The translations under genes and the position numbers were made by a program. Positions 1 through 64,000 of a stretch of 64,000 nucleotides of DNA are shown piece after piece; positions within the stretch are counted from its first letter, which is position 1, and each line of letters starts with the position of its first letter. The stretch lies in assembly GCA_043814985.1 (NCBI GenBank), contig JBDRJK010000021.1, forward strand, positions 48,768-112,767, read 5' to 3'. This DNA is from Candidatus Aenigmatarchaeota archaeon. Lineage in GTDB: Archaea > Aenigmatarchaeota > Aenigmatarchaeia > Aenigmatarchaeales > Aenigmatarchaeaceae. The notes beneath the pieces are model-generated. The model saw nothing but the letters and a program-made list of their open reading frames with translations, was not told where the DNA came from and did no database searches.

Positions 1-1
1 C

Positions 2-670
2 AACAAGGAGTTCATCTTGAAAAGGCTTAACAGCGTCAAGAAAAAGGTGGACGACTACTTGAGCGAAATCAATTCCGACAATGTCATAAGTTCGAGATTG
101 AAAGACATCGGGATAATAACCAACAGCGATGCAAAGAGGTACTGCTTGACAGGTCCCAATGCAAGGGGAAGCGGAGTCTCTTGTGATGTGAGAAAGTACG
201 ACCCGCCCTACAAGATATACAAGAATTTCGATTTCAACGAGATTATTGAAGACAGGGGAGATTCCTTTGCCAGGACTTCCGTCAGAATAAAAGAGCTTCT
301 GGAATCAATAAAAATAATAAAACAATGTTTGGACATGATGCCTCAGAAGAGAATACCAAAGTTCTCGTTCACCAACATACCGCAGGGCGAGGGAATTGGG
401 AGGGTCGAGGCTCCAAGAGGCGAGTTGTTCTACTACATCAAATTCAAGGACAACAAGATTGACAGGGTGAAGATGAGAACACCCACCTTCGGCTATTTCA
501 AGATAGCTGAAAAGATTCTGGTTGGAAGAAGAATCGGGGACGTGCCAGTCATAATCGGTTCACTTGACCCATGCTTCAGTTGCATGGAAAGGGTGATGGT
601 TGTCAAGGACGGAAAGTCTGAGATGCTTAATGAGATCAACTTCAGGAGGAAGTATCTATGTACGAAATAA
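2..670 (+). CDS. Group 4 membrane-bound [NiFe]-hydrogenase large subunit (MbhL/HycE-like), 5'-truncated by window edge
   Basis: EAPRGE motif and C-terminal Ni-binding DPCFSC followed by R and a cleavable tail; frame is open to window start. Confidence 0.92.
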   Translation, partial: NKEFILKRLNSVKKKVDDYLSEINSDNVISSRLKDIGIITNSDAKRYCLTGPNARGSGVSCDVRKYDPPYKIYKNFDFNEIIEDRGDSFARTSVRIKELLESIKIIKQCLDMMPQKRIPKFSFTNIPQGEGIGRVEAPRGELFYYIKFKDNKIDRVKMRTPTFGYFKIAEKILVGRRIGDVPVIIGSLDPCFSCMERVMVVKDGKSEMLNEINFRRKYLCTK

Positions 671-1512
671 TTTTTCTTGTGCTGGTCCCTTTCCTTGCGT
701 TACTATATGAGGGATTCTTCAGAAAACTAAATGCAAGATTCCAGAACAGGATAGGGCCGCCAATACTGCAGCCCTTCTATGACATAATGAAACTTTGGGA
801 GAAAAAGCCGCTGAAGAGCCAGAACGATCCCTTCTACAAGTATTCACCATTATTATATTTCATTTCAGTTTATGCATTATTCCTGTTCATTCCATTCTCC
901 ATAATAAGTTTCCAGTATGATTTTGTCTTGCTGCTCTATCTCACAATACTGGCAAGCGCCTTCTATGTTCTAGCTGGTTTGTCCTCTGACAATCCCTTCG
1001 GTATTATTGGTTCAATGAGAGAAATGATACTGATGATAACCTATGAGATCACCCTTGTCATAACAGTCTTCAACTTCATCATGTTTTCTGGAGTTCTCTC
1101 TTTTGCTGATTTCAATTCTAACCTGTTGATACTATCCCTTCCGCTATCCGCGATAGGATTGGCAATTGTATCTTTAGTTGAGGTCCACATAACGCCCTTT
1201 GACACAACAGAGGCCAAGACAGAAATAATGGGAGGCAGCACCACAGAGTATAGCGGAAGGAACTTGGCTCTGATGAAGATGTCAATGGTAATGAAGAGGC
1301 TGTTCTTCATTTTCCTTTTGCCTTTCCTTTTGTTCGGGAGAGATCTTATGATTCTTATACCAGCTAGTTTCGTCTTCCTGTTCATCTATGCCCTGTCACA
1401 GGCAACAACTTCCAGATACAGGGTTGATCAGGCTTTCAAGGTATACTTCTACATCATGGTACTTGTCCTGATAGATTTCATTCTGATAATGAGGGGGATA
1501 GTATGGGCATAA
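658..1512 (+). CDS. Hydrogenase membrane subunit (NuoH/HycD/MbhM family)
   Basis: RKLNARFQNRIGPP..QPFYD, PFD..EA..E and TEYSG motifs; multi-TM; overlaps the large subunit gene. Confidence 0.92.
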   Translation: MYEIIFLVLVPFLALLYEGFFRKLNARFQNRIGPPILQPFYDIMKLWEKKPLKSQNDPFYKYSPLLYFISVYALFLFIPFSIISFQYDFVLLLYLTILASAFYVLAGLSSDNPFGIIGSMREMILMITYEITLVITVFNFIMFSGVLSFADFNSNLLILSLPLSAIGLAIVSLVEVHITPFDTTEAKTEIMGGSTTEYSGRNLALMKMSMVMKRLFFIFLLPFLLFGRDLMILIPASFVFLFIYALSQATTSRYRVDQAFKVYFYIMVLVLIDFILIMRGIVWA

Positions 1513-1838
1513 CAACCGAGGCAATAAAGAATCTATTCAAGAAGCCCTTCACAAGAAGATATCCCAAGGAAAAATTGAAACCCTACAAGAGATTCCGCGG
1601 AAGAATCAAGTACTATCCCAAGAGGTGCATAGGTTGCAGGTTGTGCGAAAAGTACTGCCCTGTTGGTGCTGTCAAATTCCATAAGAAGGGAAAGATAGAC
1701 TTTGATTTGGGAATATGCGTGACATGCGGTATGTGTCAGGATGTCTGCCCGACGCAACCTAAGTCAATAGAAATGACCAATGAGTTTGAATTTTCTAACA
1801 AGGACAAGAAAAAACTGAAAAATGTTGTAAATGAATAG
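1503..1838 (+). CDS. 2x[4Fe-4S] hydrogenase subunit (NuoI/MbhN-like)
   Basis: KPFT..YP, RFRG and two CxxCxxCxxxCP motifs. Confidence 0.92.
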   Translation: MGITTEAIKNLFKKPFTRRYPKEKLKPYKRFRGRIKYYPKRCIGCRLCEKYCPVGAVKFHKKGKIDFDLGICVTCGMCQDVCPTQPKSIEMTNEFEFSNKDKKKLKNVVNE

Positions 1839-2700
1839 GGAAAATCTTGGAGTATTGCTTGCTGTACTAACTGCCCTAGTCAGCGGTTTCTCCATAGTCG
1901 CCAACAAGTTCTTCCTAGTTTCATTAGATCCAACTCTTTTCACAGCACTTAGAACATTTTTTGTGGGCATGGGGTTCTTCCTGATTTCATTTTATAAGAA
2001 CAAGTTTAGCTTAAAGGATTTCAACAAGGTTTCTTGGAAGATGCTCTTGGCAATAGGAGTTGTTGCTGGGTTTGCTTTCCTAGCTTTCTTCAATGGATTA
2101 AAGATTACAACTGCTGGAAGGGCTGCCTTTCTTCACAAGTTATTACCACTGTTCGTTACAGTGCTAGCATTCTTCTTCCTAAAGGAGAAAATAACAAGAA
2201 AACAGGTCTATGCAATGCTTGTTATGATTCTGGGTACATACCTAATATCCTACAGTGCTATAACGTTTGATGTTGCCTTCGGGGATTTGTTGATAATTGT
2301 TGCCACGATTCTGTTTGCCGTGGAGAACATAATGTCCAAGTACGCCATGACAAACAAGGAGTCGAATTTTGTTGTGTCATTTTGTAGAATGTTTTTTGCA
2401 TCCCTTGTATTACTGTCAATTGTGTTGCTTGCAGGAAATTACGACCAGTTGCTTTTGTTGAATTATGAGCAGATATTGTATATCGGGACTTCCATTTCAT
2501 TACTGTTCCTCTACGTGCTCTTCTGGTACTATTCGATAAGCCTGATAAAAGTATCAAAGGCGTCAACCCTTCTTTTGCTGTCGCCGTTCATTTCCCTGTT
2601 CATGTCATTCATGTTGTTGGGAGAAGCTTTTTTGCCGTTGCAGATTCTCGGTTCTGTCCTAATTCTTGTTGGGGCTTTCATTGTTTCAAGAGCTGGTTGA
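1831..2700 (+). CDS. DMT/EamA family transporter
   Basis: About 10 TM segments in two EamA halves (P.F..LA.FFLKEKI; LLGE). Confidence 0.85.
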   Translation: MNRENLGVLLAVLTALVSGFSIVANKFFLVSLDPTLFTALRTFFVGMGFFLISFYKNKFSLKDFNKVSWKMLLAIGVVAGFAFLAFFNGLKITTAGRAAFLHKLLPLFVTVLAFFFLKEKITRKQVYAMLVMILGTYLISYSAITFDVAFGDLLIIVATILFAVENIMSKYAMTNKESNFVVSFCRMFFASLVLLSIVLLAGNYDQLLLLNYEQILYIGTSISLLFLYVLFWYYSISLIKVSKASTLLLLSPFISLFMSFMLLGEAFLPLQILGSVLILVGAFIVSRAG

Positions 2701-3088
2701 CATTTTCGACTATTTTCCCCATCTTGCTTTTCAGCTCTTCACTCATTTCAATTCCGAAGTCAATGCTCTTTGTCTGAATCCCTATTATCTTTATTTTGGA
2801 ATTGGGCAGAAACTTTTGAAGCAGGTCAAACGTTATGTTGTGGGTAGATATCACGACATTCTTTATGTCATTCAGTTCGAATGTCCTGACCTCGCCGACT
2901 TCCCCGTCAAACTGCAGAGCGTCAATAATCACTAATTCCTCGCAGATTTTCAGCTGGTCTATGAAGTTCTCAGGAGTGGTCTCTCCCTTTATTTTTTTGA
3001 TGCCTTCAACATCCAGCTTATCTAGAACAATGTTTCCTATGTTGTCGTCACACTTGATGGGATTGCCGATGCTCATGACAGTTTTCAT
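2678..3088 (-). CDS. hycI: Hydrogenase maturation protease (HycI-like)
   Basis: IGNPIKCDDNIG, GETTPEN, IIDA and STH motifs. Confidence 0.88.
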   Translation of the reverse strand: MKTVMSIGNPIKCDDNIGNIVLDKLDVEGIKKIKGETTPENFIDQLKICEELVIIDALQFDGEVGEVRTFELNDIKNVVISTHNITFDLLQKFLPNSKIKIIGIQTKSIDFGIEMSEELKSKMGKIVENVNQLLKQ

Positions 3089-3123
3089 AAAATTTATTAG
3101 ATGTGGTTATACTTAATTATTAT

Positions 3124-3648
3124 ATGCTTAAGGAAGATAAGATAAGATTTTTGAAAATGGCCATTTCATGCCTGAGAAAGGGAGATGATAAAAGACCTAT
3201 ATTCAGTCCTGATGTTCCTACAGATGAGGATGTTGAAATCATTAAGAAATCCTTGGAAACAGGGAATATTGAAGAGAATATGCTGAAGAGGTTTTTCCCG
3301 ATAGCGTACAAGGGAGTTAGCGAGTATGGTTTCTTTGAATATTTTTTCTCAATACATAACATGAACATAGGCATGCTGGAAAAATACACTAAAGATAAAT
3401 TGGTTGATTGGTGCACTGCCTTTCCGGGTAAGATAGTTGATAGAAAAGAATCCAAATGGGTTGTTGAAAGATATGATGGTAAAAGAATAATCTCAGACTC
3501 GGAGGCGTATCCGGGGATAACAATTGAGAAGGAATTAAAAATCGGGGACTTTGTCATACTTCACAGGGACAAGATTCACATGGTCTTGAATAAAGATGAA
3601 TTTGAAACTGCCTTGAAATTCTATAATAAATTCAGAAATGAAAAGTAA
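3124..3648 (+). CDS. Hydrogenase-associated protein, DUF6390-like with a C-terminal HypC-like OB fold
   Basis: DWC...GKIV...LKIGDFVILH pattern; lies between hycI and hypC; start uncertain (3103 or 3124). Confidence 0.5.
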   Translation: MLKEDKIRFLKMAISCLRKGDDKRPIFSPDVPTDEDVEIIKKSLETGNIEENMLKRFFPIAYKGVSEYGFFEYFFSIHNMNIGMLEKYTKDKLVDWCTAFPGKIVDRKESKWVVERYDGKRIISDSEAYPGITIEKELKIGDFVILHRDKIHMVLNKDEFETALKFYNKFRNEK

Positions 3649-3649
3649 A

Positions 3650-3730
3650 CTATCTTCTCTTCCTTCTCTTGATTTTCTTTTTCCTCTTCTTTTTCTTCTG
3701 CTTTTTGGTCAGCCTTTTTGTTTTTGCCAT
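3650..3730 (-). CDS. Putative 26-aa Lys/Arg-rich micropeptide (MAKTKRLTKKQKKKKRKKKIKRRKRR)
   Basis: Read manually; ATG..TAG fills the intergenic gap; not in the ORF track. Confidence 0.5.
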   Translation of the reverse strand: MAKTKRLTKKQKKKKRKKKIKRRKRR

Positions 3731-3793
3731 GTTAAGAATATGTCAAATGAGAATATAAAATAATTTTATAAGAGGCAAAAACCATTTAGGGAT

Positions 3794-3946
3794 ATGTGTT
3801 TAATTGAGAAAGGAACTGTTCTCGAAGTTAAAGGCAAGACCGCTATTGTCAATGTTAGTGGTATGAAGAAGGAAGTCACGGTCACTGAGGATGTGGAAGT
3901 CGGTGACAGGATCAATGTTTTTCAGACTCTGGGGTTCAAAAAGTAA
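3794..3946 (+). CDS. hypC: HypC/HupF-family hydrogenase maturation chaperone (50 aa)
   Basis: Read manually: MCLIEKGTVLEVKGKTAIVNVSGMKKEVTVTEDVEVGDRINVFQTLGFKK; N-terminal MC and VGD motif. Confidence 0.8.
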   Translation: MCLIEKGTVLEVKGKTAIVNVSGMKKEVTVTEDVEVGDRINVFQTLGFKK

Positions 3947-3976
3947 TCTTAATTTTTGAATTTTCTAAAGAAAAAA

Positions 3977-4068
3977 TGGTAGCGGGGGCTGGATTTGAAC
4001 CAGCGACCTTCGGGTATCTCATCAGAGATTATGAGCCCGACGGGCACTCCTGGCTGCCCTACCCCGCT
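3977..4068 (-). tRNA. Initiator tRNA-Met(CAT) with a 14-nt intron at 37/38 (intron 4016-4029); CCA encoded
   Basis: A1-U72 pair, GGG/CCC anticodon stem, TTCAAAT T-loop; intron ATCTCTGATGAGAT folds into a bulge-helix-bulge. Confidence 0.93.
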
Positions 4069-4109
4069 ATGTTCTAATAATAAGATGTTAAAAGTTATAT
4101 AAGCTTTTC

Positions 4110-4970
4110 TTACAATGCCATCAGTATTATTCCCAACAGCATGAAAACAGAGCCTAGCACGCGCTGCAGTACATTGCCTTCCTTGAAGAACTTGAAACCG
4201 TAGAACGAACCGATTAGTATGCTTGTTCTCTTGACAGCTATGGCATAGACTGCTAATGTCATGGTAAATGTGTATGAAAGACTCACTTCAGAAAGTGCCA
4301 TGAAGAAGCCTATGCCCGTTAAATTCTTGAAGTTCTTTTTCACTTCGCTGAACCTTACCCTTTTCGTCAGGAAGACGAAGAGAGAGAAGATAATTGCCGC
4401 TATGAGGTACTCTGAAAAAACTCCGAAAAATACGTTAGAGCTGTTTATCAGATATTTGATGGAAGTGGCTGTTATGCTCCAAAGGGCAGAGACGCCCAGC
4501 ATGAGGACGGGTCCCCTTTCTTTTACAAGATATATGAAGGGGTGCAATATACTTTTCTTGATTTCCTTTATGTTTAGCACATATGCTCCAACTACTATGC
4601 TTATTATTCCTATGATGCCGACGGGGTTTGGGAACTCTCCCAAAATCAGGGGCCCTGTGAGAAGCATGAAGATAGGGGTGAAGGCAAGCATTGGTAGGGT
4701 GAGCGACAAGGGCGAGATTGATATTGCCTTCATGTAGAGGAGAACCGAAACAATATACACAATCGCTGCTATGAGGGCAACGAACCAGAAGAACAAAGTC
4801 GTCTGGGGAATTCCCACAAAGATGAGAGCAAAGGCTAAGAAGGGTAGGGTCAGGGTCATCAGGGACCATGTTGTAAGGTAGTGGTCGGCTTTTTTCATGG
4901 TTTGCTTGCTGATGTAGTCCTTGGTGGCAGATGCGAAGGCGGTGAACAAGGCCGTGACAATCCAGAACAT
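4110..4970 (-). CDS. DMT/EamA family transporter
   Basis: About 10 TM segments; SPLS.T.P...FTP.F and AVKRTS motifs. Confidence 0.88.
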   Translation of the reverse strand: MFWIVTALFTAFASATKDYISKQTMKKADHYLTTWSLMTLTLPFLAFALIFVGIPQTTLFFWFVALIAAIVYIVSVLLYMKAISISPLSLTLPMLAFTPIFMLLTGPLILGEFPNPVGIIGIISIVVGAYVLNIKEIKKSILHPFIYLVKERGPVLMLGVSALWSITATSIKYLINSSNVFFGVFSEYLIAAIIFSLFVFLTKRVRFSEVKKNFKNLTGIGFFMALSEVSLSYTFTMTLAVYAIAVKRTSILIGSFYGFKFFKEGNVLQRVLGSVFMLLGIILMAL

Positions 4971-5026
4971 AATAAGAAATTTGTCTTTAGTTAAATATTA
5001 ATAAGTCTTATAACTAAAGGGTGTTT

Positions 5027-5692
5027 ATGACAACCATTCTTGGTATTGACGAGGCCGGCCGCGGGTCAGTTATAGGCCCCATGTGCATCGGGGGCGTGGT
5101 TATTGACGAGAAGGACTCAGCCAAGCTAAAGGCTTTGGGAGTCAAGGACAGCAAGCTGTTAACTCCTGAGCAGAGAGAGGCTTTATATCCCAAGATAAAA
5201 AAACTGGCAAAGGATCATGTTGTTCTCAAGGTTTCTGCCAAGCAGATAGACCAGATGAGGAAGACAACCAACCTCAACAGGATTGAGGCTCAGAAGATGG
5301 CAGAGATAATCAAGGCCATGAATGCTGACAAGGCTTATGTTGACGCGCCGCAGGTCTCTACGGAAAAGTTCAAGAATATACTGCTGGCCTTGGCTGAGAA
5401 CAAAACTAAGATAATAGCTGAGAATCATGCTGATTTGAAATACCCTGTCTGTTCGGCAGCAGCCATACTCGCAAAAGTGGAGAGGGACAGGGATGTGGAG
5501 AGGATAAAGAAGATAGTGGGCTTTGACTTCGGAGTGGGCTATCCCCATGACCAGAGGAGCATTGACTTTGTCAAAAAGGCCTTAAAGGAGAAGAAACACT
5601 TGGAATTCTTAAGGCATTCATGGGTTACTGTGAGCAATCTTAAAAATGAGAAGGAACAAAAAACATTAAAAGAGTATAAGAGAAATAAATAA
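5027..5692 (+). CDS. rnhB: Ribonuclease HII
   Basis: GIDEAGRG, KDSK, SAAAILAKVERD, GYPHD and RHSW motifs. Confidence 0.96.
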   Translation: MTTILGIDEAGRGSVIGPMCIGGVVIDEKDSAKLKALGVKDSKLLTPEQREALYPKIKKLAKDHVVLKVSAKQIDQMRKTTNLNRIEAQKMAEIIKAMNADKAYVDAPQVSTEKFKNILLALAENKTKIIAENHADLKYPVCSAAAILAKVERDRDVERIKKIVGFDFGVGYPHDQRSIDFVKKALKEKKHLEFLRHSWVTVSNLKNEKEQKTLKEYKRNK

Positions 5693-5703
5693 GGAGGATT
5701 ATT

Positions 5704-5961
5704 ATGAAAAATACGAACAAGACAACTATTGTTTATGTGGTAAGCGGGATACTGATAGGCTATATTAGTTTCTTGCTTAACAGCGAGTTTCTAGCTCTGG
5801 GTCTGGCATTTGTATCTTTATTTTTGATTGCGGAAATATTGAAAAAGGCGTTGAAGATAGATTCTAAGTTCAAGTGGTTCTGGTCCCACGGTGGATGGGT
5901 ATACCTTTTCATCTGGTTCATAACATGGGTACTAGTCTGGAACCAGCCATTTGTTTTGTGA
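5704..5961 (+). CDS. Small 3-TM membrane protein (EMC6-like)
   Basis: 85 aa, three TM segments, ends G...YLFIWFITWV. Confidence 0.6.
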   Translation: MKNTNKTTIVYVVSGILIGYISFLLNSEFLALGLAFVSLFLIAEILKKALKIDSKFKWFWSHGGWVYLFIWFITWVLVWNQPFVL

Positions 5962-5965
5962 TTTT

Positions 5966-7309
5966 ATGATTGAGAATATTGGTGACTGGCAGAGAACACA
6001 TTATTCCAAGCAGGTCAAGCCGGAAATGGGCAATGAAGAAGTCATTGTGATGGGTTGGGTCAGAGAATTAAGGGACTTGGGTAAATTGAAGTTCATCAAG
6101 CTGGCTGACAGGGAAGGCTTCATACAGGTTACTGCAAAGGAAGGGGACGTCAAGCCGGATATAATCAATAAAATAGAAGGCTTGGGAAGGGAGGATGTCA
6201 TTGCTGTCAAGGGCATTGTAAAGGCAAGCAAGCAGGCTCCCAATGGAATCGAAATAATGCCAGTTGATGTGAGGATTCTTAACACTTCTGATTCACCATT
6301 GCCTCTAGAGCTGGAGACCAAGAAAACACCTGCTCACATTGATACGAGGATGAACTGGAGATTTTTAGATTTGAGGAAACATGAGAACAATCTCATATTC
6401 AAGATACAGACTGCAATGGAAATGGCCATGAGGGAATTCTGGATCAAGAATGGTTTCATTGAAATTCATTCTCCTAAATTAATGGGTTCTCAGAGCGAGA
6501 CAGGAGCAGAGCTGTTCACTGTTGTCTATTTTGACAGGGAAGCGTATCTGGCACAATCGCCCCAGTTCTACAAGCAGCTGGCAATGATTGCAGGTTTTGA
6601 TAGGGTTTTTGAGATAGCTCCTGTTTTCAGGGCCAATCCATCTCATACAGTTAGGCATGACACCGAGTACACTTCTATTGATATGGAGATGTCTTGGATA
6701 AGTTCACATGAGGATGTGATGGCATTTGAGGAAAAGTGGATTACCTATGTGATTGAACAAGTGAAGAAACAGTATGGAGACAAGATAAAGGAAACATTTG
6801 GTTTTGAATTGGTTGTTCCCAAAATACCTTTCCCAAGAATGACTCTCAAGGAAGCCAAGGATAAAATCAAGAAAACTGGTAAAAAGGTTTCATACAAAGA
6901 GGACCTTTCACCTGAGGAGGAAAGGCTTTTGGGAGAATTGGTAAAGGAAGAGTCCGGTCATGAGTTTGTGTTTGTGACTGAGTTCCCGTGGAAGATTAAG
7001 CCTTTCTATCACATGAGAGACGAGAAGAATCCTGGAGTGACAAAAGGTTTCGACTTACTGTGGAAAGGATTGGAAGTGACCACAGGCTCTCAGAGAGAGC
7101 ACAGGTATGACGTGTTGGTTGAGCAGGCAAAGGAGAAGAAGCTTAAGTTGGACAGCATAAAGTCTTATCTGGATTTTTTCAGGTATGGGGCGCCTCCACA
7201 TGGCGGTTTAGGTTTTGGTTTGACAAGGGCTCTTATGACAATGTTTGAAATGAAAAATGTGAGAGAGGTCACTTTCGCTTTCAGAGACATGGACAGGCTT
7301 TATCCTTAG
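5966..7309 (+). CDS. aspS: Aspartyl-tRNA synthetase, archaeal type (copy 1; probably non-discriminating)
   Basis: GWVRELRDLG, YLAQSPQFYKQ, FRAN..HT.RH..E, GSQREH and GAPPHGG motifs; Pro in the QAPNG loop. Confidence 0.95.
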   Translation: MIENIGDWQRTHYSKQVKPEMGNEEVIVMGWVRELRDLGKLKFIKLADREGFIQVTAKEGDVKPDIINKIEGLGREDVIAVKGIVKASKQAPNGIEIMPVDVRILNTSDSPLPLELETKKTPAHIDTRMNWRFLDLRKHENNLIFKIQTAMEMAMREFWIKNGFIEIHSPKLMGSQSETGAELFTVVYFDREAYLAQSPQFYKQLAMIAGFDRVFEIAPVFRANPSHTVRHDTEYTSIDMEMSWISSHEDVMAFEEKWITYVIEQVKKQYGDKIKETFGFELVVPKIPFPRMTLKEAKDKIKKTGKKVSYKEDLSPEEERLLGELVKEESGHEFVFVTEFPWKIKPFYHMRDEKNPGVTKGFDLLWKGLEVTTGSQREHRYDVLVEQAKEKKLKLDSIKSYLDFFRYGAPPHGGLGFGLTRALMTMFEMKNVREVTFAFRDMDRLYP

Positions 7310-7759
7310 GTGATTAAGATGAGAGAGTGTATATTTTGCGAAATTGTAAAGGGAAAAAGAGAAAAAAATCACAAGATTCTTGAAAATGATAAGCATCTGG
7401 CTTTTCTAGATATTTATCCTGTTACTAAGGGCCAAACCTTGGTTATACCTAAGAAGCACTACAAAGGTTTAGGTGTTTTTAGTCTTACAAGAAATGAATA
7501 TGAGGATTTGTTTCTCTTCGCTAAAAAGACCGCAAGAAAAATCAAGAAAAAACTCAAACCCAAGTTCATAATTATGGTCGTAGAGGGCATGATGATTGAT
7601 CATCTTCACATAAAGCTTTATCCTATATACAAAATACAAAAGAAGTCTGACAACAGGCTTCTAAAGCCTTATCAGCCATATAAAGGATATTTGATAACCC
7701 AGATAGGGCCGAAAGCCAGTGAAAAAAAACTTAAAAGAATAGCCCGCCTTCTTTCCTGA
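7310..7759 (+). CDS. HIT family hydrolase (variant HxHxK motif)
   Basis: CIFCEIV, AFLDIYP, LVIPKKH and HLHIKLYP; start GTG 7310 or ATG 7319. Confidence 0.88.
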   Translation: MIKMRECIFCEIVKGKREKNHKILENDKHLAFLDIYPVTKGQTLVIPKKHYKGLGVFSLTRNEYEDLFLFAKKTARKIKKKLKPKFIIMVVEGMMIDHLHIKLYPIYKIQKKSDNRLLKPYQPYKGYLITQIGPKASEKKLKRIARLLS

Positions 7760-7825
7760 AGAATTTCTATTATATATTTAAAGTTTACTACTATATTGTA
7801 ATACATAAATTAGGAGTGTGTTATT

Positions 7826-9172
7826 ATGGTAGAAATTAATTATAATGAAAAACAGATTGAATTGCTTCTAGGAAAGAGAAAACAAAATGCAGAAGTGACA
7901 GAAAGAGATTTTGGTAGCGATGTTGTTGTCGCAGGATACATAAAGAATATAGCAGATCTTGGTAAAAATATGAAGTTTCTAACTTTGGCAGATGCCTCAG
8001 GGGAAATACAACTGACGTTAAAGAAAGGAGTTTATGTTGGAGTTGAGGATGCTAAAATGCTCACCCCTCATACCTTTATTGTTGCGAAAGGTGAGGCATG
8101 TAAAGGAAGGGCTAAAGACGGTCGTGAAGTTCTTGTAAAAGATATTAGTCTTTTGAGCGATGTTGTAACAGAGAAGATTCCAACAGAGATGAGGACCAGT
8201 CTTGACAAGAGATTGGATTACAGGTGGGTGGATTTGAGGAATGAAAAGCACAGGTTCCCTCTTACAATGGTTTCCGAGTTCACAAGGTATTCAAGGGACT
8301 TTTTCAATGAAAACGGCTTCACTGAAATTTTCACGCCAAAGATAGTGGGTACTCCAACTGAGGGTGGAGCAGAGGCGTTCCCTGTTCTTTATTTTGACAG
8401 GGAAGCGTATCTGGCACAATCGCCCCAGTTCTACAAGCAAATGGCTATATGCTCTGGTTTTGACAGGGTTTTTGAGATAGCTCCTGTTTTCAGGGCCAAT
8501 CCATCCCACACTACAAGGCATGATACCGAGTACACCTCTTTGGATTTCGAGATAGGGTACATTACATCGCATCAGGATGTAATGAAAGCCGAAGAGGGTA
8601 TGCTGAGCCATGTTTTCAAAAACATTAAAGAGAAGTATGGGGATAAAATCAGGAAGAAATTCAAACAGGAGATAGACGTTCCTAAAAATATACCTCAAAT
8701 AAGGATGGAGGAAGCTTACGAGATTGTAACAAAGGAAGATGTAGACGAAAAAGGCAGCTTGAGACCATCAGGGGAGAAGGCTGTTTCTGAACATGTTAAG
8801 GAAGCATACGGAAGTGATTTCATCTTTATAACAGATTTCCCTTATGATGCTAGACCTTTTTATCATATGAAGGGTGAAGCTATGAGGAACGGTAAAGAGA
8901 CTACGAAGAGCTTTGACCTGATTTACAGAGGTGTAGAGATTACAACAGGCGCTCAGAGGGAACACAGGCACGGAAAATTAACAGCCCAAGTGGTTGAGAA
9001 AGGCTTAAGTACTAATAATCTAAAACAATATCTAGATTTTTTCAAGTACGGAGCACCTCCCCACGGTGGTATCGGGTTGAGCCCTAGTAGAGTTGTCACG
9101 AACATGCTTGATCTCGGGAATGTGAGGGAAGCAACAATGGCTCCGAGGGATCCGAAAAGACTGTTTCCATAG
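7826..9172 (+). CDS. aspS: Second aspartyl-tRNA synthetase paralogue
   Basis: EGGA, YLAQSPQFYKQ, GAQREH and GAPPHGG intact; anticodon OB domain divergent. Confidence 0.9.
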   Translation: MVEINYNEKQIELLLGKRKQNAEVTERDFGSDVVVAGYIKNIADLGKNMKFLTLADASGEIQLTLKKGVYVGVEDAKMLTPHTFIVAKGEACKGRAKDGREVLVKDISLLSDVVTEKIPTEMRTSLDKRLDYRWVDLRNEKHRFPLTMVSEFTRYSRDFFNENGFTEIFTPKIVGTPTEGGAEAFPVLYFDREAYLAQSPQFYKQMAICSGFDRVFEIAPVFRANPSHTTRHDTEYTSLDFEIGYITSHQDVMKAEEGMLSHVFKNIKEKYGDKIRKKFKQEIDVPKNIPQIRMEEAYEIVTKEDVDEKGSLRPSGEKAVSEHVKEAYGSDFIFITDFPYDARPFYHMKGEAMRNGKETTKSFDLIYRGVEITTGAQREHRHGKLTAQVVEKGLSTNNLKQYLDFFKYGAPPHGGIGLSPSRVVTNMLDLGNVREATMAPRDPKRLFP

Positions 9173-9181
9173 GTTGTTTAT

Positions 9182-10489
9182 TTGCTGAATAGAGACTTAA
9201 TAAAAAATGTTAAAAAACAAGATAAAGAAAAAGACGTTAACGTTTTTGGATGGCTTAAAAACAAAAAGGATTTTGGCAAAATAATCATTTTGAGAATAGT
9301 TGATTCTTCTGGAGAGATTCGTGCTGTGGCAAAGACCAAAATATTGAAAGAGAACTCTTTTCTTGATATCAAGAAGCTCAAGAAGGAATCCTGTATAAAT
9401 GTTATGGGAAATTACGATTCCAAAAAGAAAGAAATCCAGATAAAAGAAATAAAAATTATTGCAGCTGCTACTAAGTCTATATCGCCCTCCGCAAGGGATG
9501 ATTTTGATATCTATAATCAGAAATACACAAGTCTTGTCTGCGATAACAGGCACATCTATTTGAGAAACGAGAAAATTGCCACAATACTCAAGATTAGGAG
9601 CATGTTCATGGAGGAAATGCGCGATTACTTCCAAAAGAACAATTTCATCAATTTTAGCGCACCGATTTTGACCAACATAACACTTTATGGCGACAAGACA
9701 GCCTTTGATATTGATTTCTGTGGTAAGAAACTCTACCTCACACAATGCACAGCATTCTATCTGGAGTCTGCTATACCGGCTTTCGAGAAGGTTTATTTCA
9801 TGTCGCCTTCTTTCAGGAATGAAAAGTCTAAGAGCAGGAGGCATCTTAGCGAATACTGGCACTGCAAAGGAGAAATAGCTTTTTGTGATTTAGAAGGAAT
9901 GATGAAGTTTGTAGAGAATATGACATACACTGTCTACAAAAATCTAGTAAAAAACGCAGGAGAGGAGATGAGGAAAATAACCAAAATAGATTTTAACAAA
10001 TTCAAGCCACCTTACAAGTCAATTACCTATGAAAAGGCCGTTGAAGTTCTACAGAATAATGGTTTCAAAATAAAGTTTGGTCAAAGCATTGGGAGTGACG
10101 AAGAAAGATTCTTAGGTGAGAGGATGAAAAAAATGTTTTGGATCAAGTTCCTACCAAGAAAGGTGGAGGCATTCCCCTACAGAATCAACCCTTCTGATGA
10201 AAGAACAACACTGACGGCAGACCTCTTGTGCAATGAGTCTGGCGAGATATTGGGAACCGCTGAAAAGATATATCAAAAGGAAGAATTGGAAAGAAGGATG
10301 AGGGAGGATTTCGTTGCACATCCAAAAGAAATTTACAAATGGTACATAGAGCTTAGAGAAATGGGCTTGCCGCCGCATAGTGGTTTTGGTATGGGTGTGG
10401 AAAGAGTCTTGAGAAGTTTTCTTAATCTTAAACATGTAAGGGATGTTATACCTTATCCAAGACTTTATACAAGATTACCTTATCCTTGA
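9182..10489 (+). CDS. Divergent AsnRS-like class IIb synthetase paralogue
   Basis: OB domain plus motif 2 (FRNEKSKSRRHLSEYWH) and motif 3 (PPHSGFGMGVER); substrate loops non-canonical; TTG start. Confidence 0.85.
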   Translation: MLNRDLIKNVKKQDKEKDVNVFGWLKNKKDFGKIIILRIVDSSGEIRAVAKTKILKENSFLDIKKLKKESCINVMGNYDSKKKEIQIKEIKIIAAATKSISPSARDDFDIYNQKYTSLVCDNRHIYLRNEKIATILKIRSMFMEEMRDYFQKNNFINFSAPILTNITLYGDKTAFDIDFCGKKLYLTQCTAFYLESAIPAFEKVYFMSPSFRNEKSKSRRHLSEYWHCKGEIAFCDLEGMMKFVENMTYTVYKNLVKNAGEEMRKITKIDFNKFKPPYKSITYEKAVEVLQNNGFKIKFGQSIGSDEERFLGERMKKMFWIKFLPRKVEAFPYRINPSDERTTLTADLLCNESGEILGTAEKIYQKEELERRMREDFVAHPKEIYKWYIELREMGLPPHSGFGMGVERVLRSFLNLKHVRDVIPYPRLYTRLPYP

Positions 10490-11382
10490 TTTAATAATAT
10501 TTCTATATTTTCAGAACCAATTTTTTTAAGAGTATCGTCATTGAAATCTAAGTTCATAAAACTCTTTACAACATTCATATATTTTTCTTCAGTAATGTAG
10601 GGTAAATCTGTTCCGAATAATATCTTTTCAGCACCCAATGTTTTGATTAGAAAATCATATACGTCTTTACAATTCTTTTTGGTTTTAGCTGCAAACCTAT
10701 CCAAAAGACTGGTTTCAACAAAAACATTCTTTGTCTTTCTAGCATTTTCCAATACACCAGTGTCAAGCCTAGCACAGTGGGCAATTATGAAGCTTACAGA
10801 GGGATAGCATCTGGCAAGTTCTATTATATTAGAAGGTAGTGAGTTTTCATCCTCACCTGAATGCGAGATAAAAACAAGGCCGTTTTCCTTGACAATATCC
10901 ATTATTTCTGTTTTAGCTAGTTTTTTTGGGGAGAAATTAGTTACAAAGGGATGTATTTTAACACCTATTATACCTTTCTCAATATAATCATTCAGACATT
11001 TCACATTTTTAGGGTATCTCGGGTCTATTATTATGAAAGGTAATAAATCCTTGTTTCTTTTCCCAATGCCAATTATCTTTTCATTTTCTTTGTGATAGGG
11101 GTTTTCCTTGATTTTCCACCTTCCCTTACAGAGGGGGCATTCCAGAATGTAATGGTCTTCATGGACGCTTAAACATGTGGGGGAAAGACCGTAAGATTTG
11201 CAGTTTTTATTTTCACATGTTAGCTCTCTTACGCTTGGGCAGGGGAAAATTACAGATTTTTCAACCCCATTTTTTCTCATTAAATCTAATAGCCTACTTT
11301 CTGATAACGATATCTTTCTATCAGTCTTTCTGTTATAATAGTAATCGTTTCCTATATGCACGTGGCAGTCTGTTATTTTCAT
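10480..11382 (-). CDS. Metal-dependent amidohydrolase (Amidohydro_2-like TIM barrel) with a Cys-rich insertion
   Basis: DCHVH, GVKIHP, HSG, IIAH and LFGTDLP motifs. Confidence 0.88.
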   Translation of the reverse strand: MKITDCHVHIGNDYYYNRKTDRKISLSESRLLDLMRKNGVEKSVIFPCPSVRELTCENKNCKSYGLSPTCLSVHEDHYILECPLCKGRWKIKENPYHKENEKIIGIGKRNKDLLPFIIIDPRYPKNVKCLNDYIEKGIIGVKIHPFVTNFSPKKLAKTEIMDIVKENGLVFISHSGEDENSLPSNIIELARCYPSVSFIIAHCARLDTGVLENARKTKNVFVETSLLDRFAAKTKKNCKDVYDFLIKTLGAEKILFGTDLPYITEEKYMNVVKSFMNLDFNDDTLKKIGSENIEILLNQG

Positions 11383-11441
11383 AATTATAATTATATATGG
11401 AAACCATAAATTTTATAAGTTTCTAATATTCTAATGATGTT

Positions 11442-11621
11442 ATGGCTTGGTCTATAAACAATGAAAAATGCATTAGATGTGGAGGCTGTGTTTCAGTCTG
11501 CCCTTTTGCTGCATTAGAGCTGGATGACGATGTTATTCATGATGAAAAGCTGTGCACTTTGTGCGGAATTTGCGAGAAAGCTTGTCCTGTAAGAGCAATA
11601 GAGGTGAAAAAAGATGGGTAA
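11442..11621 (+). CDS. 2x[4Fe-4S] ferredoxin (59 aa)
   Basis: Read manually: CIRCGGCVSVCP and CTLCGICEKACP; not in the ORF track. Confidence 0.92.
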   Translation: MAWSINNEKCIRCGGCVSVCPFAALELDDDVIHDEKLCTLCGICEKACPVRAIEVKKDG

Positions 11622-11685
11622 GAAAAGGAGCTGGAAAACTGGGAAATCCCAGACCAAATATTCAAGAGAGAAGAAGAAAAAATGA
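11614..11685 (+). CDS. Putative 23-aa basic micropeptide (MGKKRSWKTGKSQTKYSREKKKK)
   Basis: Strong SD GAGGTGA at 11601-11607; overlaps the ferredoxin stop and ends 4 nt before the GGR start. Confidence 0.5.
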   Translation: MGKKRSWKTGKSQTKYSREKKKK

Positions 11686-11689
11686 TACT

Positions 11690-12835
11690 ATGTACGATGT
11701 GATAATTGTCGGCGCTGGTCCTGCTGGAAGCTCTTGTGCCAAGAGGTTGGTAGAGAAGGGTTTCTCTGTTAAGATATTTGACAGGAGAGAGGAGTTAGGA
11801 GTTCCTGTCAGGTGCGGGGAAGGCTTGAGCGAGCATGCTCAGGATATTATAGGTAAGATTCCCAAAGAATGCATTTCCCAGAATATCAAGGGAGCCAGGG
11901 TATATGCCCCAAACGGCAAGTACTTGGAAGCTGTGCTTGAGACTGGAGGATTCATACTGGACAGGAGAAAGTTTGACAAGTGGTTGGCAGAGAAGGCTGA
12001 GAAGGCAGGCGCGGAAATACAGAAGGACACCCTGATCACCGATTTCATAGTGGAGGACGGCTACTACATCGGAGTCAAGGGCGAGGGCTTTGAGGAAAAG
12101 GCAAGAATGGTTGTCTGCGCCACAGGAGCCGAGTCTGCTTTAAGGAAGTCTTTGAAGGTCTTCTCAAAGCTGGAGCTTATTGATTCTTGCTTGCAATATA
12201 AAATGTCCGGCATTGGTTCGGACCAGGATTTCATCCACATTTATCTTGGGAACGAGATATCTCCAAGGGGATACACTTGGGTGTTTCCAAAGGGAGGCGA
12301 CAAGGGCAATGTCGGAGTGGGCATCATTCCAGGAGAAAAAACAGCCAAGCACTATCTGGACAAGTTCATTAAGGAGACCGATGAACTGAAGAACGGCGAA
12401 ATATACTTGGTCGAGGGAGGCTGCGTTCCTGTTGGCGGCATGCTGAAGGATGCAGTGGATAATGGTTTATTGCTGTGCGGCGAGGCAGCGCATTATGTCA
12501 ACCCCATACATGGTGGCGGCATAAAGGAAGGTATCGTATCAGGTTTTTTGGCTGCTGATGTCATTGCAGAATGTTTAAAGAATAATGATGTTTCCAAAAA
12601 AGCCCTGTCCAAGTACAATGACTTGTGGTGGGAGCAGAGAGGCAACAAGCTGAAGAAGGTGGAGAAGCTGAGGGAAGTTCTCGAGAAGCTCTCTGACAAG
12701 GATTTGAACGAGTTGCTTGATGTTCTCAAGCCAGAGGACATTGTTGATTTCACCAGGGGAGCCAAACTCTCTGTTCTTGCAAAGGCCCTCATGAGAAAGC
12801 CCAGGTTGTTAGGACTGGCTAGGCACTTGATGTAA
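11690..12835 (+). CDS. Geranylgeranyl reductase (DGGGPL reductase family)
   Basis: YDVIIVGAGPAG, PVRCGEG, PRGYTWVFPKG and NPIHGGGI motifs; adjacent ferredoxin. Confidence 0.93.
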   Translation: MYDVIIVGAGPAGSSCAKRLVEKGFSVKIFDRREELGVPVRCGEGLSEHAQDIIGKIPKECISQNIKGARVYAPNGKYLEAVLETGGFILDRRKFDKWLAEKAEKAGAEIQKDTLITDFIVEDGYYIGVKGEGFEEKARMVVCATGAESALRKSLKVFSKLELIDSCLQYKMSGIGSDQDFIHIYLGNEISPRGYTWVFPKGGDKGNVGVGIIPGEKTAKHYLDKFIKETDELKNGEIYLVEGGCVPVGGMLKDAVDNGLLLCGEAAHYVNPIHGGGIKEGIVSGFLAADVIAECLKNNDVSKKALSKYNDLWWEQRGNKLKKVEKLREVLEKLSDKDLNELLDVLKPEDIVDFTRGAKLSVLAKALMRKPRLLGLARHLM

Positions 12836-12898
12836 TCAGCTTATTTAATAACAATACAAATAATTATTTTATCTAAGTTGCAATATTCTAGTGGTAAG

Positions 12899-15376
12899 AT
12901 GACGAGAATAGAAAAATTAGATATACAGGGTTTCAAGTCCTTTTCCAGGAAGACTTCCCTAACTTTCCCTAGCAACTTCTCTGTGATATGCGGTCCCAAC
13001 GGCTCTGGCAAGTCCAACATACTTGACGCGTTATGTTTCGTTCTGGGAAGGACCTCTGCCAAAAGCTTGAGGGCTGACAGGATGATGGAGATGATATTCC
13101 ACGGCACAAAGAATAGGCCTCCCGCAGAGCTGGCAAAGGTCTCAATGCATTTTGACAACTCAAGTAAAGAGTTCCCCTTTGAGGATGACAAGGTCATCCT
13201 GTCCAGGAGAATAAACAGGAAAGGCATTTCCATTTACAAATTAAACGGAAGGACTGTTACAAGGGAAAGGATCCAGGAGATTCTCAGGCCTGTCAGAATC
13301 CGACCTGGCGGCCACAATATAATTTTGCAGGGAGATGTCACTGAGATAGTTGAGATGAGTCCTCTGGAAAGAAGAGAGATTATTGATGAGATATCTGGGA
13401 TAAAGGAGTTCGACCAGAAGAGAGACAAGGCCCAACGCGAGTTGATGACAGTCGAGAACCGGTTAAAGGAGTCGCATATCATTCTTCACGAGAAAAGGTC
13501 AAACCTTGTCAGGCTTGAAAAGGAGAGTAAAGATGCTCAAAGATACCAGAAGCTGACAAGGGAACTTGATAAATTAAGAGCCTCTTTGGCAAGGCACAAG
13601 CTGAGTGTTGCTGAGAAGGCAATGGCAAAGCTCGACGAGAAAATAAGTAATATCGAGACAGGTGACATTGACAAGGAAGTTGATGTGATAGAGAAGGAGT
13701 TGGAGAGGGTTGAGAAGGAGAGGGATGTTGTTGACAAGAGGCTTTTTGACAGGACCAAGGACATTGCCATAATTAAAGAAGTTGAGAAGATAAGGTCTGA
13801 GATAAACAGGAACAGGGACAAGATAGATATGGGACAGCTCAACATAAGAAGGACAGAGGACGTGATAAGGAGATTAGAATACTTGCAGCAGAAGGAGAGG
13901 GAAGGTTCTGTCAGCAAGGCTGTCAAGGAGATAATGAACCTTGGTTGGACAGGAGTATACGGGACAATTTCCTCGTTGTCAAAGGTTTCCAAGAAGCACC
14001 AGTCAGCAATTGAGGTGGCTGCTGGCCCGCATCTTAATGATATAATTGTTTCTGATGAAAGGGTTGCAATTGAGTGCGTTAACCATTTGAAGAAAAACAA
14101 GATTGGGAGGGCAACGTTTCTTCCCCTGAACAAGATAAAAACAAGGGACAGCAAAGGTCTGAAGAAGTTCTCTTATGATGACGGCTTTGTTGGCATAGCA
14201 ATCGATTTGGTAGAGTTTGACAACAAGTACTACAATGCATTTTCTCATGTTTTCGGGAGCACTGTCATTGCCAACACAATCAGTGATGTCAGGAGGATGG
14301 GCATAGGCAATGCTAGGTTTGTAACTCTTGAAGGAGACTTGATAGAGAGGTCAGGAGCAATAATCGGCGGTTATTACATCAAGAAGAGGGTCTTTTCTGG
14401 CAAGGAGGAGATTGAAAAATATACTAATGACAAGGCAAAGCTGGCTGCTGACATCAAGGTTCTGGAGAAGGATATTGTTTCTCTGAAAGCTCAGTTGGAG
14501 TCTTTAACAACTGAGGAGGAAACTGGCAGCAAGGAATTGACTGACATGCAGAAGAAAAGGCAGATGCTGGAAGAGATGTTCGACTCATTGGAAAAGAAGA
14601 GGAAGAGTATGTTCCACGAGAGGATGAACTCCCAGGAGAGCATTAACAAATTAAGAATTAGAAAGGCAAGGCTTGAGGCGGAATTAGAAAACCTTAAACT
14701 GGAGTTCGAGAACTACAAGAAGACCGAGACGCTTGACATTACCCCGTCTGTTCTGGAAAATAGGATACACCAGACCACTGTCTACATAAACGCTTTGGGA
14801 CTGATAAACATGAAGGCTCTTGAGGAGTATGACGAGCAGAAGATAATATTCACCGATCTTAAGGAGAAGGTCGACAAGTTGACAGAGGAGAGGAACAAGA
14901 TTCTAGAGATAATAGCCGAGATTGAGGGCAAGAGGAAGGAGTCATTTACCAAGACCCTGGATGAATTGAGAAAGGAGTTCAAGATTGTTTTCCATGACTT
15001 GATGAAGGGCGAGGCTGATTTGAGGCTGATAGGCGGTATGGACAGTGGCTTATTGATTGAAGGCAGTGCAAAAACTAAAAAGATGATGAACATAGATTTG
15101 ATGTCTGGTGGCGAGAAGACCTTGACTGCTCTAGCATTCCTGTTTGCCATCCAGAGGTTCAGGCCAGCGCCGTTTTATATTCTTGACGAGATTGACGCTG
15201 CTTTAGATAAACCGAACACCAAAAAGACAGTTGAGTTGATTAAGAAGTATTGCGACAATTCCCAGTTTATTGTTATTTCACATAATGAAGCGACAATCCA
15301 GGCAGCTGATTCTGTGTACGGAGTTTCTATGGAAGAAGGGGAGTCTAGGTTGGTTGGAATAAAGATGCCTGGCTAA
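12899..15376 (+). CDS. smc: Chromosome segregation ATPase Smc, short-armed (about 825 aa)
   Basis: GFKSF, Walker A GPNGSGKSN, hinge (GVYG..GRATFLPL..VTLEG..GAIIGG), MSGGE and LDEIDAALD. Confidence 0.95.
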   Translation: MTRIEKLDIQGFKSFSRKTSLTFPSNFSVICGPNGSGKSNILDALCFVLGRTSAKSLRADRMMEMIFHGTKNRPPAELAKVSMHFDNSSKEFPFEDDKVILSRRINRKGISIYKLNGRTVTRERIQEILRPVRIRPGGHNIILQGDVTEIVEMSPLERREIIDEISGIKEFDQKRDKAQRELMTVENRLKESHIILHEKRSNLVRLEKESKDAQRYQKLTRELDKLRASLARHKLSVAEKAMAKLDEKISNIETGDIDKEVDVIEKELERVEKERDVVDKRLFDRTKDIAIIKEVEKIRSEINRNRDKIDMGQLNIRRTEDVIRRLEYLQQKEREGSVSKAVKEIMNLGWTGVYGTISSLSKVSKKHQSAIEVAAGPHLNDIIVSDERVAIECVNHLKKNKIGRATFLPLNKIKTRDSKGLKKFSYDDGFVGIAIDLVEFDNKYYNAFSHVFGSTVIANTISDVRRMGIGNARFVTLEGDLIERSGAIIGGYYIKKRVFSGKEEIEKYTNDKAKLAADIKVLEKDIVSLKAQLESLTTEEETGSKELTDMQKKRQMLEEMFDSLEKKRKSMFHERMNSQESINKLRIRKARLEAELENLKLEFENYKKTETLDITPSVLENRIHQTTVYINALGLINMKALEEYDEQKIIFTDLKEKVDKLTEERNKILEIIAEIEGKRKESFTKTLDELRKEFKIVFHDLMKGEADLRLIGGMDSGLLIEGSAKTKKMMNIDLMSGGEKTLTALAFLFAIQRFRPAPFYILDEIDAALDKPNTKKTVELIKKYCDNSQFIVISHNEATIQAADSVYGVSMEEGESRLVGIKMPG

Positions 15377-16015
15377 TTACAACTCTTTAATTGCTGGTAA
15401 ATCCGAAATCCTAATAACAGCATCTTCCGGTATTTTCAACATGCTTCTGCAATCAATGCCGAAAATTCCCGTTTTCTTTCCCCCTTCTTTCCCAAAACCA
15501 TAAACATGGTAATCAACAGGTCCCAGAGAGGTTTCGGCAATTTTTTCTCCTGAGCCGTTTTTTACTAAATTATCTATTTCCCTCTTTAAAAATTCTAAAT
15601 GACATTCTTGCGTAATGATAACACCTTTTTTATTTTCTCCTTCCTTCTGCTGGTAATTCAAACACACTAAACCCCCTGCCACAAATTCATTCTTATAATT
15701 ATTTTTCCTTTGAATTTTCTTAGCCTTTCTTGTCAATTTTTTAGAAAGTTTATAGGGCATTTTCTTATTTTTAGAACAAGCATAACTTACTGTCTCAATA
15801 ATTTCTTCCATTCCTTCTGGTCTGTGCAACTCTGAACAGCTATTGCATACACCTACAAGGGTGTAGTTTTTCCCTTCAAACAGTTTATATGCGGCTCTTT
15901 CAATTTCAGCCTTAAGTTGGACTTCTTTCCTCCCTGTAACCTCTGATATAATTTTGTTAATGTCTGATGCACCTTCTCTTAACTCATTAACATACAAAGG
16001 TTTTTGGCGTGACAT
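15377..16015 (-). CDS. Hypothetical protein
   Basis: 212-aa ORF fills the gap; one CxxC; no family recognised. Confidence 0.6.
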   Translation of the reverse strand: MSRQKPLYVNELREGASDINKIISEVTGRKEVQLKAEIERAAYKLFEGKNYTLVGVCNSCSELHRPEGMEEIIETVSYACSKNKKMPYKLSKKLTRKAKKIQRKNNYKNEFVAGGLVCLNYQQKEGENKKGVIITQECHLEFLKREIDNLVKNGSGEKIAETSLGPVDYHVYGFGKEGGKKTGIFGIDCRSMLKIPEDAVIRISDLPAIKEL

Positions 16016-16123
16016 AGAATTTAATTGAAAGGAAAAGGATTTAAGCCTTTCTCGGTGTTGTTGGAAAAGCCGGGAACAATCCTGCAGATATCTTTATACG
16101 GTTTACAACAAAAGAAAATAGCT

Positions 16124-16921
16124 ATGGAAGAAAAATTCATAATCCAAGTTGAGAATCTCACGAGGAAGTTCGGGAATTTTACAGCAGTGGATGACATCTC
16201 CTTCAAGGTCAAAACCGGAGAAATATTCGCTTTCCTGGGCCCGAACGGAGCTGGGAAGACGACGACCATCAAAATGCTGACAACGCTTCTCAAACCGACT
16301 TCCGGCAGCATGAACATCAACGGCTTCGATTCCGTGGCCAAGCAAAACGAAACGAGGAGCTCCTTTGGGATAGTGTTTCAGGACCCCAGCCTGGATGACG
16401 AGCTGACCGCTTACGAGAACATGGAGTATCACGGCGTGCTGTACAAGATTCCCAAGGACATCAGGAAGAAGAGGATAGAGGAGATGCTGAGATTCGTCGA
16501 ACTCTGGGACAGAAAAAAAGATCTGGTGAAGACTTTTTCCGGTGGAATGAAAAGGCGGTTGGAAATCGCGTGCGGGCTCTTGCACCATCCGAAGATTTTC
16601 TTCCTGGACGAGCCGACCTTGGGGTTGGACCCTCAGACAAGAAACCATATCTGGGAGTACATACAGAAGCTGAACAGGGAAGAGGGGACCACAATATTTT
16701 TTACGACGCATTACATGGAGGAGGCTGCCAAGGTCTCAAGTGTCATAGCAATCATCGACGGAGGAAAAATAATAGCCCAGGGAACTGCAGAGGAGCTGAA
16801 GGCAACAACAAAGACCGCCTCCCTTGAAGACGCTTTCATAAGCCTGACCGGCAAACAGATACGGGAGGAAGACGCAAGCAGCGCTGACCGCATGAGAATG
16901 CGACGCAGGATGTTCAGGTGA
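16124..16921 (+). CDS. ABC exporter ATP-binding subunit (DrrA-like)
   Basis: GPNGAGKT, FSGGMKRRLE, LDEPT and TTHYMEEA motifs. Confidence 0.93.
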   Translation: MEEKFIIQVENLTRKFGNFTAVDDISFKVKTGEIFAFLGPNGAGKTTTIKMLTTLLKPTSGSMNINGFDSVAKQNETRSSFGIVFQDPSLDDELTAYENMEYHGVLYKIPKDIRKKRIEEMLRFVELWDRKKDLVKTFSGGMKRRLEIACGLLHHPKIFFLDEPTLGLDPQTRNHIWEYIQKLNREEGTTIFFTTHYMEEAAKVSSVIAIIDGGKIIAQGTAEELKATTKTASLEDAFISLTGKQIREEDASSADRMRMRRRMFR

Positions 16922-17679
16922 TGAATATGGATGCTAATGTAATTTTCGTTCTTTGGAAAAGGCAGCTGAAGAGATACTTCCGCTCAAGGTCCAGGATGAT
17001 AGGCTCGGTAGCGCAGCCCCTGCTGTTCCTGTTTGCATTCGGTTTTGGGTTCAGTTCGGTTTTCCAACAGGCAGGGCAGGGCAATTACTTCCAGTTCCTA
17101 GCGCCAGGAATCGTTTCCATGGCCATACTTTTCACTTCAATTTTCACTGGAATAGAAATAATCTGGGACAGGCAGTTCGGCTTTCTCAAGGAGACACTGG
17201 TTGCACCCGTGTCCAGGCTTGAAATCATGATTGGCAAGACCCTGGGCGGGGCGACCGTGGCAAGCCTTCAGGGAATCATTGTGATAGGCATATCATTGCT
17301 TGTAGGTTTCGTTCCCTATAGCCTTGTGATGATTCCTGTGGCCTTTGCCTTCATGTTCCTGATTGCCACGCTCTTTGCAGCGATCGGGACTGCGATTGCT
17401 TCGCTCTTGGAGGACATGCAGGGCTTCCAGCTTATCATGAACTTCTTTGTGATGCCCATATTCTTCCTGTCGGGGGCCCTGTTCCCGCTGGAGGGGCTGC
17501 TGGAAGTGGTTGGGATACTTTCAAAGGTGAACCCACTTTCGTACGGGGTCGACGGCATCCGTTCCGCTCTTACAGGTGTCAGCTACTTCGGGTTTGCAAT
17601 CGATTTCGCAGTCCTTGGCGTTTCAACGGCAGTCTGCCTTGCTGTCGGCAGCTATCTCTTCTCCAAGATGCAGATATGA
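16921..17679 (+). CDS. ABC-2 type permease (DrrB-like)
   Basis: FLAPG, DRQFGFLKE, FLSGALFP and NPLSYGVD motifs. Confidence 0.92.
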   Translation: MNMDANVIFVLWKRQLKRYFRSRSRMIGSVAQPLLFLFAFGFGFSSVFQQAGQGNYFQFLAPGIVSMAILFTSIFTGIEIIWDRQFGFLKETLVAPVSRLEIMIGKTLGGATVASLQGIIVIGISLLVGFVPYSLVMIPVAFAFMFLIATLFAAIGTAIASLLEDMQGFQLIMNFFVMPIFFLSGALFPLEGLLEVVGILSKVNPLSYGVDGIRSALTGVSYFGFAIDFAVLGVSTAVCLAVGSYLFSKMQI

Positions 17680-17720
17680 TGGCTTAGAAAAAATTTAAAT
17701 TTCCTCCCTCTATTTACTTT

Positions 17721-18245
17721 ATGTTAAACATCTACCAGCCAGCAGAAGACTCGTTCCTCTTGGAAAAGTATGTAAAGAAACTGGCAAGGGGAAAAGTCCT
17801 GGACATGGGCACAGGTTCAGGAATACAGGCAAAGGCTGCTTTAGAAAGAACTGATTCTGTTACAGCAGTTGACATCAATCCAGAAGTGATCGAGCACTGC
17901 AAGAGCATCAAGAACGTTGAGTTCATCCAATCCGACCTCTTCTCCTCTGTCACTGGCAAGTTCGACACGATAATATTCAACGCACCATATCTTCCTGAAG
18001 AGGGTCCCAAGGACCCTGCCTTAGATGGAGGAAAGAAAGGACATGAAACAATAGAAAGGTTCCTGAGCCAGGTAAAGGAGTTCCTTTCAAAGGACGGAAT
18101 AATACTCCTGGTCTTCTCATCATTCACTAACAAGGAAAAGGTGGATCACTTAATTGTGGAGAACGGCTTCAGGTTTGAAGAGTTGGAAAGGATACACTTC
18201 TCCTTCGAGAACATCTACTGCTACAAGATAACTATTTCTTTCTAA
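17721..18245 (+). CDS. HemK2/PrmC-like release factor glutamine methyltransferase
   Basis: YQPAEDSFLL, LDMGTGSG, FNAPYLP and DGG..G motifs. Confidence 0.88.
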   Translation: MLNIYQPAEDSFLLEKYVKKLARGKVLDMGTGSGIQAKAALERTDSVTAVDINPEVIEHCKSIKNVEFIQSDLFSSVTGKFDTIIFNAPYLPEEGPKDPALDGGKKGHETIERFLSQVKEFLSKDGIILLVFSSFTNKEKVDHLIVENGFRFEELERIHFSFENIYCYKITISF

Positions 18246-19548
18246 GAGCGCTTCCAATAATGTCCTCTAAATTCGGTCTTCCAATTTCCCTTAACTCGTA
18301 CCTCACTCTAACAGAGGGCTTGTTGATGTTCAGAAGGTTCCTCAAATCAATAGGAGTTCCAATCAGAACAGTGTCGCAGTCAACCTTGTTGATGGTCTGC
18401 TCAAGCTCAACTCTTTGCCTCTTTGAATAGCCCATTGCAGGCAGCACTGCGCCTAAATGAGGATAATCAACAAAGACATCCTTGATTGAGCCGACAGCCT
18501 GGCTTCTCGGATTAATTATGTATGCTCCCAGGTTCTTGGCAACAATGCTGGCAACTCCAAAGGCCAGGCCGCCGTGAGTCAAGGATGGTCCGTCCTCAAC
18601 ACAGAGAACTCTCCTCCTCTCTACAAGCTCTGGCCTGTCAACGAAAGGAGGCATGGCCCCCCTGATTATCTTGGCCCTCTTGTTGGCGTACTTGACGTTC
18701 TGGATAACAGTTTCTATGTCCAGAGGGTTGGCAGTGTCAATCTTGTTGACAATGACAACATCAGCCATCCTTAGGTTGGTCTCACCAGGATAGTACATCA
18801 GCTCGTGTCCGGGCCTTCTCGCGTCAGCAACAACTATGTGAAGGTCAGGCTTGATGAAGGGCAAATCATTGTTCCCACCGTCCCATACAATAACATCAGC
18901 CTCCTTTTCAGCTTTCTTCAAAATCTTGGCATAGTCAACGCCTGCATAAAGTATATCGCCCTCTTCAATGTGCAGCTCGTACTCCTCCCTCTCCTCGATG
19001 GTCGAGTTGTAATTGTCCAAGTCGTCCCTTGAGGCAAACCTCTGGACAATCATGTTTTTTAGGTCGCCGTAAGGCATTGGATGCCTGATTATAACGAACT
19101 TTATGCCCTTGGACCTCAGTATCCTGCATATCCTTCTTGAGGTAGGAGACTTGCCAGAACCAGTCCTGACGCCGCACACAGAAATTACAAACTTGTTTGA
19201 TTTGAGCATTGTGCTTTTCAGGCCCATGAGCTTGAAGTCAGCCCCATGCGACATCACTATGGACGCCTTTTCCATGACATCCATGTGCGTCAAATCCGAG
19301 TAAGCTAGAACAACCTCGTCAACCTTGTACTTTTCAATCAGTTTGGGTAGCATGCTCTCAGGAAATATGGGTATGCCCTTTGGATAGAGCCTGCCTGCTA
19401 GGATTTTTGGATAGAACTTGTTAACAATATACGGTATTTGAGCATGAGTAAAGGCCACAACCTTGTAGTTCTTGTTGTCCCTGTAATATATGTTGAAGTT
19501 GTGGTAGTCCCTGCCAGCTGCTCCCATTATTATAACATTTTTTCTCAT
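18232..19548 (-). CDS. COG2403 P-loop enzyme (cDPGS-like); probable arginine synthetase ArcE
   Basis: MGAAGRDYHNFN, RTGSGKS, RHPMPYG, TIEEREEYE, WDGGNND, EDGPSLTHGG and LPAMGY motifs. Confidence 0.85.
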   Translation of the reverse strand: MRKNVIIMGAAGRDYHNFNIYYRDNKNYKVVAFTHAQIPYIVNKFYPKILAGRLYPKGIPIFPESMLPKLIEKYKVDEVVLAYSDLTHMDVMEKASIVMSHGADFKLMGLKSTMLKSNKFVISVCGVRTGSGKSPTSRRICRILRSKGIKFVIIRHPMPYGDLKNMIVQRFASRDDLDNYNSTIEEREEYELHIEEGDILYAGVDYAKILKKAEKEADVIVWDGGNNDLPFIKPDLHIVVADARRPGHELMYYPGETNLRMADVVIVNKIDTANPLDIETVIQNVKYANKRAKIIRGAMPPFVDRPELVERRRVLCVEDGPSLTHGGLAFGVASIVAKNLGAYIINPRSQAVGSIKDVFVDYPHLGAVLPAMGYSKRQRVELEQTINKVDCDTVLIGTPIDLRNLLNINKPSVRVRYELREIGRPNLEDIIGSALRKK

Positions 19549-19601
19549 AAGACTCTAGATAAATTTATAAGATATTCTTATTAAAGCTTTATTAGAACAA
19601 G

Positions 19602-20294
19602 ATGTTATCTGACAAACAATTGATTGATTTAATGGTCTCGGAGCCCAGCTGGGAAGACGTTATTGTCAAAATCATTGCGGAAGAGGGCATGGACCCTTGG
19701 TCTGTTGACATAATAAGGCTTTCCGATGTTTTTCTCGACTACCTTAAAAAAGTAGAGGGGCTTGACTTGAGAATACCAGCAAGGTTCATTCTGATAGCGT
19801 CAATACTGTTAAGGATGAAATCGGACGTTTTGGCTGAGAAGAAGGATAAGGTCCTTATTCCAGAGTCGGAGAAGGAGCCTGATGACATGCTAAGGATTCT
19901 GGCAGAAGTCCCGCCTTTGAACCCTCCCTTAAAGAGGATTCCATTAAGGAACGTTTCCTTGGACGAACTGATATCAGCCCTAAGAAAGGCTTACGATGTC
20001 CAGGACAGGAGGGTTGAGAGAAAGAGAAGGGTCAAGAGGGCTGTTGACTTTGCCATGCCAGTAACAGAAGAAGACATAACACTGAGAATAGAAAAGCTAC
20101 TGACAAACATCAATCAGGCTTTGGTTGAAGTGGACAACATAGAGTTTTCAAGGCTGGTCAAGAGGTGGGGAAGGAAGGAGATTGTCGAGACATTGATACC
20201 CTTGCTGCACTTGTCGCAGGACGGAAAAATCAATTTGTTGCAGAACGAGATGTTCAAAGAGATCACAGTGAGGATGAAAAAAGATCAGACTTAA
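19602..20294 (+). CDS. scpA: Segregation and condensation protein A (kleisin)
   Basis: MDPWSVDI, ASILLRMKS and C-terminal LLHL...G.I.L.Q..F.EI. Confidence 0.92.
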   Translation: MLSDKQLIDLMVSEPSWEDVIVKIIAEEGMDPWSVDIIRLSDVFLDYLKKVEGLDLRIPARFILIASILLRMKSDVLAEKKDKVLIPESEKEPDDMLRILAEVPPLNPPLKRIPLRNVSLDELISALRKAYDVQDRRVERKRRVKRAVDFAMPVTEEDITLRIEKLLTNINQALVEVDNIEFSRLVKRWGRKEIVETLIPLLHLSQDGKINLLQNEMFKEITVRMKKDQT

Positions 20295-20373
20295 ATATTT
20301 TTCTTATTATAACATCATCCCAAAGGCACTAAAAGCATATTTTAATTCTCCGGTAATACTAATTAGGGGTTAA

Positions 20374-20931
20374 ATGAATGAGCAAAAGCTAAAGTCAGTT
20401 GTTGAGGCAGCCTTGTACATGGCGAACGAGCCTATCTCAGTAAAAGAAATGGCAAAGATGTTCAATGTGGAGCCCGACAGTGTAAAGGTTGTCATAGACG
20501 AATTCAAGAAGGAACTGGAAAGTTCTGAACACGGTATCTATATTCTAGAAACACCAAGAGGCTACCAGATAAGGGTCAAACCAAAGCTTGATCCGTTGGT
20601 CAGAAAATTAACCCCGTACAAGGATCTGAGTAGAGGCCTGTTAAGAGTATTAGCTCTAGTCGCATACAAGCAGCCGATAACTCAATCTGAAATTGTGAAA
20701 GTGATTGGCAACAGGACTTACGAGTATGTCAAGGCGTTGAAGGAAAGGGGACTTGTTAACACTGTCAAGCAGGGCAGGACAAAGGCCTTGGTTCCCACAA
20801 AGGAGTTCGCCAACTACTTCGGCTTGGAAAAGCCTGAGGACATAAAAAAGTTCTTTGAGGAGTACAAGGAAGAGACAGTTAAGGAAACTGATGAGAGCGA
20901 CGTGAAAAGTTCTGAGGAAATGGGCGCATAA
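20374..20931 (+). CDS. scpB: Segregation and condensation protein B
   Basis: VEAALY, LALVAYKQPITQS and T.EF..YFGL motifs. Confidence 0.94.
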   Translation: MNEQKLKSVVEAALYMANEPISVKEMAKMFNVEPDSVKVVIDEFKKELESSEHGIYILETPRGYQIRVKPKLDPLVRKLTPYKDLSRGLLRVLALVAYKQPITQSEIVKVIGNRTYEYVKALKERGLVNTVKQGRTKALVPTKEFANYFGLEKPEDIKKFFEEYKEETVKETDESDVKSSEEMGA

Positions 20932-21003
20932 TAATTATTATTTTGCTAGGCTCAGACCTAACAATTCTAAAGATTTTATAAAGCTGATCAATTAACTAGG
21001 ATT

Positions 21004-21477
21004 ATGGAAATAGACAGGAAGACATTAAAGGCTCTGGCAGCAGACACCAGGTTGGACATTCTCAAAAGTCTAGGCAAAAGAAGGAAGACTCCCTCCGAAT
21101 TATCCAAGGAATTGCATTTAGCCACATCAACTGTTACTGAACACTTGGAAAAACTAGAGAAGGCTGATTTGATAAAAAGAGAAGAGACAGGACACAAGTG
21201 GATATATTATTCCCTTTCAAGAAATGGAGAGAATCTAGTAAAGCCGAAATATCCCGTCCAGTTCGTCTTTATGTTGAGCATAACCATCATAGTCATTATC
21301 TCGGCTAGCATTCTAATGTACGGCAACTATTCAAGCATGCAGGCATCTGATAGCGGGGAAGCGCTTTCAGCACCAATGTCCCAGAGAGCAGTAACAGAAG
21401 AAACAGCCAAAATAGGAATCAGCAACATGACGAACGAGACCAATATAACTAATACAACAAATTCTACTTTCCCTTAG
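21004..21477 (+). CDS. ArsR-type wHTH regulator with a TM helix and Asn/Thr-rich tail
   Basis: KALA..TRL.IL, SELS..L.LATSTVTEHL, then a hydrophobic helix. Confidence 0.8.
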   Translation: MEIDRKTLKALAADTRLDILKSLGKRRKTPSELSKELHLATSTVTEHLEKLEKADLIKREETGHKWIYYSLSRNGENLVKPKYPVQFVFMLSITIIVIISASILMYGNYSSMQASDSGEALSAPMSQRAVTEETAKIGISNMTNETNITNTTNSTFP

Positions 21478-22151
21478 ATTATGTCTCTTTCCTGCAACCT
21501 TGCATATACCTCTTTGTGTATCTCTTCAGGTGAGATGAAATTTCCATTTTTGCAGCATTCAATTACTATCCAGCCTTCTATGTCTGCTATATCAAGATAT
21601 GTTCTTCTCACAATCTCCTGATAGCTCATGTCTTCCTCATGTATGTCCTTCTCTCCTCCTATCATCTCATTTTTCTTTTCCCTTTTGGAGAACAGTTTCC
21701 TCGAGACTTTTGGGGGGACGTCGAGTATTATGATGGCATCAGGTTGAGGCATCCTTTTGTCAATGTCCTTTATCCACTCCCATATCTCAAACCTTCTAGC
21801 ACCTTCTAGTTTGGCTGCTTGGAATATATTGGAGGCAGTGAACCTGTCAGAAATTATGTTTACCCCAGCGTCCAGCTTGTCCTTTATTTCATTCTGGAAC
21901 TGGTACCTGTCCATGGAATAAAACAGAGAGCATATCTCCGGGGTCATCTCTTCCTTGGAGCCAAAGTCACCTTTCAGGTACTTGGCAACAAACACACCCA
22001 AAGGAGTCTTCTGGTAGGTAGGGAAGTGTAGCACCTCGACCTTTTCACCATTGCTCCTTAATTTTTCAGCAAGAAGATTGGTCTGAGTTTTCTTTCCAGA
22101 GGAGTCTATTCCCTCAAAAATTATGAATTTCCCTTTCATATCAAACATCAA
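21474..22151 (-). CDS. tmk: Thymidylate kinase
   Basis: FIIFEGIDSSGKKTQ, DRF and PD..IILDVPP motifs. Confidence 0.92.
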   Translation of the reverse strand: MMFDMKGKFIIFEGIDSSGKKTQTNLLAEKLRSNGEKVEVLHFPTYQKTPLGVFVAKYLKGDFGSKEEMTPEICSLFYSMDRYQFQNEIKDKLDAGVNIISDRFTASNIFQAAKLEGARRFEIWEWIKDIDKRMPQPDAIIILDVPPKVSRKLFSKREKKNEMIGGEKDIHEEDMSYQEIVRRTYLDIADIEGWIVIECCKNGNFISPEEIHKEVYARLQERDII

Positions 22152-23388
22152 AGCAGTATTTTATCTTTTGGAATTGTTTTCTGAATTCAATAACTTCTTC
22201 CTTTATTTTTTTAGGATCCTTTTTATCAATGAGAGCGTTCCTGAAGAATGTCGCAATTGCTTTCATTTCCCTCTCCCTCATACCGAATCTTGTCAGCTCC
22301 TGAACACCCAATCTTATTCCTGAAGGGTTCCTAGTTGCATCGTCTGAAGAATCTCCTGGCAAGGCGCTCTTGCTGGTTATTATGTTGCATTCCTCTAGAA
22401 TGTTGGCAACAGTCTTCCCTCCGCCAAACTTCTTGACATTTACCATGGCTTGATGAGATTCAGTGAAGCCTAGTTGAGGGCATAGCACATCGAAACCTTC
22501 CCTAGTCAGGGCATCAGCGAGGTACTTTGCATTTCTTATGACCTGCGTTGAGTACTCCTCCCCGAACTTGTTCATTTCCAGAGCAGTCACGGCCAGAGCA
22601 GGGAACCTGTGGATATGGCTGTTTGAAACGACCTTCGGGAACAGTGCAGTTTCTATTTTCTTCCACTCCTTTTCATCCATATTGTTATTGCCTATTACAA
22701 TGCCGCCTTGCGGTCCTTGGAATGTTTTATGCGTTGACGATGTTATTATGTCAGCCCCTTCTTCAAAGGGCTTCTGGAACTTTTTATTATAAACCAAACC
22801 GAATACATGCGCAGAGTCATAGACAATCTTTATGTTCGGGTCTATTGACTCCTTTATCTCCCTTATTGGCTGTGGAAACAAAAATACTGAGGCGCCGAAC
22901 ATCACTATTTTTGGATTGACCTTCTTGATTATGTCAATTGTCCTTTCAACATTAATATTCATTTTATCCTTGTCAAAGAACATGTCAACATTCTTCATTC
23001 CCCTTACACCAGCCATCCCATATCTAGTATGACTTACATGAGCACCGTTCGGTATTCCAGTACCGACTAGTATGTCTCCCATTTTCGCTAGTGCCGCAAA
23101 GACGCTCAGGTTTGCTATTCCTCCTGAAAGTGGCCTTGCGTCAGCAAATCTTGTGTTGAAATTCTTCCTGAATATGCTGTTGCACAAGTCCTCTATCTCA
23201 TAAGAATACTTGGTGCCATTGTAGTGGCAGTCCCCTGATGTGTGCTCGTTGTATCTTCCACTGAAGTCGGAAGTGTACAGTTTTTCTGCCAGGGGAGACA
23301 TGACACTCTCAGAAGCAATCATGTTTATGCATTCCTGCCTTCTCCATTTGTGATGTGTATTGACAATTTTAATTATCTCATCCAACAT
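22141..23388 (-). CDS. glyA: Serine hydroxymethyltransferase (archaeal type)
   Basis: NMIASE, YDSAHV.GL, STHKTFQGPQGG and SGIRLG motifs. Confidence 0.95.
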   Translation of the reverse strand: MLDEIIKIVNTHHKWRRQECINMIASESVMSPLAEKLYTSDFSGRYNEHTSGDCHYNGTKYSYEIEDLCNSIFRKNFNTRFADARPLSGGIANLSVFAALAKMGDILVGTGIPNGAHVSHTRYGMAGVRGMKNVDMFFDKDKMNINVERTIDIIKKVNPKIVMFGASVFLFPQPIREIKESIDPNIKIVYDSAHVFGLVYNKKFQKPFEEGADIITSSTHKTFQGPQGGIVIGNNNMDEKEWKKIETALFPKVVSNSHIHRFPALAVTALEMNKFGEEYSTQVIRNAKYLADALTREGFDVLCPQLGFTESHQAMVNVKKFGGGKTVANILEECNIITSKSALPGDSSDDATRNPSGIRLGVQELTRFGMREREMKAIATFFRNALIDKKDPKKIKEEVIEFRKQFQKIKYCFDV

Positions 23389-23544
23389 TCAACCACTTCT
23401 CATGATCATAAAGCCTACTATTGTGAATATTATTGCTGTAATTATTAATATGGCACCCAGACCAAAATTGTTAGGATTTCCCATTAATAGTTGTATTCCA
23501 ACGTAAGCCATAATTACGTCTCTTATCAAACCCTTTATTCCCAT
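23389..23544 (-). CDS. Small 2-TM membrane protein (51 aa)
   Basis: Read manually: MGIKGLIRDVIMAYVGIQLLMG...FMIMRSG; fills the thyX-glyA gap exactly. Confidence 0.65.
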   Translation of the reverse strand: MGIKGLIRDVIMAYVGIQLLMGNPNNFGLGAILIITAIIFTIVGFMIMRSG

Positions 23545-23548
23545 TGAA

Positions 23549-24247
23549 TCACAATGCTAAAAACTTCTTCTTGATTTCTACTATGTTGCAGGTTTCCGGT
23601 TTCAGTTCCCTTTCAGGGCAATATCCCAAAGCAACACATGAAGGTCCTGCATTTTCAAATATTATAGGAGAAACTTTTTTGGCTTTTTTCAGCATTTCTT
23701 TAGCAACATTTCTTAATTCCCACTGACATCTTGCACAACATCTTAGCTTGAAAAAATGTAGTAGTTCTCTAGCATTCATTGTTACAACAATGTTTGTTTT
23801 GCATGCATTAGGTAAATAGAACCTAGCATCTTCACTAGGTAATCCTTTTTCTAATGCCTCTTGATACCATCCAGCAATTATTTTCATCCTTTTTTTAAAT
23901 TCCTCCATTTTTTTGTCTTTATATTTTGGAGGAATAACATACCATTCGTCATTGTCAGTTGTTATCTTGACATATCTTTGGCTTTGCTGTGTGAAAGAAG
24001 CTATCCTATGCCTTACCAATTGATGCGTTAAAGCTCTAGAAACACCTTCAAGAGAGAAAGTAAAAGATGCATGCTCAATAACTGATACATGTCCATAAGA
24101 CATTACTCTTTTGAGAATTTTTCTAGCTTTTCCAGGAGTCATTTTTTCTTTTCTTAAAGATGCTCCTTCCTCTTTGAAGGATGTAGCAGCTGATAAAGCA
24201 GACAATATCTCTGGTTCAGGCGTATAACCAAGAAGTTCGACCTTCAT
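23549..24247 (-). CDS. thyX: Flavin-dependent thymidylate synthase
   Basis: GH.S..EH, SR..THQLVRHR..SFTQQSQRY, EDARFYLP and QWE.R motifs. Confidence 0.96.
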   Translation of the reverse strand: MKVELLGYTPEPEILSALSAATSFKEEGASLRKEKMTPGKARKILKRVMSYGHVSVIEHASFTFSLEGVSRALTHQLVRHRIASFTQQSQRYVKITTDNDEWYVIPPKYKDKKMEEFKKRMKIIAGWYQEALEKGLPSEDARFYLPNACKTNIVVTMNARELLHFFKLRCCARCQWELRNVAKEMLKKAKKVSPIIFENAGPSCVALGYCPERELKPETCNIVEIKKKFLAL

Positions 24248-24284
24248 GTATTCTTATTTCAGTCTGAAATATTTAAAGATTTGA

Positions 24285-26186
24285 TTACTTCTTGCGCATG
24301 CCCAAGAAAAGCAATAGCAAAAACATGCCTAGGATGAACATTGATGCATATCCAGTTGGTGAGTTCACAAAGGTGAACAAACCTGTTAATGGGCTCTCTT
24401 CAACACACTCTTGCTCTAATTCAGGCATCTCTTCAACTGTGCCGCAGTCGTTTATGTCAACACATGTCCTTGTCTGTGTTGCGTCAACACATTCAGACCA
24501 GTCTACACACACCCATTCCTCAACACATTCTGGCTCTGTTACAACACCACCAGTTGTCTGCTCGCATGCTTTGGAAGGATTACAGAAGTATCCCTCTCCA
24601 CAATCAGCATCTGCACAACAGCTGCCGTCAAAAGAATCTTCCCCGCAGCAAACCTGATTCTCTTTCAAACAATCCTCAGGGCACTTTGAGCAGTCTTCTA
24701 CGGATTCACACTTATCATCACCACAATAGATGTTTGGTCCTGTTCCACCACCTATGAAAACTCCACCACCTAGTGAAGGTGTAGAAGGAACGCATGCAGC
24801 GTTACCTGAACAAGAATCGTCATCACAATCAACTAGATCATCACAATCATTATCTATTGAATCTGTGCAGACTTCTGTTGCACCTGGATTCACTTCAGAA
24901 TTGGAATCATCACAGTCGTCGTCACCATAAGTATCTCCATCATCATCATCTTCACCGTTACATAAGCCGAGTGTGCATATGTCATTCACGGTGCTTGAAT
25001 TGCCATCATCACATACAGTATTGTTCTCTGCATTGATGTATGTGCAAAAACCATCCACACACTGGTCAATTGTACAAGCATTCTCATCATTGCAGTCCTC
25101 GTCGATTGAACATTCACAATCTTCGTCAACATTACCGTCGCAATCATTATCTATTTCATCGCAACATACTTCCTCAGCCCCAGGGTTTATTGCTGGGTCT
25201 GTGTCGTCACAGTCGTCATCGCCATAACCGTCATCGTCATCATCGTCCTCGCCTATGCAAGAACCTGAATAACATGCGTCATTCACATTGTTTGGATTTC
25301 CATCATCACACTCTGTTCCGTCCTCAAGGCATGTGTTTTCACAGTACCCTAAAACACACTGATCCAAAGTGCATACATTAGAATCGTCACACTCTCCATC
25401 AGAGAAGCACTCATAGCAGTCATCATCATCACTGTCTATTAGGTCATCATTGTCGTTGTCATGACCGTCAAAGCAGTCTGTCTCGGATTCGGGCCAAGAA
25501 TCGCCCCAAGTGTATCCATCATCATAATAACAGTAGTAATAATCACCGCCGCATTCCTGGGATTCATACTCCATCTCAATATCACATGTCCAATCAGATC
25601 CATCTGCACCTTCCATGATTACACATTCTCCTAAATTACAACCATAGCTTGCCACAGTTTCCTCTATTGTATCAGTTCCAACACCAGAGCATGTGACCTC
25701 ATCTGGTATCTCACTACAATCCTCATTATCAAAGGAACAGCCTGTTTCAGAACAGGAACCATCATAGTATCTTACAGAACCATCACAATAAGACTCTACA
25801 GAACAACTATCAACATAGTCACATGTGTCTTCAGCATCACAACCAAAGTAACATGTTGACTCTTTCTGACTATAATCTGTATCTTGGTCACAAACAGCGC
25901 CACAAACCCTTACAACAGAATCTGTTTCAGGGAAGCCATCTGTGCCATCTGCATCAGCGCAGACCGTGTATTGGAATTTGCAGTAATTTGATCCCTCAAA
26001 ATAACAATCACTATCACACCTCTTATCTCCGTAGAACCAAAGGCTGCCATCACAGCTGTCAAAACATTGTGAATCATTTTCACAAGCTATATCGCTACAG
26101 AAGTTAACATGGCACGCATAGCCAATTATTGGTGACAATGATAGTAATGACAAAACCAAAGTCACAATCAAAATGTTCTTGTTCAT
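24285..26186 (-). CDS. Secreted, C-terminally anchored Cys/Asp-rich surface protein
   Basis: Signal peptide, DCDD...NPGA.EVC.D.IDNDCD repeats, C-terminal TM plus RKK. Confidence 0.85.
   Translation of the reverse strand: MNKNILIVTLVLSLLSLSPIIGYACHVNFCSDIACENDSQCFDSCDGSLWFYGDKRCDSDCYFEGSNYCKFQYTVCADADGTDGFPETDSVVRVCGAVCDQDTDYSQKESTCYFGCDAEDTCDYVDSCSVESYCDGSVRYYDGSCSETGCSFDNEDCSEIPDEVTCSGVGTDTIEETVASYGCNLGECVIMEGADGSDWTCDIEMEYESQECGGDYYYCYYDDGYTWGDSWPESETDCFDGHDNDNDDLIDSDDDDCYECFSDGECDDSNVCTLDQCVLGYCENTCLEDGTECDDGNPNNVNDACYSGSCIGEDDDDDDGYGDDDCDDTDPAINPGAEEVCCDEIDNDCDGNVDEDCECSIDEDCNDENACTIDQCVDGFCTYINAENNTVCDDGNSSTVNDICTLGLCNGEDDDDGDTYGDDDCDDSNSEVNPGATEVCTDSIDNDCDDLVDCDDDSCSGNAACVPSTPSLGGGVFIGGGTGPNIYCGDDKCESVEDCSKCPEDCLKENQVCCGEDSFDGSCCADADCGEGYFCNPSKACEQTTGGVVTEPECVEEWVCVDWSECVDATQTRTCVDINDCGTVEEMPELEQECVEESPLTGLFTFVNSPTGYASMFILGMFLLLLFLGMRKK
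24820..25412 (-). repeat. Intragenic tandem duplication of a unit of about 99 aa
   Basis: Units begin ECFSDGECDDSN (about 25412) and ECSIDEDCNDEN (about 25115) with matching Cys/Asp spacing. Confidence 0.8.
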
Positions 26187-26281
26187 TTCATCACTCTGTA
26201 GTAAATATAACTGATAGAAAACTATTTAAAGCTATCATTTATTCACTACCTAGAAATGATAATAAGTTATTAATAAAAGAG

Positions 26282-26355
26282 TGGGCCCGCCCAGATTTGA
26301 ACTGGGGTCACCGACTCCCGAAGCCGAGATACTAACCAAACTATACTACGGGCCC
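26282..26355 (-). tRNA. tRNA-Pro(CGG)
   Basis: GGGCCCG/CGGGCCC acceptor stem, anticodon loop TT-CGG-GA, TTCAAAT T-loop; CCA not encoded. Confidence 0.92.
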
Positions 26356-26400
26356 TAAGAAATATTAAATGAGTATTTAGTTAATAAATTAGAAGCATAC

Positions 26401-26679
26401 CTAATATGTTTTATTATAACTTGTCTTTTGTGGGTCCTTTTTCTTTTTATATTCTCTTAAAACCTCTTCCCATTGAGTTTTAAACTCTTCTAATTCGGGT
26501 AGAGAATAACCTTCACTATTTAGGCCCTGATAAAGTTTTTCCACTCCCCTTATTTTGATTTTTGAAAGAGGAACATGGCCAATATGCCCACCAACAGTAC
26601 CCTCTGTAAACCACACCCTTTCTTCATTATCTATTATAACTCCCATTTCTCCTATTTTAGTAGTAGCTTTAAAACTCAT
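26401..26679 (-). CDS. Hypothetical protein
   Basis: 92-aa ORF with upstream GAGGG; no family recognised. Confidence 0.6.
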   Translation of the reverse strand: MSFKATTKIGEMGVIIDNEERVWFTEGTVGGHIGHVPLSKIKIRGVEKLYQGLNSEGYSLPELEEFKTQWEEVLREYKKKKDPQKTSYNKTY

Positions 26680-26732
26680 TTTATTACCCTCTTTATTAAC
26701 AATTAAATTGCAAAAAGATTTAAGATAGTGTT

Positions 26733-27530
26733 TTAGATGCCGACTTCAATAAAGGCTCCTAGCAGGACAGCCAAGACAGCCAAGCCCATTAAGATTATAG
26801 AATCCCTGAAAACAAGGGAAAACTCCTTGCTGAACAGCTTCTCCCTTATTAATCCAACGGATATCATGCCCCCTGCTATGCCAGCTAGGAAATAAGCTAG
26901 TATCTCAATAGGAGCGTGTGGAATCAGGCCAACAGTTCTTACAACAAACTCCTCCACTAATCCTTGTCTCAAAAAAGAGGCCAAGTACAAAGCAAGAATC
27001 GAAGCGTTCCAAGCCAGTATGATTACTGCACCGCTTCCTATCAGGAATGACAGCACAAAGGACAGCGCCATTACCCTGAGGTTGTTCATAATTATGATGT
27101 TCAGTATGTCTGAAACAGTGAATGATCCTGATATTGAGGTCACCCTTTCTATCTCTGACAGCTGGTCACTAAAAATCCGGGTGACATACTCCTCTGGTGA
27201 TAAAACAGCAATCAGGAATATTGCCACGCATACCCCCAGAAAGAAGAGTGTGAATGACCATATTGCCTCATCATGCCTGTCCCAAAATGTCTTATGTATT
27301 TTGTGCTCTGCCTCTTCCCTTTCCACCTCCTCCTCTTCCTTGAATATGCCGTATATCATGGGAGTCATTGCCACTGTTATGAATAGGGTCACTATCTTCC
27401 CTGTTGAGGTTCCTGGGAATATCAAATCAGCAAGATAGATAGAAGCGAAAGTGATTATCATTGAGAAGATGAACATCTCTGCGGGGTTTTTTATTACCTT
27501 CTTGACAGGAAACAACGACTCTAAAACCAT
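26733..27530 (-). CDS. SpoIIM/DUF95 family membrane protein
   Basis: I..NNL.V, WNA and PHA..EI.AY..AG..GG motifs. Confidence 0.85.
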   Translation of the reverse strand: MVLESLFPVKKVIKNPAEMFIFSMIITFASIYLADLIFPGTSTGKIVTLFITVAMTPMIYGIFKEEEEVEREEAEHKIHKTFWDRHDEAIWSFTLFFLGVCVAIFLIAVLSPEEYVTRIFSDQLSEIERVTSISGSFTVSDILNIIIMNNLRVMALSFVLSFLIGSGAVIILAWNASILALYLASFLRQGLVEEFVVRTVGLIPHAPIEILAYFLAGIAGGMISVGLIREKLFSKEFSLVFRDSIILMGLAVLAVLLGAFIEVGI

Positions 27531-27563
27531 ATGTATAATAATTAAGGCGTTTATATAAATTTT

Positions 27564-27974
27564 TCAAACTAGAAGTAACATTGCAATTAATGCTAAAACG
27601 ATCCCTACAATTCTCCTCCAGTTTATCTTTTCTTTGAAAATAATCACTGAAAAAGTGACAATTAAGGCTAGGTTAAGACTGAAAAGAGGGAATATCACAA
27701 CTCCTGGCCCTGTTGACAAAGCTGTCATGATGGAAAAGACTGTGATGAAGTTGACCATTCCTATAATTATCCCTATTTTGATTGAGAATTTCTTGGTTTC
27801 TTTTTTTACCTTTCTATTCGGTAGGTATCTAGCAAAGGCAAAGCTTGAACCTATGCTATAGGCAATCAAGATGAACAATAGTCTGTCCATTGTTGTGGCT
27901 CCTACTTTACTGAAAAATGAGGCAATTACTATAGCCACAAATGCAATCAACAGATATCTATGCTCTTTTTTCAT
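27564..27974 (-). CDS. EamA transporter, C-terminal half
   Basis: About 5 TM segments; ALSTGPG..IFP and FKEKI; overlaps the upstream half by 17 nt. Confidence 0.7.
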   Translation of the reverse strand: MKKEHRYLLIAFVAIVIASFFSKVGATTMDRLLFILIAYSIGSSFAFARYLPNRKVKKETKKFSIKIGIIIGMVNFITVFSIMTALSTGPGVVIFPLFSLNLALIVTFSVIIFKEKINWRRIVGIVLALIAMLLLV

Positions 27975-28389
27975 TTTTATCGCTCTGCCTTAGGAAATAC
28001 AAAGAGATTATTGCTATGATAATTCCTATAAAATTTTGAAGTGTTACTTTCTCTCCTAAAAACAAGATTAAGAGTATAACTAATACAGCATTATTCAAGC
28101 TCATAATAGGGAAAAACATTGAGGCCGATATCTTCTTCAGCGATTCTATCACCGAAGTTGTGTGTAGGGAAAAGAAAACTCCGTTAATGACTGCTGCAAC
28201 TAAACCTATTATCGTGATTGTTGAAATCCCGTAAAATAATATCATTAAAAAAGAAATGACAGAGACTGTTAGCATGTAATATATAGTAGTTAGGTTTCTA
28301 TCACAATTCTTCATTGCTGCATATTTTAAAAGCAAGCCTTGTACTGAATACATTCCTAGAGACAACAAAGCAAAGTAATACCAGTCCAT
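27958..28389 (-). CDS. EamA transporter, N-terminal half
   Basis: About 5 TM segments; S..FP and LFLGEKVT. Confidence 0.7.
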   Translation of the reverse strand: MDWYYFALLSLGMYSVQGLLLKYAAMKNCDRNLTTIYYMLTVSVISFLMILFYGISTITIIGLVAAVINGVFFSLHTTSVIESLKKISASMFFPIMSLNNAVLVILLILFLGEKVTLQNFIGIIIAIISLYFLRQSDKNEKRA

Positions 28390-28448
28390 TTTTTCCTACC
28401 TCTCGCGACTCAATTATATATAAATAAGTCCGGCTCTATAAATGTTGT

Positions 28449-28775
28449 ATGCCTCAGGAAAGTATCATGATGAGAAGGCTGGTAGCTGTTGAGAAGAGAA
28501 TAGAAGAAATCCAGCCAGAGTTAGATGTCAGGGTGAGGCTGATGGGAACTGTCATTGATGTGGCTCATAATTCTATTGTGATTGATGATGGTTCTGGAAA
28601 AATTGACATATCCTTTGAGAGGGATCCCTTAGTCAAGGAGGGACAGCTGGTAAGAGTGATAACAAGGGTGCTGCCCCTGATAGACGGCTTCCAGTGCAGG
28701 GGAGAGGCTGTTCAAACTCTGGACGGATTTAATATAGATTTATATAATAAAGCCAAAGAAATAGCTAAGAGATGA
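28449..28775 (+). CDS. Single OB-fold protein (RPA small subunit-like)
   Basis: VRVRLMGTV, IDDGSGKI and GQLVRVI; directly upstream of PCNA. Confidence 0.7.
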   Translation: MPQESIMMRRLVAVEKRIEEIQPELDVRVRLMGTVIDVAHNSIVIDDGSGKIDISFERDPLVKEGQLVRVITRVLPLIDGFQCRGEAVQTLDGFNIDLYNKAKEIAKR

Positions 28776-28779
28776 TTAA

Positions 28780-29532
28780 ATGTTTAGGGCTGTTACAAAA
28801 GATTCGAAATTGTTAAGGGACTGTATTGATACTATTTCACAGTTGATAGATGATGGTCTGTTCAAGCTGAAAAAGGATGGCATAGAGCTGATAGCAGCTG
28901 ACCGAGCGACTGTTTCTTTTGTTGACTTTAAATTAAAATCAACGGCATTCGATGAGTACGAGTGCGATGCTGTCACGAGCATAGGAGTGAACTTGTTGAG
29001 TCTGTTGACAATTCTTAAGAGAGCCAATTCTAATGACAAGATGACCTTGAATTTGGATGAGAAAGAAAACAAGTTTGAAGTCATTCTTGAGGGAGACTCA
29101 AAGAGGAAGTTTGCCATTCCCTTATTGGAACTGAGAAGGGACGAGGTCCCGCAGGTTGACAAGCTGGAGTTCACTGCAGATGCTGAGGTCAGTGCAAAGG
29201 TGATCGAGCAGGGAATAAACGACGCTGACATAATTGCAGACTCAATTATACTCGAACTGTCTGAGAACAACTTAAGGATGTCTGCTTCTGGCAACAGCAG
29301 CAAGAGTGAGATGAAGCTTTTCAAAGGAACTGATGTTCTGACCAAACTCAATGCCAAGGAACTGGTAAGTTCGAGATATTCAATAGACTACCTGAAGAAA
29401 ATGATAAAGGGCTCAAGGATAAACGACAAGGTGAAGTTAATGCTTGGAAAAGACTTCCCTCTGAAGATGAGCTTTGAAGGCAAAGACGCTTCTTTGAACA
29501 TTGTGCTTGCTCCTAGGGTTTCAGAAGAGTAA
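28780..29532 (+). CDS. pcn: DNA sliding clamp PCNA
   Basis: A.DR..VS.V, YSIDYLKK, DFPL and LAPR motifs; 250 aa. Confidence 0.96.
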   Translation: MFRAVTKDSKLLRDCIDTISQLIDDGLFKLKKDGIELIAADRATVSFVDFKLKSTAFDEYECDAVTSIGVNLLSLLTILKRANSNDKMTLNLDEKENKFEVILEGDSKRKFAIPLLELRRDEVPQVDKLEFTADAEVSAKVIEQGINDADIIADSIILELSENNLRMSASGNSSKSEMKLFKGTDVLTKLNAKELVSSRYSIDYLKKMIKGSRINDKVKLMLGKDFPLKMSFEGKDASLNIVLAPRVSEE

Positions 29533-29634
29533 TCAGAAAATAAACTCTGAGGAGAATATTGCTATAATCAGAATTGCTACTAAAGTTAATACTGCTAAAG
29601 AGACAGCCAGCATGATTTTCTTCACTTGTTTCAT
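29533..29634 (-). CDS. Putative 33-aa single-TM peptide
   Basis: Read manually: MKQVKKIMLAVSLAVLTLVAILIIAIFSSEFIF; starts 2 nt after the TPM gene stop. Confidence 0.5.
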   Translation of the reverse strand: MKQVKKIMLAVSLAVLTLVAILIIAIFSSEFIF

Positions 29635-29636
29635 AA

Positions 29637-30458
29637 CTACCATCCACCAGAAGCCCCACCACCACCTGATGAGCCTCCACCGAATCCACCGCCGCTGAAA
29701 CCGCCTCCACTTCTTCCACTTCCTCTAGAACCGACAAAGAATATCAACCACCAAGGAACCCTGCTCCTCTTCTTCTTTGTTTTCATCTTGCATTTTATGC
29801 ATTCACAAATAACATAATCTCCTTCAACGTGGCATTTCATCCTTCCACCGCACTTGGGGCATTTGGGAGTAGCAAACATAGAAGCAAAAACCATGATAAA
29901 AGGAATGAAGACAAATATCAATATAATTATCACTGGTATGACATTTTCAACATCTATTTGTTCAGAAATAAAGGAAGTGTCCCCGCTGTTCTGGATGACC
30001 TGATAAACAGCATCAACAGCATCATACAGACCATCCCCGTATCTTTCCTCTTTGAAGGCAGGTGTCATATAGGTCGTTCCAATCAAGCTTGCTGTTGAGT
30101 CAGTAATAATAGGTTCAAGACCATAGCCAACCTCTAACCTCCATCTCCTATCATTAATCGCAACAACAATCAACAGACCATTATCCTTGTCCTCAAAACC
30201 AATTCCGGCTTTTTCAAAGACTTCAACAGCATATTGCTCTATTGTTGATGGCTCTGTTGTGTCAACAACTAAGACAGCTATCTGGACTGTTGTGTTCTCC
30301 TCTATGTGAGCAGCTAAGGCGTTTATCCTGGCTATGTCCGAAGATGTCAGAACATTGGCATTATCATTAACATATTTCTGCAAAGTAGGAATTTCTTGAG
30401 CAATAGCAATAGAGGAAATAAAAACTAGAAACATTAGGCAAAATACAATCTTTCTCAT
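29637..30458 (-). CDS. TPM-domain (YgcG-like) membrane protein with a Zn ribbon and Gly-rich tail
   Basis: YVNDNA.VL, DNGLL, RLEVGYGLE and GGGFSGGG..GGGASGGW. Confidence 0.9.
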   Translation of the reverse strand: MRKIVFCLMFLVFISSIAIAQEIPTLQKYVNDNANVLTSSDIARINALAAHIEENTTVQIAVLVVDTTEPSTIEQYAVEVFEKAGIGFEDKDNGLLIVVAINDRRWRLEVGYGLEPIITDSTASLIGTTYMTPAFKEERYGDGLYDAVDAVYQVIQNSGDTSFISEQIDVENVIPVIIILIFVFIPFIMVFASMFATPKCPKCGGRMKCHVEGDYVICECIKCKMKTKKKRSRVPWWLIFFVGSRGSGRSGGGFSGGGFGGGSSGGGGASGGW

Positions 30459-30466
30459 CTAAAAAC

Positions 30467-31054
30467 CTATGTAATAGTCAAGTTGACTACTGGGGCAATT
30501 TCTGCTCCTTCCTGTGATTCAAAGTAAGGTCTCTGACTGAAGCCGAACATGTTTGCAAACATATTTGAAGGGAATGTTAAAACTGCAGTGTTGTATTGTC
30601 TTACCCTATCATTGAATCTCATTCTTTCCACAGCAATCCTGTTCTCTGTTCCTTCCAGATTAATCATCAAAGAAGCTATAGGTTGTGATGCCTGCAATGT
30701 TGGATAACTCTCGAAAACAGCTATCAATCTTCCTAAAGCTGAATCCAAGGCATTTCCAATATTAACTTTGTCATCAGTGTTCGTTGTTGATCCCCACTGG
30801 CTTCTCAATGCTGTAATCTCTTCTAACAAGTCTTTTTCGAATTGCATGTAGCCTTTTGCAGTGTTTATCAGGTTGGGTATTAAATCTATTCTCCTCTGAT
30901 ATTGTGTCTCAACCTGAGCCCACTGGTTCTCTATTTGCTGGTTCAGTGTAATGAAGTTGTTGTATGCTCCAATTATCCAAAAAGCTATTACTGCAATTAC
31001 AACCAGTACCAAGAACCAAGGTTTCATATAGAATGGTTTGTCCTTTTTGACCAT
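30467..31054 (-). CDS. lemA: LemA family protein
   Basis: YQRR.DLIPNL, YP.L, LEGTENRIAVER and FPSN motifs. Confidence 0.95.
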   Translation of the reverse strand: MVKKDKPFYMKPWFLVLVVIAVIAFWIIGAYNNFITLNQQIENQWAQVETQYQRRIDLIPNLINTAKGYMQFEKDLLEEITALRSQWGSTTNTDDKVNIGNALDSALGRLIAVFESYPTLQASQPIASLMINLEGTENRIAVERMRFNDRVRQYNTAVLTFPSNMFANMFGFSQRPYFESQEGAEIAPVVNLTIT

Positions 31055-31134
31055 AAGAATTATTCTCTTGCATAGTTTAAAAGCATTTTTATCAGGATTT
31101 AAGGCTTAAATTATTAATTGTTCAATAGTCCTCT

Positions 31135-31416
31135 ATGGATTTAATAGAAAGGGAAAAGAGGGCCTTAAATTGTCGTCCTATTTTAGAATCACTTATTTCA
31201 AGTACAGACAAAAGTACATCTACTCAAGTTATCTACGAAGCATCACAGGCTTCTAATCCTACAATAACACGTTCGGCTTTAAAGGATTATTTAAACTTCT
31301 TAGAAGAAGAACGATTGATAAAACCAACAGATTCGGGCAAAAATGGGTATAGACTATTGGGAACAGGGGTAACAGCTCTGAAAGCGATGAAAGAACTTGA
31401 CAGGGCCTTTCGTTAA
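31135..31416 (+). CDS. Small winged-helix protein
   Basis: YLNFLEEERLI...YRLL..G..AL pattern. Confidence 0.6.
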   Translation: MDLIEREKRALNCRPILESLISSTDKSTSTQVIYEASQASNPTITRSALKDYLNFLEEERLIKPTDSGKNGYRLLGTGVTALKAMKELDRAFR

Positions 31417-31490
31417 AAAAGGGTTATAACTTCTCGTAAACAGCAGCAAGTTTTAAAATCTTTATATTATTTGGCAAGAAATTAGTCTAC

Positions 31491-32420
31491 ATGACGAATG
31501 TAAAAGATTTCACTCCGAAAAAGCAGACTGTCGACGAGCTAGTAAAGCAGCTAAAGGACACATCATTCAATGCCAGAAACCTAGGGAACTCTGTGGATAT
31601 TCTGGAAGACATGATAAAGGATAAGGGCTGTGTCAAGTTTTTGGGCTTGTCCGGGGCTTTGGTGCCTGCTGGAATGAGAAGATGCATTGTGGAGATGATA
31701 AGAAACAAGTGGATTAATGTGATTGTTTCCACAGGAGCCAATATAACACATGACTTGGCAATTTCTCTTGGAGGTGAGCAATACATACAGTGCAATCCTG
31801 ATGCTGCTGATGATTGTAAGATGCGCAAAAGTGAAACCAGTAGGATTTATGACATTGCGTCGCCAGATAAGAGCTCGGTTGACTTTGAGGAAGGAATCCA
31901 AAAGATTCTAAAAACAATAAAAGGCAAAAAGCTTTCAACCTACGAGTTGATGGAGGAAATAGGCAAAAAAATAGAGGACGAGAACTCCATAGTGAAAGCT
32001 GCTGCAGAAAACGGCGTTAAAATCATAATACCTGCTTTTTTTGATTCCATTCTAGGCTTCCAGATTTGGATGTACTCACAGGACAATGAGCTTTTGATTG
32101 ATGAAAGAAAGGACTTGGACTTCCTAATTAACATGCATTATGATTTGAAGAGCAATGGAAAGAACAGCGGGGCTTTGTTGCTTGGGGGCGGCGTTCCCAA
32201 GAACTATATTTTGCAGGCAGTAATCATTCCAGACAAACCTCACAAGTACGTGATTCAGGTGACCACGGACGTTCCGCATTACGGGGGGCTCTCAGGAGCG
32301 AGTCTAGACGAGGCAAAAAGCTGGGGAAAGGTGAATGAGAAGTCCAGACTATGCTGTGTTTACTGCGATGCGACCATTGCATTGCCAATAATGGTGTCTT
32401 CTTTGAAAGAAAGGATTTAA
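31491..32420 (+). CDS. dys: Deoxyhypusine synthase
   Basis: STGAN.THD, LGGGVPKN, GGLSGA...EAKSWGK and DATIALP motifs. Confidence 0.93.
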   Translation: MTNVKDFTPKKQTVDELVKQLKDTSFNARNLGNSVDILEDMIKDKGCVKFLGLSGALVPAGMRRCIVEMIRNKWINVIVSTGANITHDLAISLGGEQYIQCNPDAADDCKMRKSETSRIYDIASPDKSSVDFEEGIQKILKTIKGKKLSTYELMEEIGKKIEDENSIVKAAAENGVKIIIPAFFDSILGFQIWMYSQDNELLIDERKDLDFLINMHYDLKSNGKNSGALLLGGGVPKNYILQAVIIPDKPHKYVIQVTTDVPHYGGLSGASLDEAKSWGKVNEKSRLCCVYCDATIALPIMVSSLKERI

Positions 32421-32437
32421 GCTCTTAAAACTTTATA

Positions 32438-33691
32438 ATGGTTATGAATCAGTTTGAGGTCATCAAATACTATTCTAGGCCTGATATACAGAAGAAAATG
32501 ATAGAAATAGCCAAGAACAGGGAGGTTGTCGGTTCGTTGAAGGACGGTTCCTTTTTGAGCAGGCCTGACATACTTTTGTATCCAAAGGACATTGAGGAAA
32601 GGGCAAAAATGGGCGTTGTTGCGTTTCATTGTTCTGTTGAAAGATGGACCCAGCCAATGCAGTTGTCCACTGGTTTAAGCCCAAAGGATTTGGACAACAT
32701 GAGAAAGGGTTTTGACTTTATTCTAGACATCGATGCCAAGGCAAAGCTGGAACATGCTATTGTGGGAACCAGAGTAGCTTATAATTTCCTGAAGGATTTG
32801 GGAATCAAGCCAACTATAAAGTTCTCCGGTTCAAGGGGTTTTCACATCTCCATATCCAGCGAGGCATTTCCAGAGAAAATTGACTTCCAGGAGACCAAGA
32901 ACAAGTATCCGGAAATACCACAGACAATAGCAGACTATCTCAGAGAAAAGATAAAGGATCAGTTATTAGAAGAATTAATAGCTATGGAAGGAGGCGTTGC
33001 TTCTCTGGTTAATACAGTCCCATCTGTGACCAAGCTTTCTCCTTATGAGTTCATAGAATTTGAAAAGGATTGGGGCAACCGACATCTTTTCAGGATGCCT
33101 TACTCCTTGCATCCGAAGTTCTGGCTCGTTTCAATGCCATTGAAGATTGGGGATTTGAAGAGTTTCAACAGACTAAAAGCAAAGCCGGAAAATGTCAAGA
33201 CCAATGCTGATTTTCTTGTCAACAAGGAAGGCGAGGCAACTGAATTATTGCTAAAATCGCTTGACTGGAAGGCCAAGCAGCCAAAAGAAATCAAGAAAGA
33301 TGTCAAAATTAGAAGGAAGCTCAATACACCGATTCCAGAGGAATACTTCCCACCATGCATAAAGCTGATACTGAAGGGAATTCCTGATGGAAAGAAGAGA
33401 TCACTATTCTCCTTGTCAACTTTCCTGCGGGCCATGAACTGGAACCAGGAAGAAATAGAGAAAAGGATGATAGAATGGAACAAGAACAACTCACCCCCTT
33501 TGGTTGAGAGGTCTGTTAGGACGCAACTGAAATGGCACTCCAGGCAGAGCAGGGAGCTGATGCCTGCCAACTGCAATTCAGGCACGTTCTACACATCCTT
33601 GGGGGTCTGCAAGCCTGACAGGAACTGCAAGAAGAACCCTGTCAATTACCCCTTCATGCTTATGAAAAGGAATAAAAAGTTAAGAAAGTAA
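32438..33691 (+). CDS. Fused DNA primase (PriS catalytic domain plus PriL Fe-S domain)
   Basis: DFILDID, KFSGSRGFH and RHLFRMPYSLH, then FPPCI...ANC...C...C..NP. Confidence 0.9.
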   Translation: MVMNQFEVIKYYSRPDIQKKMIEIAKNREVVGSLKDGSFLSRPDILLYPKDIEERAKMGVVAFHCSVERWTQPMQLSTGLSPKDLDNMRKGFDFILDIDAKAKLEHAIVGTRVAYNFLKDLGIKPTIKFSGSRGFHISISSEAFPEKIDFQETKNKYPEIPQTIADYLREKIKDQLLEELIAMEGGVASLVNTVPSVTKLSPYEFIEFEKDWGNRHLFRMPYSLHPKFWLVSMPLKIGDLKSFNRLKAKPENVKTNADFLVNKEGEATELLLKSLDWKAKQPKEIKKDVKIRRKLNTPIPEEYFPPCIKLILKGIPDGKKRSLFSLSTFLRAMNWNQEEIEKRMIEWNKNNSPPLVERSVRTQLKWHSRQSRELMPANCNSGTFYTSLGVCKPDRNCKKNPVNYPFMLMKRNKKLRK

Positions 33692-33699
33692 GTGGTCTT

Positions 33700-34299
33700 A
33701 TGGAACTAATAACATACGAGACAATAAGGAGCGCTCACAGGGCTGAGAAGGACGACGAGTTGCAGAAACTGCCAGACGGCTTCTTTGAGTCTGTTAAGAA
33801 CTGGTTTAAGCACAAGGAAAAGATGAAAGACACTACCTCTTTGTTGGAGGTAGAGAACGCCAAGAAGCTTCTGGAAGACGTAATAAACAGGAGGCAGAAA
33901 AAAGTTGTTCTATCTGCCCTAAGAACTGTCAGGGGCGACTTGCCGCCAACAAATCTGAACGACGAGGAGAGGAAGTTCTTCGACCAGACAGTAAGCATAT
34001 TAAAAGATTTCAGGAACAATATGAAAGAGAAATTTAGAAGCTACGAGGACATAGTCGAGGAAAAGATAGAAGAGGCCAAGAAAAGCGTTGAGGAATTAAA
34101 ACCAAAGGAAATGGTTGAACAAAAGCTTATAAAACCCGACGATAAACTAATGGTTAAAATATTGAGCGATTTGCCAAGGTTTGTGGGATCCAACCTTGAA
34201 TCCTACGGACCTCTGAGGGCGGGTGATGTTATAACCCTGCCAGAGGATGTAGGCAATGTCCTGTTGACAAGAAAGGTCGCTGAAAACATTTTAGAGTGA
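33700..34299 (+). CDS. GINS subunit (Gins15/51)
   Basis: LQKLP..FF, R..KVV..A, FVG.NL..YGP..GD...LP; conserved gene context. Confidence 0.88.
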   Translation: MELITYETIRSAHRAEKDDELQKLPDGFFESVKNWFKHKEKMKDTTSLLEVENAKKLLEDVINRRQKKVVLSALRTVRGDLPPTNLNDEERKFFDQTVSILKDFRNNMKEKFRSYEDIVEEKIEEAKKSVEELKPKEMVEQKLIKPDDKLMVKILSDLPRFVGSNLESYGPLRAGDVITLPEDVGNVLLTRKVAENILE

Positions 34300-34303
34300 T
34301 AGT

Positions 34304-34594
34304 ATGGACATACCAAAAACACAAAAAAGATACTGCCCGTTTTGCAGGAAGCACACCGAGCACACAATAAGAAGGATTGGTGTGGGAAAGAAGAGAAGGA
34401 AAATGGCTCAGGGTGAGAGAAGAGTTGATAGAAAAAAGAAGGGCTTTGGGAGCTTTCCCAAGTCAAACCCAAAGGGAAGAGCAAAACCAACAAGAAAGCT
34501 TGACCTGAGGTACAAGTGCAAGGATTGCAAGAAGGAGCACACAATCGGGCAGGGTTTCAGGATAAAAAAATTCGAGCTTAAGAAGAAATTATAA
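34304..34594 (+). CDS. rpl44e: 50S ribosomal protein L44e (eL42)
   Basis: YCPFCRKHT.H and KPTRKLDLRYKC..C motifs. Confidence 0.95.
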   Translation: MDIPKTQKRYCPFCRKHTEHTIRRIGVGKKRRKMAQGERRVDRKKKGFGSFPKSNPKGRAKPTRKLDLRYKCKDCKKEHTIGQGFRIKKFELKKKL

Positions 34595-34779
34595 TGAAAA
34601 AAACAATTCCAAAAACAAAGAGCAAGTTTTTGAAAGTCGTCTGCACCAAGTGCAGCAACGAGCAGGTGATTTTCAACAAGGCCACTACCAATGTTAAGTG
34701 CTTAGTTTGCGGTGAAGAATTGTCAAGCGCAACAGGCGGAAAGGCCAAGATAAAGTCAAAGGTTCTTCAAGTTCTCTAA
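34594..34779 (+). CDS. rps27e: 30S ribosomal protein S27e
   Basis: SKFLKV.C..C.NEQ.IF...C..CG...TGGKA. Confidence 0.95.
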   Translation: MKKTIPKTKSKFLKVVCTKCSNEQVIFNKATTNVKCLVCGEELSSATGGKAKIKSKVLQVL

Positions 34780-35891
34780 TCATAATTGTATGTTCTATGT
34801 TTCAAACGCTTTTGGAAGCGTTCATCTGCTTTTCTTACATCATCCAAACCTGCAAGCAGTCCTTGGGATGTTTCCCTAAGACCAGCTCCAGGGCCGCACA
34901 CAAACCACTGTTTTCCTTCCCAAGATTCTGGATAAATTGTTACAGCATTATCTGTACCTTTGGAATTGGAAATATTATCATCTTTTGGAATTTCTTCGAA
35001 CCCTATTTTATATTCTTTCTTTTCAAAGTCAAGATGAGCGACATATTCTAGTTTACAGTTCTTATTTTTTGCTTCTTTAACCCTTTGTGCAAACTTTTCA
35101 TCAATTATACTAATACCTTTCATAAATTCTTCAACAGAAACATCCATCAGTTCATCTGGAACAATTTTTTCAACTTTTATCTCCTCTTCCTTGATATTGA
35201 TGCCGGCTGTTCTAGCAATTGTGATAGCTTTTCTTTCGGCGTCTTTACCACTAAGATCATCGCGTGGATTAGGCTCAGTGTAAAAATTATCTTTAGCCTC
35301 TTTCAGAGCAACAGAAAGAGGTACACCTTTGTTGATTCTTCCTGAGATATATTTCATTGTACCGCTCAAACAACCTACAACACGTTTAATGCCGCGGGCA
35401 GATTCTCTAAATTCTTCAACTTTTGTTGGAACACCTAAATTGGCACTGACAATTACCCTATAATCTATTATTCTACCCCTCTCATTCGCAGTGTTAATTA
35501 ATTTTTTGAAATCCTCATAATCACTGTCAGCAAAGGGAATCTTATTAGCACTGACTACATCTTTATTTTTCTTTAATGCATTCATCTGGGTTTCATAAGT
35601 TTTTGCGCTTGTTGCATCAACAAGAACGTTAATATCATCAAATGAATCTTCAATCCTTTCTAAGTATTCAACTCCTTCACCTTCATAATCCTTTAGTTTT
35701 TTTCCTTCCTTTTTGAAAGACATGAGTTCCTTTAGCTCTTTCTTTGAAAAACCGTCTTTTTTTCTTATTACACCACTTCTGTCAGAAAGAGAAGTTATAA
35801 CATATTCAACATGATTTGGATTTTCAGATTCTATGATTTGATCAGCCAACTTACGCCCAACATGTCCAAATCCATGTATTCCAATTTTCAT
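34776..35891 (-). CDS. Homoserine dehydrogenase-like protein (divergent)
   Basis: GFGHVG, ANK, SGT, TEPNPRDDLSG.D..RK and GPGAG; probable start MKIGIHG. Confidence 0.8.
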   Translation of the reverse strand: MKIGIHGFGHVGRKLADQIIESENPNHVEYVITSLSDRSGVIRKKDGFSKKELKELMSFKKEGKKLKDYEGEGVEYLERIEDSFDDINVLVDATSAKTYETQMNALKKNKDVVSANKIPFADSDYEDFKKLINTANERGRIIDYRVIVSANLGVPTKVEEFRESARGIKRVVGCLSGTMKYISGRINKGVPLSVALKEAKDNFYTEPNPRDDLSGKDAERKAITIARTAGINIKEEEIKVEKIVPDELMDVSVEEFMKGISIIDEKFAQRVKEAKNKNCKLEYVAHLDFEKKEYKIGFEEIPKDDNISNSKGTDNAVTIYPESWEGKQWFVCGPGAGLRETSQGLLAGLDDVRKADERFQKRLKHRTYNYD

Positions 35892-35971
35892 ATCTCTTAT
35901 TAGATTAAAAGCTTTAAATCTCTTTTCCACAAAGAATAACTTTAAAAATTCTTCTATTCTATAAAGTTCTT

Positions 35972-36748
35972 ATGCCGAAAAGGGGAGAATGGCCAAGAAG
36001 TCGTGAAATAGTATTGGGAACCGTAATTAAGGTTAATCCGTTCTCTGCGTTTGTTGCTCTTGATGAGTACGACAAGAAAGAGGGCATGATTCATATTTCT
36101 GAGGTTGCTGGCAAGTGGGTAAGGGACATAAGGAAGTTTGTCAGGGTAGGCCAGAAAGTCGTTGTAATGGTCATGAGAATTGACGCGGAGAAGGGCCACA
36201 TTACTTTAAGCTTGAAGAGGGTCAAGAAGTACGACACTGAAAAGAAAATGAGGGATTACAAGAGGGAGATAAAGGCTGAGAAAATGCTCAAGACCCTGGC
36301 AGAAAAGGCCAACATTGATTTGGAAAAGGCTTATAATGAAATCGGATACCAGCTCCAGGACATTTTCGGCGAGATGTTCAAGCCGTTCCAGATGTCCCTG
36401 ACAGAAAAGGAATACGACATACTTATCAAGAAAGGCATACCCGAGAAGTGGGCAAAGCTGATAAAGGAAGTAGCGGAAGATCAGATGGAGCTAAAAGAGA
36501 CATCAATAAAGGGCGTGATAGAACTGAAATGCTACAGGCCGGATGGTGTCAACATAATCAAAAAGGTTCTTAAGGACGCCGAGAAAAAATACAATATTGA
36601 TTCAAAATATATCTCAGCCCCGAAATATTCCATATTCTTGAAGACAAAGGATGCAAAGTTAGGCGAGAAGAAGCTGAGGGAAGCTGGTGAGGAAATAATC
36701 AGTAATATCAAAAACTTTGATGGGGAAGGAAAATTAACAGTTGGTTGA
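35972..36748 (+). CDS. Translation initiation factor aIF2 alpha
   Basis: S1 domain (EGMIHISEV..WVRDIR, GHI.LSLKRV) and YISAPKY. Confidence 0.95.
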   Translation: MPKRGEWPRSREIVLGTVIKVNPFSAFVALDEYDKKEGMIHISEVAGKWVRDIRKFVRVGQKVVVMVMRIDAEKGHITLSLKRVKKYDTEKKMRDYKREIKAEKMLKTLAEKANIDLEKAYNEIGYQLQDIFGEMFKPFQMSLTEKEYDILIKKGIPEKWAKLIKEVAEDQMELKETSIKGVIELKCYRPDGVNIIKKVLKDAEKKYNIDSKYISAPKYSIFLKTKDAKLGEKKLREAGEEIISNIKNFDGEGKLTVG

Positions 36749-36931
36749 ATGCTGCTGAAGAAATGTCCTAAATGCAAGAAATACACCATGAAGGACTTAT
36801 GCTCTGAATGCAACGAACAATCAGCAAGCGCACATCCCCAGAAATTCTCCATTGAAAAAGAGAAAAAATACGGGAAATACAGAAGGCAAACATTTAAATT
36901 GAGCGAAACCAAAAGTGTTTATCATGCTTGA
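36749..36931 (+). CDS. nop10: H/ACA RNP protein Nop10
   Basis: KC..C..YT....C..C....AHP.KFS...KYGKYR. Confidence 0.92.
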   Translation: MLLKKCPKCKKYTMKDLCSECNEQSASAHPQKFSIEKEKKYGKYRRQTFKLSETKSVYHA

Positions 36932-37697
36932 GACAAAGATTATTGCTGAGAAAATACCAAAGCTGAAAAATCCTGTCTGTCTTGTCGGTCTTCCTGGAAT
37001 AGGCAACATAGGAAGGATTGCCATTGGCTACATGGTTCATGAGCTAAAGGCCAAGAAGTTTGCAGATTTATATTCACCATATTTCTTCCCGTTCGTAATG
37101 ATACACAACAACATGATTCACACTTTGAAGAACGAGTTCTACTACTACAAGGGAAAGGACAGGGATTTGATTATGCTGATAGGAGACTGCCAGACATATG
37201 ATCCCAAGGGACACTACGAGGTTGTTGGAAAAATTCTGGAGTTTCTAAAGGGTTTGGGATGCGAGCAGCTGATAACTGTTGGCGGTTTCGGGACAGGAGA
37301 AGTCTCCGAGAAACCCCAGGTTTATGGTTCTGTCACAGATACTGAAATGCTAAAAAAATACAAGAATATCGGGATTAACTTTGACATAAGCGGCCAGATA
37401 GGTACGATTGTAGGCGCTTCAGGTCTGTTAGTTGGTTTGTCTAACCTCTACGGCATAAAGGCCATGGTTCTTTTGGGAGAGACAACTGGTTTTCCAATCA
37501 TAACAGACCCCACAGCTGCTGAGGCTGTACTGAATGTGATAAAGAAGATGCTCAAGATAAAGATAGACCTTACAAAGCTGGACGAGAAAGTAAAGGCGAT
37601 GCATGACTTCATCAAGAAGCTTGAGAGCATCCAGAAGCAGGCAATAGACCAGATCAAGAAGGAAAAGAAGTCTGAAGAATTAAAGTACATAGGCTAA
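36924..37697 (+). CDS. PAC2 family proteasome assembly chaperone-like protein
   Basis: GLPGIGNIG, IVGASGLL, LLGET.G, DP.AA and C-terminal YIG. Confidence 0.9.
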   Translation: MLETKIIAEKIPKLKNPVCLVGLPGIGNIGRIAIGYMVHELKAKKFADLYSPYFFPFVMIHNNMIHTLKNEFYYYKGKDRDLIMLIGDCQTYDPKGHYEVVGKILEFLKGLGCEQLITVGGFGTGEVSEKPQVYGSVTDTEMLKKYKNIGINFDISGQIGTIVGASGLLVGLSNLYGIKAMVLLGETTGFPIITDPTAAEAVLNVIKKMLKIKIDLTKLDEKVKAMHDFIKKLESIQKQAIDQIKKEKKSEELKYIG

Positions 37698-37735
37698 TTC
37701 TGCAGTATTTTATATTTAGAATTCATTATATCTTT

Positions 37736-38389
37736 ATGAAAAATAGCCTTATAGCATCCCTGATAATTATTTTGGTTTCGTTCCTGACAAGTCTATACTT
37801 CTATCCACAGTTACCAGAAAATCTTGCTTCCCACTGGAACGCACAAGGAGAGGTGGACGGTTACATGTTAAGGTTCTGGAGCCTGTTTTTGATGCCCATT
37901 ATCTCCTCTATATTGCTAGCAGTACTTTTGATAGTACCCAAGATAGACCCACTCAAGAAGAATATAGAGAAGTTCAAAAATTATTTTAACAATTTTATTG
38001 TGTTTATTTTATTATTCCTTTTCTACATACAACTGCTCACTCTCTTCTGGAATAAAGGAATAAGATTCGACATGGTGCAGCTCATAATACCTCCCATTGG
38101 TTTGGTTTTCTATTACGCGGGTATATTGGCAGAGAACTCAAAGAGGAACTGGTTCATAGGCATAAGGACGCCATGGACACTGAGCGACGAGAGGGTCTGG
38201 AACAAGGTAAACAAAAGGGGCGGCAAGATATTCAAGGTTTCCGGCATAATAGCCATTTTTTCAATGCTGGTTCCTGAATATGGAATATTTCTTCTTATTG
38301 TTCCAGTAATAACAGGCTCCATCTATCTGGTTGCCTACTCCTATTTTGAATACATGAGACTCAACAGGGGAAACATGCGGAGAAGGTAG
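37736..38389 (+). CDS. SdpI/DUF1648 family membrane protein
   Basis: LP..LASHWNAQGEVDG and NWFIGIRTPWTLS.E.VW motifs. Confidence 0.9.
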   Translation: MKNSLIASLIIILVSFLTSLYFYPQLPENLASHWNAQGEVDGYMLRFWSLFLMPIISSILLAVLLIVPKIDPLKKNIEKFKNYFNNFIVFILLFLFYIQLLTLFWNKGIRFDMVQLIIPPIGLVFYYAGILAENSKRNWFIGIRTPWTLSDERVWNKVNKRGGKIFKVSGIIAIFSMLVPEYGIFLLIVPVITGSIYLVAYSYFEYMRLNRGNMRRR

Positions 38390-38444
38390 ATTGATAAGGT
38401 TTATATAGGATAGTTTTAAATAATCATTTGAAATTAGTGATGCT

Positions 38445-38621
38445 ATGAAAACAGAATACACAAGGTTTGAAAGGGCAAGGATGATCGGTTCAAGGGCTCT
38501 GCAGATATCAAGAGGAGCTCCGTTAATGCTCAAGACAAAGTTGAAGGACCCAATCGAGATTGCTCAAATGGAGTTTGAAAAGGGCATAATACCGATTGAT
38601 ATCAAAAGAAGTAATTTATAA
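38445..38621 (+). CDS. rpoK: RNA polymerase subunit K (Rpo6)
   Basis: Read manually: YTRFERARMIGSRALQISRGAP...DPIEIA..E; not in the ORF track. Confidence 0.95.
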   Translation: MKTEYTRFERARMIGSRALQISRGAPLMLKTKLKDPIEIAQMEFEKGIIPIDIKRSNL

Positions 38622-38641
38622 AAGAAATTCAAATTAGTATC

Positions 38642-39796
38642 ATGATAAAGGATATCAGAGCATCCCAAGTACTTGATTCTCGGAAAAAGAAAACAGTAAA
38701 AGTTATTCTTAAAACAGACAAAGGAACATATACAGCTTCTGCTGCTTCTGGAACCTCTGAAGGCAAGTACGAGGCCAAGGCTTTGGACATAAAAACTGCT
38801 TTGAAGAATTTCAAAACAATTAAGAAGAAGTTCATCAAAAGAAATGAGAAGGATATTGACAATATAATTGAGGACATAGGAATTGAAAACATTGGCGCTC
38901 ACCTTTCCATATCATTGTCAATCGCAGCTTTCAGGGCTGTTTCAAAGAACAAGGTTTACAGTTTTCTTAATTCCAAGGCAAAGACCTTTCCCTTGCCTTT
39001 GGGAAATGTAATTGGCGGTGGGGCTCACAAGGGTTATACGTCCGAGCAGGAATTCCTAGTTTTTCCGAAGAATGCAAAAACAATGAAAGAGGCTATTGAA
39101 ACAAACCTCTCAATATGGAAAGAGTTCGGAGAAATACTTAAATCCCATGGAATCAAGGCTGGAAACAACTATGAGGGTGCATGGATATGCAAGATGAACG
39201 ATATCCAAGCATTGGAACTTTTGTACGCAGTAGCGAATAGGGAGAATGCAGGGATTGGCATAGATTTCGCAGCTTCTGAATTTTACAAAGACGGCTTCTA
39301 TCACTACAAGCATCTTGATAGGAAGCTCTCCCCAGGGGAGCAGTTGGATTTTGTCTTGAGTCTGATAAACACTTATGACATAAAGTATGTGGAAGACCCG
39401 TTCCATGAGGACGATTTCAAACACTTGACAGAACTTACGAAAAAAACTGATTGCATGATAGTTGGAGACGATTTGTTTGTAACCCAGGCCAAAAGGCTTC
39501 AATTAGGAATAGAGAAGAAGGCAGGAAATGGCATCATAATAAAGCCTGACCAAGCAGGAACTGTTTCAAGGGTTTTGGAAACTGTGAAGCTGGCCAAGAA
39601 GTCAAATTTTTCAACAGTTGTTTCCCATCGTTCAGGAGAGACAATGGACGATTTCATTTCTGATTTGGCTGTTGGTATAGGCTCTCCTCTGATAAAATGT
39701 GGCATCTTTGGTAAGGTCAGGAAAGCAAAGCACGACAGGCTAATGGAGATATGGAAGAAAACCAAGAGTCCCAGAATGGCAAAAATTCAAGCTTAA
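38642..39796 (+). CDS. eno: Enolase (compact, divergent)
   Basis: LDSR, NVIGGGAH, QEF, DFAASEFY, EDPF.E.D, VGDDLFVT and VSHRSGET motifs. Confidence 0.9.
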   Translation: MIKDIRASQVLDSRKKKTVKVILKTDKGTYTASAASGTSEGKYEAKALDIKTALKNFKTIKKKFIKRNEKDIDNIIEDIGIENIGAHLSISLSIAAFRAVSKNKVYSFLNSKAKTFPLPLGNVIGGGAHKGYTSEQEFLVFPKNAKTMKEAIETNLSIWKEFGEILKSHGIKAGNNYEGAWICKMNDIQALELLYAVANRENAGIGIDFAASEFYKDGFYHYKHLDRKLSPGEQLDFVLSLINTYDIKYVEDPFHEDDFKHLTELTKKTDCMIVGDDLFVTQAKRLQLGIEKKAGNGIIIKPDQAGTVSRVLETVKLAKKSNFSTVVSHRSGETMDDFISDLAVGIGSPLIKCGIFGKVRKAKHDRLMEIWKKTKSPRMAKIQA

Positions 39797-39864
39797 AACT
39801 TGCCTAAAGGTATTTTTTTGATATAATAAGATAAGTTTTTTATTCAGGCAATTGATATATAATT

Positions 39865-40137
39865 ATGCCGAAAAGGAAATCTAAAATAGAAATCTATCAA
39901 GAGGAGCAATTAGTTCTCTCAAAACAAAGGACCATTCTATCTTTCATGAGGACTGGTTTGGCTTTTATTACAGCTGGAATTGTTGTTGCCGGTTTCTTCC
40001 AAGACTTTGAAACAGCACAGATAGTGGGCTTTATTCTTATGGGGATTGGTTTCATAGAAGTTTTCGAATCTATCAGAAGATTGATACAAAAGCAAAAAGA
40101 GTATATTTGTGTTAAAAAGAAATTAAAATCTACTTAA
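39865..40137 (+). CDS. DUF202/YidH family membrane protein
   Basis: LSKQRT.LSFMRTGLA followed by two TM segments. Confidence 0.8.
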   Translation: MPKRKSKIEIYQEEQLVLSKQRTILSFMRTGLAFITAGIVVAGFFQDFETAQIVGFILMGIGFIEVFESIRRLIQKQKEYICVKKKLKST

Positions 40138-41536
40138 CTTTCTTCCATCTGGGACCTTCTGGGGAATCTTCAACCCAGTAACCCTTCTCGTTCATCTCTT
40201 TTCTTATTTTATCAGCAGCTTCGAAGTTTCCCATCTTCCTGTGGCCTTCTCTTTTCATTATGAGGTCAGAAATCTCCTTTGGCAGCTTTTCTTTCTTGAT
40301 TTCAATAACAGCCAAAACCTTATCAAACTCTATCATCTGATTAAAAACTTCCTTTAGGTTTTTCTTTGAAAGATTACCCTTGTCTATTGCCTTGTTGGTC
40401 TCATGAATCAACTCGAAGACAGCTGACAATGCCTGAGGAATGTTGAAATCATCATCCATATAGTTCTCGAATTTGCTACTTGCCTCTTCAACCTTTTTAC
40501 TTAGTTTCTGGCTGTATTTTCCCTTGATATCCATCTTGCTAATCCTATCAACAAAATCATTCAAGTTTGAAAGTGTTTTTTCTGCATCCTTGACACTTTC
40601 GTCAGTAAAGTTTAGGGAACTCTTGTAATGTGCTGACATCAAGACATAACGTATTGCTCTTGGGTTATATCCCTTCTTCAATAAGTCTCTTAGTGTGACA
40701 AAGTTACCCAAGGACTTTGACATCTTTTCTCCGTTAACTATCAAATGCTCTATATGCAGCCAATAGTTGACAAATTTCTTGCCTGTAAAAGCTTCTGACT
40801 GAGCGATCTCGTTCTCATGATGGGGAAACATATTATCAACTCCCCCTGTGTGAATGTCAATTGTCTCCCCGAGATACTTCATAGACATTGTGGAACATTC
40901 AATATGCCAACCAGGTCTGGTCTTACCCCATTCGGTTTCATAGAAAATTCCCCTTTTGAGCTCTTCTGTTGTTGACCTCTTCAATAAGACAAAGTCCTGA
41001 GGATTGTCCTTCTCATACTCGTCAACATCAACCCTTGCCCCAGGCTTTATGCCTTTCAAGTCAACCTTAGAAAGTTTTCCATAATCCTTGAATTTGGAAA
41101 TGTCAAAGTATATGCTTCCCATCTTTTCATAGGCATATCCCTTATCTACAAGGGTTTCTATCATCTTAACCATTTCCTTGAAATGCTCAGTTGCCTTGGG
41201 GTACTTGAAAGCCTTTTCTATGTTCAGGGTTTCCAAGTCCTCAAAGAATATCTTAATGTATTTTTCCGTGAACTCCTTTAATGAAATGCCAATTTTCCCA
41301 GAATTTCTTATCGTCTTATCATCAATGTCAGTAATGTTCATGACCTGCTTGACTTTGAAGCCCTTGAACTCAAGATACCTTCTCATCATGTCCTCTATTA
41401 CAAAACTCCTGTGGTTCCCTATGTGGGGAATACCGTAAACAGTAGGACCGCATGTGTACATTGTAATTTGGTTTTTTTTGATAGGTTTGAATAACTCCTT
41501 TCTTCTTGTCAATGTGTTGTAAACTCTTAATACCAT
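40130..41536 (-). CDS. cysS: Cysteinyl-tRNA synthetase
   Basis: CGPTVY, HIGN, RPGWHIECS, FPHHENE and KMSKS motifs. Confidence 0.97.
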   Translation of the reverse strand: MVLRVYNTLTRRKELFKPIKKNQITMYTCGPTVYGIPHIGNHRSFVIEDMMRRYLEFKGFKVKQVMNITDIDDKTIRNSGKIGISLKEFTEKYIKIFFEDLETLNIEKAFKYPKATEHFKEMVKMIETLVDKGYAYEKMGSIYFDISKFKDYGKLSKVDLKGIKPGARVDVDEYEKDNPQDFVLLKRSTTEELKRGIFYETEWGKTRPGWHIECSTMSMKYLGETIDIHTGGVDNMFPHHENEIAQSEAFTGKKFVNYWLHIEHLIVNGEKMSKSLGNFVTLRDLLKKGYNPRAIRYVLMSAHYKSSLNFTDESVKDAEKTLSNLNDFVDRISKMDIKGKYSQKLSKKVEEASSKFENYMDDDFNIPQALSAVFELIHETNKAIDKGNLSKKNLKEVFNQMIEFDKVLAVIEIKKEKLPKEISDLIMKREGHRKMGNFEAADKIRKEMNEKGYWVEDSPEGPRWKKVK

Positions 41537-42439
41537 TCAATCACCAAACAGCTTTGTTGTCAAGTATCGTTCTCCCCCATCGGGTAATATAACAACTATT
41601 GTTTTTCCCTTGCCTAATTCTTTTGCTTTTTGTAATGCGACAAACATGGCAGCTCCAGAACTCATGCCAACAAGTAAGCCCTCTTTCAAGGCTAATTGGC
41701 GTGCTGTTTCAAAAGCATCATCATCCTTTATGAAAACCTTTTCATCCATGGCTTTCCTGTTGTAAATCCCTGGCCTATAAGCCTCTTTCATGCTTTTCAA
41801 TCCCTGGATTTTGTGTCCGAAGAGCGGTTCAACACCAACTATTTTTATATCTGAATTAAATTCCTTTAATCTTTTTCCTGTTCCTGTTATTGTTCCTGTG
41901 GTTCCGATAGCTGAGATGAACATGTCAATCTTTCCATTTGTGTCTTCAATGATTTCCTTCCCTGTTGTTTCATAGTGAGCAAGAACATTATACTTGCTAT
42001 TGAACTGGTCTGGCATGAAATATTTTTCTGGATTCTCTTTGGCCATTTTATATGCTCTTTCTATTGCTCCATCAGTTCCCTTTTCTTTTGGTGTTAGTAG
42101 TATATCTGCTCCCAATGCTTTCAATATTTTTCTCCTTTCAATACTCACAGATTCAGGCATTGTGAACAATACTTTGTAACCTTTAACAGCAGCTACCAAT
42201 GCCAAGCCAATGCCTGTGTTGCCTGAGGTTGGTTCTAGAATTATCTTTTCCTTTGTAAGTTTGCCCTCTTTCTCAGAATATTCAATCATATACCTTGCTA
42301 TTCTATCCTTGACAGAACCGCCTGGATTGAACTTTTCCAGTTTAACCAAAATAGTTGCGTCATTTTCTCCCGTTAAGTTATTTATTTTAACTAAAGGAGT
42401 CTTTCCGATCGTCTCTAAAATAGTGTCGTATATCATCAT
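41537..42439 (-). CDS. cysK: Cysteine synthase (O-acetylserine sulfhydrylase family)
   Basis: NPGGSVKDR, TSGNTG, GTTGT, G.SSG and PDGGERY; SD-like GGTGA before the ATG. Confidence 0.93.
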   Translation of the reverse strand: MMIYDTILETIGKTPLVKINNLTGENDATILVKLEKFNPGGSVKDRIARYMIEYSEKEGKLTKEKIILEPTSGNTGIGLALVAAVKGYKVLFTMPESVSIERRKILKALGADILLTPKEKGTDGAIERAYKMAKENPEKYFMPDQFNSKYNVLAHYETTGKEIIEDTNGKIDMFISAIGTTGTITGTGKRLKEFNSDIKIVGVEPLFGHKIQGLKSMKEAYRPGIYNRKAMDEKVFIKDDDAFETARQLALKEGLLVGMSSGAAMFVALQKAKELGKGKTIVVILPDGGERYLTTKLFGD

Positions 42440-42452
42440 AAAATCACCATGA

Positions 42453-42523
42453 AGCGGGGACCGGGAGTCGAACCCAGGTCTGTTGCTCTGCAGGCAACCG
42501 CATGGCCGTTCTGCCATCCCCGC
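42453..42523 (-). tRNA. tRNA-Cys(GCA)
   Basis: GCGGGGA/TCCCCGC acceptor stem, GTTGC-CT-GCA-GA-GCAAC anticodon arm, U73; CCA not encoded. Confidence 0.94.
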
Positions 42524-42559
42524 ATAATAACAAAGATATTCTTTGTTGAATATAAAATT

Positions 42560-43825
42560 TCATTTTACTATACTAGTTTTTATTTTATGCCTTTTCTTAA
42601 TTACTCTTTCAATTTCTTTCATCATGCCAACGTTTTCAGTAGGGAGATTATAAACCACTCCCTCTTCATCTGGGGTAGGATAATTAGCTTTTATAATGTC
42701 TAATCTTTCCTCAATGCTAGGATAATATCTGATTTCATTCATCAATTTTATTAAAGGTTCTTCTAAATTTGGAGATTCTTCTATTATTGGTTTTCTAAAG
42801 CTTGGTGCGTGTCCTGGTTGCTCAGAATGTTCAGAACCAAGCACATCCAAATAAAAATCACGATATTTGAAAATATTATCCATTGAGATGACTGCAATAG
42901 TCCTCTCTTCTTTATTTCCATCGTATAATGCTTTTGCAATATTAACATTGGTCGATGGAGCAAAAACACGTCCCTCTCTTTCAAATACTCTAACTGCAGC
43001 AGAAAGCGTTAAAGCATCAGAAGACATGTATATCTCTTTTCCATTTAAAAAATATGAAAAATTTTCAGGAGACCAATTACAATCTTCACCTTTAACTTGA
43101 GAAGGGCCTTGCATTAGACTATTTTTTGGTGTTTGTATAGCACTTATTTTTAGATTTTTCAGACCCTTTATCCTTTTGTATTTTTCAGCTGCTCCTGCAG
43201 TTGCACCAGTTCCTAATGCGATAACTAACTCATCAAAATCATAACCACTTTCAAAAATTTTAGGCATCATTATTTGAAGCTGTGCATCTGGGTTTTGTGA
43301 TTGTGAATGTTGAGGAAAATGATAGCTATACGTTTCTAGATCTAGTGAAATCTTTCTTGCAACTCGTATAAGAGGCCATCTTGGACACAATTCTTCAAAT
43401 TCTGGTGATGCCATAGCAATGTCAGAACCTAATACTTTAAAAATTTCTAAAGACTCTTTTGGAATTCTAGAAGAGACTAAATTCAATAAAGGATATTTAT
43501 CATCTTGTCTATTTGCAATAGTAGCTATTTCTATCCCATAATTTCCAGCACCAACAGATAACAGTGTTTTTTCCCTTCTCCCTCTTTTCAGTCTATTATT
43601 ACTAAGTTTAGCATCCTCAAACATATACCATGCAGGATTTCTTTTCCCGTTTTTTAATGGATCATATCCCCAAGGATCTTTCCATTGTGGAAAGACCACA
43701 ACTGTTGAGTTGGTTTCCTCCTGTAGTTTTGTAAGTTCAATTGGTTTTTCAGATTCTAATTCCTTTTTATAAGTCTGAAGAAAATCATCAAAATTGCTTT
43801 CAATATATACTTTTTCTAGTTTCAT
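42560..43825 (-). CDS. Divergent fold-type II PLP enzyme (cysteine synthase-like)
   Basis: DPLKNGKRNPA, GAGNYG, QH...NP.A, LGTGAT and D..FKY echo CysK motifs; SD GGAGGG. Confidence 0.72.
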   Translation of the reverse strand: MKLEKVYIESNFDDFLQTYKKELESEKPIELTKLQEETNSTVVVFPQWKDPWGYDPLKNGKRNPAWYMFEDAKLSNNRLKRGRREKTLLSVGAGNYGIEIATIANRQDDKYPLLNLVSSRIPKESLEIFKVLGSDIAMASPEFEELCPRWPLIRVARKISLDLETYSYHFPQHSQSQNPDAQLQIMMPKIFESGYDFDELVIALGTGATAGAAEKYKRIKGLKNLKISAIQTPKNSLMQGPSQVKGEDCNWSPENFSYFLNGKEIYMSSDALTLSAAVRVFEREGRVFAPSTNVNIAKALYDGNKEERTIAVISMDNIFKYRDFYLDVLGSEHSEQPGHAPSFRKPIIEESPNLEEPLIKLMNEIRYYPSIEERLDIIKANYPTPDEEGVVYNLPTENVGMMKEIERVIKKRHKIKTSIVK

Positions 43826-43997
43826 TCCAATCCCTCCAAGAACTTGTTATTTTTAACTAGAAATCCTACAGAATTAAGACTAGAGAAATCCTTTCTACTT
43901 AATTTGACAAACTAATTCCCCGGCCATGGTGACCCGTTTTATAATGATACCCTTAACTTTAAAAAGCTTTTTATTTAGTCAAACTATAAATTGAATT

Positions 43998-45461
43998 ATG
44001 GTTGACAGGTACAAGCTATATATCAACGGAGAATGGGTAAATTCTGCTTCTGGCGAATTGTTCACAAGAGCTAATCCAGCTGATCCTAATGAGGTTATAG
44101 GAGAATTCCAAAAAGGCAATGAAAAGGACATTGACAAGGCAGTGGATGCAGCTGAGAAAGCCTTTGAGAAGTGGTCCGAGACCCCTGCTCCAAAAAGAGG
44201 GGATATTCTGTTCAAAATAGCCCGGTTATTAGAAGAGCAAAAAGAGGAATTGGCAAAAACAATGACAAGGGAAATGGGAAAGGTTCTTGTTGAGGCAAGA
44301 GGAGATGTTCAGGAAGCAATTGACATGGCCTACTATATGGCAGGGGAAGGAAGGAGATTATTTGGGCATACCACCACTTCCGAGCTAAAGGAAAAGTTTG
44401 CAATGACAGTGAGGAAGCCCTTAGGTGTTTGCGGTTTGATAACTCCATGGAACTTCCCAATAGCTATTCCATCATGGAAGATATTGCCAGCATTGATTTG
44501 TGGTAATACAGTTGTCTTCAAACCATCCTCAGATACACCATTATGCGCAATAAAGTTTGTTGAGGTTCTTGAGAAGGCAGGAGTTCCTAAAGGCGTTGTC
44601 AACATGGTGACTGGACCTGGTGGAAGAGCTGGAATGCATCTGGTCAAGCATGAGAAAGTAAGGGCAATATCATTCACAGGGCACAGGGATACGGGTGCAT
44701 TGTTATTGAAGGAGGCTGGAATCAAGAAAGTGTCATTAGAGTTAGGGGGAAAGAACCCAATAATAATAATGGATGATGCTGACTTGGACTTGGCTGTTGA
44801 TGGAGTTGTATGGGGAGGCTATGGAACAACAGGCCAAAGGTGCACAGCTGCCTCAAGGGTTATAATTCACAGCAAAGTAAAGGCGAATTTTGAGAAAATG
44901 CTTGTCAAGAGAATTGGAAAATTAAAACTAGGAAATGGTTTGAAAAAAGGAACTGATGTCGGGCCTCTGGTCAACAAAGCTGCTCAGGAAAGGTCCAAGA
45001 AATATTCTGAATTAGGAGTAAGAGAGGGAGCAAAATTATTGATTGGTGGAAATATACCTGACATGAAAGGATGGTTCTTTGAGCCGACTTTATTCACAGA
45101 TTGTACAACGGAAATGAGGATTGCGAACGACGAGATATTCGGACCTGTTGTATGCATCCTAGAGGCCAAAGACTTGAATGATGCGATAAGGATCGCCAAC
45201 TCTGTCGAGTACGGGTTAAGCACAGCCATTTACACTAATGATATCAACAAGGCTTTCAAGGCAATTGAGAAGCTAGAGTCTGGTTTGACCTATATCAATT
45301 CTTCCACCATCGGTTCTGAGGTGCATCTGCCTTTCGGAGGAGTAAAGCATACTGGAAACACAAGAGAAGGCGGTATTCTGGGAATAGATGAGTTCTCAGA
45401 GATCAAGACAGTCTTTATTGATTATTCAGGAAAACTTCAAAGAGCGCAAATTGACAATTGA
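43998..45461 (+). CDS. NAD(P)-dependent aldehyde dehydrogenase
   Basis: ITPWNFP, LELGGKNP, GQRCTA, EIFGPV and PFGGVK motifs. Confidence 0.95.
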   Translation: MVDRYKLYINGEWVNSASGELFTRANPADPNEVIGEFQKGNEKDIDKAVDAAEKAFEKWSETPAPKRGDILFKIARLLEEQKEELAKTMTREMGKVLVEARGDVQEAIDMAYYMAGEGRRLFGHTTTSELKEKFAMTVRKPLGVCGLITPWNFPIAIPSWKILPALICGNTVVFKPSSDTPLCAIKFVEVLEKAGVPKGVVNMVTGPGGRAGMHLVKHEKVRAISFTGHRDTGALLLKEAGIKKVSLELGGKNPIIIMDDADLDLAVDGVVWGGYGTTGQRCTAASRVIIHSKVKANFEKMLVKRIGKLKLGNGLKKGTDVGPLVNKAAQERSKKYSELGVREGAKLLIGGNIPDMKGWFFEPTLFTDCTTEMRIANDEIFGPVVCILEAKDLNDAIRIANSVEYGLSTAIYTNDINKAFKAIEKLESGLTYINSSTIGSEVHLPFGGVKHTGNTREGGILGIDEFSEIKTVFIDYSGKLQRAQIDN

Positions 45462-45501
45462 ATGATATAAACTTTTTAAAAGGTGAACAAGTAATAGGTT
45501 T

Positions 45502-45837
45502 ATGGCTGAATTTCCAGACAAGAGAATAGAAATAACTGATAGTACCTTTGAAGAGTCTAAGAAAAAATATCCCTTGTTTATTCTAGACTGTTGGGCAGCA
45601 CGGTGCCCTCCATGCAGAATAATGATTCCTATTGTAGAAAAGCTTGTTGAGGAACATAAAGGAAAGGTTGTTTTTGGAGAATTAGATGTTGATAAAAACA
45701 TGGCTGTTCCTACAAAATACGGAATAATGAGCATACCAACTTTTTTAGTTTTCAAGAACGGAGAATTGATTGATAAAATGGTTGGAGCTATGCCATACGA
45801 AGCTTTAAATTCAAAAATAAAAAATTATTTAGAGTGA
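45502..45837 (+). CDS. trxA: Thioredoxin
   Basis: DCWAARCPPC and YGIMSIPT motifs. Confidence 0.9.
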   Translation: MAEFPDKRIEITDSTFEESKKKYPLFILDCWAARCPPCRIMIPIVEKLVEEHKGKVVFGELDVDKNMAVPTKYGIMSIPTFLVFKNGELIDKMVGAMPYEALNSKIKNYLE

Positions 45838-45841
45838 AACA

Positions 45842-46192
45842 ATGAACATGAAATACGTCTTAGGGGTTATAACAATCATAATTGTAGCTATTCTTCTTTA
45901 TCTATGGGCCAGCACACCTGTTGAACCTAGAGAATATGACGAGTTCGCCAAATGTTTGACTGACAGCGGTGCAGTCATGTATGGAACTGAATGGTGCGGT
46001 CATTGCCAGAATCAGAAAGCAATGTTCGGAAATTCATTCAGTTATGTTAATTATGTAGACTGCGACAACAACAAATTACTATGTGATAATGCTGGAGTTG
46101 AAGGCTATCCAACTTGGAGAATAGACGCTAATAATTATCCAGGCGAGAAGACTTTGCAGGCCCTTTCAGACCTTTCAGGTTGCAGTTTATAA
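45842..46192 (+). CDS. Membrane-anchored thioredoxin-fold protein (CGHC)
   Basis: TM helix, FAKCL, MYG..WCGHC..QK.MFG and GYPTW. Confidence 0.85.
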   Translation: MNMKYVLGVITIIIVAILLYLWASTPVEPREYDEFAKCLTDSGAVMYGTEWCGHCQNQKAMFGNSFSYVNYVDCDNNKLLCDNAGVEGYPTWRIDANNYPGEKTLQALSDLSGCSL

Positions 46193-46241
46193 AATAGTCT
46201 GTAAAAAACAGATACTTTTATTCTAAATCATAAATTATATT

Positions 46242-47117
46242 ATGAAGATAGCTGTTGTGGCATTGGGTGGCAATGCTGTTATCACGACTAAGGAAAGGGG
46301 GACAGTGGAGCAACAGATAAAGCACATTAACCAGACTGTTTCTCATCTGAAGAAATTGTCTAAGAAATACAAACTGGTTTTGACGCATGGCAACGGGCCT
46401 GAAGTCGGAAATCTCTTGATACAGCAGGAAATGGGAAGATCGGAAGTTCCTGCCATGCCTCTGGATGTCTGCGATGCAATGACCCAAGGACAACTAGGAT
46501 ATCTCATACAGAACTGCATCCAAAACATTCTAAGGAAGAAGTCAGTTACAGTATTAACTAGAGTTCAGGTTGACAAGAATGACAAGGCTTTTGAAAGGCC
46601 AACCAAACCCATAGGTCCCTTCTACAAGATAAAGACTGAAAAGAACATGATCAACGAACCCGAAGGCTGGAGGAAAGTTGTCCCATCACCAAAACCAAAG
46701 AGAATAATTGAGATTGAGCAAATCAAGAGCCTGTTAAGACAGGGCTCAATAGTAATAGCATGCGGTGGGGGCGGGATTCCTGTTATTTATGACAATGGGT
46801 TGAAAGGGATAGAGGCTGTAATCGATAAAGATTATTCTTCAGAACTTTTGGCTTCAGAATTAAATGCCGAGATGTTGGTTTTCCTGACTGATGTTCCATA
46901 TGTTTACCTTAACTATAATTCCAAGATTCCTATTGCAATCAAGAAAATGAGCATAAAAGAGGCAAAGGATGTTATGCAGAATTTCAAGGAAGGCTCTATG
47001 AAACCGAAAATAGAGGCTGGCATAAGATTCTTGAGAAAGGGTAAGAAAGTTATAATAACAGAACCAAAACTATTGGATGAGGCTTTGGAAGGCAAGGCAG
47101 GAACTGTGATGGAATGA
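46242..47117 (+). CDS. arcC: Carbamate kinase
   Basis: VALGGNA, THGNGP, PTKPIGPF, VVPSP.P, GGGGIPV, EAVIDKD and GSMKPK motifs. Confidence 0.96.
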   Translation: MKIAVVALGGNAVITTKERGTVEQQIKHINQTVSHLKKLSKKYKLVLTHGNGPEVGNLLIQQEMGRSEVPAMPLDVCDAMTQGQLGYLIQNCIQNILRKKSVTVLTRVQVDKNDKAFERPTKPIGPFYKIKTEKNMINEPEGWRKVVPSPKPKRIIEIEQIKSLLRQGSIVIACGGGGIPVIYDNGLKGIEAVIDKDYSSELLASELNAEMLVFLTDVPYVYLNYNSKIPIAIKKMSIKEAKDVMQNFKEGSMKPKIEAGIRFLRKGKKVIITEPKLLDEALEGKAGTVME

Positions 47118-49294
47118 ACCTTAAAAATTTTCTGAAGCCGGATAGGAGAAAGATTATAATATTTGTAATAATAATTGTTTTTGTTAGTCTTTGTATTAAA
47201 AAACAACCTTCACCTATTGGTGGTGGGGGTAGTGGAGGACCATCAAGTCCACCATCATGTTCTGTTTCATTATCCTTAAAATCTTTAGGAGTTGATACAT
47301 GTACTATAACAGCCACCATCACTGCCAACCACTGTGATAATAAATCATATGAGATAAGAGATACTACATGCTCTGGAACAATCAATGATGATAGCTTTAC
47401 TAAGGATTGTGGTTGGAGTGTTTCTTATGGTGATTATAGCTATGATTTATACGTAGATGGTAAATACAGAACTTCTAAATCTATTACTTGTTCTGAATCG
47501 ATTAAAACTTGTTCTGATGAAACCCCATATGGTGAATGTTCAGTTACCAAACCGTTATACTGTGATAATGATGAATTAATTAATAAATGTTCATTATGTG
47601 AATGTCCTTTGGAACAGTTATGTAATGAAACAAGTGAAGAATGCTATACTCATATTGAATGCTCTGGTTCAGTATTATTGAATTTAACTCCCTCTAATGT
47701 TGAACCTGATGATTCAGTTATACCCTCTGCTTCTGGTTTAACTGATTGTGGTGGTAAGACTATATATTTCAAGAATGATAGTTGTGCTGGAACAGAAGTT
47801 AGTTCTTGTACTCTAACAGACGGTGAGTGCACAGGCTCTTCATTTACAGCTCCTAGTAGTGAAGGCCTGTATACATACTATGCTTGTATTGACAAGAATA
47901 GTGATGGAGATTTTACAGATTCTGGTGATTATTCTTCGAAAACATTGGATGTCTTTAAAGTTATCGATGTATGGTTACACACCGATGGTAAATATATTAA
48001 AGACAGTCAAGGAAATGTTGTAATCCTGCATGGAATAAATTTCATAGGATATCAAGTAACCCAACCAGAGCCAGGATATTACAATCACATAGAAGCAGAC
48101 TACCAAAAAATCGCAAGTTGGGGTTTTAATGTTGTCAGATTGCCAATTTCTTGGCAGCATTTTGAACCAACCGAGGGAAATTTCAATGAAAGTTATTTCA
48201 CAAATTTCATAGATAAAGATATTGAATGGGCACAAAAACACGGAATATATATTATCATAGGTTTCATGCAATGGAGATGGTCACCATACTTCACCTACAC
48301 AGACGGAGGATATGGTTTCCCAAGTTGGCTCTTCGACGGTTATCCCAATTCAGAACAGGGTAAACAACAATCTCAAGATGACTTCTGGCTAGGAAAAGGT
48401 CCTAATGGGACAGAAGCCACACCAGAAAACCCCTCCATGCAGAACAGGATGATTCAAGCATGGAAATATATTGTTGAAAGATACAAAAACAATCCAACTG
48501 TTCTTGCTTATGATTTATTTAACGAACCACCTCCCGGAACATTAGGGGCAAGTACAACAGCAAACTACCTCTACCCATTTTATGAGAGGATTATAGATAA
48601 TATTACAATTATTGACAGAAATCACATTTTCATGTATGAACCGCCAGTTGGACGTTGGGATTTTGCACCACGTCTTTTGAATAGACAGAACATTATTTTC
48701 AGCACCCACACCTATCCTGGATACTATAGCGCTACAAAACCACCTCTAGGATACTCTGGTGATATTACAGTTCTGAAAAACCAGTTTAACGGATATTTGG
48801 ACCTACCATTATCAAACCCAAGTAAAAGTTGGAACATTCCTATCTTATTGGGAGAATTCGGACCATCCACATTCCCAATCTATCCCAATAGAATTCTGTG
48901 GGTGAATGACATGGCAGATGTTTGCAATGAATACAACATTCATTGGATTTATTGGGATTATGGCCTTAACCCAGGCAATAAATGGAGCATAATTAACCCT
49001 GATAGAACTGAGATTAAAGAAAAGGCAGATGCTTTGGACAAACCTTATCCAAGAGTGAACTCCATACCACCCTCAGAATATTCATTCGACCGCAATACAA
49101 AACATTTCAAGGTTATATTCGATGATACTGGTAGCGTTGAGACAAAAATTTACGTTCCATATAGATATTATCCTGACTTTGCAGTTAATAGCAATTCAAG
49201 TTCGTGGAGCGACAGTTGGAACGAATCAAGTAGGATATTAACAGTTTTGGCTGATTTAGAAGGTCCGATAGAAATAACTATCGATGCTACATAG
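47114..49294 (+). CDS. Membrane-anchored GH5 glycoside hydrolase with a Cys-rich stalk (endoglycoceramidase-like)
   Basis: N-terminal TM; GFNVVRLPISW..FEP, YDLFNEP (acid/base) and LGEFG (nucleophile). Confidence 0.88.
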   Translation: MNLKNFLKPDRRKIIIFVIIIVFVSLCIKKQPSPIGGGGSGGPSSPPSCSVSLSLKSLGVDTCTITATITANHCDNKSYEIRDTTCSGTINDDSFTKDCGWSVSYGDYSYDLYVDGKYRTSKSITCSESIKTCSDETPYGECSVTKPLYCDNDELINKCSLCECPLEQLCNETSEECYTHIECSGSVLLNLTPSNVEPDDSVIPSASGLTDCGGKTIYFKNDSCAGTEVSSCTLTDGECTGSSFTAPSSEGLYTYYACIDKNSDGDFTDSGDYSSKTLDVFKVIDVWLHTDGKYIKDSQGNVVILHGINFIGYQVTQPEPGYYNHIEADYQKIASWGFNVVRLPISWQHFEPTEGNFNESYFTNFIDKDIEWAQKHGIYIIIGFMQWRWSPYFTYTDGGYGFPSWLFDGYPNSEQGKQQSQDDFWLGKGPNGTEATPENPSMQNRMIQAWKYIVERYKNNPTVLAYDLFNEPPPGTLGASTTANYLYPFYERIIDNITIIDRNHIFMYEPPVGRWDFAPRLLNRQNIIFSTHTYPGYYSATKPPLGYSGDITVLKNQFNGYLDLPLSNPSKSWNIPILLGEFGPSTFPIYPNRILWVNDMADVCNEYNIHWIYWDYGLNPGNKWSIINPDRTEIKEKADALDKPYPRVNSIPPSEYSFDRNTKHFKVIFDDTGSVETKIYVPYRYYPDFAVNSNSSSWSDSWNESSRILTVLADLEGPIEITIDAT

Positions 49295-49340
49295 CAATTA
49301 CATTAAATAAGGAAATTAAAAATTATTATAAGATGATAAG

Positions 49341-50204
49341 ATGAAAAATCTATTGTCAACAAAAAATTTAACAAAGAAAGAAGTTGAACTAATATTCAGA
49401 ACAACTGACAAGCTAAAGAAGTTAAAAAAACCTTTGTTGAAAGATAAAGTATTGGCAATGATTTTTGAGAAACCTTCAACAAGGACAAGAGTCTCCTTTG
49501 AAACAGGAATGTTCCAATTAGGGGGTCATGCAATATTTCTTTCAAAGAATAATATGCAACTAGGGAGAGGGGAAACCATAGCAGACACTGCCAAAGTTTT
49601 GTCTAGATACGTTGATGGCATAATGGCAAGATTGTTTGAACATAAGAAGATGCTTGAACTTGCAAAAAACTCTTTTGTTCCTGTCATTAATGGATTAGAT
49701 GATTCAGAGCATCCATGTCAAGCCTTAGCTGACTTGTATACAATCAAGCAGAATAAGAAATTGAAAGGTTTGAGAATAGTTTTTCTTGGTGATGGATCGA
49801 GCAACACTTTCATTTCATTGATTTACTTATGTAATAAGTTTGGAATGGATGTAATTGTTTCTTGCCCTCAAAATTATAAGCCGAAAATAAGGGCAAAATA
49901 TAAATGGGTCAACAATCCAAAGGAAGCTGTAAAAGATGCTGATGTTATTTACACTGATACGTTTATTAGCATGGGAGAAGAAAAAGAAAATGAAAAAAGA
50001 ATTAAAGAGTTGAAAGAATATCAGCTCAATTCTAAGCTTCTGAAGCTTGCCAAAAAGAATGCTATTGTCATGCATCCCCTACCAGCTCACAGGGGAACTG
50101 AAATAACAAATAATGTCATAGACAGTAAAAAATCTGTTGTATTCGACCAGGCAGAGAACAGGCTGCATGTTCAGAAAAGTATTTTATATCTGCTAATGAA
50201 ATGA
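49341..50204 (+). CDS. argF: Ornithine carbamoyltransferase
   Basis: FEKPSTRTR, HPCQALAD, SMG, HPLPA and DQAENR motifs. Confidence 0.96.
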   Translation: MKNLLSTKNLTKKEVELIFRTTDKLKKLKKPLLKDKVLAMIFEKPSTRTRVSFETGMFQLGGHAIFLSKNNMQLGRGETIADTAKVLSRYVDGIMARLFEHKKMLELAKNSFVPVINGLDDSEHPCQALADLYTIKQNKKLKGLRIVFLGDGSSNTFISLIYLCNKFGMDVIVSCPQNYKPKIRAKYKWVNNPKEAVKDADVIYTDTFISMGEEKENEKRIKELKEYQLNSKLLKLAKKNAIVMHPLPAHRGTEITNNVIDSKKSVVFDQAENRLHVQKSILYLLMK

Positions 50205-50208
50205 TATT

Positions 50209-51414
50209 ATGAGGCTAACTTCAAAGCAGATAGTTGAGAGGACGCACAAAGTCTGTATAAGAGGAACCTTTGCATATCCTCTGGTCATCAAGTCTGGTGT
50301 GGGATGCTATCTGAAGGATGTTGATGGCAGGTTCTATCTTGATTTCGCTTCAAATGTATGCTCTTGCAATGTTGGTTATAATCATCCTGAAATAATGAAA
50401 ACAATAGGAAAATTTGTTCATATTGGAGCCCACAAAATAGCTGGCCAGGACTTCTATTCAGAGGAGCAGGTCATGCTTGCGGAAAAGCTGATCAACATAA
50501 CTCCCAGCAATCTGAAAAAAGTCTTTCTCATTAATTCGGGCGCAGAAGCTGTTGAGAACGCAATCAAGTTCGCATTCAGAAAGAAAGGTCCATTACAGGG
50601 AGTCTCTTGTAAGAACGCTTTCCATGGAAGAACCTTGGGAGCATTAAGTTTTACAGACAGCAAGGCTGTTCAAAAAATCAACTATCCCGAGATAAATCAT
50701 GATCTAATAAAATTCTGCACAAGCGACAAAGACCCTGAAATAAACGAACTGGAAAGGCTGATAGAAAAGGAGGGTCTTCCCGCCTTTGTCATAGTTGAAT
50801 GCATACAAGGCGAGGGAGGAGGATACGCTGTTGCAAGCAAGAAGTTCATAAGAAACCTTAGGAGGACATCAAAAAGGCATAATTTCCCTCTGATATTCGA
50901 CGAGGTCCAGTCAGGAATAGGAAGGACAGGCAAGTGGTGGGCCTTCCAGCACTATGGCGTCAAGCCTGACATAATGACATCAGCTAAGGCACTGCAGGTG
51001 GGAGCTACAATAACATCCAAAGAGTACGAACCAAATGAACCTGGTTCTGTATCCTCAACATGGGGTGGCGGCCATAGGATTGATATGGCTGTTGGACTCA
51101 AAACAATAGAGATAATAGAGAAAGAGAAGCTGATGAGGAATGCCACTAAGATGGGTAACTACATGACGAAAAGACTAAGGGACATAAAATCCAGAAATAT
51201 CGTTGATGTCAGGGGTATTGGGTTGATGATAGGCGTTGAACTGTCCAGTAAAGAGCAACAGAATGCCGTTGTCCAGAAGGCCTTCAAGAAAGGCTTATTA
51301 CTGTTGGGCTGCGGAGAGAAAACAGTGAGAATGGTACCTCCGTTAATAATAAACCAAAAAGACGCTGACAAGGGACTGGATATATTTGAGAAAATCGTAA
51401 AGTCTTTGAAATAG
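50209..51414 (+). CDS. Class III PLP aminotransferase (ornithine/4-aminobutyrate type)
   Basis: NSGAEAVEN, FHGRT, IQGEGG, DEVQSG.GRTG, AKAL and SSTWGG motifs. Confidence 0.93.
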   Translation: MRLTSKQIVERTHKVCIRGTFAYPLVIKSGVGCYLKDVDGRFYLDFASNVCSCNVGYNHPEIMKTIGKFVHIGAHKIAGQDFYSEEQVMLAEKLINITPSNLKKVFLINSGAEAVENAIKFAFRKKGPLQGVSCKNAFHGRTLGALSFTDSKAVQKINYPEINHDLIKFCTSDKDPEINELERLIEKEGLPAFVIVECIQGEGGGYAVASKKFIRNLRRTSKRHNFPLIFDEVQSGIGRTGKWWAFQHYGVKPDIMTSAKALQVGATITSKEYEPNEPGSVSSTWGGGHRIDMAVGLKTIEIIEKEKLMRNATKMGNYMTKRLRDIKSRNIVDVRGIGLMIGVELSSKEQQNAVVQKAFKKGLLLLGCGEKTVRMVPPLIINQKDADKGLDIFEKIVKSLK

Positions 51415-51586
51415 TCAGCAATAATGGAATATCAGCAGTTTCATCTCTTCTTCCAATTCTGCTATGAAGCTTTCTTCCACAATCCTAATATCTTCCATGC
51501 TAATATTATGAAAAGGTAAGAATTTAAAATCTACTCATACCACAAAGCTATATTTTTAAGTAAGCTAATAATATTCTAGTGGGAAA

Positions 51587-52603
51587 ATGGACTTGCTTGA
51601 AAAGCTTATAGCCACTCCGGGCGTGAGTGGGAACGAGGACAAGGTAAGGGAATTAATTAAAAAGGAAATTGAGAAATACGTTGATGATGTTTCTGTTGAC
51701 AAGGTTGGAAACCTTATTGCTCACAAGAAGGGCAAGCACCCTAGAATTATGCTCGCATCGCACATGGACGAAGTAGGACTGATGATCAAAGGGGTATCCT
51801 CAACTGGAAGGATACTGATCTCTGTGATAGGCGGCGTTGACCCGGTCATGCTTCTCGGCGAAAGGGTTCACATAGAGACAAAAAGGGGAATAATACATGG
51901 AGTAATAACAACAAAGGACGTGAACGACGGCGAGATTGTTTCCAAAATACCAAGAACAGAAGATATCTTTGTTGATACAGGGCTGACTAAGAAACAGCTG
52001 GAAAAAATAGGGGTCGAGATAGGAGCTTTCCTAACATTCGAAAGGGACTTGTATTTCTTGGGTTCTAACAGGATAATATGCGGAAAGGCCTTTGACGACA
52101 GGATAGGTTGCTACATAATGATTGAGCTGGCAAAGAGGCTTAGAAAGATTAAAAACGAGATGTTCTATGTTTTCACAATACAGGAAGAGATAGGTCTGGT
52201 GGGAGCAATAACATCAACATACAAGGTCAAGCCAGACTGGGCAATTGCTGTTGACACTGCAGAAACATGCGAGACCACAGATGAAGTTACAAAGACAATA
52301 GGAGGTGGTCCCTGCATAACAATCAAAGACGCTGAGACTATTGGCAACAAGACCATCAACAAATGGCTGATAGACATTGCTAAAAAGAATAAAATACAAA
52401 TCCAGAGGGATGTCACTGATGTGGGCATGACAGATGCTGCCACAATATCCATAACCGGAGAGGGAGTTCCCTGCACTGTTGTCTGCGTTCCAATAAGGAA
52501 CCTGCACACGGCAACATCCGTGGCTCACAAGGACGACATTGACAATGCAATAAAGCTGTTGGAAAAGCTTTTCAAAAGCGCGCCAGACGGCAAGCTATTT
52601 TAA
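51587..52603 (+). CDS. M42 (TET) aminopeptidase
   Basis: SHMDEVG, KAFDDRIG, QEEIGL.GA, TDA and RNLH motifs. Confidence 0.93.
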   Translation: MDLLEKLIATPGVSGNEDKVRELIKKEIEKYVDDVSVDKVGNLIAHKKGKHPRIMLASHMDEVGLMIKGVSSTGRILISVIGGVDPVMLLGERVHIETKRGIIHGVITTKDVNDGEIVSKIPRTEDIFVDTGLTKKQLEKIGVEIGAFLTFERDLYFLGSNRIICGKAFDDRIGCYIMIELAKRLRKIKNEMFYVFTIQEEIGLVGAITSTYKVKPDWAIAVDTAETCETTDEVTKTIGGGPCITIKDAETIGNKTINKWLIDIAKKNKIQIQRDVTDVGMTDAATISITGEGVPCTVVCVPIRNLHTATSVAHKDDIDNAIKLLEKLFKSAPDGKLF

Positions 52604-52637
52604 AAACTCTTGAATTAAATTCTGATTAGGTGATACT

Positions 52638-52874
52638 ATAACTGAACTAGGGGAAAAATACAGATGTAACATATGCGGCAATGTTGTTGAAGTGATAAAT
52701 GCTGGCGGCGGGACATTGGTCTGCTGTGGCAAGGAAATGCAACCAGCAAGAGACATGGGTGCTGCTCTTCTTGAAAGAAAGGAAGAGGGAGATGAACTGG
52801 AAAAGGAAGAACTGGAAGAAATGGTAGAGGAAATAAAGGGCGGAACTGAAGAAGAGGAAGAAAAAGACTGGTAA
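52638..52874 (+). CDS. Desulforedoxin-like FeS4 domain protein with an acidic tail
   Basis: [31 protein letters not shown]; the domain extends upstream of the tracked start to an ATA codon. Confidence 0.85.
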
Positions 52875-53471
52875 TTACTTGTGATTTATTCCCATCTCAA
52901 ATACTTTCTTATTCATTTCTAAATATCTTTTTGGAACAATTTCAGCTATTGTCTCAAGAACGAACTTTTCCTTTAGTGGAAGCAATCCCTTTCCAACAGC
53001 ATAACCAAGCATGAATATGTTGGAAGCAATCACCTTTCCTGTCTCCTTCTTTACAATTTCAGAAGCACTGATCAACATAATCTCTTCTGCAAACGGTTTT
53101 ATGTTATTGACGATATTCTCCATGCTCGGGTATTTCTCACCGAGAACAGATACAGTAATCGGAGGTAAGGTGTACTTGTCAATCAGGAATGTTGTTTTCT
53201 GCCTTTTAGAACCAAAGTAGGTTGTTCTCAGAGCCTCCAAAGGCTCCAATGCTATTATCAGGTTGGCCTCTCCCTCAAGAATCAGGGGAGTGTACATTTT
53301 TTCCCCGAACCTTATGTGCAGCTGCATGCTTCCTCCTCTCTGGGCTAAGCCATGCAATTCCGTTGTCCTTACATCATAGCCCTGCTTTAAGGCAGCCTCG
53401 GCTATTATTCTTCCAAGGGTCATTGCTCCCAAACCACCGACTCCTGTCACAATAACGTTGAACTCTTTCAT
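52875..53471 (-). CDS. iorB: Indolepyruvate:ferredoxin oxidoreductase beta subunit
   Basis: GVGG.G, HGLAQRGGS, EPLEALR and N.FMLG motifs. Confidence 0.93.
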   Translation of the reverse strand: MKEFNVIVTGVGGLGAMTLGRIIAEAALKQGYDVRTTELHGLAQRGGSMQLHIRFGEKMYTPLILEGEANLIIALEPLEALRTTYFGSKRQKTTFLIDKYTLPPITVSVLGEKYPSMENIVNNIKPFAEEIMLISASEIVKKETGKVIASNIFMLGYAVGKGLLPLKEKFVLETIAEIVPKRYLEMNKKVFEMGINHK

Positions 53472-55336
53472 TTCTTTTTCACCGGTTTTATTGCTTTGTT
53501 GGGACATACCTGAAGACAGACAGCACACCCAGTACATATATCCTTGTCAATAACAACTCTTCCATTTTCCTTCTTTATTGCTGGGCAGGCTAATTCATTC
53601 AGGCACTTTTCAATATGTTGGCAAGCATTCTGGTCAATCTCAAACTTCACTGTCTTTATGCCTTCCCTTCTCCTCTTTCTCATTAATAATAATTGGCATT
53701 CCCTTTTTGCCACAATAACAGAGACTTTGTCCCTTTGCAACATTTCCTTAATGGTTTTTGTCATAAGATTTATATTGAAGGGATCAACCACCCTGACGTC
53801 CTCCACGCCCATTCCCTTGACAATGTTCTCTATCCTTATATCAGGGCTCTTCATTCCCATGGCAGTGTAGCCTGTACTTGGGTTCTGCTGATGGCCTGTC
53901 ATGGCAGTTATCCTGTTATCTAGAACAATTAAAAGAAGAGGGGACTTGTTGTAAATCGCATTAACCAAACCAGGCATGCCAGCATGGAAGAATGTGGAGT
54001 CTCCGACAAAGGCTATTGCCTTCTGGTCAGTTGATTTCAGAATACCATGGCATATACCTTCGCTAGCACCCATGGAGAACACGAAATCCTGAGTCTCGAA
54101 AGGCTTGAATATGCCCATTAGATAGCAGCCAACATCCCCTCCGTAGACAACATCCATTCCCTTTGTGGCCTGCTTTACTGCGTAGAAGGTTGCCCTGTGC
54201 GGACATCCTGCACAGAAAACAGGGGGCCTCTTGGGCTCCTTTATCTTGGCATATTCTTTCCTATGAACGCCTAGATTAAGCCTGTACTTCTTTTTTGTCA
54301 GCTTGCTTAGAATGCTTATAATCATTTCCTCGTTGTATTCTCCCTCATATGTGAAGTGACCATCCACCTTTCCGAGAACATTTAACTTAGGATTGGTATC
54401 TTTGGCCAACATCTTGACATGATTCTCTATTATCGACTCCAATTCCTCAATAATCAAGACTTGCTTGAATTTCTTAATGAAAGTGTTAATCAACTTGTCA
54501 GGCAATGGATAAGTGAAACCTATCCTGAGAACAGGTACCTTGACTCCCAAATCATTCATGGCATCCATGACATAGTCGTATGACACGCCAGAGACTATTA
54601 TTCCCAACTTGCTTTTGACATTCTTATTGACAAGTAAATTTAACTTGGAAGTGTTAGAGACGTTCTTCAGTTTTTCCAGCTTACCGTGCAAATCCCTGTG
54701 TGTGTCCATTATGTATGGCGGGAATGCTTTGAAGGCAACGTCCTTTATGAACTTGCCCTTTGTCTTTCCTTTAACAATCTTTCCTAGCTTGACAACGCTT
54801 CTCATGTGAGAAACCCTGGTTGTTGTCCTTATGAAAACTGGTATCTTGAACTTGTCTGATATCTTGTAGGCCTCCTTGACAAAGTCAACGCACTCCTGAG
54901 CGTTCGACGGCTCAAGCATTGGTAGGTGAGCTATTCTTGCAAAAGGCCTTGTGTCCTCTTCGCTCTGACCAGAACTGTGGCATGCAGGATCGTCTGTCAC
55001 TACTATAACCATTCCTGCCTTGACTCCTGCGTATGCTAATGGAAAAACACTCTCGCAGGCAACATTCAAACCAAAATGCTTGAAGAAAGCCATTGACTTG
55101 ACACCGGACAAGGCAGCTCCTGCAGCTGCCTCCAAGGCAACTTTCTCGTTGGTTGAGTATTCAAAGTAGATGCCAGCATCCTTTGCTATGTGCGCAAAGG
55201 TCATACCAATCTCCGATGACGGAGTTCCTGGATAAGTTGAAGCAAAACCAATACCAGATTCCAAAGCTCCTCTGGTTATAGCCTCGTTTCCAAGAAGAAG
55301 TACTTTCTTACCTTGCTTTTCAAGAACTTTGTGCAT
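53468..55336 (-). CDS. iorA: Indolepyruvate:ferredoxin oxidoreductase alpha subunit
   Basis: LLGNEA..RG, YPGTPSSEI, NEKVA.E, FCAGCPHR, GDSTFFH, TAMTG.Q and a C-terminal ferredoxin. Confidence 0.96.
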   Translation of the reverse strand: MHKVLEKQGKKVLLLGNEAITRGALESGIGFASTYPGTPSSEIGMTFAHIAKDAGIYFEYSTNEKVALEAAAGAALSGVKSMAFFKHFGLNVACESVFPLAYAGVKAGMVIVVTDDPACHSSGQSEEDTRPFARIAHLPMLEPSNAQECVDFVKEAYKISDKFKIPVFIRTTTRVSHMRSVVKLGKIVKGKTKGKFIKDVAFKAFPPYIMDTHRDLHGKLEKLKNVSNTSKLNLLVNKNVKSKLGIIVSGVSYDYVMDAMNDLGVKVPVLRIGFTYPLPDKLINTFIKKFKQVLIIEELESIIENHVKMLAKDTNPKLNVLGKVDGHFTYEGEYNEEMIISILSKLTKKKYRLNLGVHRKEYAKIKEPKRPPVFCAGCPHRATFYAVKQATKGMDVVYGGDVGCYLMGIFKPFETQDFVFSMGASEGICHGILKSTDQKAIAFVGDSTFFHAGMPGLVNAIYNKSPLLLIVLDNRITAMTGHQQNPSTGYTAMGMKSPDIRIENIVKGMGVEDVRVVDPFNINLMTKTIKEMLQRDKVSVIVAKRECQLLLMRKRRREGIKTVKFEIDQNACQHIEKCLNELACPAIKKENGRVVIDKDICTGCAVCLQVCPNKAIKPVKKK

Positions 55337-55364
55337 ATAATTAATACATTTCCGGCTTATAAAA

Positions 55365-56549
55365 TTATTTCATCTTTTTCTTGATTAAATTTCCAAGCCT
55401 CTTTATCCCAACTTCTATTTTCTTGTCATCAGTATTGCTGAAGTTCAAACGCATTGTATTGTGACCCTTGCCATCAACCCTGAAGGCAGCACCGTGCACA
55501 AAAGCAACTTTCTCATGTATGGCATCAACAAACAAGTCTCTTGTATCTATCTTAGAAGGAACTGTTACCCAGATGAACATCCCGCCATCAGGATGCGTCC
55601 ACTTGCAACCTTTGGGAAAGTGCTTTTCCAAGGCTTTCAGCATTATATCCCTTTTCTTCCTGTACATCTTTATTATCTTGTATTCTTGCTTGTCTATCAA
55701 ACCGGATTTTATGTATTCATTGGCTATGTACTGGACAAATATATTGCCGCACAAATCTGCACCCTGCTTGGCTATTGCCATTTTTCTTAGCTTTTCCCTC
55801 TCAGCAACAACATAACCCAACCTGAAACCAGGAGCCAAAGACTTAGATAATGTATGCGTGTATATTACTCTTCTGTTCTTGTCTAAGCTCTTTATTGAAG
55901 GAACACATTTTCCTGAGTATCTCAAATTAGAATAAGCATCATCCTCCAGTATCATAAGGTCATGCTTCTCAGCTATTTCTAACAATTGTTTTCTTCTCTC
56001 CAGAGACATTGTAATACCAGAAGGGTTTTGGAATGTGGGAACCGTATAAATGAAATCTATCTTACTCTTTTTAATTCCTCTTAGCTTCCTTTCCAGCTCA
56101 CTAATTATCATTCCATTATCATCCATTGAAACGTGTATGTACTTGGGCTGGTAGGCATTGAAAGCGACCAGAGCTCCGATGTATGTTGGAGATTCAATAA
56201 CAACGTAATCCTTAGGGTTCAAGAAAATCTCTGCTGTCAGACTTAAGACTTGTTGGGAGCCAGAAGTTATCATGACCTCGTCCTCATAGCACTTTATTCC
56301 TTCCTTCCTAAGTCTTCTTACTATAGTTGACCTCAACTCACCTATGCCTTCTGTTGGACCATATTGTAAGGCCTGCGGACCATGCTCCTTAAGAATTTTA
56401 TCGGAAATTTTTTTGATTATATCTACAGGAAAAGAATCAGGGCTTGGCAGACCTCCTGCAAATGATATTATCTCAGGATGTTGCGTTATCTTCAGCAGTT
56501 CCCTTATCTCGGAGGCCTTCATCTTCTTGATTCTGTCAGCATACTTCAT
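55365..56549 (-). CDS. Class I/II PLP aminotransferase (aromatic/2-aminoadipate type)
   Basis: ISFAGGLP, GSQQ, PTFQNPSG, EDDAY, SKSLAPGFRLG and RLNFS motifs. Confidence 0.93.
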   Translation of the reverse strand: MKYADRIKKMKASEIRELLKITQHPEIISFAGGLPSPDSFPVDIIKKISDKILKEHGPQALQYGPTEGIGELRSTIVRRLRKEGIKCYEDEVMITSGSQQVLSLTAEIFLNPKDYVVIESPTYIGALVAFNAYQPKYIHVSMDDNGMIISELERKLRGIKKSKIDFIYTVPTFQNPSGITMSLERRKQLLEIAEKHDLMILEDDAYSNLRYSGKCVPSIKSLDKNRRVIYTHTLSKSLAPGFRLGYVVAEREKLRKMAIAKQGADLCGNIFVQYIANEYIKSGLIDKQEYKIIKMYRKKRDIMLKALEKHFPKGCKWTHPDGGMFIWVTVPSKIDTRDLFVDAIHEKVAFVHGAAFRVDGKGHNTMRLNFSNTDDKKIEVGIKRLGNLIKKKMK

Positions 56550-56601
56550 AATTAGTTATTAGAATTTTGGTATATATTATAAACGGCCCCAAATAATTAT
56601 T

Positions 56602-57462
56602 ATGCCACTTATAGAATGCTACGACATTGGGGGAACCAAAATAAGGGGGGCCCTGATAGAGAAGGGCAAGATAATCAGAAGCCTCTGGTTCAGGACCAAC
56701 ATGAATCCTAATGAACTCATAGAGCAGATTAAGGAAATGTCAAAACTTCTCAGGATTGACATCCCTTCTAAAAAAATAGCCGCAGTTTCAATCGGAGTGG
56801 CTGGGCCTGTTAAAAATAACATATTAACAGAATTCCCCTCATTGAGAATCAAGAAAAAGCTAGATATTGCTCTTAAGTTAAGTAAGGAAATCAAAGAACC
56901 TATCTTCATAATCAATGATATGAAAGCGGCTGTGAGAGCTGAATTAAAGTTTGGTATTGGAAAAAATATCAAAAACTTTTATCTTCTAACCTTTAGTACT
57001 GGAATAGGATCCGGTCTAGTTATAAACGGAAAAGTTGTAGAAGGATTTTTTGGTGAATTTGCCCATGATATTTTACAAAGACTGAAAAATAACCATAACA
57101 TTCACTGGGGTTGTCTTTGTGGAGGCTATGGCATTGAAAAAATAGTAAAAAATAGATTGAAAAGGGATTTAACAGCAAATGATTTTTTCAAGTTGAAGGA
57201 CAGAAAAGCTAAGAAAATCATAAAAGATGTAAGGGACTACAATGCTCATGGAATTGGAAACATGCTGAATGCCTTTTCTGTTGACAGAATTGTGATAATG
57301 GGTTCTGTTGGATTAAACCAGTTCAATAATATCATACCATCTTCCAATAAGATAAAAAAATACACTATCAACAGAATACCCAAAATAGTCAAGACCAAAC
57401 TCGGCGACAATATCGGTTTATTGGGGGCTTATGTCTTTGCCACCGAAGAACTGAAAAAATAA
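56602..57462 (+). CDS. ROK family sugar kinase-like protein
   Basis: DIGGTKI, ND..AA..AE, STGIG.G, GEFAH and GLLGA motifs. Confidence 0.85.
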   Translation: MPLIECYDIGGTKIRGALIEKGKIIRSLWFRTNMNPNELIEQIKEMSKLLRIDIPSKKIAAVSIGVAGPVKNNILTEFPSLRIKKKLDIALKLSKEIKEPIFIINDMKAAVRAELKFGIGKNIKNFYLLTFSTGIGSGLVINGKVVEGFFGEFAHDILQRLKNNHNIHWGCLCGGYGIEKIVKNRLKRDLTANDFFKLKDRKAKKIIKDVRDYNAHGIGNMLNAFSVDRIVIMGSVGLNQFNNIIPSSNKIKKYTINRIPKIVKTKLGDNIGLLGAYVFATEELKK

Positions 57463-57493
57463 GCTTAAAAGTTCTCAGACCTTTATTAAGTCT

Positions 57494-57784
57494 ATGAAAA
57501 AGAAGAAGGACTGCATAGAATGTGGAGTTCCCCTGAAGGACTGGCAGGCAAAAGAGGATTATGACCTATGCTTAGAATGTTATAACGAGAAACAGATCAA
57601 AAAGAATAAATCTGCTCATGAGACTTTGAAAGAAATGGCAATAGAGGAAGAGGGTCAGCAGGAGATCAAGGACAAGAAGAAAAGAAAGGAATTTGAGAAG
57701 ATAGAGGAAGAAGAGGATTTGGCTGACCAAAGGCTCGGTGACAGCGGTCATTTAGAGAACGACTTGCAAGGCGAAGAAGACTAG
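57494..57784 (+). CDS. Hypothetical protein with a CxxC..CxxC Zn finger and charged tail
   Basis: CIECG...CLECY; Glu/Lys-rich. Confidence 0.6.
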   Translation: MKKKKDCIECGVPLKDWQAKEDYDLCLECYNEKQIKKNKSAHETLKEMAIEEEGQQEIKDKKKRKEFEKIEEEEDLADQRLGDSGHLENDLQGEED

Positions 57785-57788
57785 TTCT

Positions 57789-58445
57789 TTAACCGAAGTA
57801 CGGCCCATCAACATCAGCATCATTGCTGTAACCCCTGCTTTCCCAATAACCCTTGTAATCAGGATCATTAGAAAGCTCTATTCTTGTTATCCACTTGATC
57901 CACTTGTAGCCCAATTTCTGTTCTGCAACCAGCTGGAAGGGAAAACCCCTTTCCACAGGCAAGGTGACGTTATTCATTCTATGGGCCATGATAATGCTGT
58001 TGTCCAATACAAAATCCAGAGGCAGAGAAGTCGAGTAATCGTCATAGGCATAGATTATGACAGTGTTAGCCTCTGGCTTGACAGCAACCTCATCCAGCAA
58101 GTCCTTCACAAGAACACCCTCCCATAATATATTGACGCTCCAACCCTCAACACAATCTAATAAGACAACTTTAGAATAATTCTGATGGCTCAGAACATCA
58201 TTATAGGTGTATACCTTCGGATCATACACAAGACCGGAAACCTCTAGAACATAATTGTTAACATCAACTTGTTGCGGCCCCTTTATAGAGTTCTCCCTGA
58301 AGTCATTAACTGACGACAATCTCTCTCCCTCATATTCCCTTATTTCAACGCCTTCAAGCTCTATTGTTCCCTGCTGCACACAACCAGACAAGACAACAAC
58401 AAAAAGAAGAAGTGATAAAATTTTGATGTATTTTATTCCTTCCAT
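57789..58445 (-). CDS. Molybdopterin-binding oxidoreductase (sulfite oxidase/MsrP family) lipoprotein
   Basis: LSGC lipobox, CVEGWS...WEG, GFP.QLV, GYKWIKW and GYWESRGY motifs. Confidence 0.9.
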   Translation of the reverse strand: MEGIKYIKILSLLLFVVVLSGCVQQGTIELEGVEIREYEGERLSSVNDFRENSIKGPQQVDVNNYVLEVSGLVYDPKVYTYNDVLSHQNYSKVVLLDCVEGWSVNILWEGVLVKDLLDEVAVKPEANTVIIYAYDDYSTSLPLDFVLDNSIIMAHRMNNVTLPVERGFPFQLVAEQKLGYKWIKWITRIELSNDPDYKGYWESRGYSNDADVDGPYFG

Positions 58446-58702
58446 TTGTCATGCCTCAATAATTTTTTAGTCATTACTATCATCCATTTAATGTTAAGTA
58501 TAAAGTGAATCAACACTAGGAGAACCATGACAACACCGCTCCATTCATGTATTAAATTTATCTCGTACATGGGAAGGCTCCCTCGGTTCATGCCAATATA
58601 CTGCACAAGCCCAGGAAACTTGACCAAACCAGTAACAGAAATTGCAAAAAAGACTATTATCAACCCCACATTAACAACGTACTTTATAATGTTTATATTC
58701 AT
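58433..58702 (-). CDS. DUF4405 cytochrome-b-like membrane protein
   Basis: Two TM segments; TGL, IHEWSG...L..IH..LN.KW. Confidence 0.8.
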   Translation of the reverse strand: MNINIIKYVVNVGLIIVFFAISVTGLVKFPGLVQYIGMNRGSLPMYEINLIHEWSGVVMVLLVLIHFILNIKWMIVMTKKLLRHDKWKE

Positions 58703-58784
58703 TAAATCCCTTATTAGAATTGATATCCGTAACTTTTAAATAATATCACACTGTTATATTTAATAACAATTCTTTGGTGAAACA

Positions 58785-59285
58785 ATGAAAACTGATGATG
58801 ATCTAAAAGCAGCCTTTGCCGGAGAGTCGCAGGCAAACAGGAAATATCTGGCTTTTGCGAAGAAAGCTGAGGAAGATGGGTTCCCAAATATTGCAAGGCT
58901 TTTCAGAGCAATTGCCGAGGCTGAAACAGTCCATGCCCACAACCATTTGAGACTAATGAGCATGATTAAGTCTACAAAGGAGAACCTACAAGCTGCCCTT
59001 AACGGTGAAGTATACGAGTTCACAGAAATGTATCCAGGCTTCATTAAAACAGCAACAGAAGAAGGGGTTTCAGCAGCAGGAACATCTTTTAGTTTCGCTA
59101 ACCAAGTGGAGAAAGTGCATGGCAAGCTGTATGAAAAGGCCTTGAAGTCAGTTGACAAAGAAGAGGACATAGAGGCAAAGGAGTTCTTTGTCTGCCAGGT
59201 ATGTGGTTACACTGCCGAAGGCGAAGCCCCCAATGTCTGCCCGTTATGCGGCGCTCCAAAAGAGAGGTTCAAAAAAATAGAGTGA
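58785..59285 (+). CDS. rbr: Rubrerythrin
   Basis: AFAGESQANRKY, AE..HA, E..H and CQVCGY...CPLCG motifs. Confidence 0.95.
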   Translation: MKTDDDLKAAFAGESQANRKYLAFAKKAEEDGFPNIARLFRAIAEAETVHAHNHLRLMSMIKSTKENLQAALNGEVYEFTEMYPGFIKTATEEGVSAAGTSFSFANQVEKVHGKLYEKALKSVDKEEDIEAKEFFVCQVCGYTAEGEAPNVCPLCGAPKERFKKIE

Positions 59286-59289
59286 TTTA

Positions 59290-59652
59290 ATGAAAACCTA
59301 CACTAGAAAGGATGAATTGGAAAGCGTTTTAACGGAAAAGCATGTTCCTATCATAAAGGCTCCTGAAAAGGTCAAGGCAGGGGAGGAGTTCGAAGTAACA
59401 ATAAACGTGGGGGAGAAAGTCCCACATCCCAACACAGTCGAGCATCACATAAAGTGGATCCAGGTCTTTGCGGAAATCGAAGGCAGGAGCCACAACCCGA
59501 TTCATGTGGCAACATTCGACCTTGGCCCATCTGTCGCAGAACCGAAGGTGAAATTCAGGATGAAACTGGATAAATCAGCGAAGCTGATTGCCCTTGATTA
59601 TTGCAACCTCCACGGGGTATGGGAGAATTCAGTAAAAATAGGGGTAGTATGA
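59290..59652 (+). CDS. sor: Superoxide reductase (1Fe, neelaredoxin type)
   Basis: EKHVP, HPNTVEHHIKWI and YCNLHGVW motifs. Confidence 0.93.
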   Translation: MKTYTRKDELESVLTEKHVPIIKAPEKVKAGEEFEVTINVGEKVPHPNTVEHHIKWIQVFAEIEGRSHNPIHVATFDLGPSVAEPKVKFRMKLDKSAKLIALDYCNLHGVWENSVKIGVV

Positions 59653-59747
59653 AATCTTTAAATATTTCATTAAATAAACTTTTGATAAGCACTACACCTG
59701 CAAAAATAATAACATTTAAATAAGATGTAACATTAAGTATGATAATT

Positions 59748-60767
59748 ATGGCAGACAAAAAGCATCACACAGAGCATCACACAACACATCATAAACCAAA
59801 AAAAGAAATGAATATGTGGAAGGTTTTGTCTTTAGTTCTTATTGTGGTTGTATGCATAAGCTTGTTCTTCATTTTTGGAGGAGCAACAAGCGGCATGACC
59901 ATTTTAGATCCTCAGGATGCTGCTGACAAGGCACTGGCCTTCATTAATGACAACTTAGTTCAACCAGGCACAACAGCATCATTTATTTCTGTGGAGGAAA
60001 ACGCAGGTATGTATAATGTTACTGTCTCATACCAAGACAATGATATTCCTGTTTACGTTACAAAGGATGGCACCTATGTTTTCTTGGCTGCCCCAGTGGA
60101 TATAACAGAAGAAATAGAGCAACCACAACAGCCACCAGAACAGCAACCACCAGAGGTTGTAAAGACTGACAGACCAGAAGCTCATGCTTTCATAATGTCC
60201 TACTGTCCTTATGGTTTACAATTCTTGAAGGCTTATGTCCCTGTAATTGAATTGCTTGGTGACAAAGCTGATTTAGAAGTTAATTTCGTGCATTACGTAA
60301 TGCATGGTGAGAAGGAAGCAACTGAAAACACAAGGATGTACTGCATCCAAAGGAATCAGAACGACAAGTTTACTGATTATCTAAGATGTTTTGTAGAAGC
60401 GAATGACTGGGAAGGATGTGCTGACCAGGTAGGAATTGACAAGACAGCCCTTCAGACATGCATGGATGCTACAGACACCCAATATGATATAACAAAGACC
60501 ATGCAGGAAAGTGAAGCACAATTCCCACCTTACGGAGTTGACGCGGTCCTCGCAAGCCAGTTTGGTGTAGGAGGTTCACCAACCTTTGTCTTGAACGGTG
60601 CAACAGTAAGCGTTAACAGGGCAGCAGAATCAATAAAGCAAGCAATATGCGCTGGTTTTAACAACCCTCCAGCAGAATGTGACCAAGTATTGAGCACATC
60701 TTCAGAAGCTCCAGGAGCAGGTCCAATAGGCTCCGGAAGTGCAAGCGGTTCAACAGCAACCTGTTAA
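59748..60767 (+). CDS. Membrane-anchored thioredoxin/DsbA-fold protein
   Basis: His-rich N-terminus, TM helix, YVTKDG, MSYCPYG, MHG..E and GV.GSPT. Confidence 0.75.
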   Translation: MADKKHHTEHHTTHHKPKKEMNMWKVLSLVLIVVVCISLFFIFGGATSGMTILDPQDAADKALAFINDNLVQPGTTASFISVEENAGMYNVTVSYQDNDIPVYVTKDGTYVFLAAPVDITEEIEQPQQPPEQQPPEVVKTDRPEAHAFIMSYCPYGLQFLKAYVPVIELLGDKADLEVNFVHYVMHGEKEATENTRMYCIQRNQNDKFTDYLRCFVEANDWEGCADQVGIDKTALQTCMDATDTQYDITKTMQESEAQFPPYGVDAVLASQFGVGGSPTFVLNGATVSVNRAAESIKQAICAGFNNPPAECDQVLSTSSEAPGAGPIGSGSASGSTATC

Positions 60768-61001
60768 TCACTTAAGTTTTAGATACTTTCTCATCTTCTT
60801 TATGTTAAAGCCTATTACTATTTTCCCGTTTATCTCAATCACTGGAACGCCTGTCTGGCCAGTCTTTTCTTCCATCTCTTCGGCAGCCTTCTCATTCCTC
60901 TGAACATTGACGTTCTTGAATTTAACCTTGTTCTCCTTGAAGAAGTCCTCAACCATCTTGCAATATGTGCACCACTCGGTTGAATATAGTTTAACAACCA
61001 T
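60768..61001 (-). CDS. Glutaredoxin/NrdH-like protein
   Basis: YSTEWCTYC and GQTGVPVI motifs. Confidence 0.9.
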   Translation of the reverse strand: MVVKLYSTEWCTYCKMVEDFFKENKVKFKNVNVQRNEKAAEEMEEKTGQTGVPVIEINGKIVIGFNIKKMRKYLKLK

Positions 61002-61046
61002 AACATCTAATTTGAATTGGCCAGAATAAATAATTACTTTTTACAC

Positions 61047-61364
61047 TCAAGAGAACAATGAAAGTATAAAGCTTGTGTTTTTGTTAGCTTTAAGGGAATG
61101 GATTGCATTTCTTTTCATGGGAATAAAAACCCCAGGCATCATAGCAATATCACCCCCCTCTAAATTAAAAATACCATCTCCCTCAATGACATAAACAAAC
61201 CCTTCCTTTGTCGTTGTATGCTCTGATATCTCGGTCCCGCCCGCCATACAGAATAATGTTACATCAATGTCATCATTCTTAATCAGCTGTTTGCTCAGTA
61301 TGCCTTCCTTTGAATAATCAATAAGCTCTTTTATGTTTTTATGACTCTTAGTTGTCTCGTTCAT
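61047..61364 (-). CDS. Cupin domain protein
   Basis: G.EISEHT...YVIEG.G and HSLKA motifs. Confidence 0.85.
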   Translation of the reverse strand: MNETTKSHKNIKELIDYSKEGILSKQLIKNDDIDVTLFCMAGGTEISEHTTTKEGFVYVIEGDGIFNLEGGDIAMMPGVFIPMKRNAIHSLKANKNTSFILSLFS

Positions 61365-61395
61365 AATGTAATTAAGAGAAAGATAGAATTAATAA

Positions 61396-63558
61396 TTACT
61401 TTTTTGGATTGAATCTTTTCAGTAACAACGAGTTCCCTATAACAGATATGTCGCTGAAAACCATTGCTATACCCGCAGCCATTGGAGGTAATAGAATACC
61501 AAAACTAGGATAAAGAATGCCAGCAGCTATTGGAATCATAGCCGTGTTATAGAAGAATGCCCAAAATAAATTCTGCTTTATCTTGCTCAGAGTTTTCTTG
61601 CTTAACCTTATAGAACCTACAACATCCCTAAGGTCCTCTTTTATCAAGACAATGTCGCCAGTCTCTATTGCTACATCAGTCCCACTGCCTATTGCTATGC
61701 CGATGTTTGCCTTGGCCAAAGCAGGCGCATCATTTATTCCATCACCAACCATACCAACAATTCTACCTTGTTTTTGTAATTCCTCTATTTTTTTGGCCTT
61801 GTCTTTAGGCAAGACATCTGCCATTACATCTTTAATTCCAACTTGCTTGGCAATGGCTTTGGCAGTTCTCTCATTGTCCCCTGTGATCATGATTACTGAT
61901 AGGCCTATTTCCTGTAGTTCTTTGACTGCTAATCTAGAGTGTTTCTTCAATGTGTCTGCAATACCAATCATACCAACGATTTTTTTATTAACAGCAACAA
62001 TAACTGTTGTCTTTCCCTCTTCCTCTAGTTTTTTAATTCTTTCTTCTATCCCCCCTGTCTCTAATTTATTTTTCTTCATTAGTTTTCTGTTGCCAATCAT
62101 TATTCTTTTACCTTTGTATTTAGAAACAACTCCGTAACCAGGTATTGTCTCAAATGATTTTGAAGATGATATAGTTATTCTCATTTTTTTGGCTTTCTTG
62201 ACAATGGCCTCGCCTAAAGGATGCTCAGAATTGTTTTCAACAATTGCAGCCAGTCTTATCAGATTTTTCTTATTAATTCCTTTGAAAGCTATAACATCAG
62301 TAACCTCTGGCTCTCCTTTGGTTAAGGTCCCTGTCTTATCAAAGACAATAGTGTTAAGCTTGTGAACCTCTTCAAGGTAACCTCCGTTCCTTATTAGAAT
62401 CCCGTTCTCTGCTCCCTTTCCTAAACCAACCATGACAGCTGTTGGTGTGGCTATCCCCATTGCACATGGACAAGCAACGACTAGAACACTAACCATGGTT
62501 GTCAATGCGAAAAATAGGGGTTGACCTATAATGAAGTACCAGATTAAGAATGTTGATATGCCTATCACCATAACCACAGGAACAAAATAAGAAACAACCA
62601 CATCTGCAATCCTCTGTATGGGCGCCTTGGACTGCTGGGCATCCTTGACCAGCTTTATTATCTGGGCCAAAGCTGTTTCTGCCCCTATTTTAGTTGCTTT
62701 TATCTTTAGCATTCCGTTCTTGTTCATAGTAGCTCCAATCACTTCATCACCCCTCTTCTTTCCGATTGGCATGCTCTCGCCTGTAATCATTGACTCATCA
62801 ATCGAAGAATAACCCCCTATGACTATTCCATCAACTGGTATTCTCTCCCCTGGTCTGACTATTACTAAATCACCTTTCTTGAGATGATCTATCGGAATTT
62901 CAATTTCCTTATTGTTTCTTACAACTCTTGTTGTTTTTGCTTGTAGTTTCATCAGCTTCTTAATGGCTTCTGATGTTTTACCTCTGGCAAGAGTTTCCAT
63001 TAGCCTACCAATGGTAATTGTAGTTATAACAGTCGCAGAAGCTTCAAAAAATATTATACCACCAGAAAATGCTGTGAAGAGGCTGTAGAAATAAGCAGCA
63101 CTACTTCCTAAAACAACTAAAAAATCCATGTTGAAATATTTGTTCTTCAACGCGTTCCATGAGTTTTTATAAAAATGATAACCAACGCCAAACTGTATTG
63201 GTGTTGTAAGTAATAACAAAATTATATTCTCATCTGGTATCTCCATGAACATGCTGATTGCGACAACAGGTATGGTTAGAATAAGACCGATTATAGAAAG
63301 CATTTTTAATTTTCTAATATCTTTGTCACTTTCGTTCAATTCATCTGGCTCTAAGGCTTTATATCCTAAACCGGCTATTATTTTTTTAAATTTCTTTACA
63401 TCGATTGATTTTTGATCATACTCTATTGTAGCCTCTTCTGTTGAGAAATTAACAACAATGCTTTTAACGCCTTTCTGTTTTTTCAATGATTTCTCTATAT
63501 TAAGAGCGCAACTAGCACAATGCATACCACGAATAGATAAAGTTGTCTTTTTAGCTAT
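61396..63558 (-). CDS. copA: Cu(I)-translocating P1B-ATPase
   Basis: GMHCASC, TGES, CPC, DKTGT, HP, GDGIND, YN and MxxS motifs; start uncertain (63558-63570). Confidence 0.95.
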
Positions 63559-63559
63559 C

Positions 63560-63652
63560 TCAACCACCAAATACCTTGCTAAAGAATCCTTTCTTCTTGC
63601 TTTTATTTGTTTGCGGTTCATAGCTAGTGTAAATAACAAGAATGCTTTTCAT
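63560..63652 (-). CDS. Putative 30-aa peptide ([30 protein letters not shown])
   Basis: ATGA overlap with the upstream copA stop; ends just before the downstream copA. Confidence 0.4.
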
Positions 63653-64000
63653 CCTTTTATTTTTGGCTTGTATCTTTTCATCAATAATGAATTGCTTACA
63701 ACACTTACAGAACTAAAAGCCATTGCAGCACCTGCTATCATCGGGTTCAGCAGGAATCCAAAAAATGGGTATAGTATGCCAGCAGCTATTGGTATTCCAA
63801 TAATATTGTAGAGGAATGCCCAAAATAGGTTCTGTTTTATCTTTTTTATTGTGTAACTACTCAAGTCAATAGAGGTAATAACATCTCTCAAATCATCCTT
63901 TATTAGAATTATGTCTCCTGTTTCCATTGCTACGTCTGTTCCCGAACCAAGAGCTATTCCTATGTTTGCCTGAGCTAGGGCAGGAGCATCGTTTATACCA
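63649..64000 (-). CDS. copA: Second Cu P1B-ATPase, C-terminal part (truncated by window edge)
   Basis: [23 protein letters not shown] and [13 protein letters not shown] motifs. Confidence 0.93.

Follow-up and report, generated by a model that had tools for sequence, protein, structure and literature searches.

A mosaic aenigmatarchaeal locus with three tandem class IIb synthetase genes and a predicted MccH-type HIT phosphoramidase

Among the closest described counterparts of the locus analyzed here are those of Thermus thermophilus and Deinococcus radiodurans, to which the source papers ascribe a discriminating and an archaeal-type non-discriminating AspRS, an AsnRS, and GatCAB, one of the two AspRS being a xenologue (PMC4206432, PMC9437257). 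The gain of resistant synthetase paralogues by transfer is also established (PMC5388404). The HIT protein MccH hydrolyses processed microcin C, an AspRS inhibitor, and provides immunity to microcin C-like peptide-nucleotide antibiotics (Yagmurov et al. 2020, PMC7157772). MccH can be part of mcc gene clusters, and its clade is defined by the ExxxxxHxHxKxx motif and the loss of the N-terminal His; standalone homologues that lie outside such clusters, one of them encoded by a Parcubacteria genome, protect E. coli, and 2 of the 6 tested were inactive on E. coli McC (PMC7157772). The terms “aspS” and “archaea” do not occur in that paper. As for AsnRS, AARS Online lists a single family.

The window, a 64,000-nucleotide stretch of DNA, belongs to a metagenome-assembled draft genome, referred to here as G000 (808 kb, 91%-complete, 21 contigs), and the locus sits in the middle of its 112.8-kb contig C21. 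Similarly to T. thermophilus and D. radiodurans, G000 encodes two AspRS of opposite predicted specificity and an AsnRS-type enzyme. However, in G000 the AspRS with the non-discriminating look is the resident copy and that with the discriminating look is the import, both are of the archaeal type, the three genes are in tandem, and the AsnRS-like enzyme is atypical. In our best reading, in which confidence and doubt are evenly balanced, this is a horizontally assembled island that backs up and protects Asx charging.

Gene layout and mosaic origin

The ORF list and Pfam matches show that the forward strand carries a tandem array of three intact genes for class IIb synthetases: AspRS1 (5966..7309; ORF from 5951/5966), AspRS2 (7826..9172), and gene 3 (9182..10489), an AsnRS-like gene of what is called here the K/K type. 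Their products contain the Pfam tRNA-synt_2 and OB anticodon-binding domains (281, 263, and 209 bits, respectively; cut-off 25) and come from the only PF00152 genes in the 808-kb, 91%-complete assembly. AspRS1 and AspRS2 are 45% identical to each other and 26% and 28% identical to gene 3, respectively. Since none of the three has lost its class II motifs or its anticodon-binding domain, they most likely charge tRNA. The forward-strand HIT gene (7310..7759) starts directly after the AspRS1 stop (7309/7310), and the reverse-strand gene for an Amidohydro_2 metal-dependent hydrolase or decarboxylase (10480..11382) converges on gene 3 with a 10-bp overlap. AspRS2 is preceded by an AT-rich gap (7760..7825, 18% GC) with a TATA-like TTATATATTTAAA and a GGAG ~8 nt 5′ of its ATG. 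GC content is 0.429 in AspRS1 versus 0.368 in gene 3 and 0.334 in the amidohydrolase gene. The first-pass annotation had described the three full-length Asp/Asn-type synthetases, the HIT gene coupled to the first of them, the convergent amidohydrolase gene overlapping the third, the promoter-like gap with its Shine-Dalgarno sequence, and the AT-richer 9.2- to 11.4-kb region, and all these observations hold.

On either side lie genes native to this slot, all on the forward strand: those for RNase HII (5021..5692; PF01351, 149 bits) and a small membrane protein (5704..5961; 85 aa, 91% identity to the copy in the same-genus genome G002, no family match in Pfam or NCBIfam scans) upstream, and that for geranylgeranyl reductase (GGR; 11552..12835; TIGR02032, 237 bits) downstream. 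The order RNase HII-small membrane protein-AspRS-GGR is found in the loci of many relatives, with the small membrane protein gene ahead of AspRS in most of them. In G002, the order is AspRS1-HIT-GGR-SMC, so that GGR (93 to 94% identity between the two genomes) is directly 3′ of HIT. Comparison of contig C19 of G002 with C21 by blastn revealed collinear matches at 80 to 88% identity, interrupted on C21 from 56465 to 60173 (98 bp in G002). This break delimits a ~3.7-kb block, ~7699..11405 in the window, which holds AspRS2, gene 3, and the amidohydrolase gene and has no counterpart in G002. GC3 in HIT and the block is 0.31 to 0.41, compared with 0.49 to 0.56 in the flanks (AspRS1, 0.49; AspRS2, 0.40; amidohydrolase, 0.31). 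The locus is a mosaic, assembled by horizontal transfer at a conserved slot (RNase HII-small membrane protein-aspS-GGR), in which AspRS1 and HIT are the resident pair, conserved in G002. Within the module envisaged in the first-pass annotation, HIT belongs with AspRS1 and not with the block.

The extra synthetase genes, which are horizontally acquired, are found together elsewhere too. The survey of gene co-occurrence proposed in the first-pass annotation turned up metagenome locus L087, which has the same order of an AspRS2-like gene (62% identity), a K/K-type gene (58%), and an amidohydrolase gene. A misjoin of the block into the contig, or its origin from another organism in the bin, could be suspected in a 21-contig metagenome-assembled draft with a block that is AT-richer and lower in GC3 than its flanks. 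However, the block is placed mid-contig between collinear G002 matches, its internal gene order is repeated independently in L087, and in two studies, three runs carry 76 to 94% of the words of window positions 7000 to 12500. The collinearity on both sides and the recurrence of these words make an assembly chimera, raised in the first-pass annotation as a refutation, unlikely, and an artefact of either kind has a negligible probability.

Two AspRS and an MccH-type HIT protein

AspRS1 (NF003483, 546 bits; cut-off 353) is 94% identical to the G002 copy. No sequence in 41 relatives is more than 49% identical to AspRS2 (NF003483, 453 bits), and matches in metagenomes reach 67%; in the tree, AspRS2 falls within a 31-row clade (support, 98). 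Two AspRS-grade genes were detected in 3 of the 41 related genomes searched, G000 itself, G029, and G007. At the position aligned with Lys85 of the T. kodakarensis enzyme, Lys is present in all 31 rows of the AspRS2 clade and in 3NEL/1B8A, while AspRS1 has Pro, as do 1WYD and 1N9W, the PDB entry name of which is non-discriminating. Judged by this signature of the anticodon domain, AspRS1 would be a non-discriminating archaeal-type enzyme and AspRS2 a discriminating-type one, with tRNA specificity itself following by inference. Among 80 metagenome loci, all 12 AspRS genes with a flagged AsnRS neighbour (K/K type in 3, canonical in 9) encode Lys or Arg at this position, and ten loci with AP/VP-type AspRS have no AsnRS neighbour. 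The pairing of the K/K type with Lys-type AspRS is not universal, as G007 has GatCAB and two Pro-type AspRS genes besides its K/K-type gene. At position 26 (Trp or His), a second tRNA-specificity determinant, AspRS1 carries Arg and AspRS2 carries Lys, which fits neither type.

The HIT protein (PF01230, 47 bits; cut-off 21.5) has the motif E-GMMID-H-L-H-I-K-L-Y, with KGQTLVIPK in place of the N-terminal His. This is an exact match to the MccH clade motif, including the His loss, and agrees with the comparison drawn in the first-pass annotation; the protein is accordingly of the MccH type and a putative phosphoramidase, likened to MccH by motif. It differs from MccH in being archaeal and in being encoded outside an mcc cluster, directly after the gene for AspRS, the target of the antibiotic. 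It is only 56% identical to the G002 copy, versus 93 to 94% for its neighbours; the second HIT protein of G000 is canonical. G000 and 3 of its 40 relatives, 4 genomes of 41 in all, encode an MccH-type HIT, which in 3 of the 4 lies beside AspRS or AsnRS genes; metagenome locus L108 adds another such case.

The AsnRS-like K/K type

Gene 3 aligns over its full length with P. horikoshii AsnRS 1X54 (249 bits), has the same domain order, and retains the motif 2 Arg and motif 3. In the phylogeny, it is a member of an 80-row clade (support, 100) on the AsnRS side, which, with the placement of AspRS2, answers the phylogenetic check suggested at first pass. However, it scores below both curated AsnRS cut-offs (NF003037, 319 versus 414 bits; TIGR00457, 299 versus 342.6 bits), and, relative to 1X54, HLELE is replaced by HCKGE and GGSQRE by GTAEKI. 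Throughout the 80-row clade, Lys takes the place of both the motif-position Glu (K229, 79 of 79 sequences) and the motif-position Arg (K362, at least 90% conserved), and QCx[AG] that of QSxQ. The 1X54-aligned Glu and Arg are, going by residue number, presumably the asparagine-contacting pair. With Lys at both positions, the asparagine specificity of gene 3 is not assured. The first-pass annotation had named gene 3 being the sole, ordinary AsnRS as a refutation: the assembly indeed has no other AsnRS-like gene, but gene 3 does not encode an ordinary AsnRS.

These replacements suggest that the K/K type might not be an AsnRS: its Lys/Lys pocket would bind an acidic side chain, so that it would either put Asp onto tRNA-Asn for GatCAB, leaving the Lys-type AspRS to tRNA-Asp only, or activate another acidic amino acid. 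H. pylori GluRS2 represents a comparable split of the charging job for glutamine. In AspRS, the carboxylate is bound by means of a Lys/Arg salt bridge, and the asparagine-contacting pair of AsnRS is listed in the same source (PMC7387524). GatB is present in 4 of the 5 K/K-type genomes (the fifth is G000), and a neighbour in L087 encodes glutamyl-tRNA reductase fused to an AspRS-like catalytic core. However, GatCAB is common in these phyla regardless (5 of 5 relatives checked), gene 3 has its branch within the AsnRS part of the tree, canonical AsnRS genes have a matching operon partner and context, none of the five K/K-type genomes carries a canonical AsnRS alongside, and a rearranged hydrogen-bond network with the conserved Glu361 could still read asparagine. 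We regard this alternative as rather improbable. As to G000 itself, the gatCAB search proposed at first pass found none in the 91%-complete assembly, yet short contigs from the same samples show ~87 to 90% identity to gatCAB of G002, which leaves the layout of the Asx route uncertain. None of the 35 tRNAs found in the assembly was identified as tRNA-Asn.

Charging back-up, protection, and resistance

If the locus is a charging back-up and protection island, AspRS1 would serve the indirect route, run with GatCAB in its genus-mates, and the imported pair would add a direct route to match, in which AsnRS charges tRNA-Asn and a discriminating AspRS charges tRNA-Asp. HIT would hydrolyse processed-microcin-C-type aspartyl-adenylate mimics that would otherwise block AspRS. 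The resident pair and the imported block would jointly back up and guard Asp/Asn charging rather than form a biosynthetic cluster. This reading draws on which genes are present, on the indel, on membership of the clades, on matches to the motifs, and on the repeated pairing of the genes, the K/K-type gene having an AspRS gene as its neighbour in 7 of the 8 contexts seen (the window, L087, L108, L142, G708, G764, and G770; the exception is G007); the enzyme activities, the discriminating and non-discriminating assignments, and the selective advantage that it supposes are predictions. It would mean that a tiny archaeon has its own AspRS with an antibiotic-destroying HIT and an imported block as a back-up for one step of protein synthesis.

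The distribution of the K/K type also bears on a different view, possible but unlikely, in which the host is exposed to antibiotics that mimic aspartyl- or asparaginyl-adenylate. AspRS2 and the K/K type would then be drug-insensitive target alleles, the altered K/K side-chain pocket being the determinant of insensitivity, and would be kept for this reason alongside the MccH-type HIT, perhaps with the amidohydrolase as well. The K/K type has a scattered distribution that spans domains (2 of 371 genomes of the phylum, 3 of 401 CPR genomes), and a second AspRS is encoded in 4 of the 5 genomes that have it. In L108, two rve integrase genes flank a trio of K/K-type, AspRS, and MccH-type HIT genes, although the integrases are only 31% identical and no flanking repeats were found. 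In L142, the pair is followed by two genes of the Peptidase_S51 family, which contains the McC-cleaving MccG (PMC9239234), although these proteins could be placed neither inside nor outside the MccG clade. The precedent of resistant paralogues concerns an extra copy gained by transfer in a genome already holding one (PMC5388404); in G000, however, two synthetases travel jointly as an operon, and the locus has no known inhibitor, producer cluster, or resistance phenotype. Furthermore, HIT is part of the resident pair, the five genomes have no canonical AsnRS for the K/K type to back up, and processed McC mimics Asp-AMP and not Asn-AMP.

The first-pass annotation had also proposed a module for making, detoxifying, or resisting an Asp/Asn-adenylate-like compound. 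Detoxification or resistance remains a live reading, given the MccH-type HIT and the acquired, recurring synthetases. For production, the synthetase paralogues would be the ligases, with tailoring or self-immunity left to the HIT and amidohydrolase; this version is favoured only by the co-location of adenylate-forming enzymes with two hydrolases. However, Pfam and NCBIfam scans of the nine ORFs spanning window positions 4110 to 12835 found no biosynthetic-type genes, including any precursor-peptide adenylyltransferase or related exporter, the tRNA anticodon-binding domain is kept in all three synthetases, and the parts differ in origin, so a natural-product locus is highly improbable.

The amidohydrolase (PF04909, 66.6 bits; cut-off 26.4) retains the HxH, His, His, and Asp positions. 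No function could be assigned to it, including by a Foldseek comparison of its AF2 model (pLDDT, 80), in which the top matches were Amidohydro_2 TIM barrels (TM, 0.6 to 0.67). A Cys-rich insertion of ~45 residues is common to this protein and the L087 copy, which are 29% identical.

Gene order and origin of the synthetase slot

The first-pass annotation described three Asp/Asn-type synthetase homologues in tandem, with a HIT gene coupled to the first and a convergent metallo-amidohydrolase gene overlapping the third, and both the ORF coordinates and the Pfam domains bear out this layout. On the forward strand, the archaeal-type aspartyl-tRNA synthetase AspRS1 (5966-7309; 546 bits against NF003483, cut-off 353) is followed by a HIT gene with an MccH-type motif (7310-7759), a second archaeal-type synthetase, AspRS2 (7826-9172; 453 bits against the same cut-off), and gene 3 (9182-10489), whose AsnRS-like product stays below both NCBIfam AsnRS cut-offs. 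The Amidohydro_2 gene (10480-11382) is on the reverse strand and overlaps gene 3 by 10 bp. Both AspRS copies cover the NF003483 model at full length, and all three synthetases combine a class II catalytic domain with an OB anticodon-binding domain. Identity is 45% between AspRS1 and AspRS2 and 26-28% between gene 3 and each of them. No further PF00152 genes were found in the whole source assembly, G000 (808 kb, 21 contigs, 91% complete). An intron-bearing tRNA-Met(CAU) gene lies at 3977-4068 on the reverse strand, just upstream of the EamA gene.

The locus is a mosaic. Across the loci of related genomes, the ancestral arrangement runs from RNase HII through small membrane protein and AspRS to geranylgeranyl reductase (GGR). 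The genes of G002, a genome of the same genus, run RNase HII, small membrane protein, AspRS1 (94% identical), HIT, GGR, and SMC, and its DNA aligns collinearly to the window contig (80-88% identity), with a single break that spans window positions ∼7698 to ∼11406 and corresponds to 98 bp in G002. As an explanation of this break, an assembly artefact is barely credible, given that three sequencing runs from two studies contain 76-94% of the words sampled from window 7000-12500. Terminal repeats around the block were limited to short, chance-sized matches. The third-position GC content (GC3) is 0.49-0.56 in the native flanking genes, 0.37 in the HIT gene, 0.40 in AspRS2, 0.41 in gene 3, and 0.31 in the amidohydrolase gene.

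In a 219-row FastTree phylogeny, AspRS1, its G002 counterpart, and the first AspRS copy of the related genome G029 are not part of the 28-row clade to which most AspRS of the order belong, that of the same-genus genome G001 among them. In G029, a gene of the AspRS1 type (69%) is inserted immediately upstream of the native AspRS gene, so that the two stand in tandem (5800-8982 of L045, on G029:C51), separated by a gene for a 162-aa asparaginase-domain protein (PF00710, 91 bits). This tandem looks like an intermediate of in-place AspRS replacement. The G029 insertion and the tree placement of AspRS1 together indicate that foreign aspS-bearing DNA entered the slot more than once. Xenologous DNA was inserted stepwise into this one slot of the chromosome, and G029 appears to keep an intermediate state.

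The MccH-type HIT protein and the two AspRS copies

Proteins of the MccH clade hydrolyse aspartamide-adenylate, the AspRS inhibitor freed from microcin C (McC). They share the ExxxxxHxHxKxx motif, in which an essential Lys stands where the third His would be and a Glu precedes the triad by five residues, and they have lost the N-terminal His (Yagmurov et al. 2020, PMC7157772). In that study, most standalone MccH homologues tested, including one of the two from Parcubacteria, protected E. coli, and two of six were inactive on E. coli McC (PMC7157772). The window HIT protein reads E-GMMID-H-L-H-I-K-L-Y, in agreement with this motif, and has lost the N-terminal His (H39 in E. coli HinT), with KGQTLVIPK aligned to KGHTLVIPK in 3L7X and 3IMI. 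By these residues, it is an MccH-type protein. The second HIT protein encoded in G000 is canonical and keeps the GH pair.

A survey of 41 genomes, G000 included, revealed HIT genes in 29 places, of which 23 ORFs could be parsed; four of these (in G000, G002, G023, and G009) are of the MccH type, and the remaining 19 read HxHx[HQ]. The G023 gene lies 7 bp downstream of that genome's AsnRS gene and is convergent with its AspRS gene, and the one in the metagenome locus L108 adjoins an AspRS gene. MccH-type HIT genes are found beside Asp/Asn synthetase genes in four of the five instances. The G000 HIT protein is only 56% identical to its G002 counterpart (L044:5767-6225), versus 93-94% for the flanking AspRS1 and GGR, which indicates that the HIT gene alone diverged fast or was replaced. 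This is an archaeal MccH-type HIT gene immediately downstream of the gene for an antibiotic target, AspRS; the accessible texts of the MccH paper (PMC7157772) and the MccG paper (PMC9239234) do not mention aspS, and the former does not mention archaea. Such associations hint that aspartyl-adenylate mimics are active in groundwater communities, well beyond the known bacteria.

The first-pass annotation also considered that the locus might make an Asx-adenylate-like compound, and this part of its proposal found no support. The scan covered the nine ORFs in window 4110-12835, which encode EamA, RNase HII, the synthetases, HIT, Amidohydro_2, GGR, and one family-less protein; among these nine, no MccB-type adenylyltransferase, precursor peptide, or exporter of an mcc cluster appeared. 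Biosynthesis of such a compound is a very remote prospect.

Both AspRS copies carry the Asp-binding motifs AQSPQFYKQ and D.E and the GxQREHR motif with the QRE Arg; class II motif 2 is present in both, and they show clade-typical variants of motif 3 (GFGLTR in AspRS1, GLSPSR in AspRS2). They differ at the position aligned to Lys85 of the Thermococcus kodakarensis enzyme, which is Pro in AspRS1 and in the AspRS of the relatives, and Lys in AspRS2 and throughout its clade of 31 rows. Among structures, this position is Pro in the S. tokodaii enzyme 1WYD and in 1N9W, which the PDB names "non-discriminating", and Lys in 3NEL/1B8A, the T. kodakarensis AspRS, which we take to be discriminating, with Lys85 as the discriminating and Pro as the non-discriminating state. 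At position 26, His marks non-discriminating and Trp discriminating enzymes, and substitutions at these two positions broaden the specificity of T. kodakarensis AspRS. Here, 1WYD and 1N9W have His and 3NEL has Trp; AspRS1 (Arg) and AspRS2 (Lys) fit neither type. A literature search for the determinants of discrimination in AspRS returned no source. By the Lys85 position, AspRS1 looks to bear the non-discriminating and AspRS2 the discriminating signature. The best identity of AspRS2 is at most 49% across the 41 related genomes and up to 67% among metagenome proteins.

Gene 3, the K/K-type clade, and its genomic contexts

Gene 3 scores 319 bits against NF003037 (cut-off 414) and 299 bits against TIGR00457 (cut-off 342.6), reaching neither threshold; four scored proteins of its type obtain 303-332 bits, versus 476 for the AsnRS of G001, which passes both models (476 and 421 bits). 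In the 219-row tree, gene 3 belongs to an 80-row clade (support 100), separate from the clade of the relatives' ∼425-aa AsnRS and the typical 430-aa bacterial AsnRS. In alignment with the Pyrococcus horikoshii AsnRS (1X54), three motifs are altered throughout this clade: canonical [TS]QSxQLYxE becomes TQC[VTA][AG]FYLE, WHxE.E becomes YWHxK.E, and GGS[QE]R becomes GxAEK. The two Lys residues that give this K/K type its name are K229, invariant in all 79 aligned sequences of the clade, and K362, conserved in at least 90%. In gene 3, both are aligned to the canonical Glu and Arg, presumably the amide-contacting E228 and R368 of P. horikoshii. The motif 2 Arg (FRNE...RRH), motif 3 (GFGMGVER), and the N-terminal OB anticodon-binding domain (PF01336, 33 bits) are all retained. 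In AsnRS, the amide is contacted by one Glu and one Arg, and in AspRS the side chain is held by a Lys/Arg salt bridge (Kaiser et al. 2020, PMC7387524, accessible text).

The first-pass annotation allowed that gene 3 could be the sole ordinary AsnRS of the organism. It is indeed the sole AsnRS-like gene in the G000 assembly; ordinary it is not, with both cut-offs missed and Lys at both motif positions, and its product is an atypical AsnRS-like enzyme by these features, unlike ordinary AsnRS. Replacement of both presumed Asn-reading residues could signify a specificity other than Asn, which we consider improbable. In the window's phylum, a profile of the K/K clade recognized 2 of 371 genomes, G000 (617 bits) and G007 (637 bits), with the next best genome at 455 bits, and 3 of the 401 genomes of CPR bacteria, G770, G708, and the borderline G764; canonical AsnRS was found in none of these five. 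A contig scan with gene 3 peptide patterns, which were poor, returned only distant bacterial AsnRS (21-34% identity). A literature search for this subfamily, or for any atypical AsnRS class, found no description, and the accessible text of PMC11580382 lists a single AsnRS family. The K/K type is an AsnRS-like subfamily, rejected by the NCBI AsnRS models, that travels among CPR and DPANN genomes as an operon with AspRS. The borderline G764 member (L204; G764:C1:734307-736982) has 514 aa, scores 524 bits, and reads QCAGLYLG; in the adjoining AspRS-like gene, the motif regex picked QDHINYII in place of QSPQ. Both proteins may have diverged or taken on another function.

The first-pass annotation asked whether aspS2, the AsnRS-like gene, and the amidohydrolase gene occur together elsewhere, and the trio was found again in the metagenome locus L087, in the order AspRS2-like (62%), gene 3-like (58%), and Amidohydro_2 (29%). 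The K/K-type gene adjoins an AspRS gene in seven of eight contexts (the window, L087, the metagenome loci L108 and L142, G708, G764, and G770), the exception being G007. The window amidohydrolase scores 66.6 bits against PF04909 (cut-off 26.4), retains the metal-site residues (HxH, H174, H202, and D259), and shares with the L087 protein a Cys-rich insertion of ∼45 residues that other PF04909 relatives do not have. Its model (pLDDT 80) matches the TIM barrels 3IRS, 4I6K, and 3CJP in Foldseek (TM 0.6-0.67), family-level Amidohydro_2 matches none of which points to a specific function; a word-index search returned three weak matches besides the protein itself. In L087, the trio is directly followed on the reverse strand by an ORF (7560-9593) for a 677-aa protein that joins the N-terminal domain of a glutamyl-tRNA reductase (PF05201, 110 bits) and an NAD domain to a class IIb core (PF00152, 233 bits) that lacks the anticodon-binding domain and has AspRS-like residues (QSVQLHKQ, D.E, and QRE), and then by an Fe-alcohol dehydrogenase gene (9580-10704, reverse strand). 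These two proteins could carry out tRNA-dependent reduction of activated aspartate.

Two other contexts bear on drug resistance. In L108, the K/K-type, AspRS, and MccH-type HIT genes lie between two rve integrase genes (989-1726 and 5636-6385); a classic composite transposon was rejected, as the integrases are 31% identical and the locus lacks direct repeats and shows a single weak inverted pair. In L142, the K/K-type and AspRS genes are followed by two tandem Peptidase_S51 genes (4628-6216; 147 and 170 bits against PF03575). This family includes the McC-cleaving MccG (PMC9239234, accessible text), a clade V member with a Ser-His-Asp triad, and also the aspartyl dipeptidase PepE; when the L142 proteins were compared with the MccG triad, 3L4E was the sole structure to align, and the triad's third residue could not be read from it. 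Such neighbours would suit an imported AspRS2/gene 3 pair that serves as drug-insensitive target alleles, a reading we regard as possible and rather unlikely. Among 80 metagenome loci, AspRS with an AsnRS neighbour has Lys or Arg at the Lys85 position in 12 of 12 cases (3 K/K-type and 9 canonical neighbours), and none of the 10 loci with AP/VP-type AspRS has such a neighbour. Hence, the K/K type keeps the kind of partner that ordinary AsnRS genes have. The counter-case is G007, where the K/K-type gene coexists with two Pro-type AspRS genes. The AspRS of locus L150 has an insertion at this position.

The reading we favour, and to which we give about an even chance, joins the two halves of the locus. 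The resident AspRS1, of the non-discriminating type, would be guarded by the MccH-type HIT protein, and the imported operon, with its putatively discriminating AspRS and atypical AsnRS, would supply a second route of Asx charging.

Routes to asparaginyl-tRNA

The amino acid specificity of the K/K type bears on the upkeep of Asn decoding in reduced genomes. On whether G000 encodes gatCAB and a canonical asnS, a point raised in the first-pass annotation, the evidence is divided: GatA, GatB, GatC, canonical AsnRS, and any Asn_synthase match are absent from the assembly, which does encode GatD and GatE, whereas gatCAB-like sequences occur in the runs. GatA and GatB are present in all five relatives checked. 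In the genus-mates G001 and G003, canonical AsnRS directly follows the gat genes in gatC-gatA-gatB-asnS clusters (L199 on G001:C6 and L201 on G003:C18), so both Asn-tRNA routes are encoded side by side; G002 has gatCAB, and AsnRS was not found there. In runs that contain the window, short contigs (0.8-2 kb, depth ∼4-7) cover gatC-gatA-gatB at ∼87-90% identity to G002, about the divergence of G000 from G002 in the window flanks, so these contigs may represent a gatCAB cluster of G000 that was left unbinned. As gatC is clustered with gatA and gatB, its absence is not independent evidence of GatCAB loss. The flanks of the cluster show no collinearity when G001 is compared with G000, and no close G000 orthologue was found for genes on the G002 gatCAB contig.

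All three CPR genomes with K/K-type genes encode GatB, which does not separate the readings, as GatCAB is common there. Under the boldest alternative, the K/K type would represent a novel specificity within class IIb, in an enzyme derived from AsnRS whose Lys/Lys pocket would read an acidic side chain and put Asp specifically on tRNA-Asn for GatCAB, with the discriminating AspRS as the operon partner serving tRNA-Asp and the two-gene unit moving between CPR bacteria and DPANN archaea. We consider this scheme a long shot.

Among the 35 tRNAs detected in G000, none is for Asn or Gln; about 10 expected tRNAs went undetected, so the missing tRNA-Asn says little. Searches with ARAGORN allowing introns, at relaxed thresholds (1202 calls, most of them spurious), and with an anticodon/T-loop pattern yielded no convincing tRNA-Asn. 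Many G000 tRNAs contain introns, and ARAGORN calls conflict, as at C1:15164, read as Pyl(CUA) or Gly(CCC). In G007, gatB and gatA adjoin a long-branch (0.89) Pro-type second AspRS gene (L047, on G007:C7, ∼2575-6267), an arrangement that resembles a transamidosome operon. The G000 GatE (L004:1474-2916, on G000:C11) has 480 aa, matches the 630-position profile in two stretches, and appears to be a form without the central insertion domain.

Follow-up and report, generated by a model that had tools for sequence, protein, structure and literature searches.

What does an enzyme with the architecture of an asparaginyl-tRNA synthetase (AsnRS) do once the pocket for its amino acid has been replaced? 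The question is raised by a gene in a 64,000-nucleotide stretch of Candidatus Aenigmatarchaeota archaeon DNA (assembly GCA_043814985.1, contig JBDRJK010000021.1, positions 48,768 to 112,767, forward strand), hereafter the window. A first-pass annotation, made from the letters of the window, had described the product as an AsnRS-like paralogue with a remodelled pocket and lost anticodon contacts, and had proposed an ATP-dependent ligase that activates a non-standard substrate or serves a non-cognate RNA, protein or small-molecule acceptor. Here, we report a computational analysis of this protein, its family and the genes that surround it.

The open reading frame starts with TTG and encodes 435 amino acids without internal stops, and the sequence from 9038 to 10904 is repeated letter for letter in a contig assembled from a different run within that study. 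Pfam places an OB domain at residues 19-92 and tRNA-synt_2 at residues 120-427; the OB domain is therefore retained, unlike in the archaeal asparagine synthetase AS-AR, as had been stated at the outset. The closest solved structure by sequence is the Pyrococcus horikoshii AsnRS 1x54 (E 6.5e-73), and the superposition that the first-pass annotation had suggested, performed with an AlphaFold model (pLDDT 93.7), gave a TM-score of 0.90, which makes 1x54 the nearest solved structure by fold as well. The AsnRS-type combination of an OB anticodon domain and a class IIb catalytic domain is thus present. The protein scores under both NCBIfam AsnRS cut-offs (319 versus 414 bits and 299 versus 343 (342.6) bits) and under both of the nearest AS-AR cut-offs (PRK06462; 141 versus 368 and 122 versus 309), and was unmatched in PADLOC. 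A search for repeats, promoters and terminators gave nothing informative over the shuffled background.

The pocket was assessed from alignments, the residues of 1x54 being numbered by counting along its alignment with the paralogue. ATP motifs 2 and 3 are retained in this alignment and the four replacements described earlier were all recovered, namely VEGG to LYGD in the flipping loop, QSAQLY to QCTAFY, KAFY to EAFPY and GGSQRE to GTAEKI, together with one change that had escaped the first reading, E228 of P. horikoshii to K229. Residue by residue, the differences are E168 to Y169, S188 to C189, Q190 to A191 (Ala or Gly in the family), E228 to K229, K330 to E329, Y333 to P332, Q363 to E361 and R364 to K362. 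We take E168, S188 and Q190 to be the residues with which AsnRS grips the alpha-amino group, E228 to be the Glu that reads the amide and R364 to be the contact to the side-chain oxygen; the last two are both replaced, by K229 and K362. The ATP/Mg residues R212, E214, R220, H221, D347, E355 and R408 are all present.

Among the best 120 database matches listed, the top 78 share these pocket motifs as one block, and the remainder are ordinary AsnRS. In an alignment of 78 score-selected sequences (the query and 77 of the block, the fragment P0005 being omitted), L168, C189, K229, P332 and A360 do not vary, and Y169, E329, E361 and K362 reach at least 90% conservation, so that the changes are not due to chance; R212, D347, E355 and R408 are invariant in the same sequences. 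A second set of 128 members below 80% identity was selected by motif, which makes its C189 and K229 counts circular; it retains R212, E355 and R408 in 127 members each and D347 in all 128. To judge from the sequences, the pocket is rewired alike across the whole family with the ATP/Mg residues intact. Searching 50%-identity representatives with a profile brought in further, more divergent members. In a FastTree tree of 103 proteins, 74 members stand on one side of a branch with support 100, against 24 canonical AsnRS on the other; the family is a separate clade, and the nesting among AsnRS orthologues that had been named as counting against an unusual function was not found.

The clade spans uncultured archaeal and bacterial lineages and extends to a small number of fungi. 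Among the bacteria, the named sources comprise Nealsonbacteria, Atribacteria, Deltaproteobacteria, Lachnospiraceae and Bacteroidia, among others, and the fungal members include proteins of Penicillium hordei, P. thymicola and Apiospora aurea, the first with an extra N-terminal domain resembling AAA_18/CPT-type P-loop kinases. A P-loop kinase-like domain is fused to, or precedes, the fungal members (Penicillium, Apiospora; P0266, P0154, L113, L127, L144 and L104), and at three metagenome loci the gene is in pieces (introns or decay). An AsnRS of the same class as the host groups with a named Aenigmatarchaeota sequence in the FastTree tree (support 81), which makes it likely that the host belongs to this phylum. 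Within the archaeal phylum of the window, at least 4 of 371 genomes carry the paralogue (G000, which is the window's genome, G001, G175 and G289), the copies in G175 and G289 being divergent and scoring like ordinary AsnRS; under a strict threshold, each of two other archaeal phyla has it in at least 1 of 401 genomes. There were no matches to the family pattern in viral contigs, and the best listed matches in phage and plasmid records, 32-36% identical, were ordinary synthetases or AgnA-like genes. Canonical AsnRS occurs alongside the paralogue in G372, G373, G602, G1157 and L142, hence the latter is not the housekeeping enzyme. Neither canonical asnS nor gatB was found in the window's genome (91% complete); since gatB is also missing, and the two genes are adjacent in G011 and G012, an assembly gap is likelier than a true absence of asnS. 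Members are often annotated as asparaginyl-tRNA synthetase in databases. Neither clade nor cassette was found in the literature searched, which lay mostly outside subscription journals and supplements, nor are they mentioned in the accessible parts of two reviews (PMC9437257, PMC7916415) and of AARS Online (PMC11580382).

With regard to the anticodon, the reported change of R..F..Q to K..I..R is true of the window protein (K29, I36, R47 and E84) and does not describe its family: R29 is kept in 120 of the 128 members, F36 in 122, Q47 in 113 and E84 in 111. Among the 15 members listed, two or three of the R/F/Q residues are lost in the window protein (KIRE) and in those of loci L129 (NIQE) and L155 (RIIE), which together form one branch of the FastTree tree, and the loss of anticodon contacts is, on this reading of the residues, a local trait of that branch. 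The R..F..Q pattern itself fits the housekeeping AspRS gene aspS1 of the window, whereas the adjacent extra aspS has Ala at the first position. Since most members keep the anticodon contacts, the family points to an involvement of tRNA(Asp/Asn) rather than of a non-cognate RNA or protein acceptor, and this part of the original proposal is not supported; what is supported is an AsnRS-derived paralogue that lies outside canonical AsnRS, with its ATP machinery intact and an unusual pocket.

In the window (Table 1), the gene order is rnhB, a small ORF, aspS1, a HIT hydrolase of the MccH type, an extra aspS, the paralogue and, on the opposite strand, an amidohydrolase. The same-genus genome G013 aligns to the window through 7698 and again from 11406 and has aspS1 and a HIT at this site, whereas G012 has no HIT there. 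GC3 is 0.31-0.41 in the segment absent from G013, against 0.49-0.58 in the flanking housekeeping genes, and is also lower in the HIT gene. The extra AspRS is 45% identical to aspS1, the tree places it closest to the partner AspRS from locus L155, and no close match to it was found in the other 370 genomes (E 1e-122). We consider aspS1 to be the presumed target and landing site. Relatives of the amidohydrolase (cluster c5) lie near the paralogue in L117, L129, L130, L147 and L155 and beside an AgnA-like gene in G1157; a search by sequence returned no solved relatives. No ThiF/MccB, S51 or S66 match was found in the window's genome. As separate observations, ARAGORN called a tRNA-Pyl and a tRNA-Stop in this genome (C1:15164-15250 and C13:20278-20390) which by eye are intron-bearing tRNA-Gly(CCC) and tRNA-Gln(UUG), and a suppressor-tRNA explanation was dropped; G001 has at the syntenic rnhB site an aspS with a degenerate aspartate motif (L225:1117-2463) and a second AspRS by gatAB; and the archaeal genome G602 has a bacterial-length AspRS of 597 aa with gatB upstream (L285).

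Table 1. Features at the paralogue locus, in window coordinates.
Feature	Position	Strand	Remarks
Housekeeping AspRS, aspS1	5951..7309	+	Syntenic in G012 and G013; over the NCBIfam non-discriminating AspRS cut-off
MccH-type HIT hydrolase	7310..7759	+	MccH-clade motif ExxxxxHxHxK
Segment of about 3.7 kb (extra aspS, paralogue, amidohydrolase)	7699..11405		Absent at the same site in G013
Extra archaeal-type AspRS	7826..9172	+	Aspartate pocket intact; 9 nt upstream of the paralogue
AsnRS-derived paralogue	9182..10489	+	OB domain and class IIb catalytic domain
Amidohydro_2 protein	10480..11382	-	Overlaps the 3' end of the paralogue by 10 nt

The subfamily search and neighbourhood survey that had been recommended recovered the family together with AspRS and microcin C immunity-type neighbours. 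A family-specific DNA pattern matched 119 metagenome stretches in 50 of 64 parts, 80 of them with flanks; with six near-duplicates removed, the survey comprised 76 loci, 21 of which extend 3 kb to either side. An archaeal-type AspRS lies within 3 kb of the paralogue at 19 of the 21 full-context loci (53 of 76 overall), and an MccH-type HIT, S51 or S66 gene at 15 (40 of 76), rising to 17 (46 of 76) when two amidohydrolase groups are added. The controls came from a generic motif-3 scan of 5 of the 64 parts, which gave 80 loci, three of them members and the other 77 controls; not one of the 55 full-context loci of ordinary asnS showed such a neighbour, a comparison whose neighbour profiles derive from the test loci themselves, whose controls belong mostly to other taxa and in which related loci are not independent.

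The neighbouring HITs carry ExxxxxHxHxK in 22 of 22 cases, two near-duplicate pairs included, and the other HIT of the window's genome lacks it. The single S66 neighbour examined gave E-values of 1e-65 to 1e-51 with MccF-family structures and of 1e-21 with murein carboxypeptidase, and the S51 neighbours in related loci rest on their Pfam S51 assignment. In the accessible part of PMC7157772, ExxxxxHxHxK is the MccH signature, and the earliest-branching MccH homologues, one from Parcubacteria, may differ in specificity. The accessible parts of PMC9239234, PMC7157772 and PMC8323819 describe MccF (S66), MccG (S51) and MccH as defences against isoaspartyl-nucleotides that block AspRS.

The partner AspRS keeps its aspartate pocket and usually lies 10-60 nt from the paralogue. 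Pairwise distances within the two proteins are correlated (Mantel r 0.79 over 40 pairs, 0 of 2000 permutations as high), which shows co-inheritance, not binding. Archaeal and bacterial partners belong to different AspRS lineages in a quick tree (47-row bacterial group, support 85). The pair is often found beside a second, housekeeping-type aspS, and in L002 and L135 the cassette AspRS is followed by a C-terminal fragment of bacterial aspS, as if the cassette had displaced the host gene. No exporter recurs (the 12 multi-membrane ORFs that lie within 4 kb, spread over 9 loci, include no repeated efflux pump) and no MccA-like precursor peptide was seen among ORFs of at least 60 aa. The paralogue stands unlinked, without partners, in G602, G001, L088, L090 and the fungal loci. 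Three unlinked S66 genes elsewhere in G602, and MccH and S51 elsewhere in G1157, fit production and protection alike. MccH-type HITs occur in 44 of 371 genomes of the phylum, and of 30 loci with such a HIT, six are beside ordinary aspS/asnS, three beside the paralogue cassette and one beside an AgnA-like gene; the enrichment of immunity genes may mark a hotspot for genes that protect AspRS. These HITs of the phylum (L241-L270, L213), repeatedly placed beside ordinary aspS/asnS, may be orphan immunity genes or may repair synthetase side-products.

Several other genes of the related loci deserve record in their own right. L129 (2761-4764) and L155 (1606-3639) encode a HemA-like glutamyl-tRNA reductase fused to a class IIb catalytic domain without an anticodon domain; the catalytic Cys is kept, the TCNR-type motif reads KCNC and an iron alcohol dehydrogenase gene adjoins. 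This fusion, present as 8 clusters in the protein database, looks like an undescribed, putatively aspartate-reducing enzyme. Between hisS and the truncated aspS of L002 lies a Lachnospiraceae cluster (6597-17776) with the paralogue, a GARS-like ATP-grasp, a HAD/kinase-like protein, a class IIa synthetase-like core, an AAA_28 kinase, an HD protein and the archaeal-type AspRS. Membrane-anchored proteins of no Pfam family are encoded between the paralogue and its AspRS at L003:11290-12462 and L135:6473-7273; by eye, we presume the former to recall a TyrRS-type Rossmann fold and the latter a PLD-like domain. Upstream of the paralogue in L130 is a fusion of an AlaRS-like catalytic domain and a methyltransferase (5063-7324), along with an S66 gene; a small conserved non-Pfam protein (cluster c6, for example L085:9390-9722) lies directly upstream at several bacterial loci; and L098:3767-9109 has GNAT, NUDIX, sulfotransferase-like and apparent sulfate-activation genes convergent with the paralogue.

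The reading we lean towards, with confidence that stops a little short of an even chance, is that the paralogue is an AgnA-like adenylating enzyme which makes an aspartyl-nucleotide inhibitor of AspRS and is accompanied by self-protection genes. The neighbours, the extra AspRS and the microcin C immunity types that the first-pass annotation had left out of account, narrow the chemistry to an aspartyl-nucleotide; the enzyme would use ATP to make a stable inhibitor of this kind, akin to the warhead of microcin C. Most members keep the anticodon residues and would therefore draw the activated Asx unit from Asn-tRNA or Asp-tRNA; in the branch of the window protein, L129 and L155, where those residues are relaxed, a free precursor may serve instead. 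A nitrogen of the Asx unit would then be joined to AMP, as MccB does via a succinimide and as has been proposed for AgnA; the succinimide or Asx-tRNA route is suggested by analogy with MccB and by the conserved anticodon domain. Removal of the product would fall to interchangeable genes of the MccH, S51, MccF-like and amidohydrolase types, while the extra AspRS, presumably a spare copy of the inhibitor's target, would buffer it. MccH itself acts on processed microcin C by cutting its P-N bond. As no conserved exporter accompanies the genes, the product is proposed to act inside the cell, in addiction or abortive defence, or by contact with a host cell.

Several observations argue for production. 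Among them are the enrichment of AspRS and immunity-type genes around the paralogue, the MccH motif of the neighbouring HITs, the MccF-like S66 neighbour, the co-divergence with the partner AspRS, the aspS fragments in L002 and L135, and the AgnA-like genes that lie with MccH in G1157 and L263. The retained ATP/Mg residues fit an active ATP-using enzyme better than a sponge, and since all the residues to which we assign the alpha-amino grip are replaced, the pocket does not appear tuned to hold a finished warhead as AspRS does. No ThiF/MccB family (PF00899) match was found in G000, G001, G371 and G373, with one in G372 on a different contig. The same layout is seen on pAgK84 (agnA-methyltransferase-leuS) and on a plasmid of Xenorhabdus (agnA-like-methyltransferase-LD-carboxypeptidase-leuS), and the closest relatives with context, L129 and L155, carry the reductase fusion with the iron alcohol dehydrogenase. 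Against production, MccH-type HITs are common without the paralogue, which is itself alone at some loci; a conserved exporter or precursor peptide is lacking; the extra AspRS bears no apparent sign of resistance in its sequence; AgnA, whose own role is a proposal, lacks the pocket changes; and the reductase fusion is absent from the window's genome.

The family resembles P. horikoshii AsnRS in domain order, fold and ATP motifs 2 and 3, and most members also share its anticodon residues, but it differs in its rewired pocket, separate clade, patchy occurrence and coexistence with true AsnRS. Agrocin 84 offers a similar logic, an AsnRS-derived adenylating domain (AgnA, the AsnRS-like gene of pAgK84) beside an extra copy of the targeted synthetase (AgnB2), and an adjacent extra synthetase is what 19 of 21 paralogue loci and the window have. 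In the accessible parts of PMC8323819 and PMC4392301, AgnA is proposed to form an acyl-phosphoramide. In contrast to the paralogue, to which it is 26% identical, AgnA lacks an anticodon domain and has other pocket residues, so that the paralogue does not qualify as AgnA-type (catalytic domain only, AgnA-type pocket); the agn cluster targets LeuRS and includes an exporter along with many tailoring genes. Microcin C (mcc) clusters share the S66, S51 and MccH-type HIT families, AspRS as the implied target and a GNAT (in L135 and L098), whereas the paralogue loci are without MccB/ThiF or a conserved exporter, showed no MccA-like precursor among ORFs of at least 60 aa and have a second AspRS as constant partner. 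AS-AR/AsnRS2 (PDB 1nnh, 3p8t) is likewise a class IIb paralogue with altered use of its active site, but has no OB domain, and the paralogue falls far under its models and differs in the pocket. The parts are known and the logic is like that of agrocin 84 and microcin C, but the protein falls outside AsnRS, AS-AR and AgnA, and the locus outside mcc clusters. Two AgnA-like class IIb paralogues without an OB domain, judged as such by motifs at 26% identity, were encountered beside MccH genes in small archaea, one in G1157 (L295:6413-7546), where a cluster c5-group amidohydrolase also adjoins, and the other at L263:774-2033.

A wider and more speculative form of the production reading, which we put at distinctly less than even, is an undescribed way of making a microcin C-type poison of AspRS without a peptide. 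In it, an AsnRS would have turned into a tRNA-dependent P-N-forming enzyme, whose cassette would land at aspS with its own AspRS and swappable immunity genes, spread among ultra-small archaea and bacteria and have jumped to fungi, while sister branches would diversify the product by the HemA-synthetase fusion and other tailoring enzymes.

The most serious rival, unlikely yet not to be set aside lightly, is that every part of the cassette serves protection, the paralogue itself breaking down or recycling an aspartyl-nucleotide warhead that enters the cell; pyrophosphorolysis, hydrolysis through Cys189 and aspartyl transfer to tRNA are examples of how it might do so. All neighbours of known role are indeed protective, the loci have no exporter, lone copies of the paralogue exist and MccH clusters with ordinary aspS/asnS where the paralogue is absent; the other neighbours are of typical modifying or hydrolysing classes (GNAT, NUDIX, HD, HAD, kinases), and fungal copies are fused to an AAA_18/CPT-type P-loop kinase-like domain. 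In a warhead binder, however, one would expect retained alpha-amino contacts and an origin from AspRS rather than AsnRS, the reductase-synthetase fusion and dehydrogenase of L129/L155 are left unexplained, and production too predicts more orphan immunity genes than producers.

We regard as improbable a non-canonical tRNA(Asn/Asp) enzyme that provides a back-up route to Asx-tRNA, be it by placing Asp on tRNA(Asn) or by amidating Asp-tRNA(Asn) through adenylation of the beta-carboxyl. The family-wide conservation of the anticodon residues would suit it, K229 and K362 could bind a carboxylate, and the paralogue follows gatB in L088 and L090, a place that asnS holds in G011 and G012. The Lys in the L1 loop of the bacterial partner AspRS also speaks for this route, since we take it to mark a discriminating enzyme, which would leave tRNA(Asn) uncharged. 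Against these stand the loss of every alpha-amino contact, hosts that often keep canonical AsnRS, a window copy without three of the four anticodon residues, and MccH, S51 and S66 genes that go unexplained.

It is less credible by a wide step that the paralogue forms a heterodimer with the extra AspRS and alters its sensitivity or activity; the close spacing of the genes, their co-divergence and the dimeric nature of class IIb synthetases agree with such a subunit, but lone copies exist in archaea and fungi, the paralogue's catalytic residues are strictly conserved and the archaeal and bacterial partners come from different lineages. To an ordinary divergent AsnRS or AS-AR-type asparagine synthetase we attach next to no probability: canonical asnS was not found in the window's genome and database labels favour the name, but gatB is missing too, which makes an assembly gap likelier, the scores lie under the HMM cut-offs, the clade is separate, the amide-reading Glu is now Lys and the pocket is unlike that of the aligned AS-AR-like proteins.

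If the paralogue is a producer, it would offer a one-enzyme route to an aminoacyl-nucleotide antibiotic and, for the unproven AgnA reaction, the first counterpart in logic that can be put to the test. It would likewise be a likely source of the pressure behind many orphan MccH, MccF and MccG genes, and a toxin system in lineages thought to be nearly devoid of secondary metabolism. If the cassette is instead protective, the paralogue would represent a new resistance mechanism derived from a synthetase. On either reading, members of this family that are labelled AsnRS should not be counted as AsnRS.
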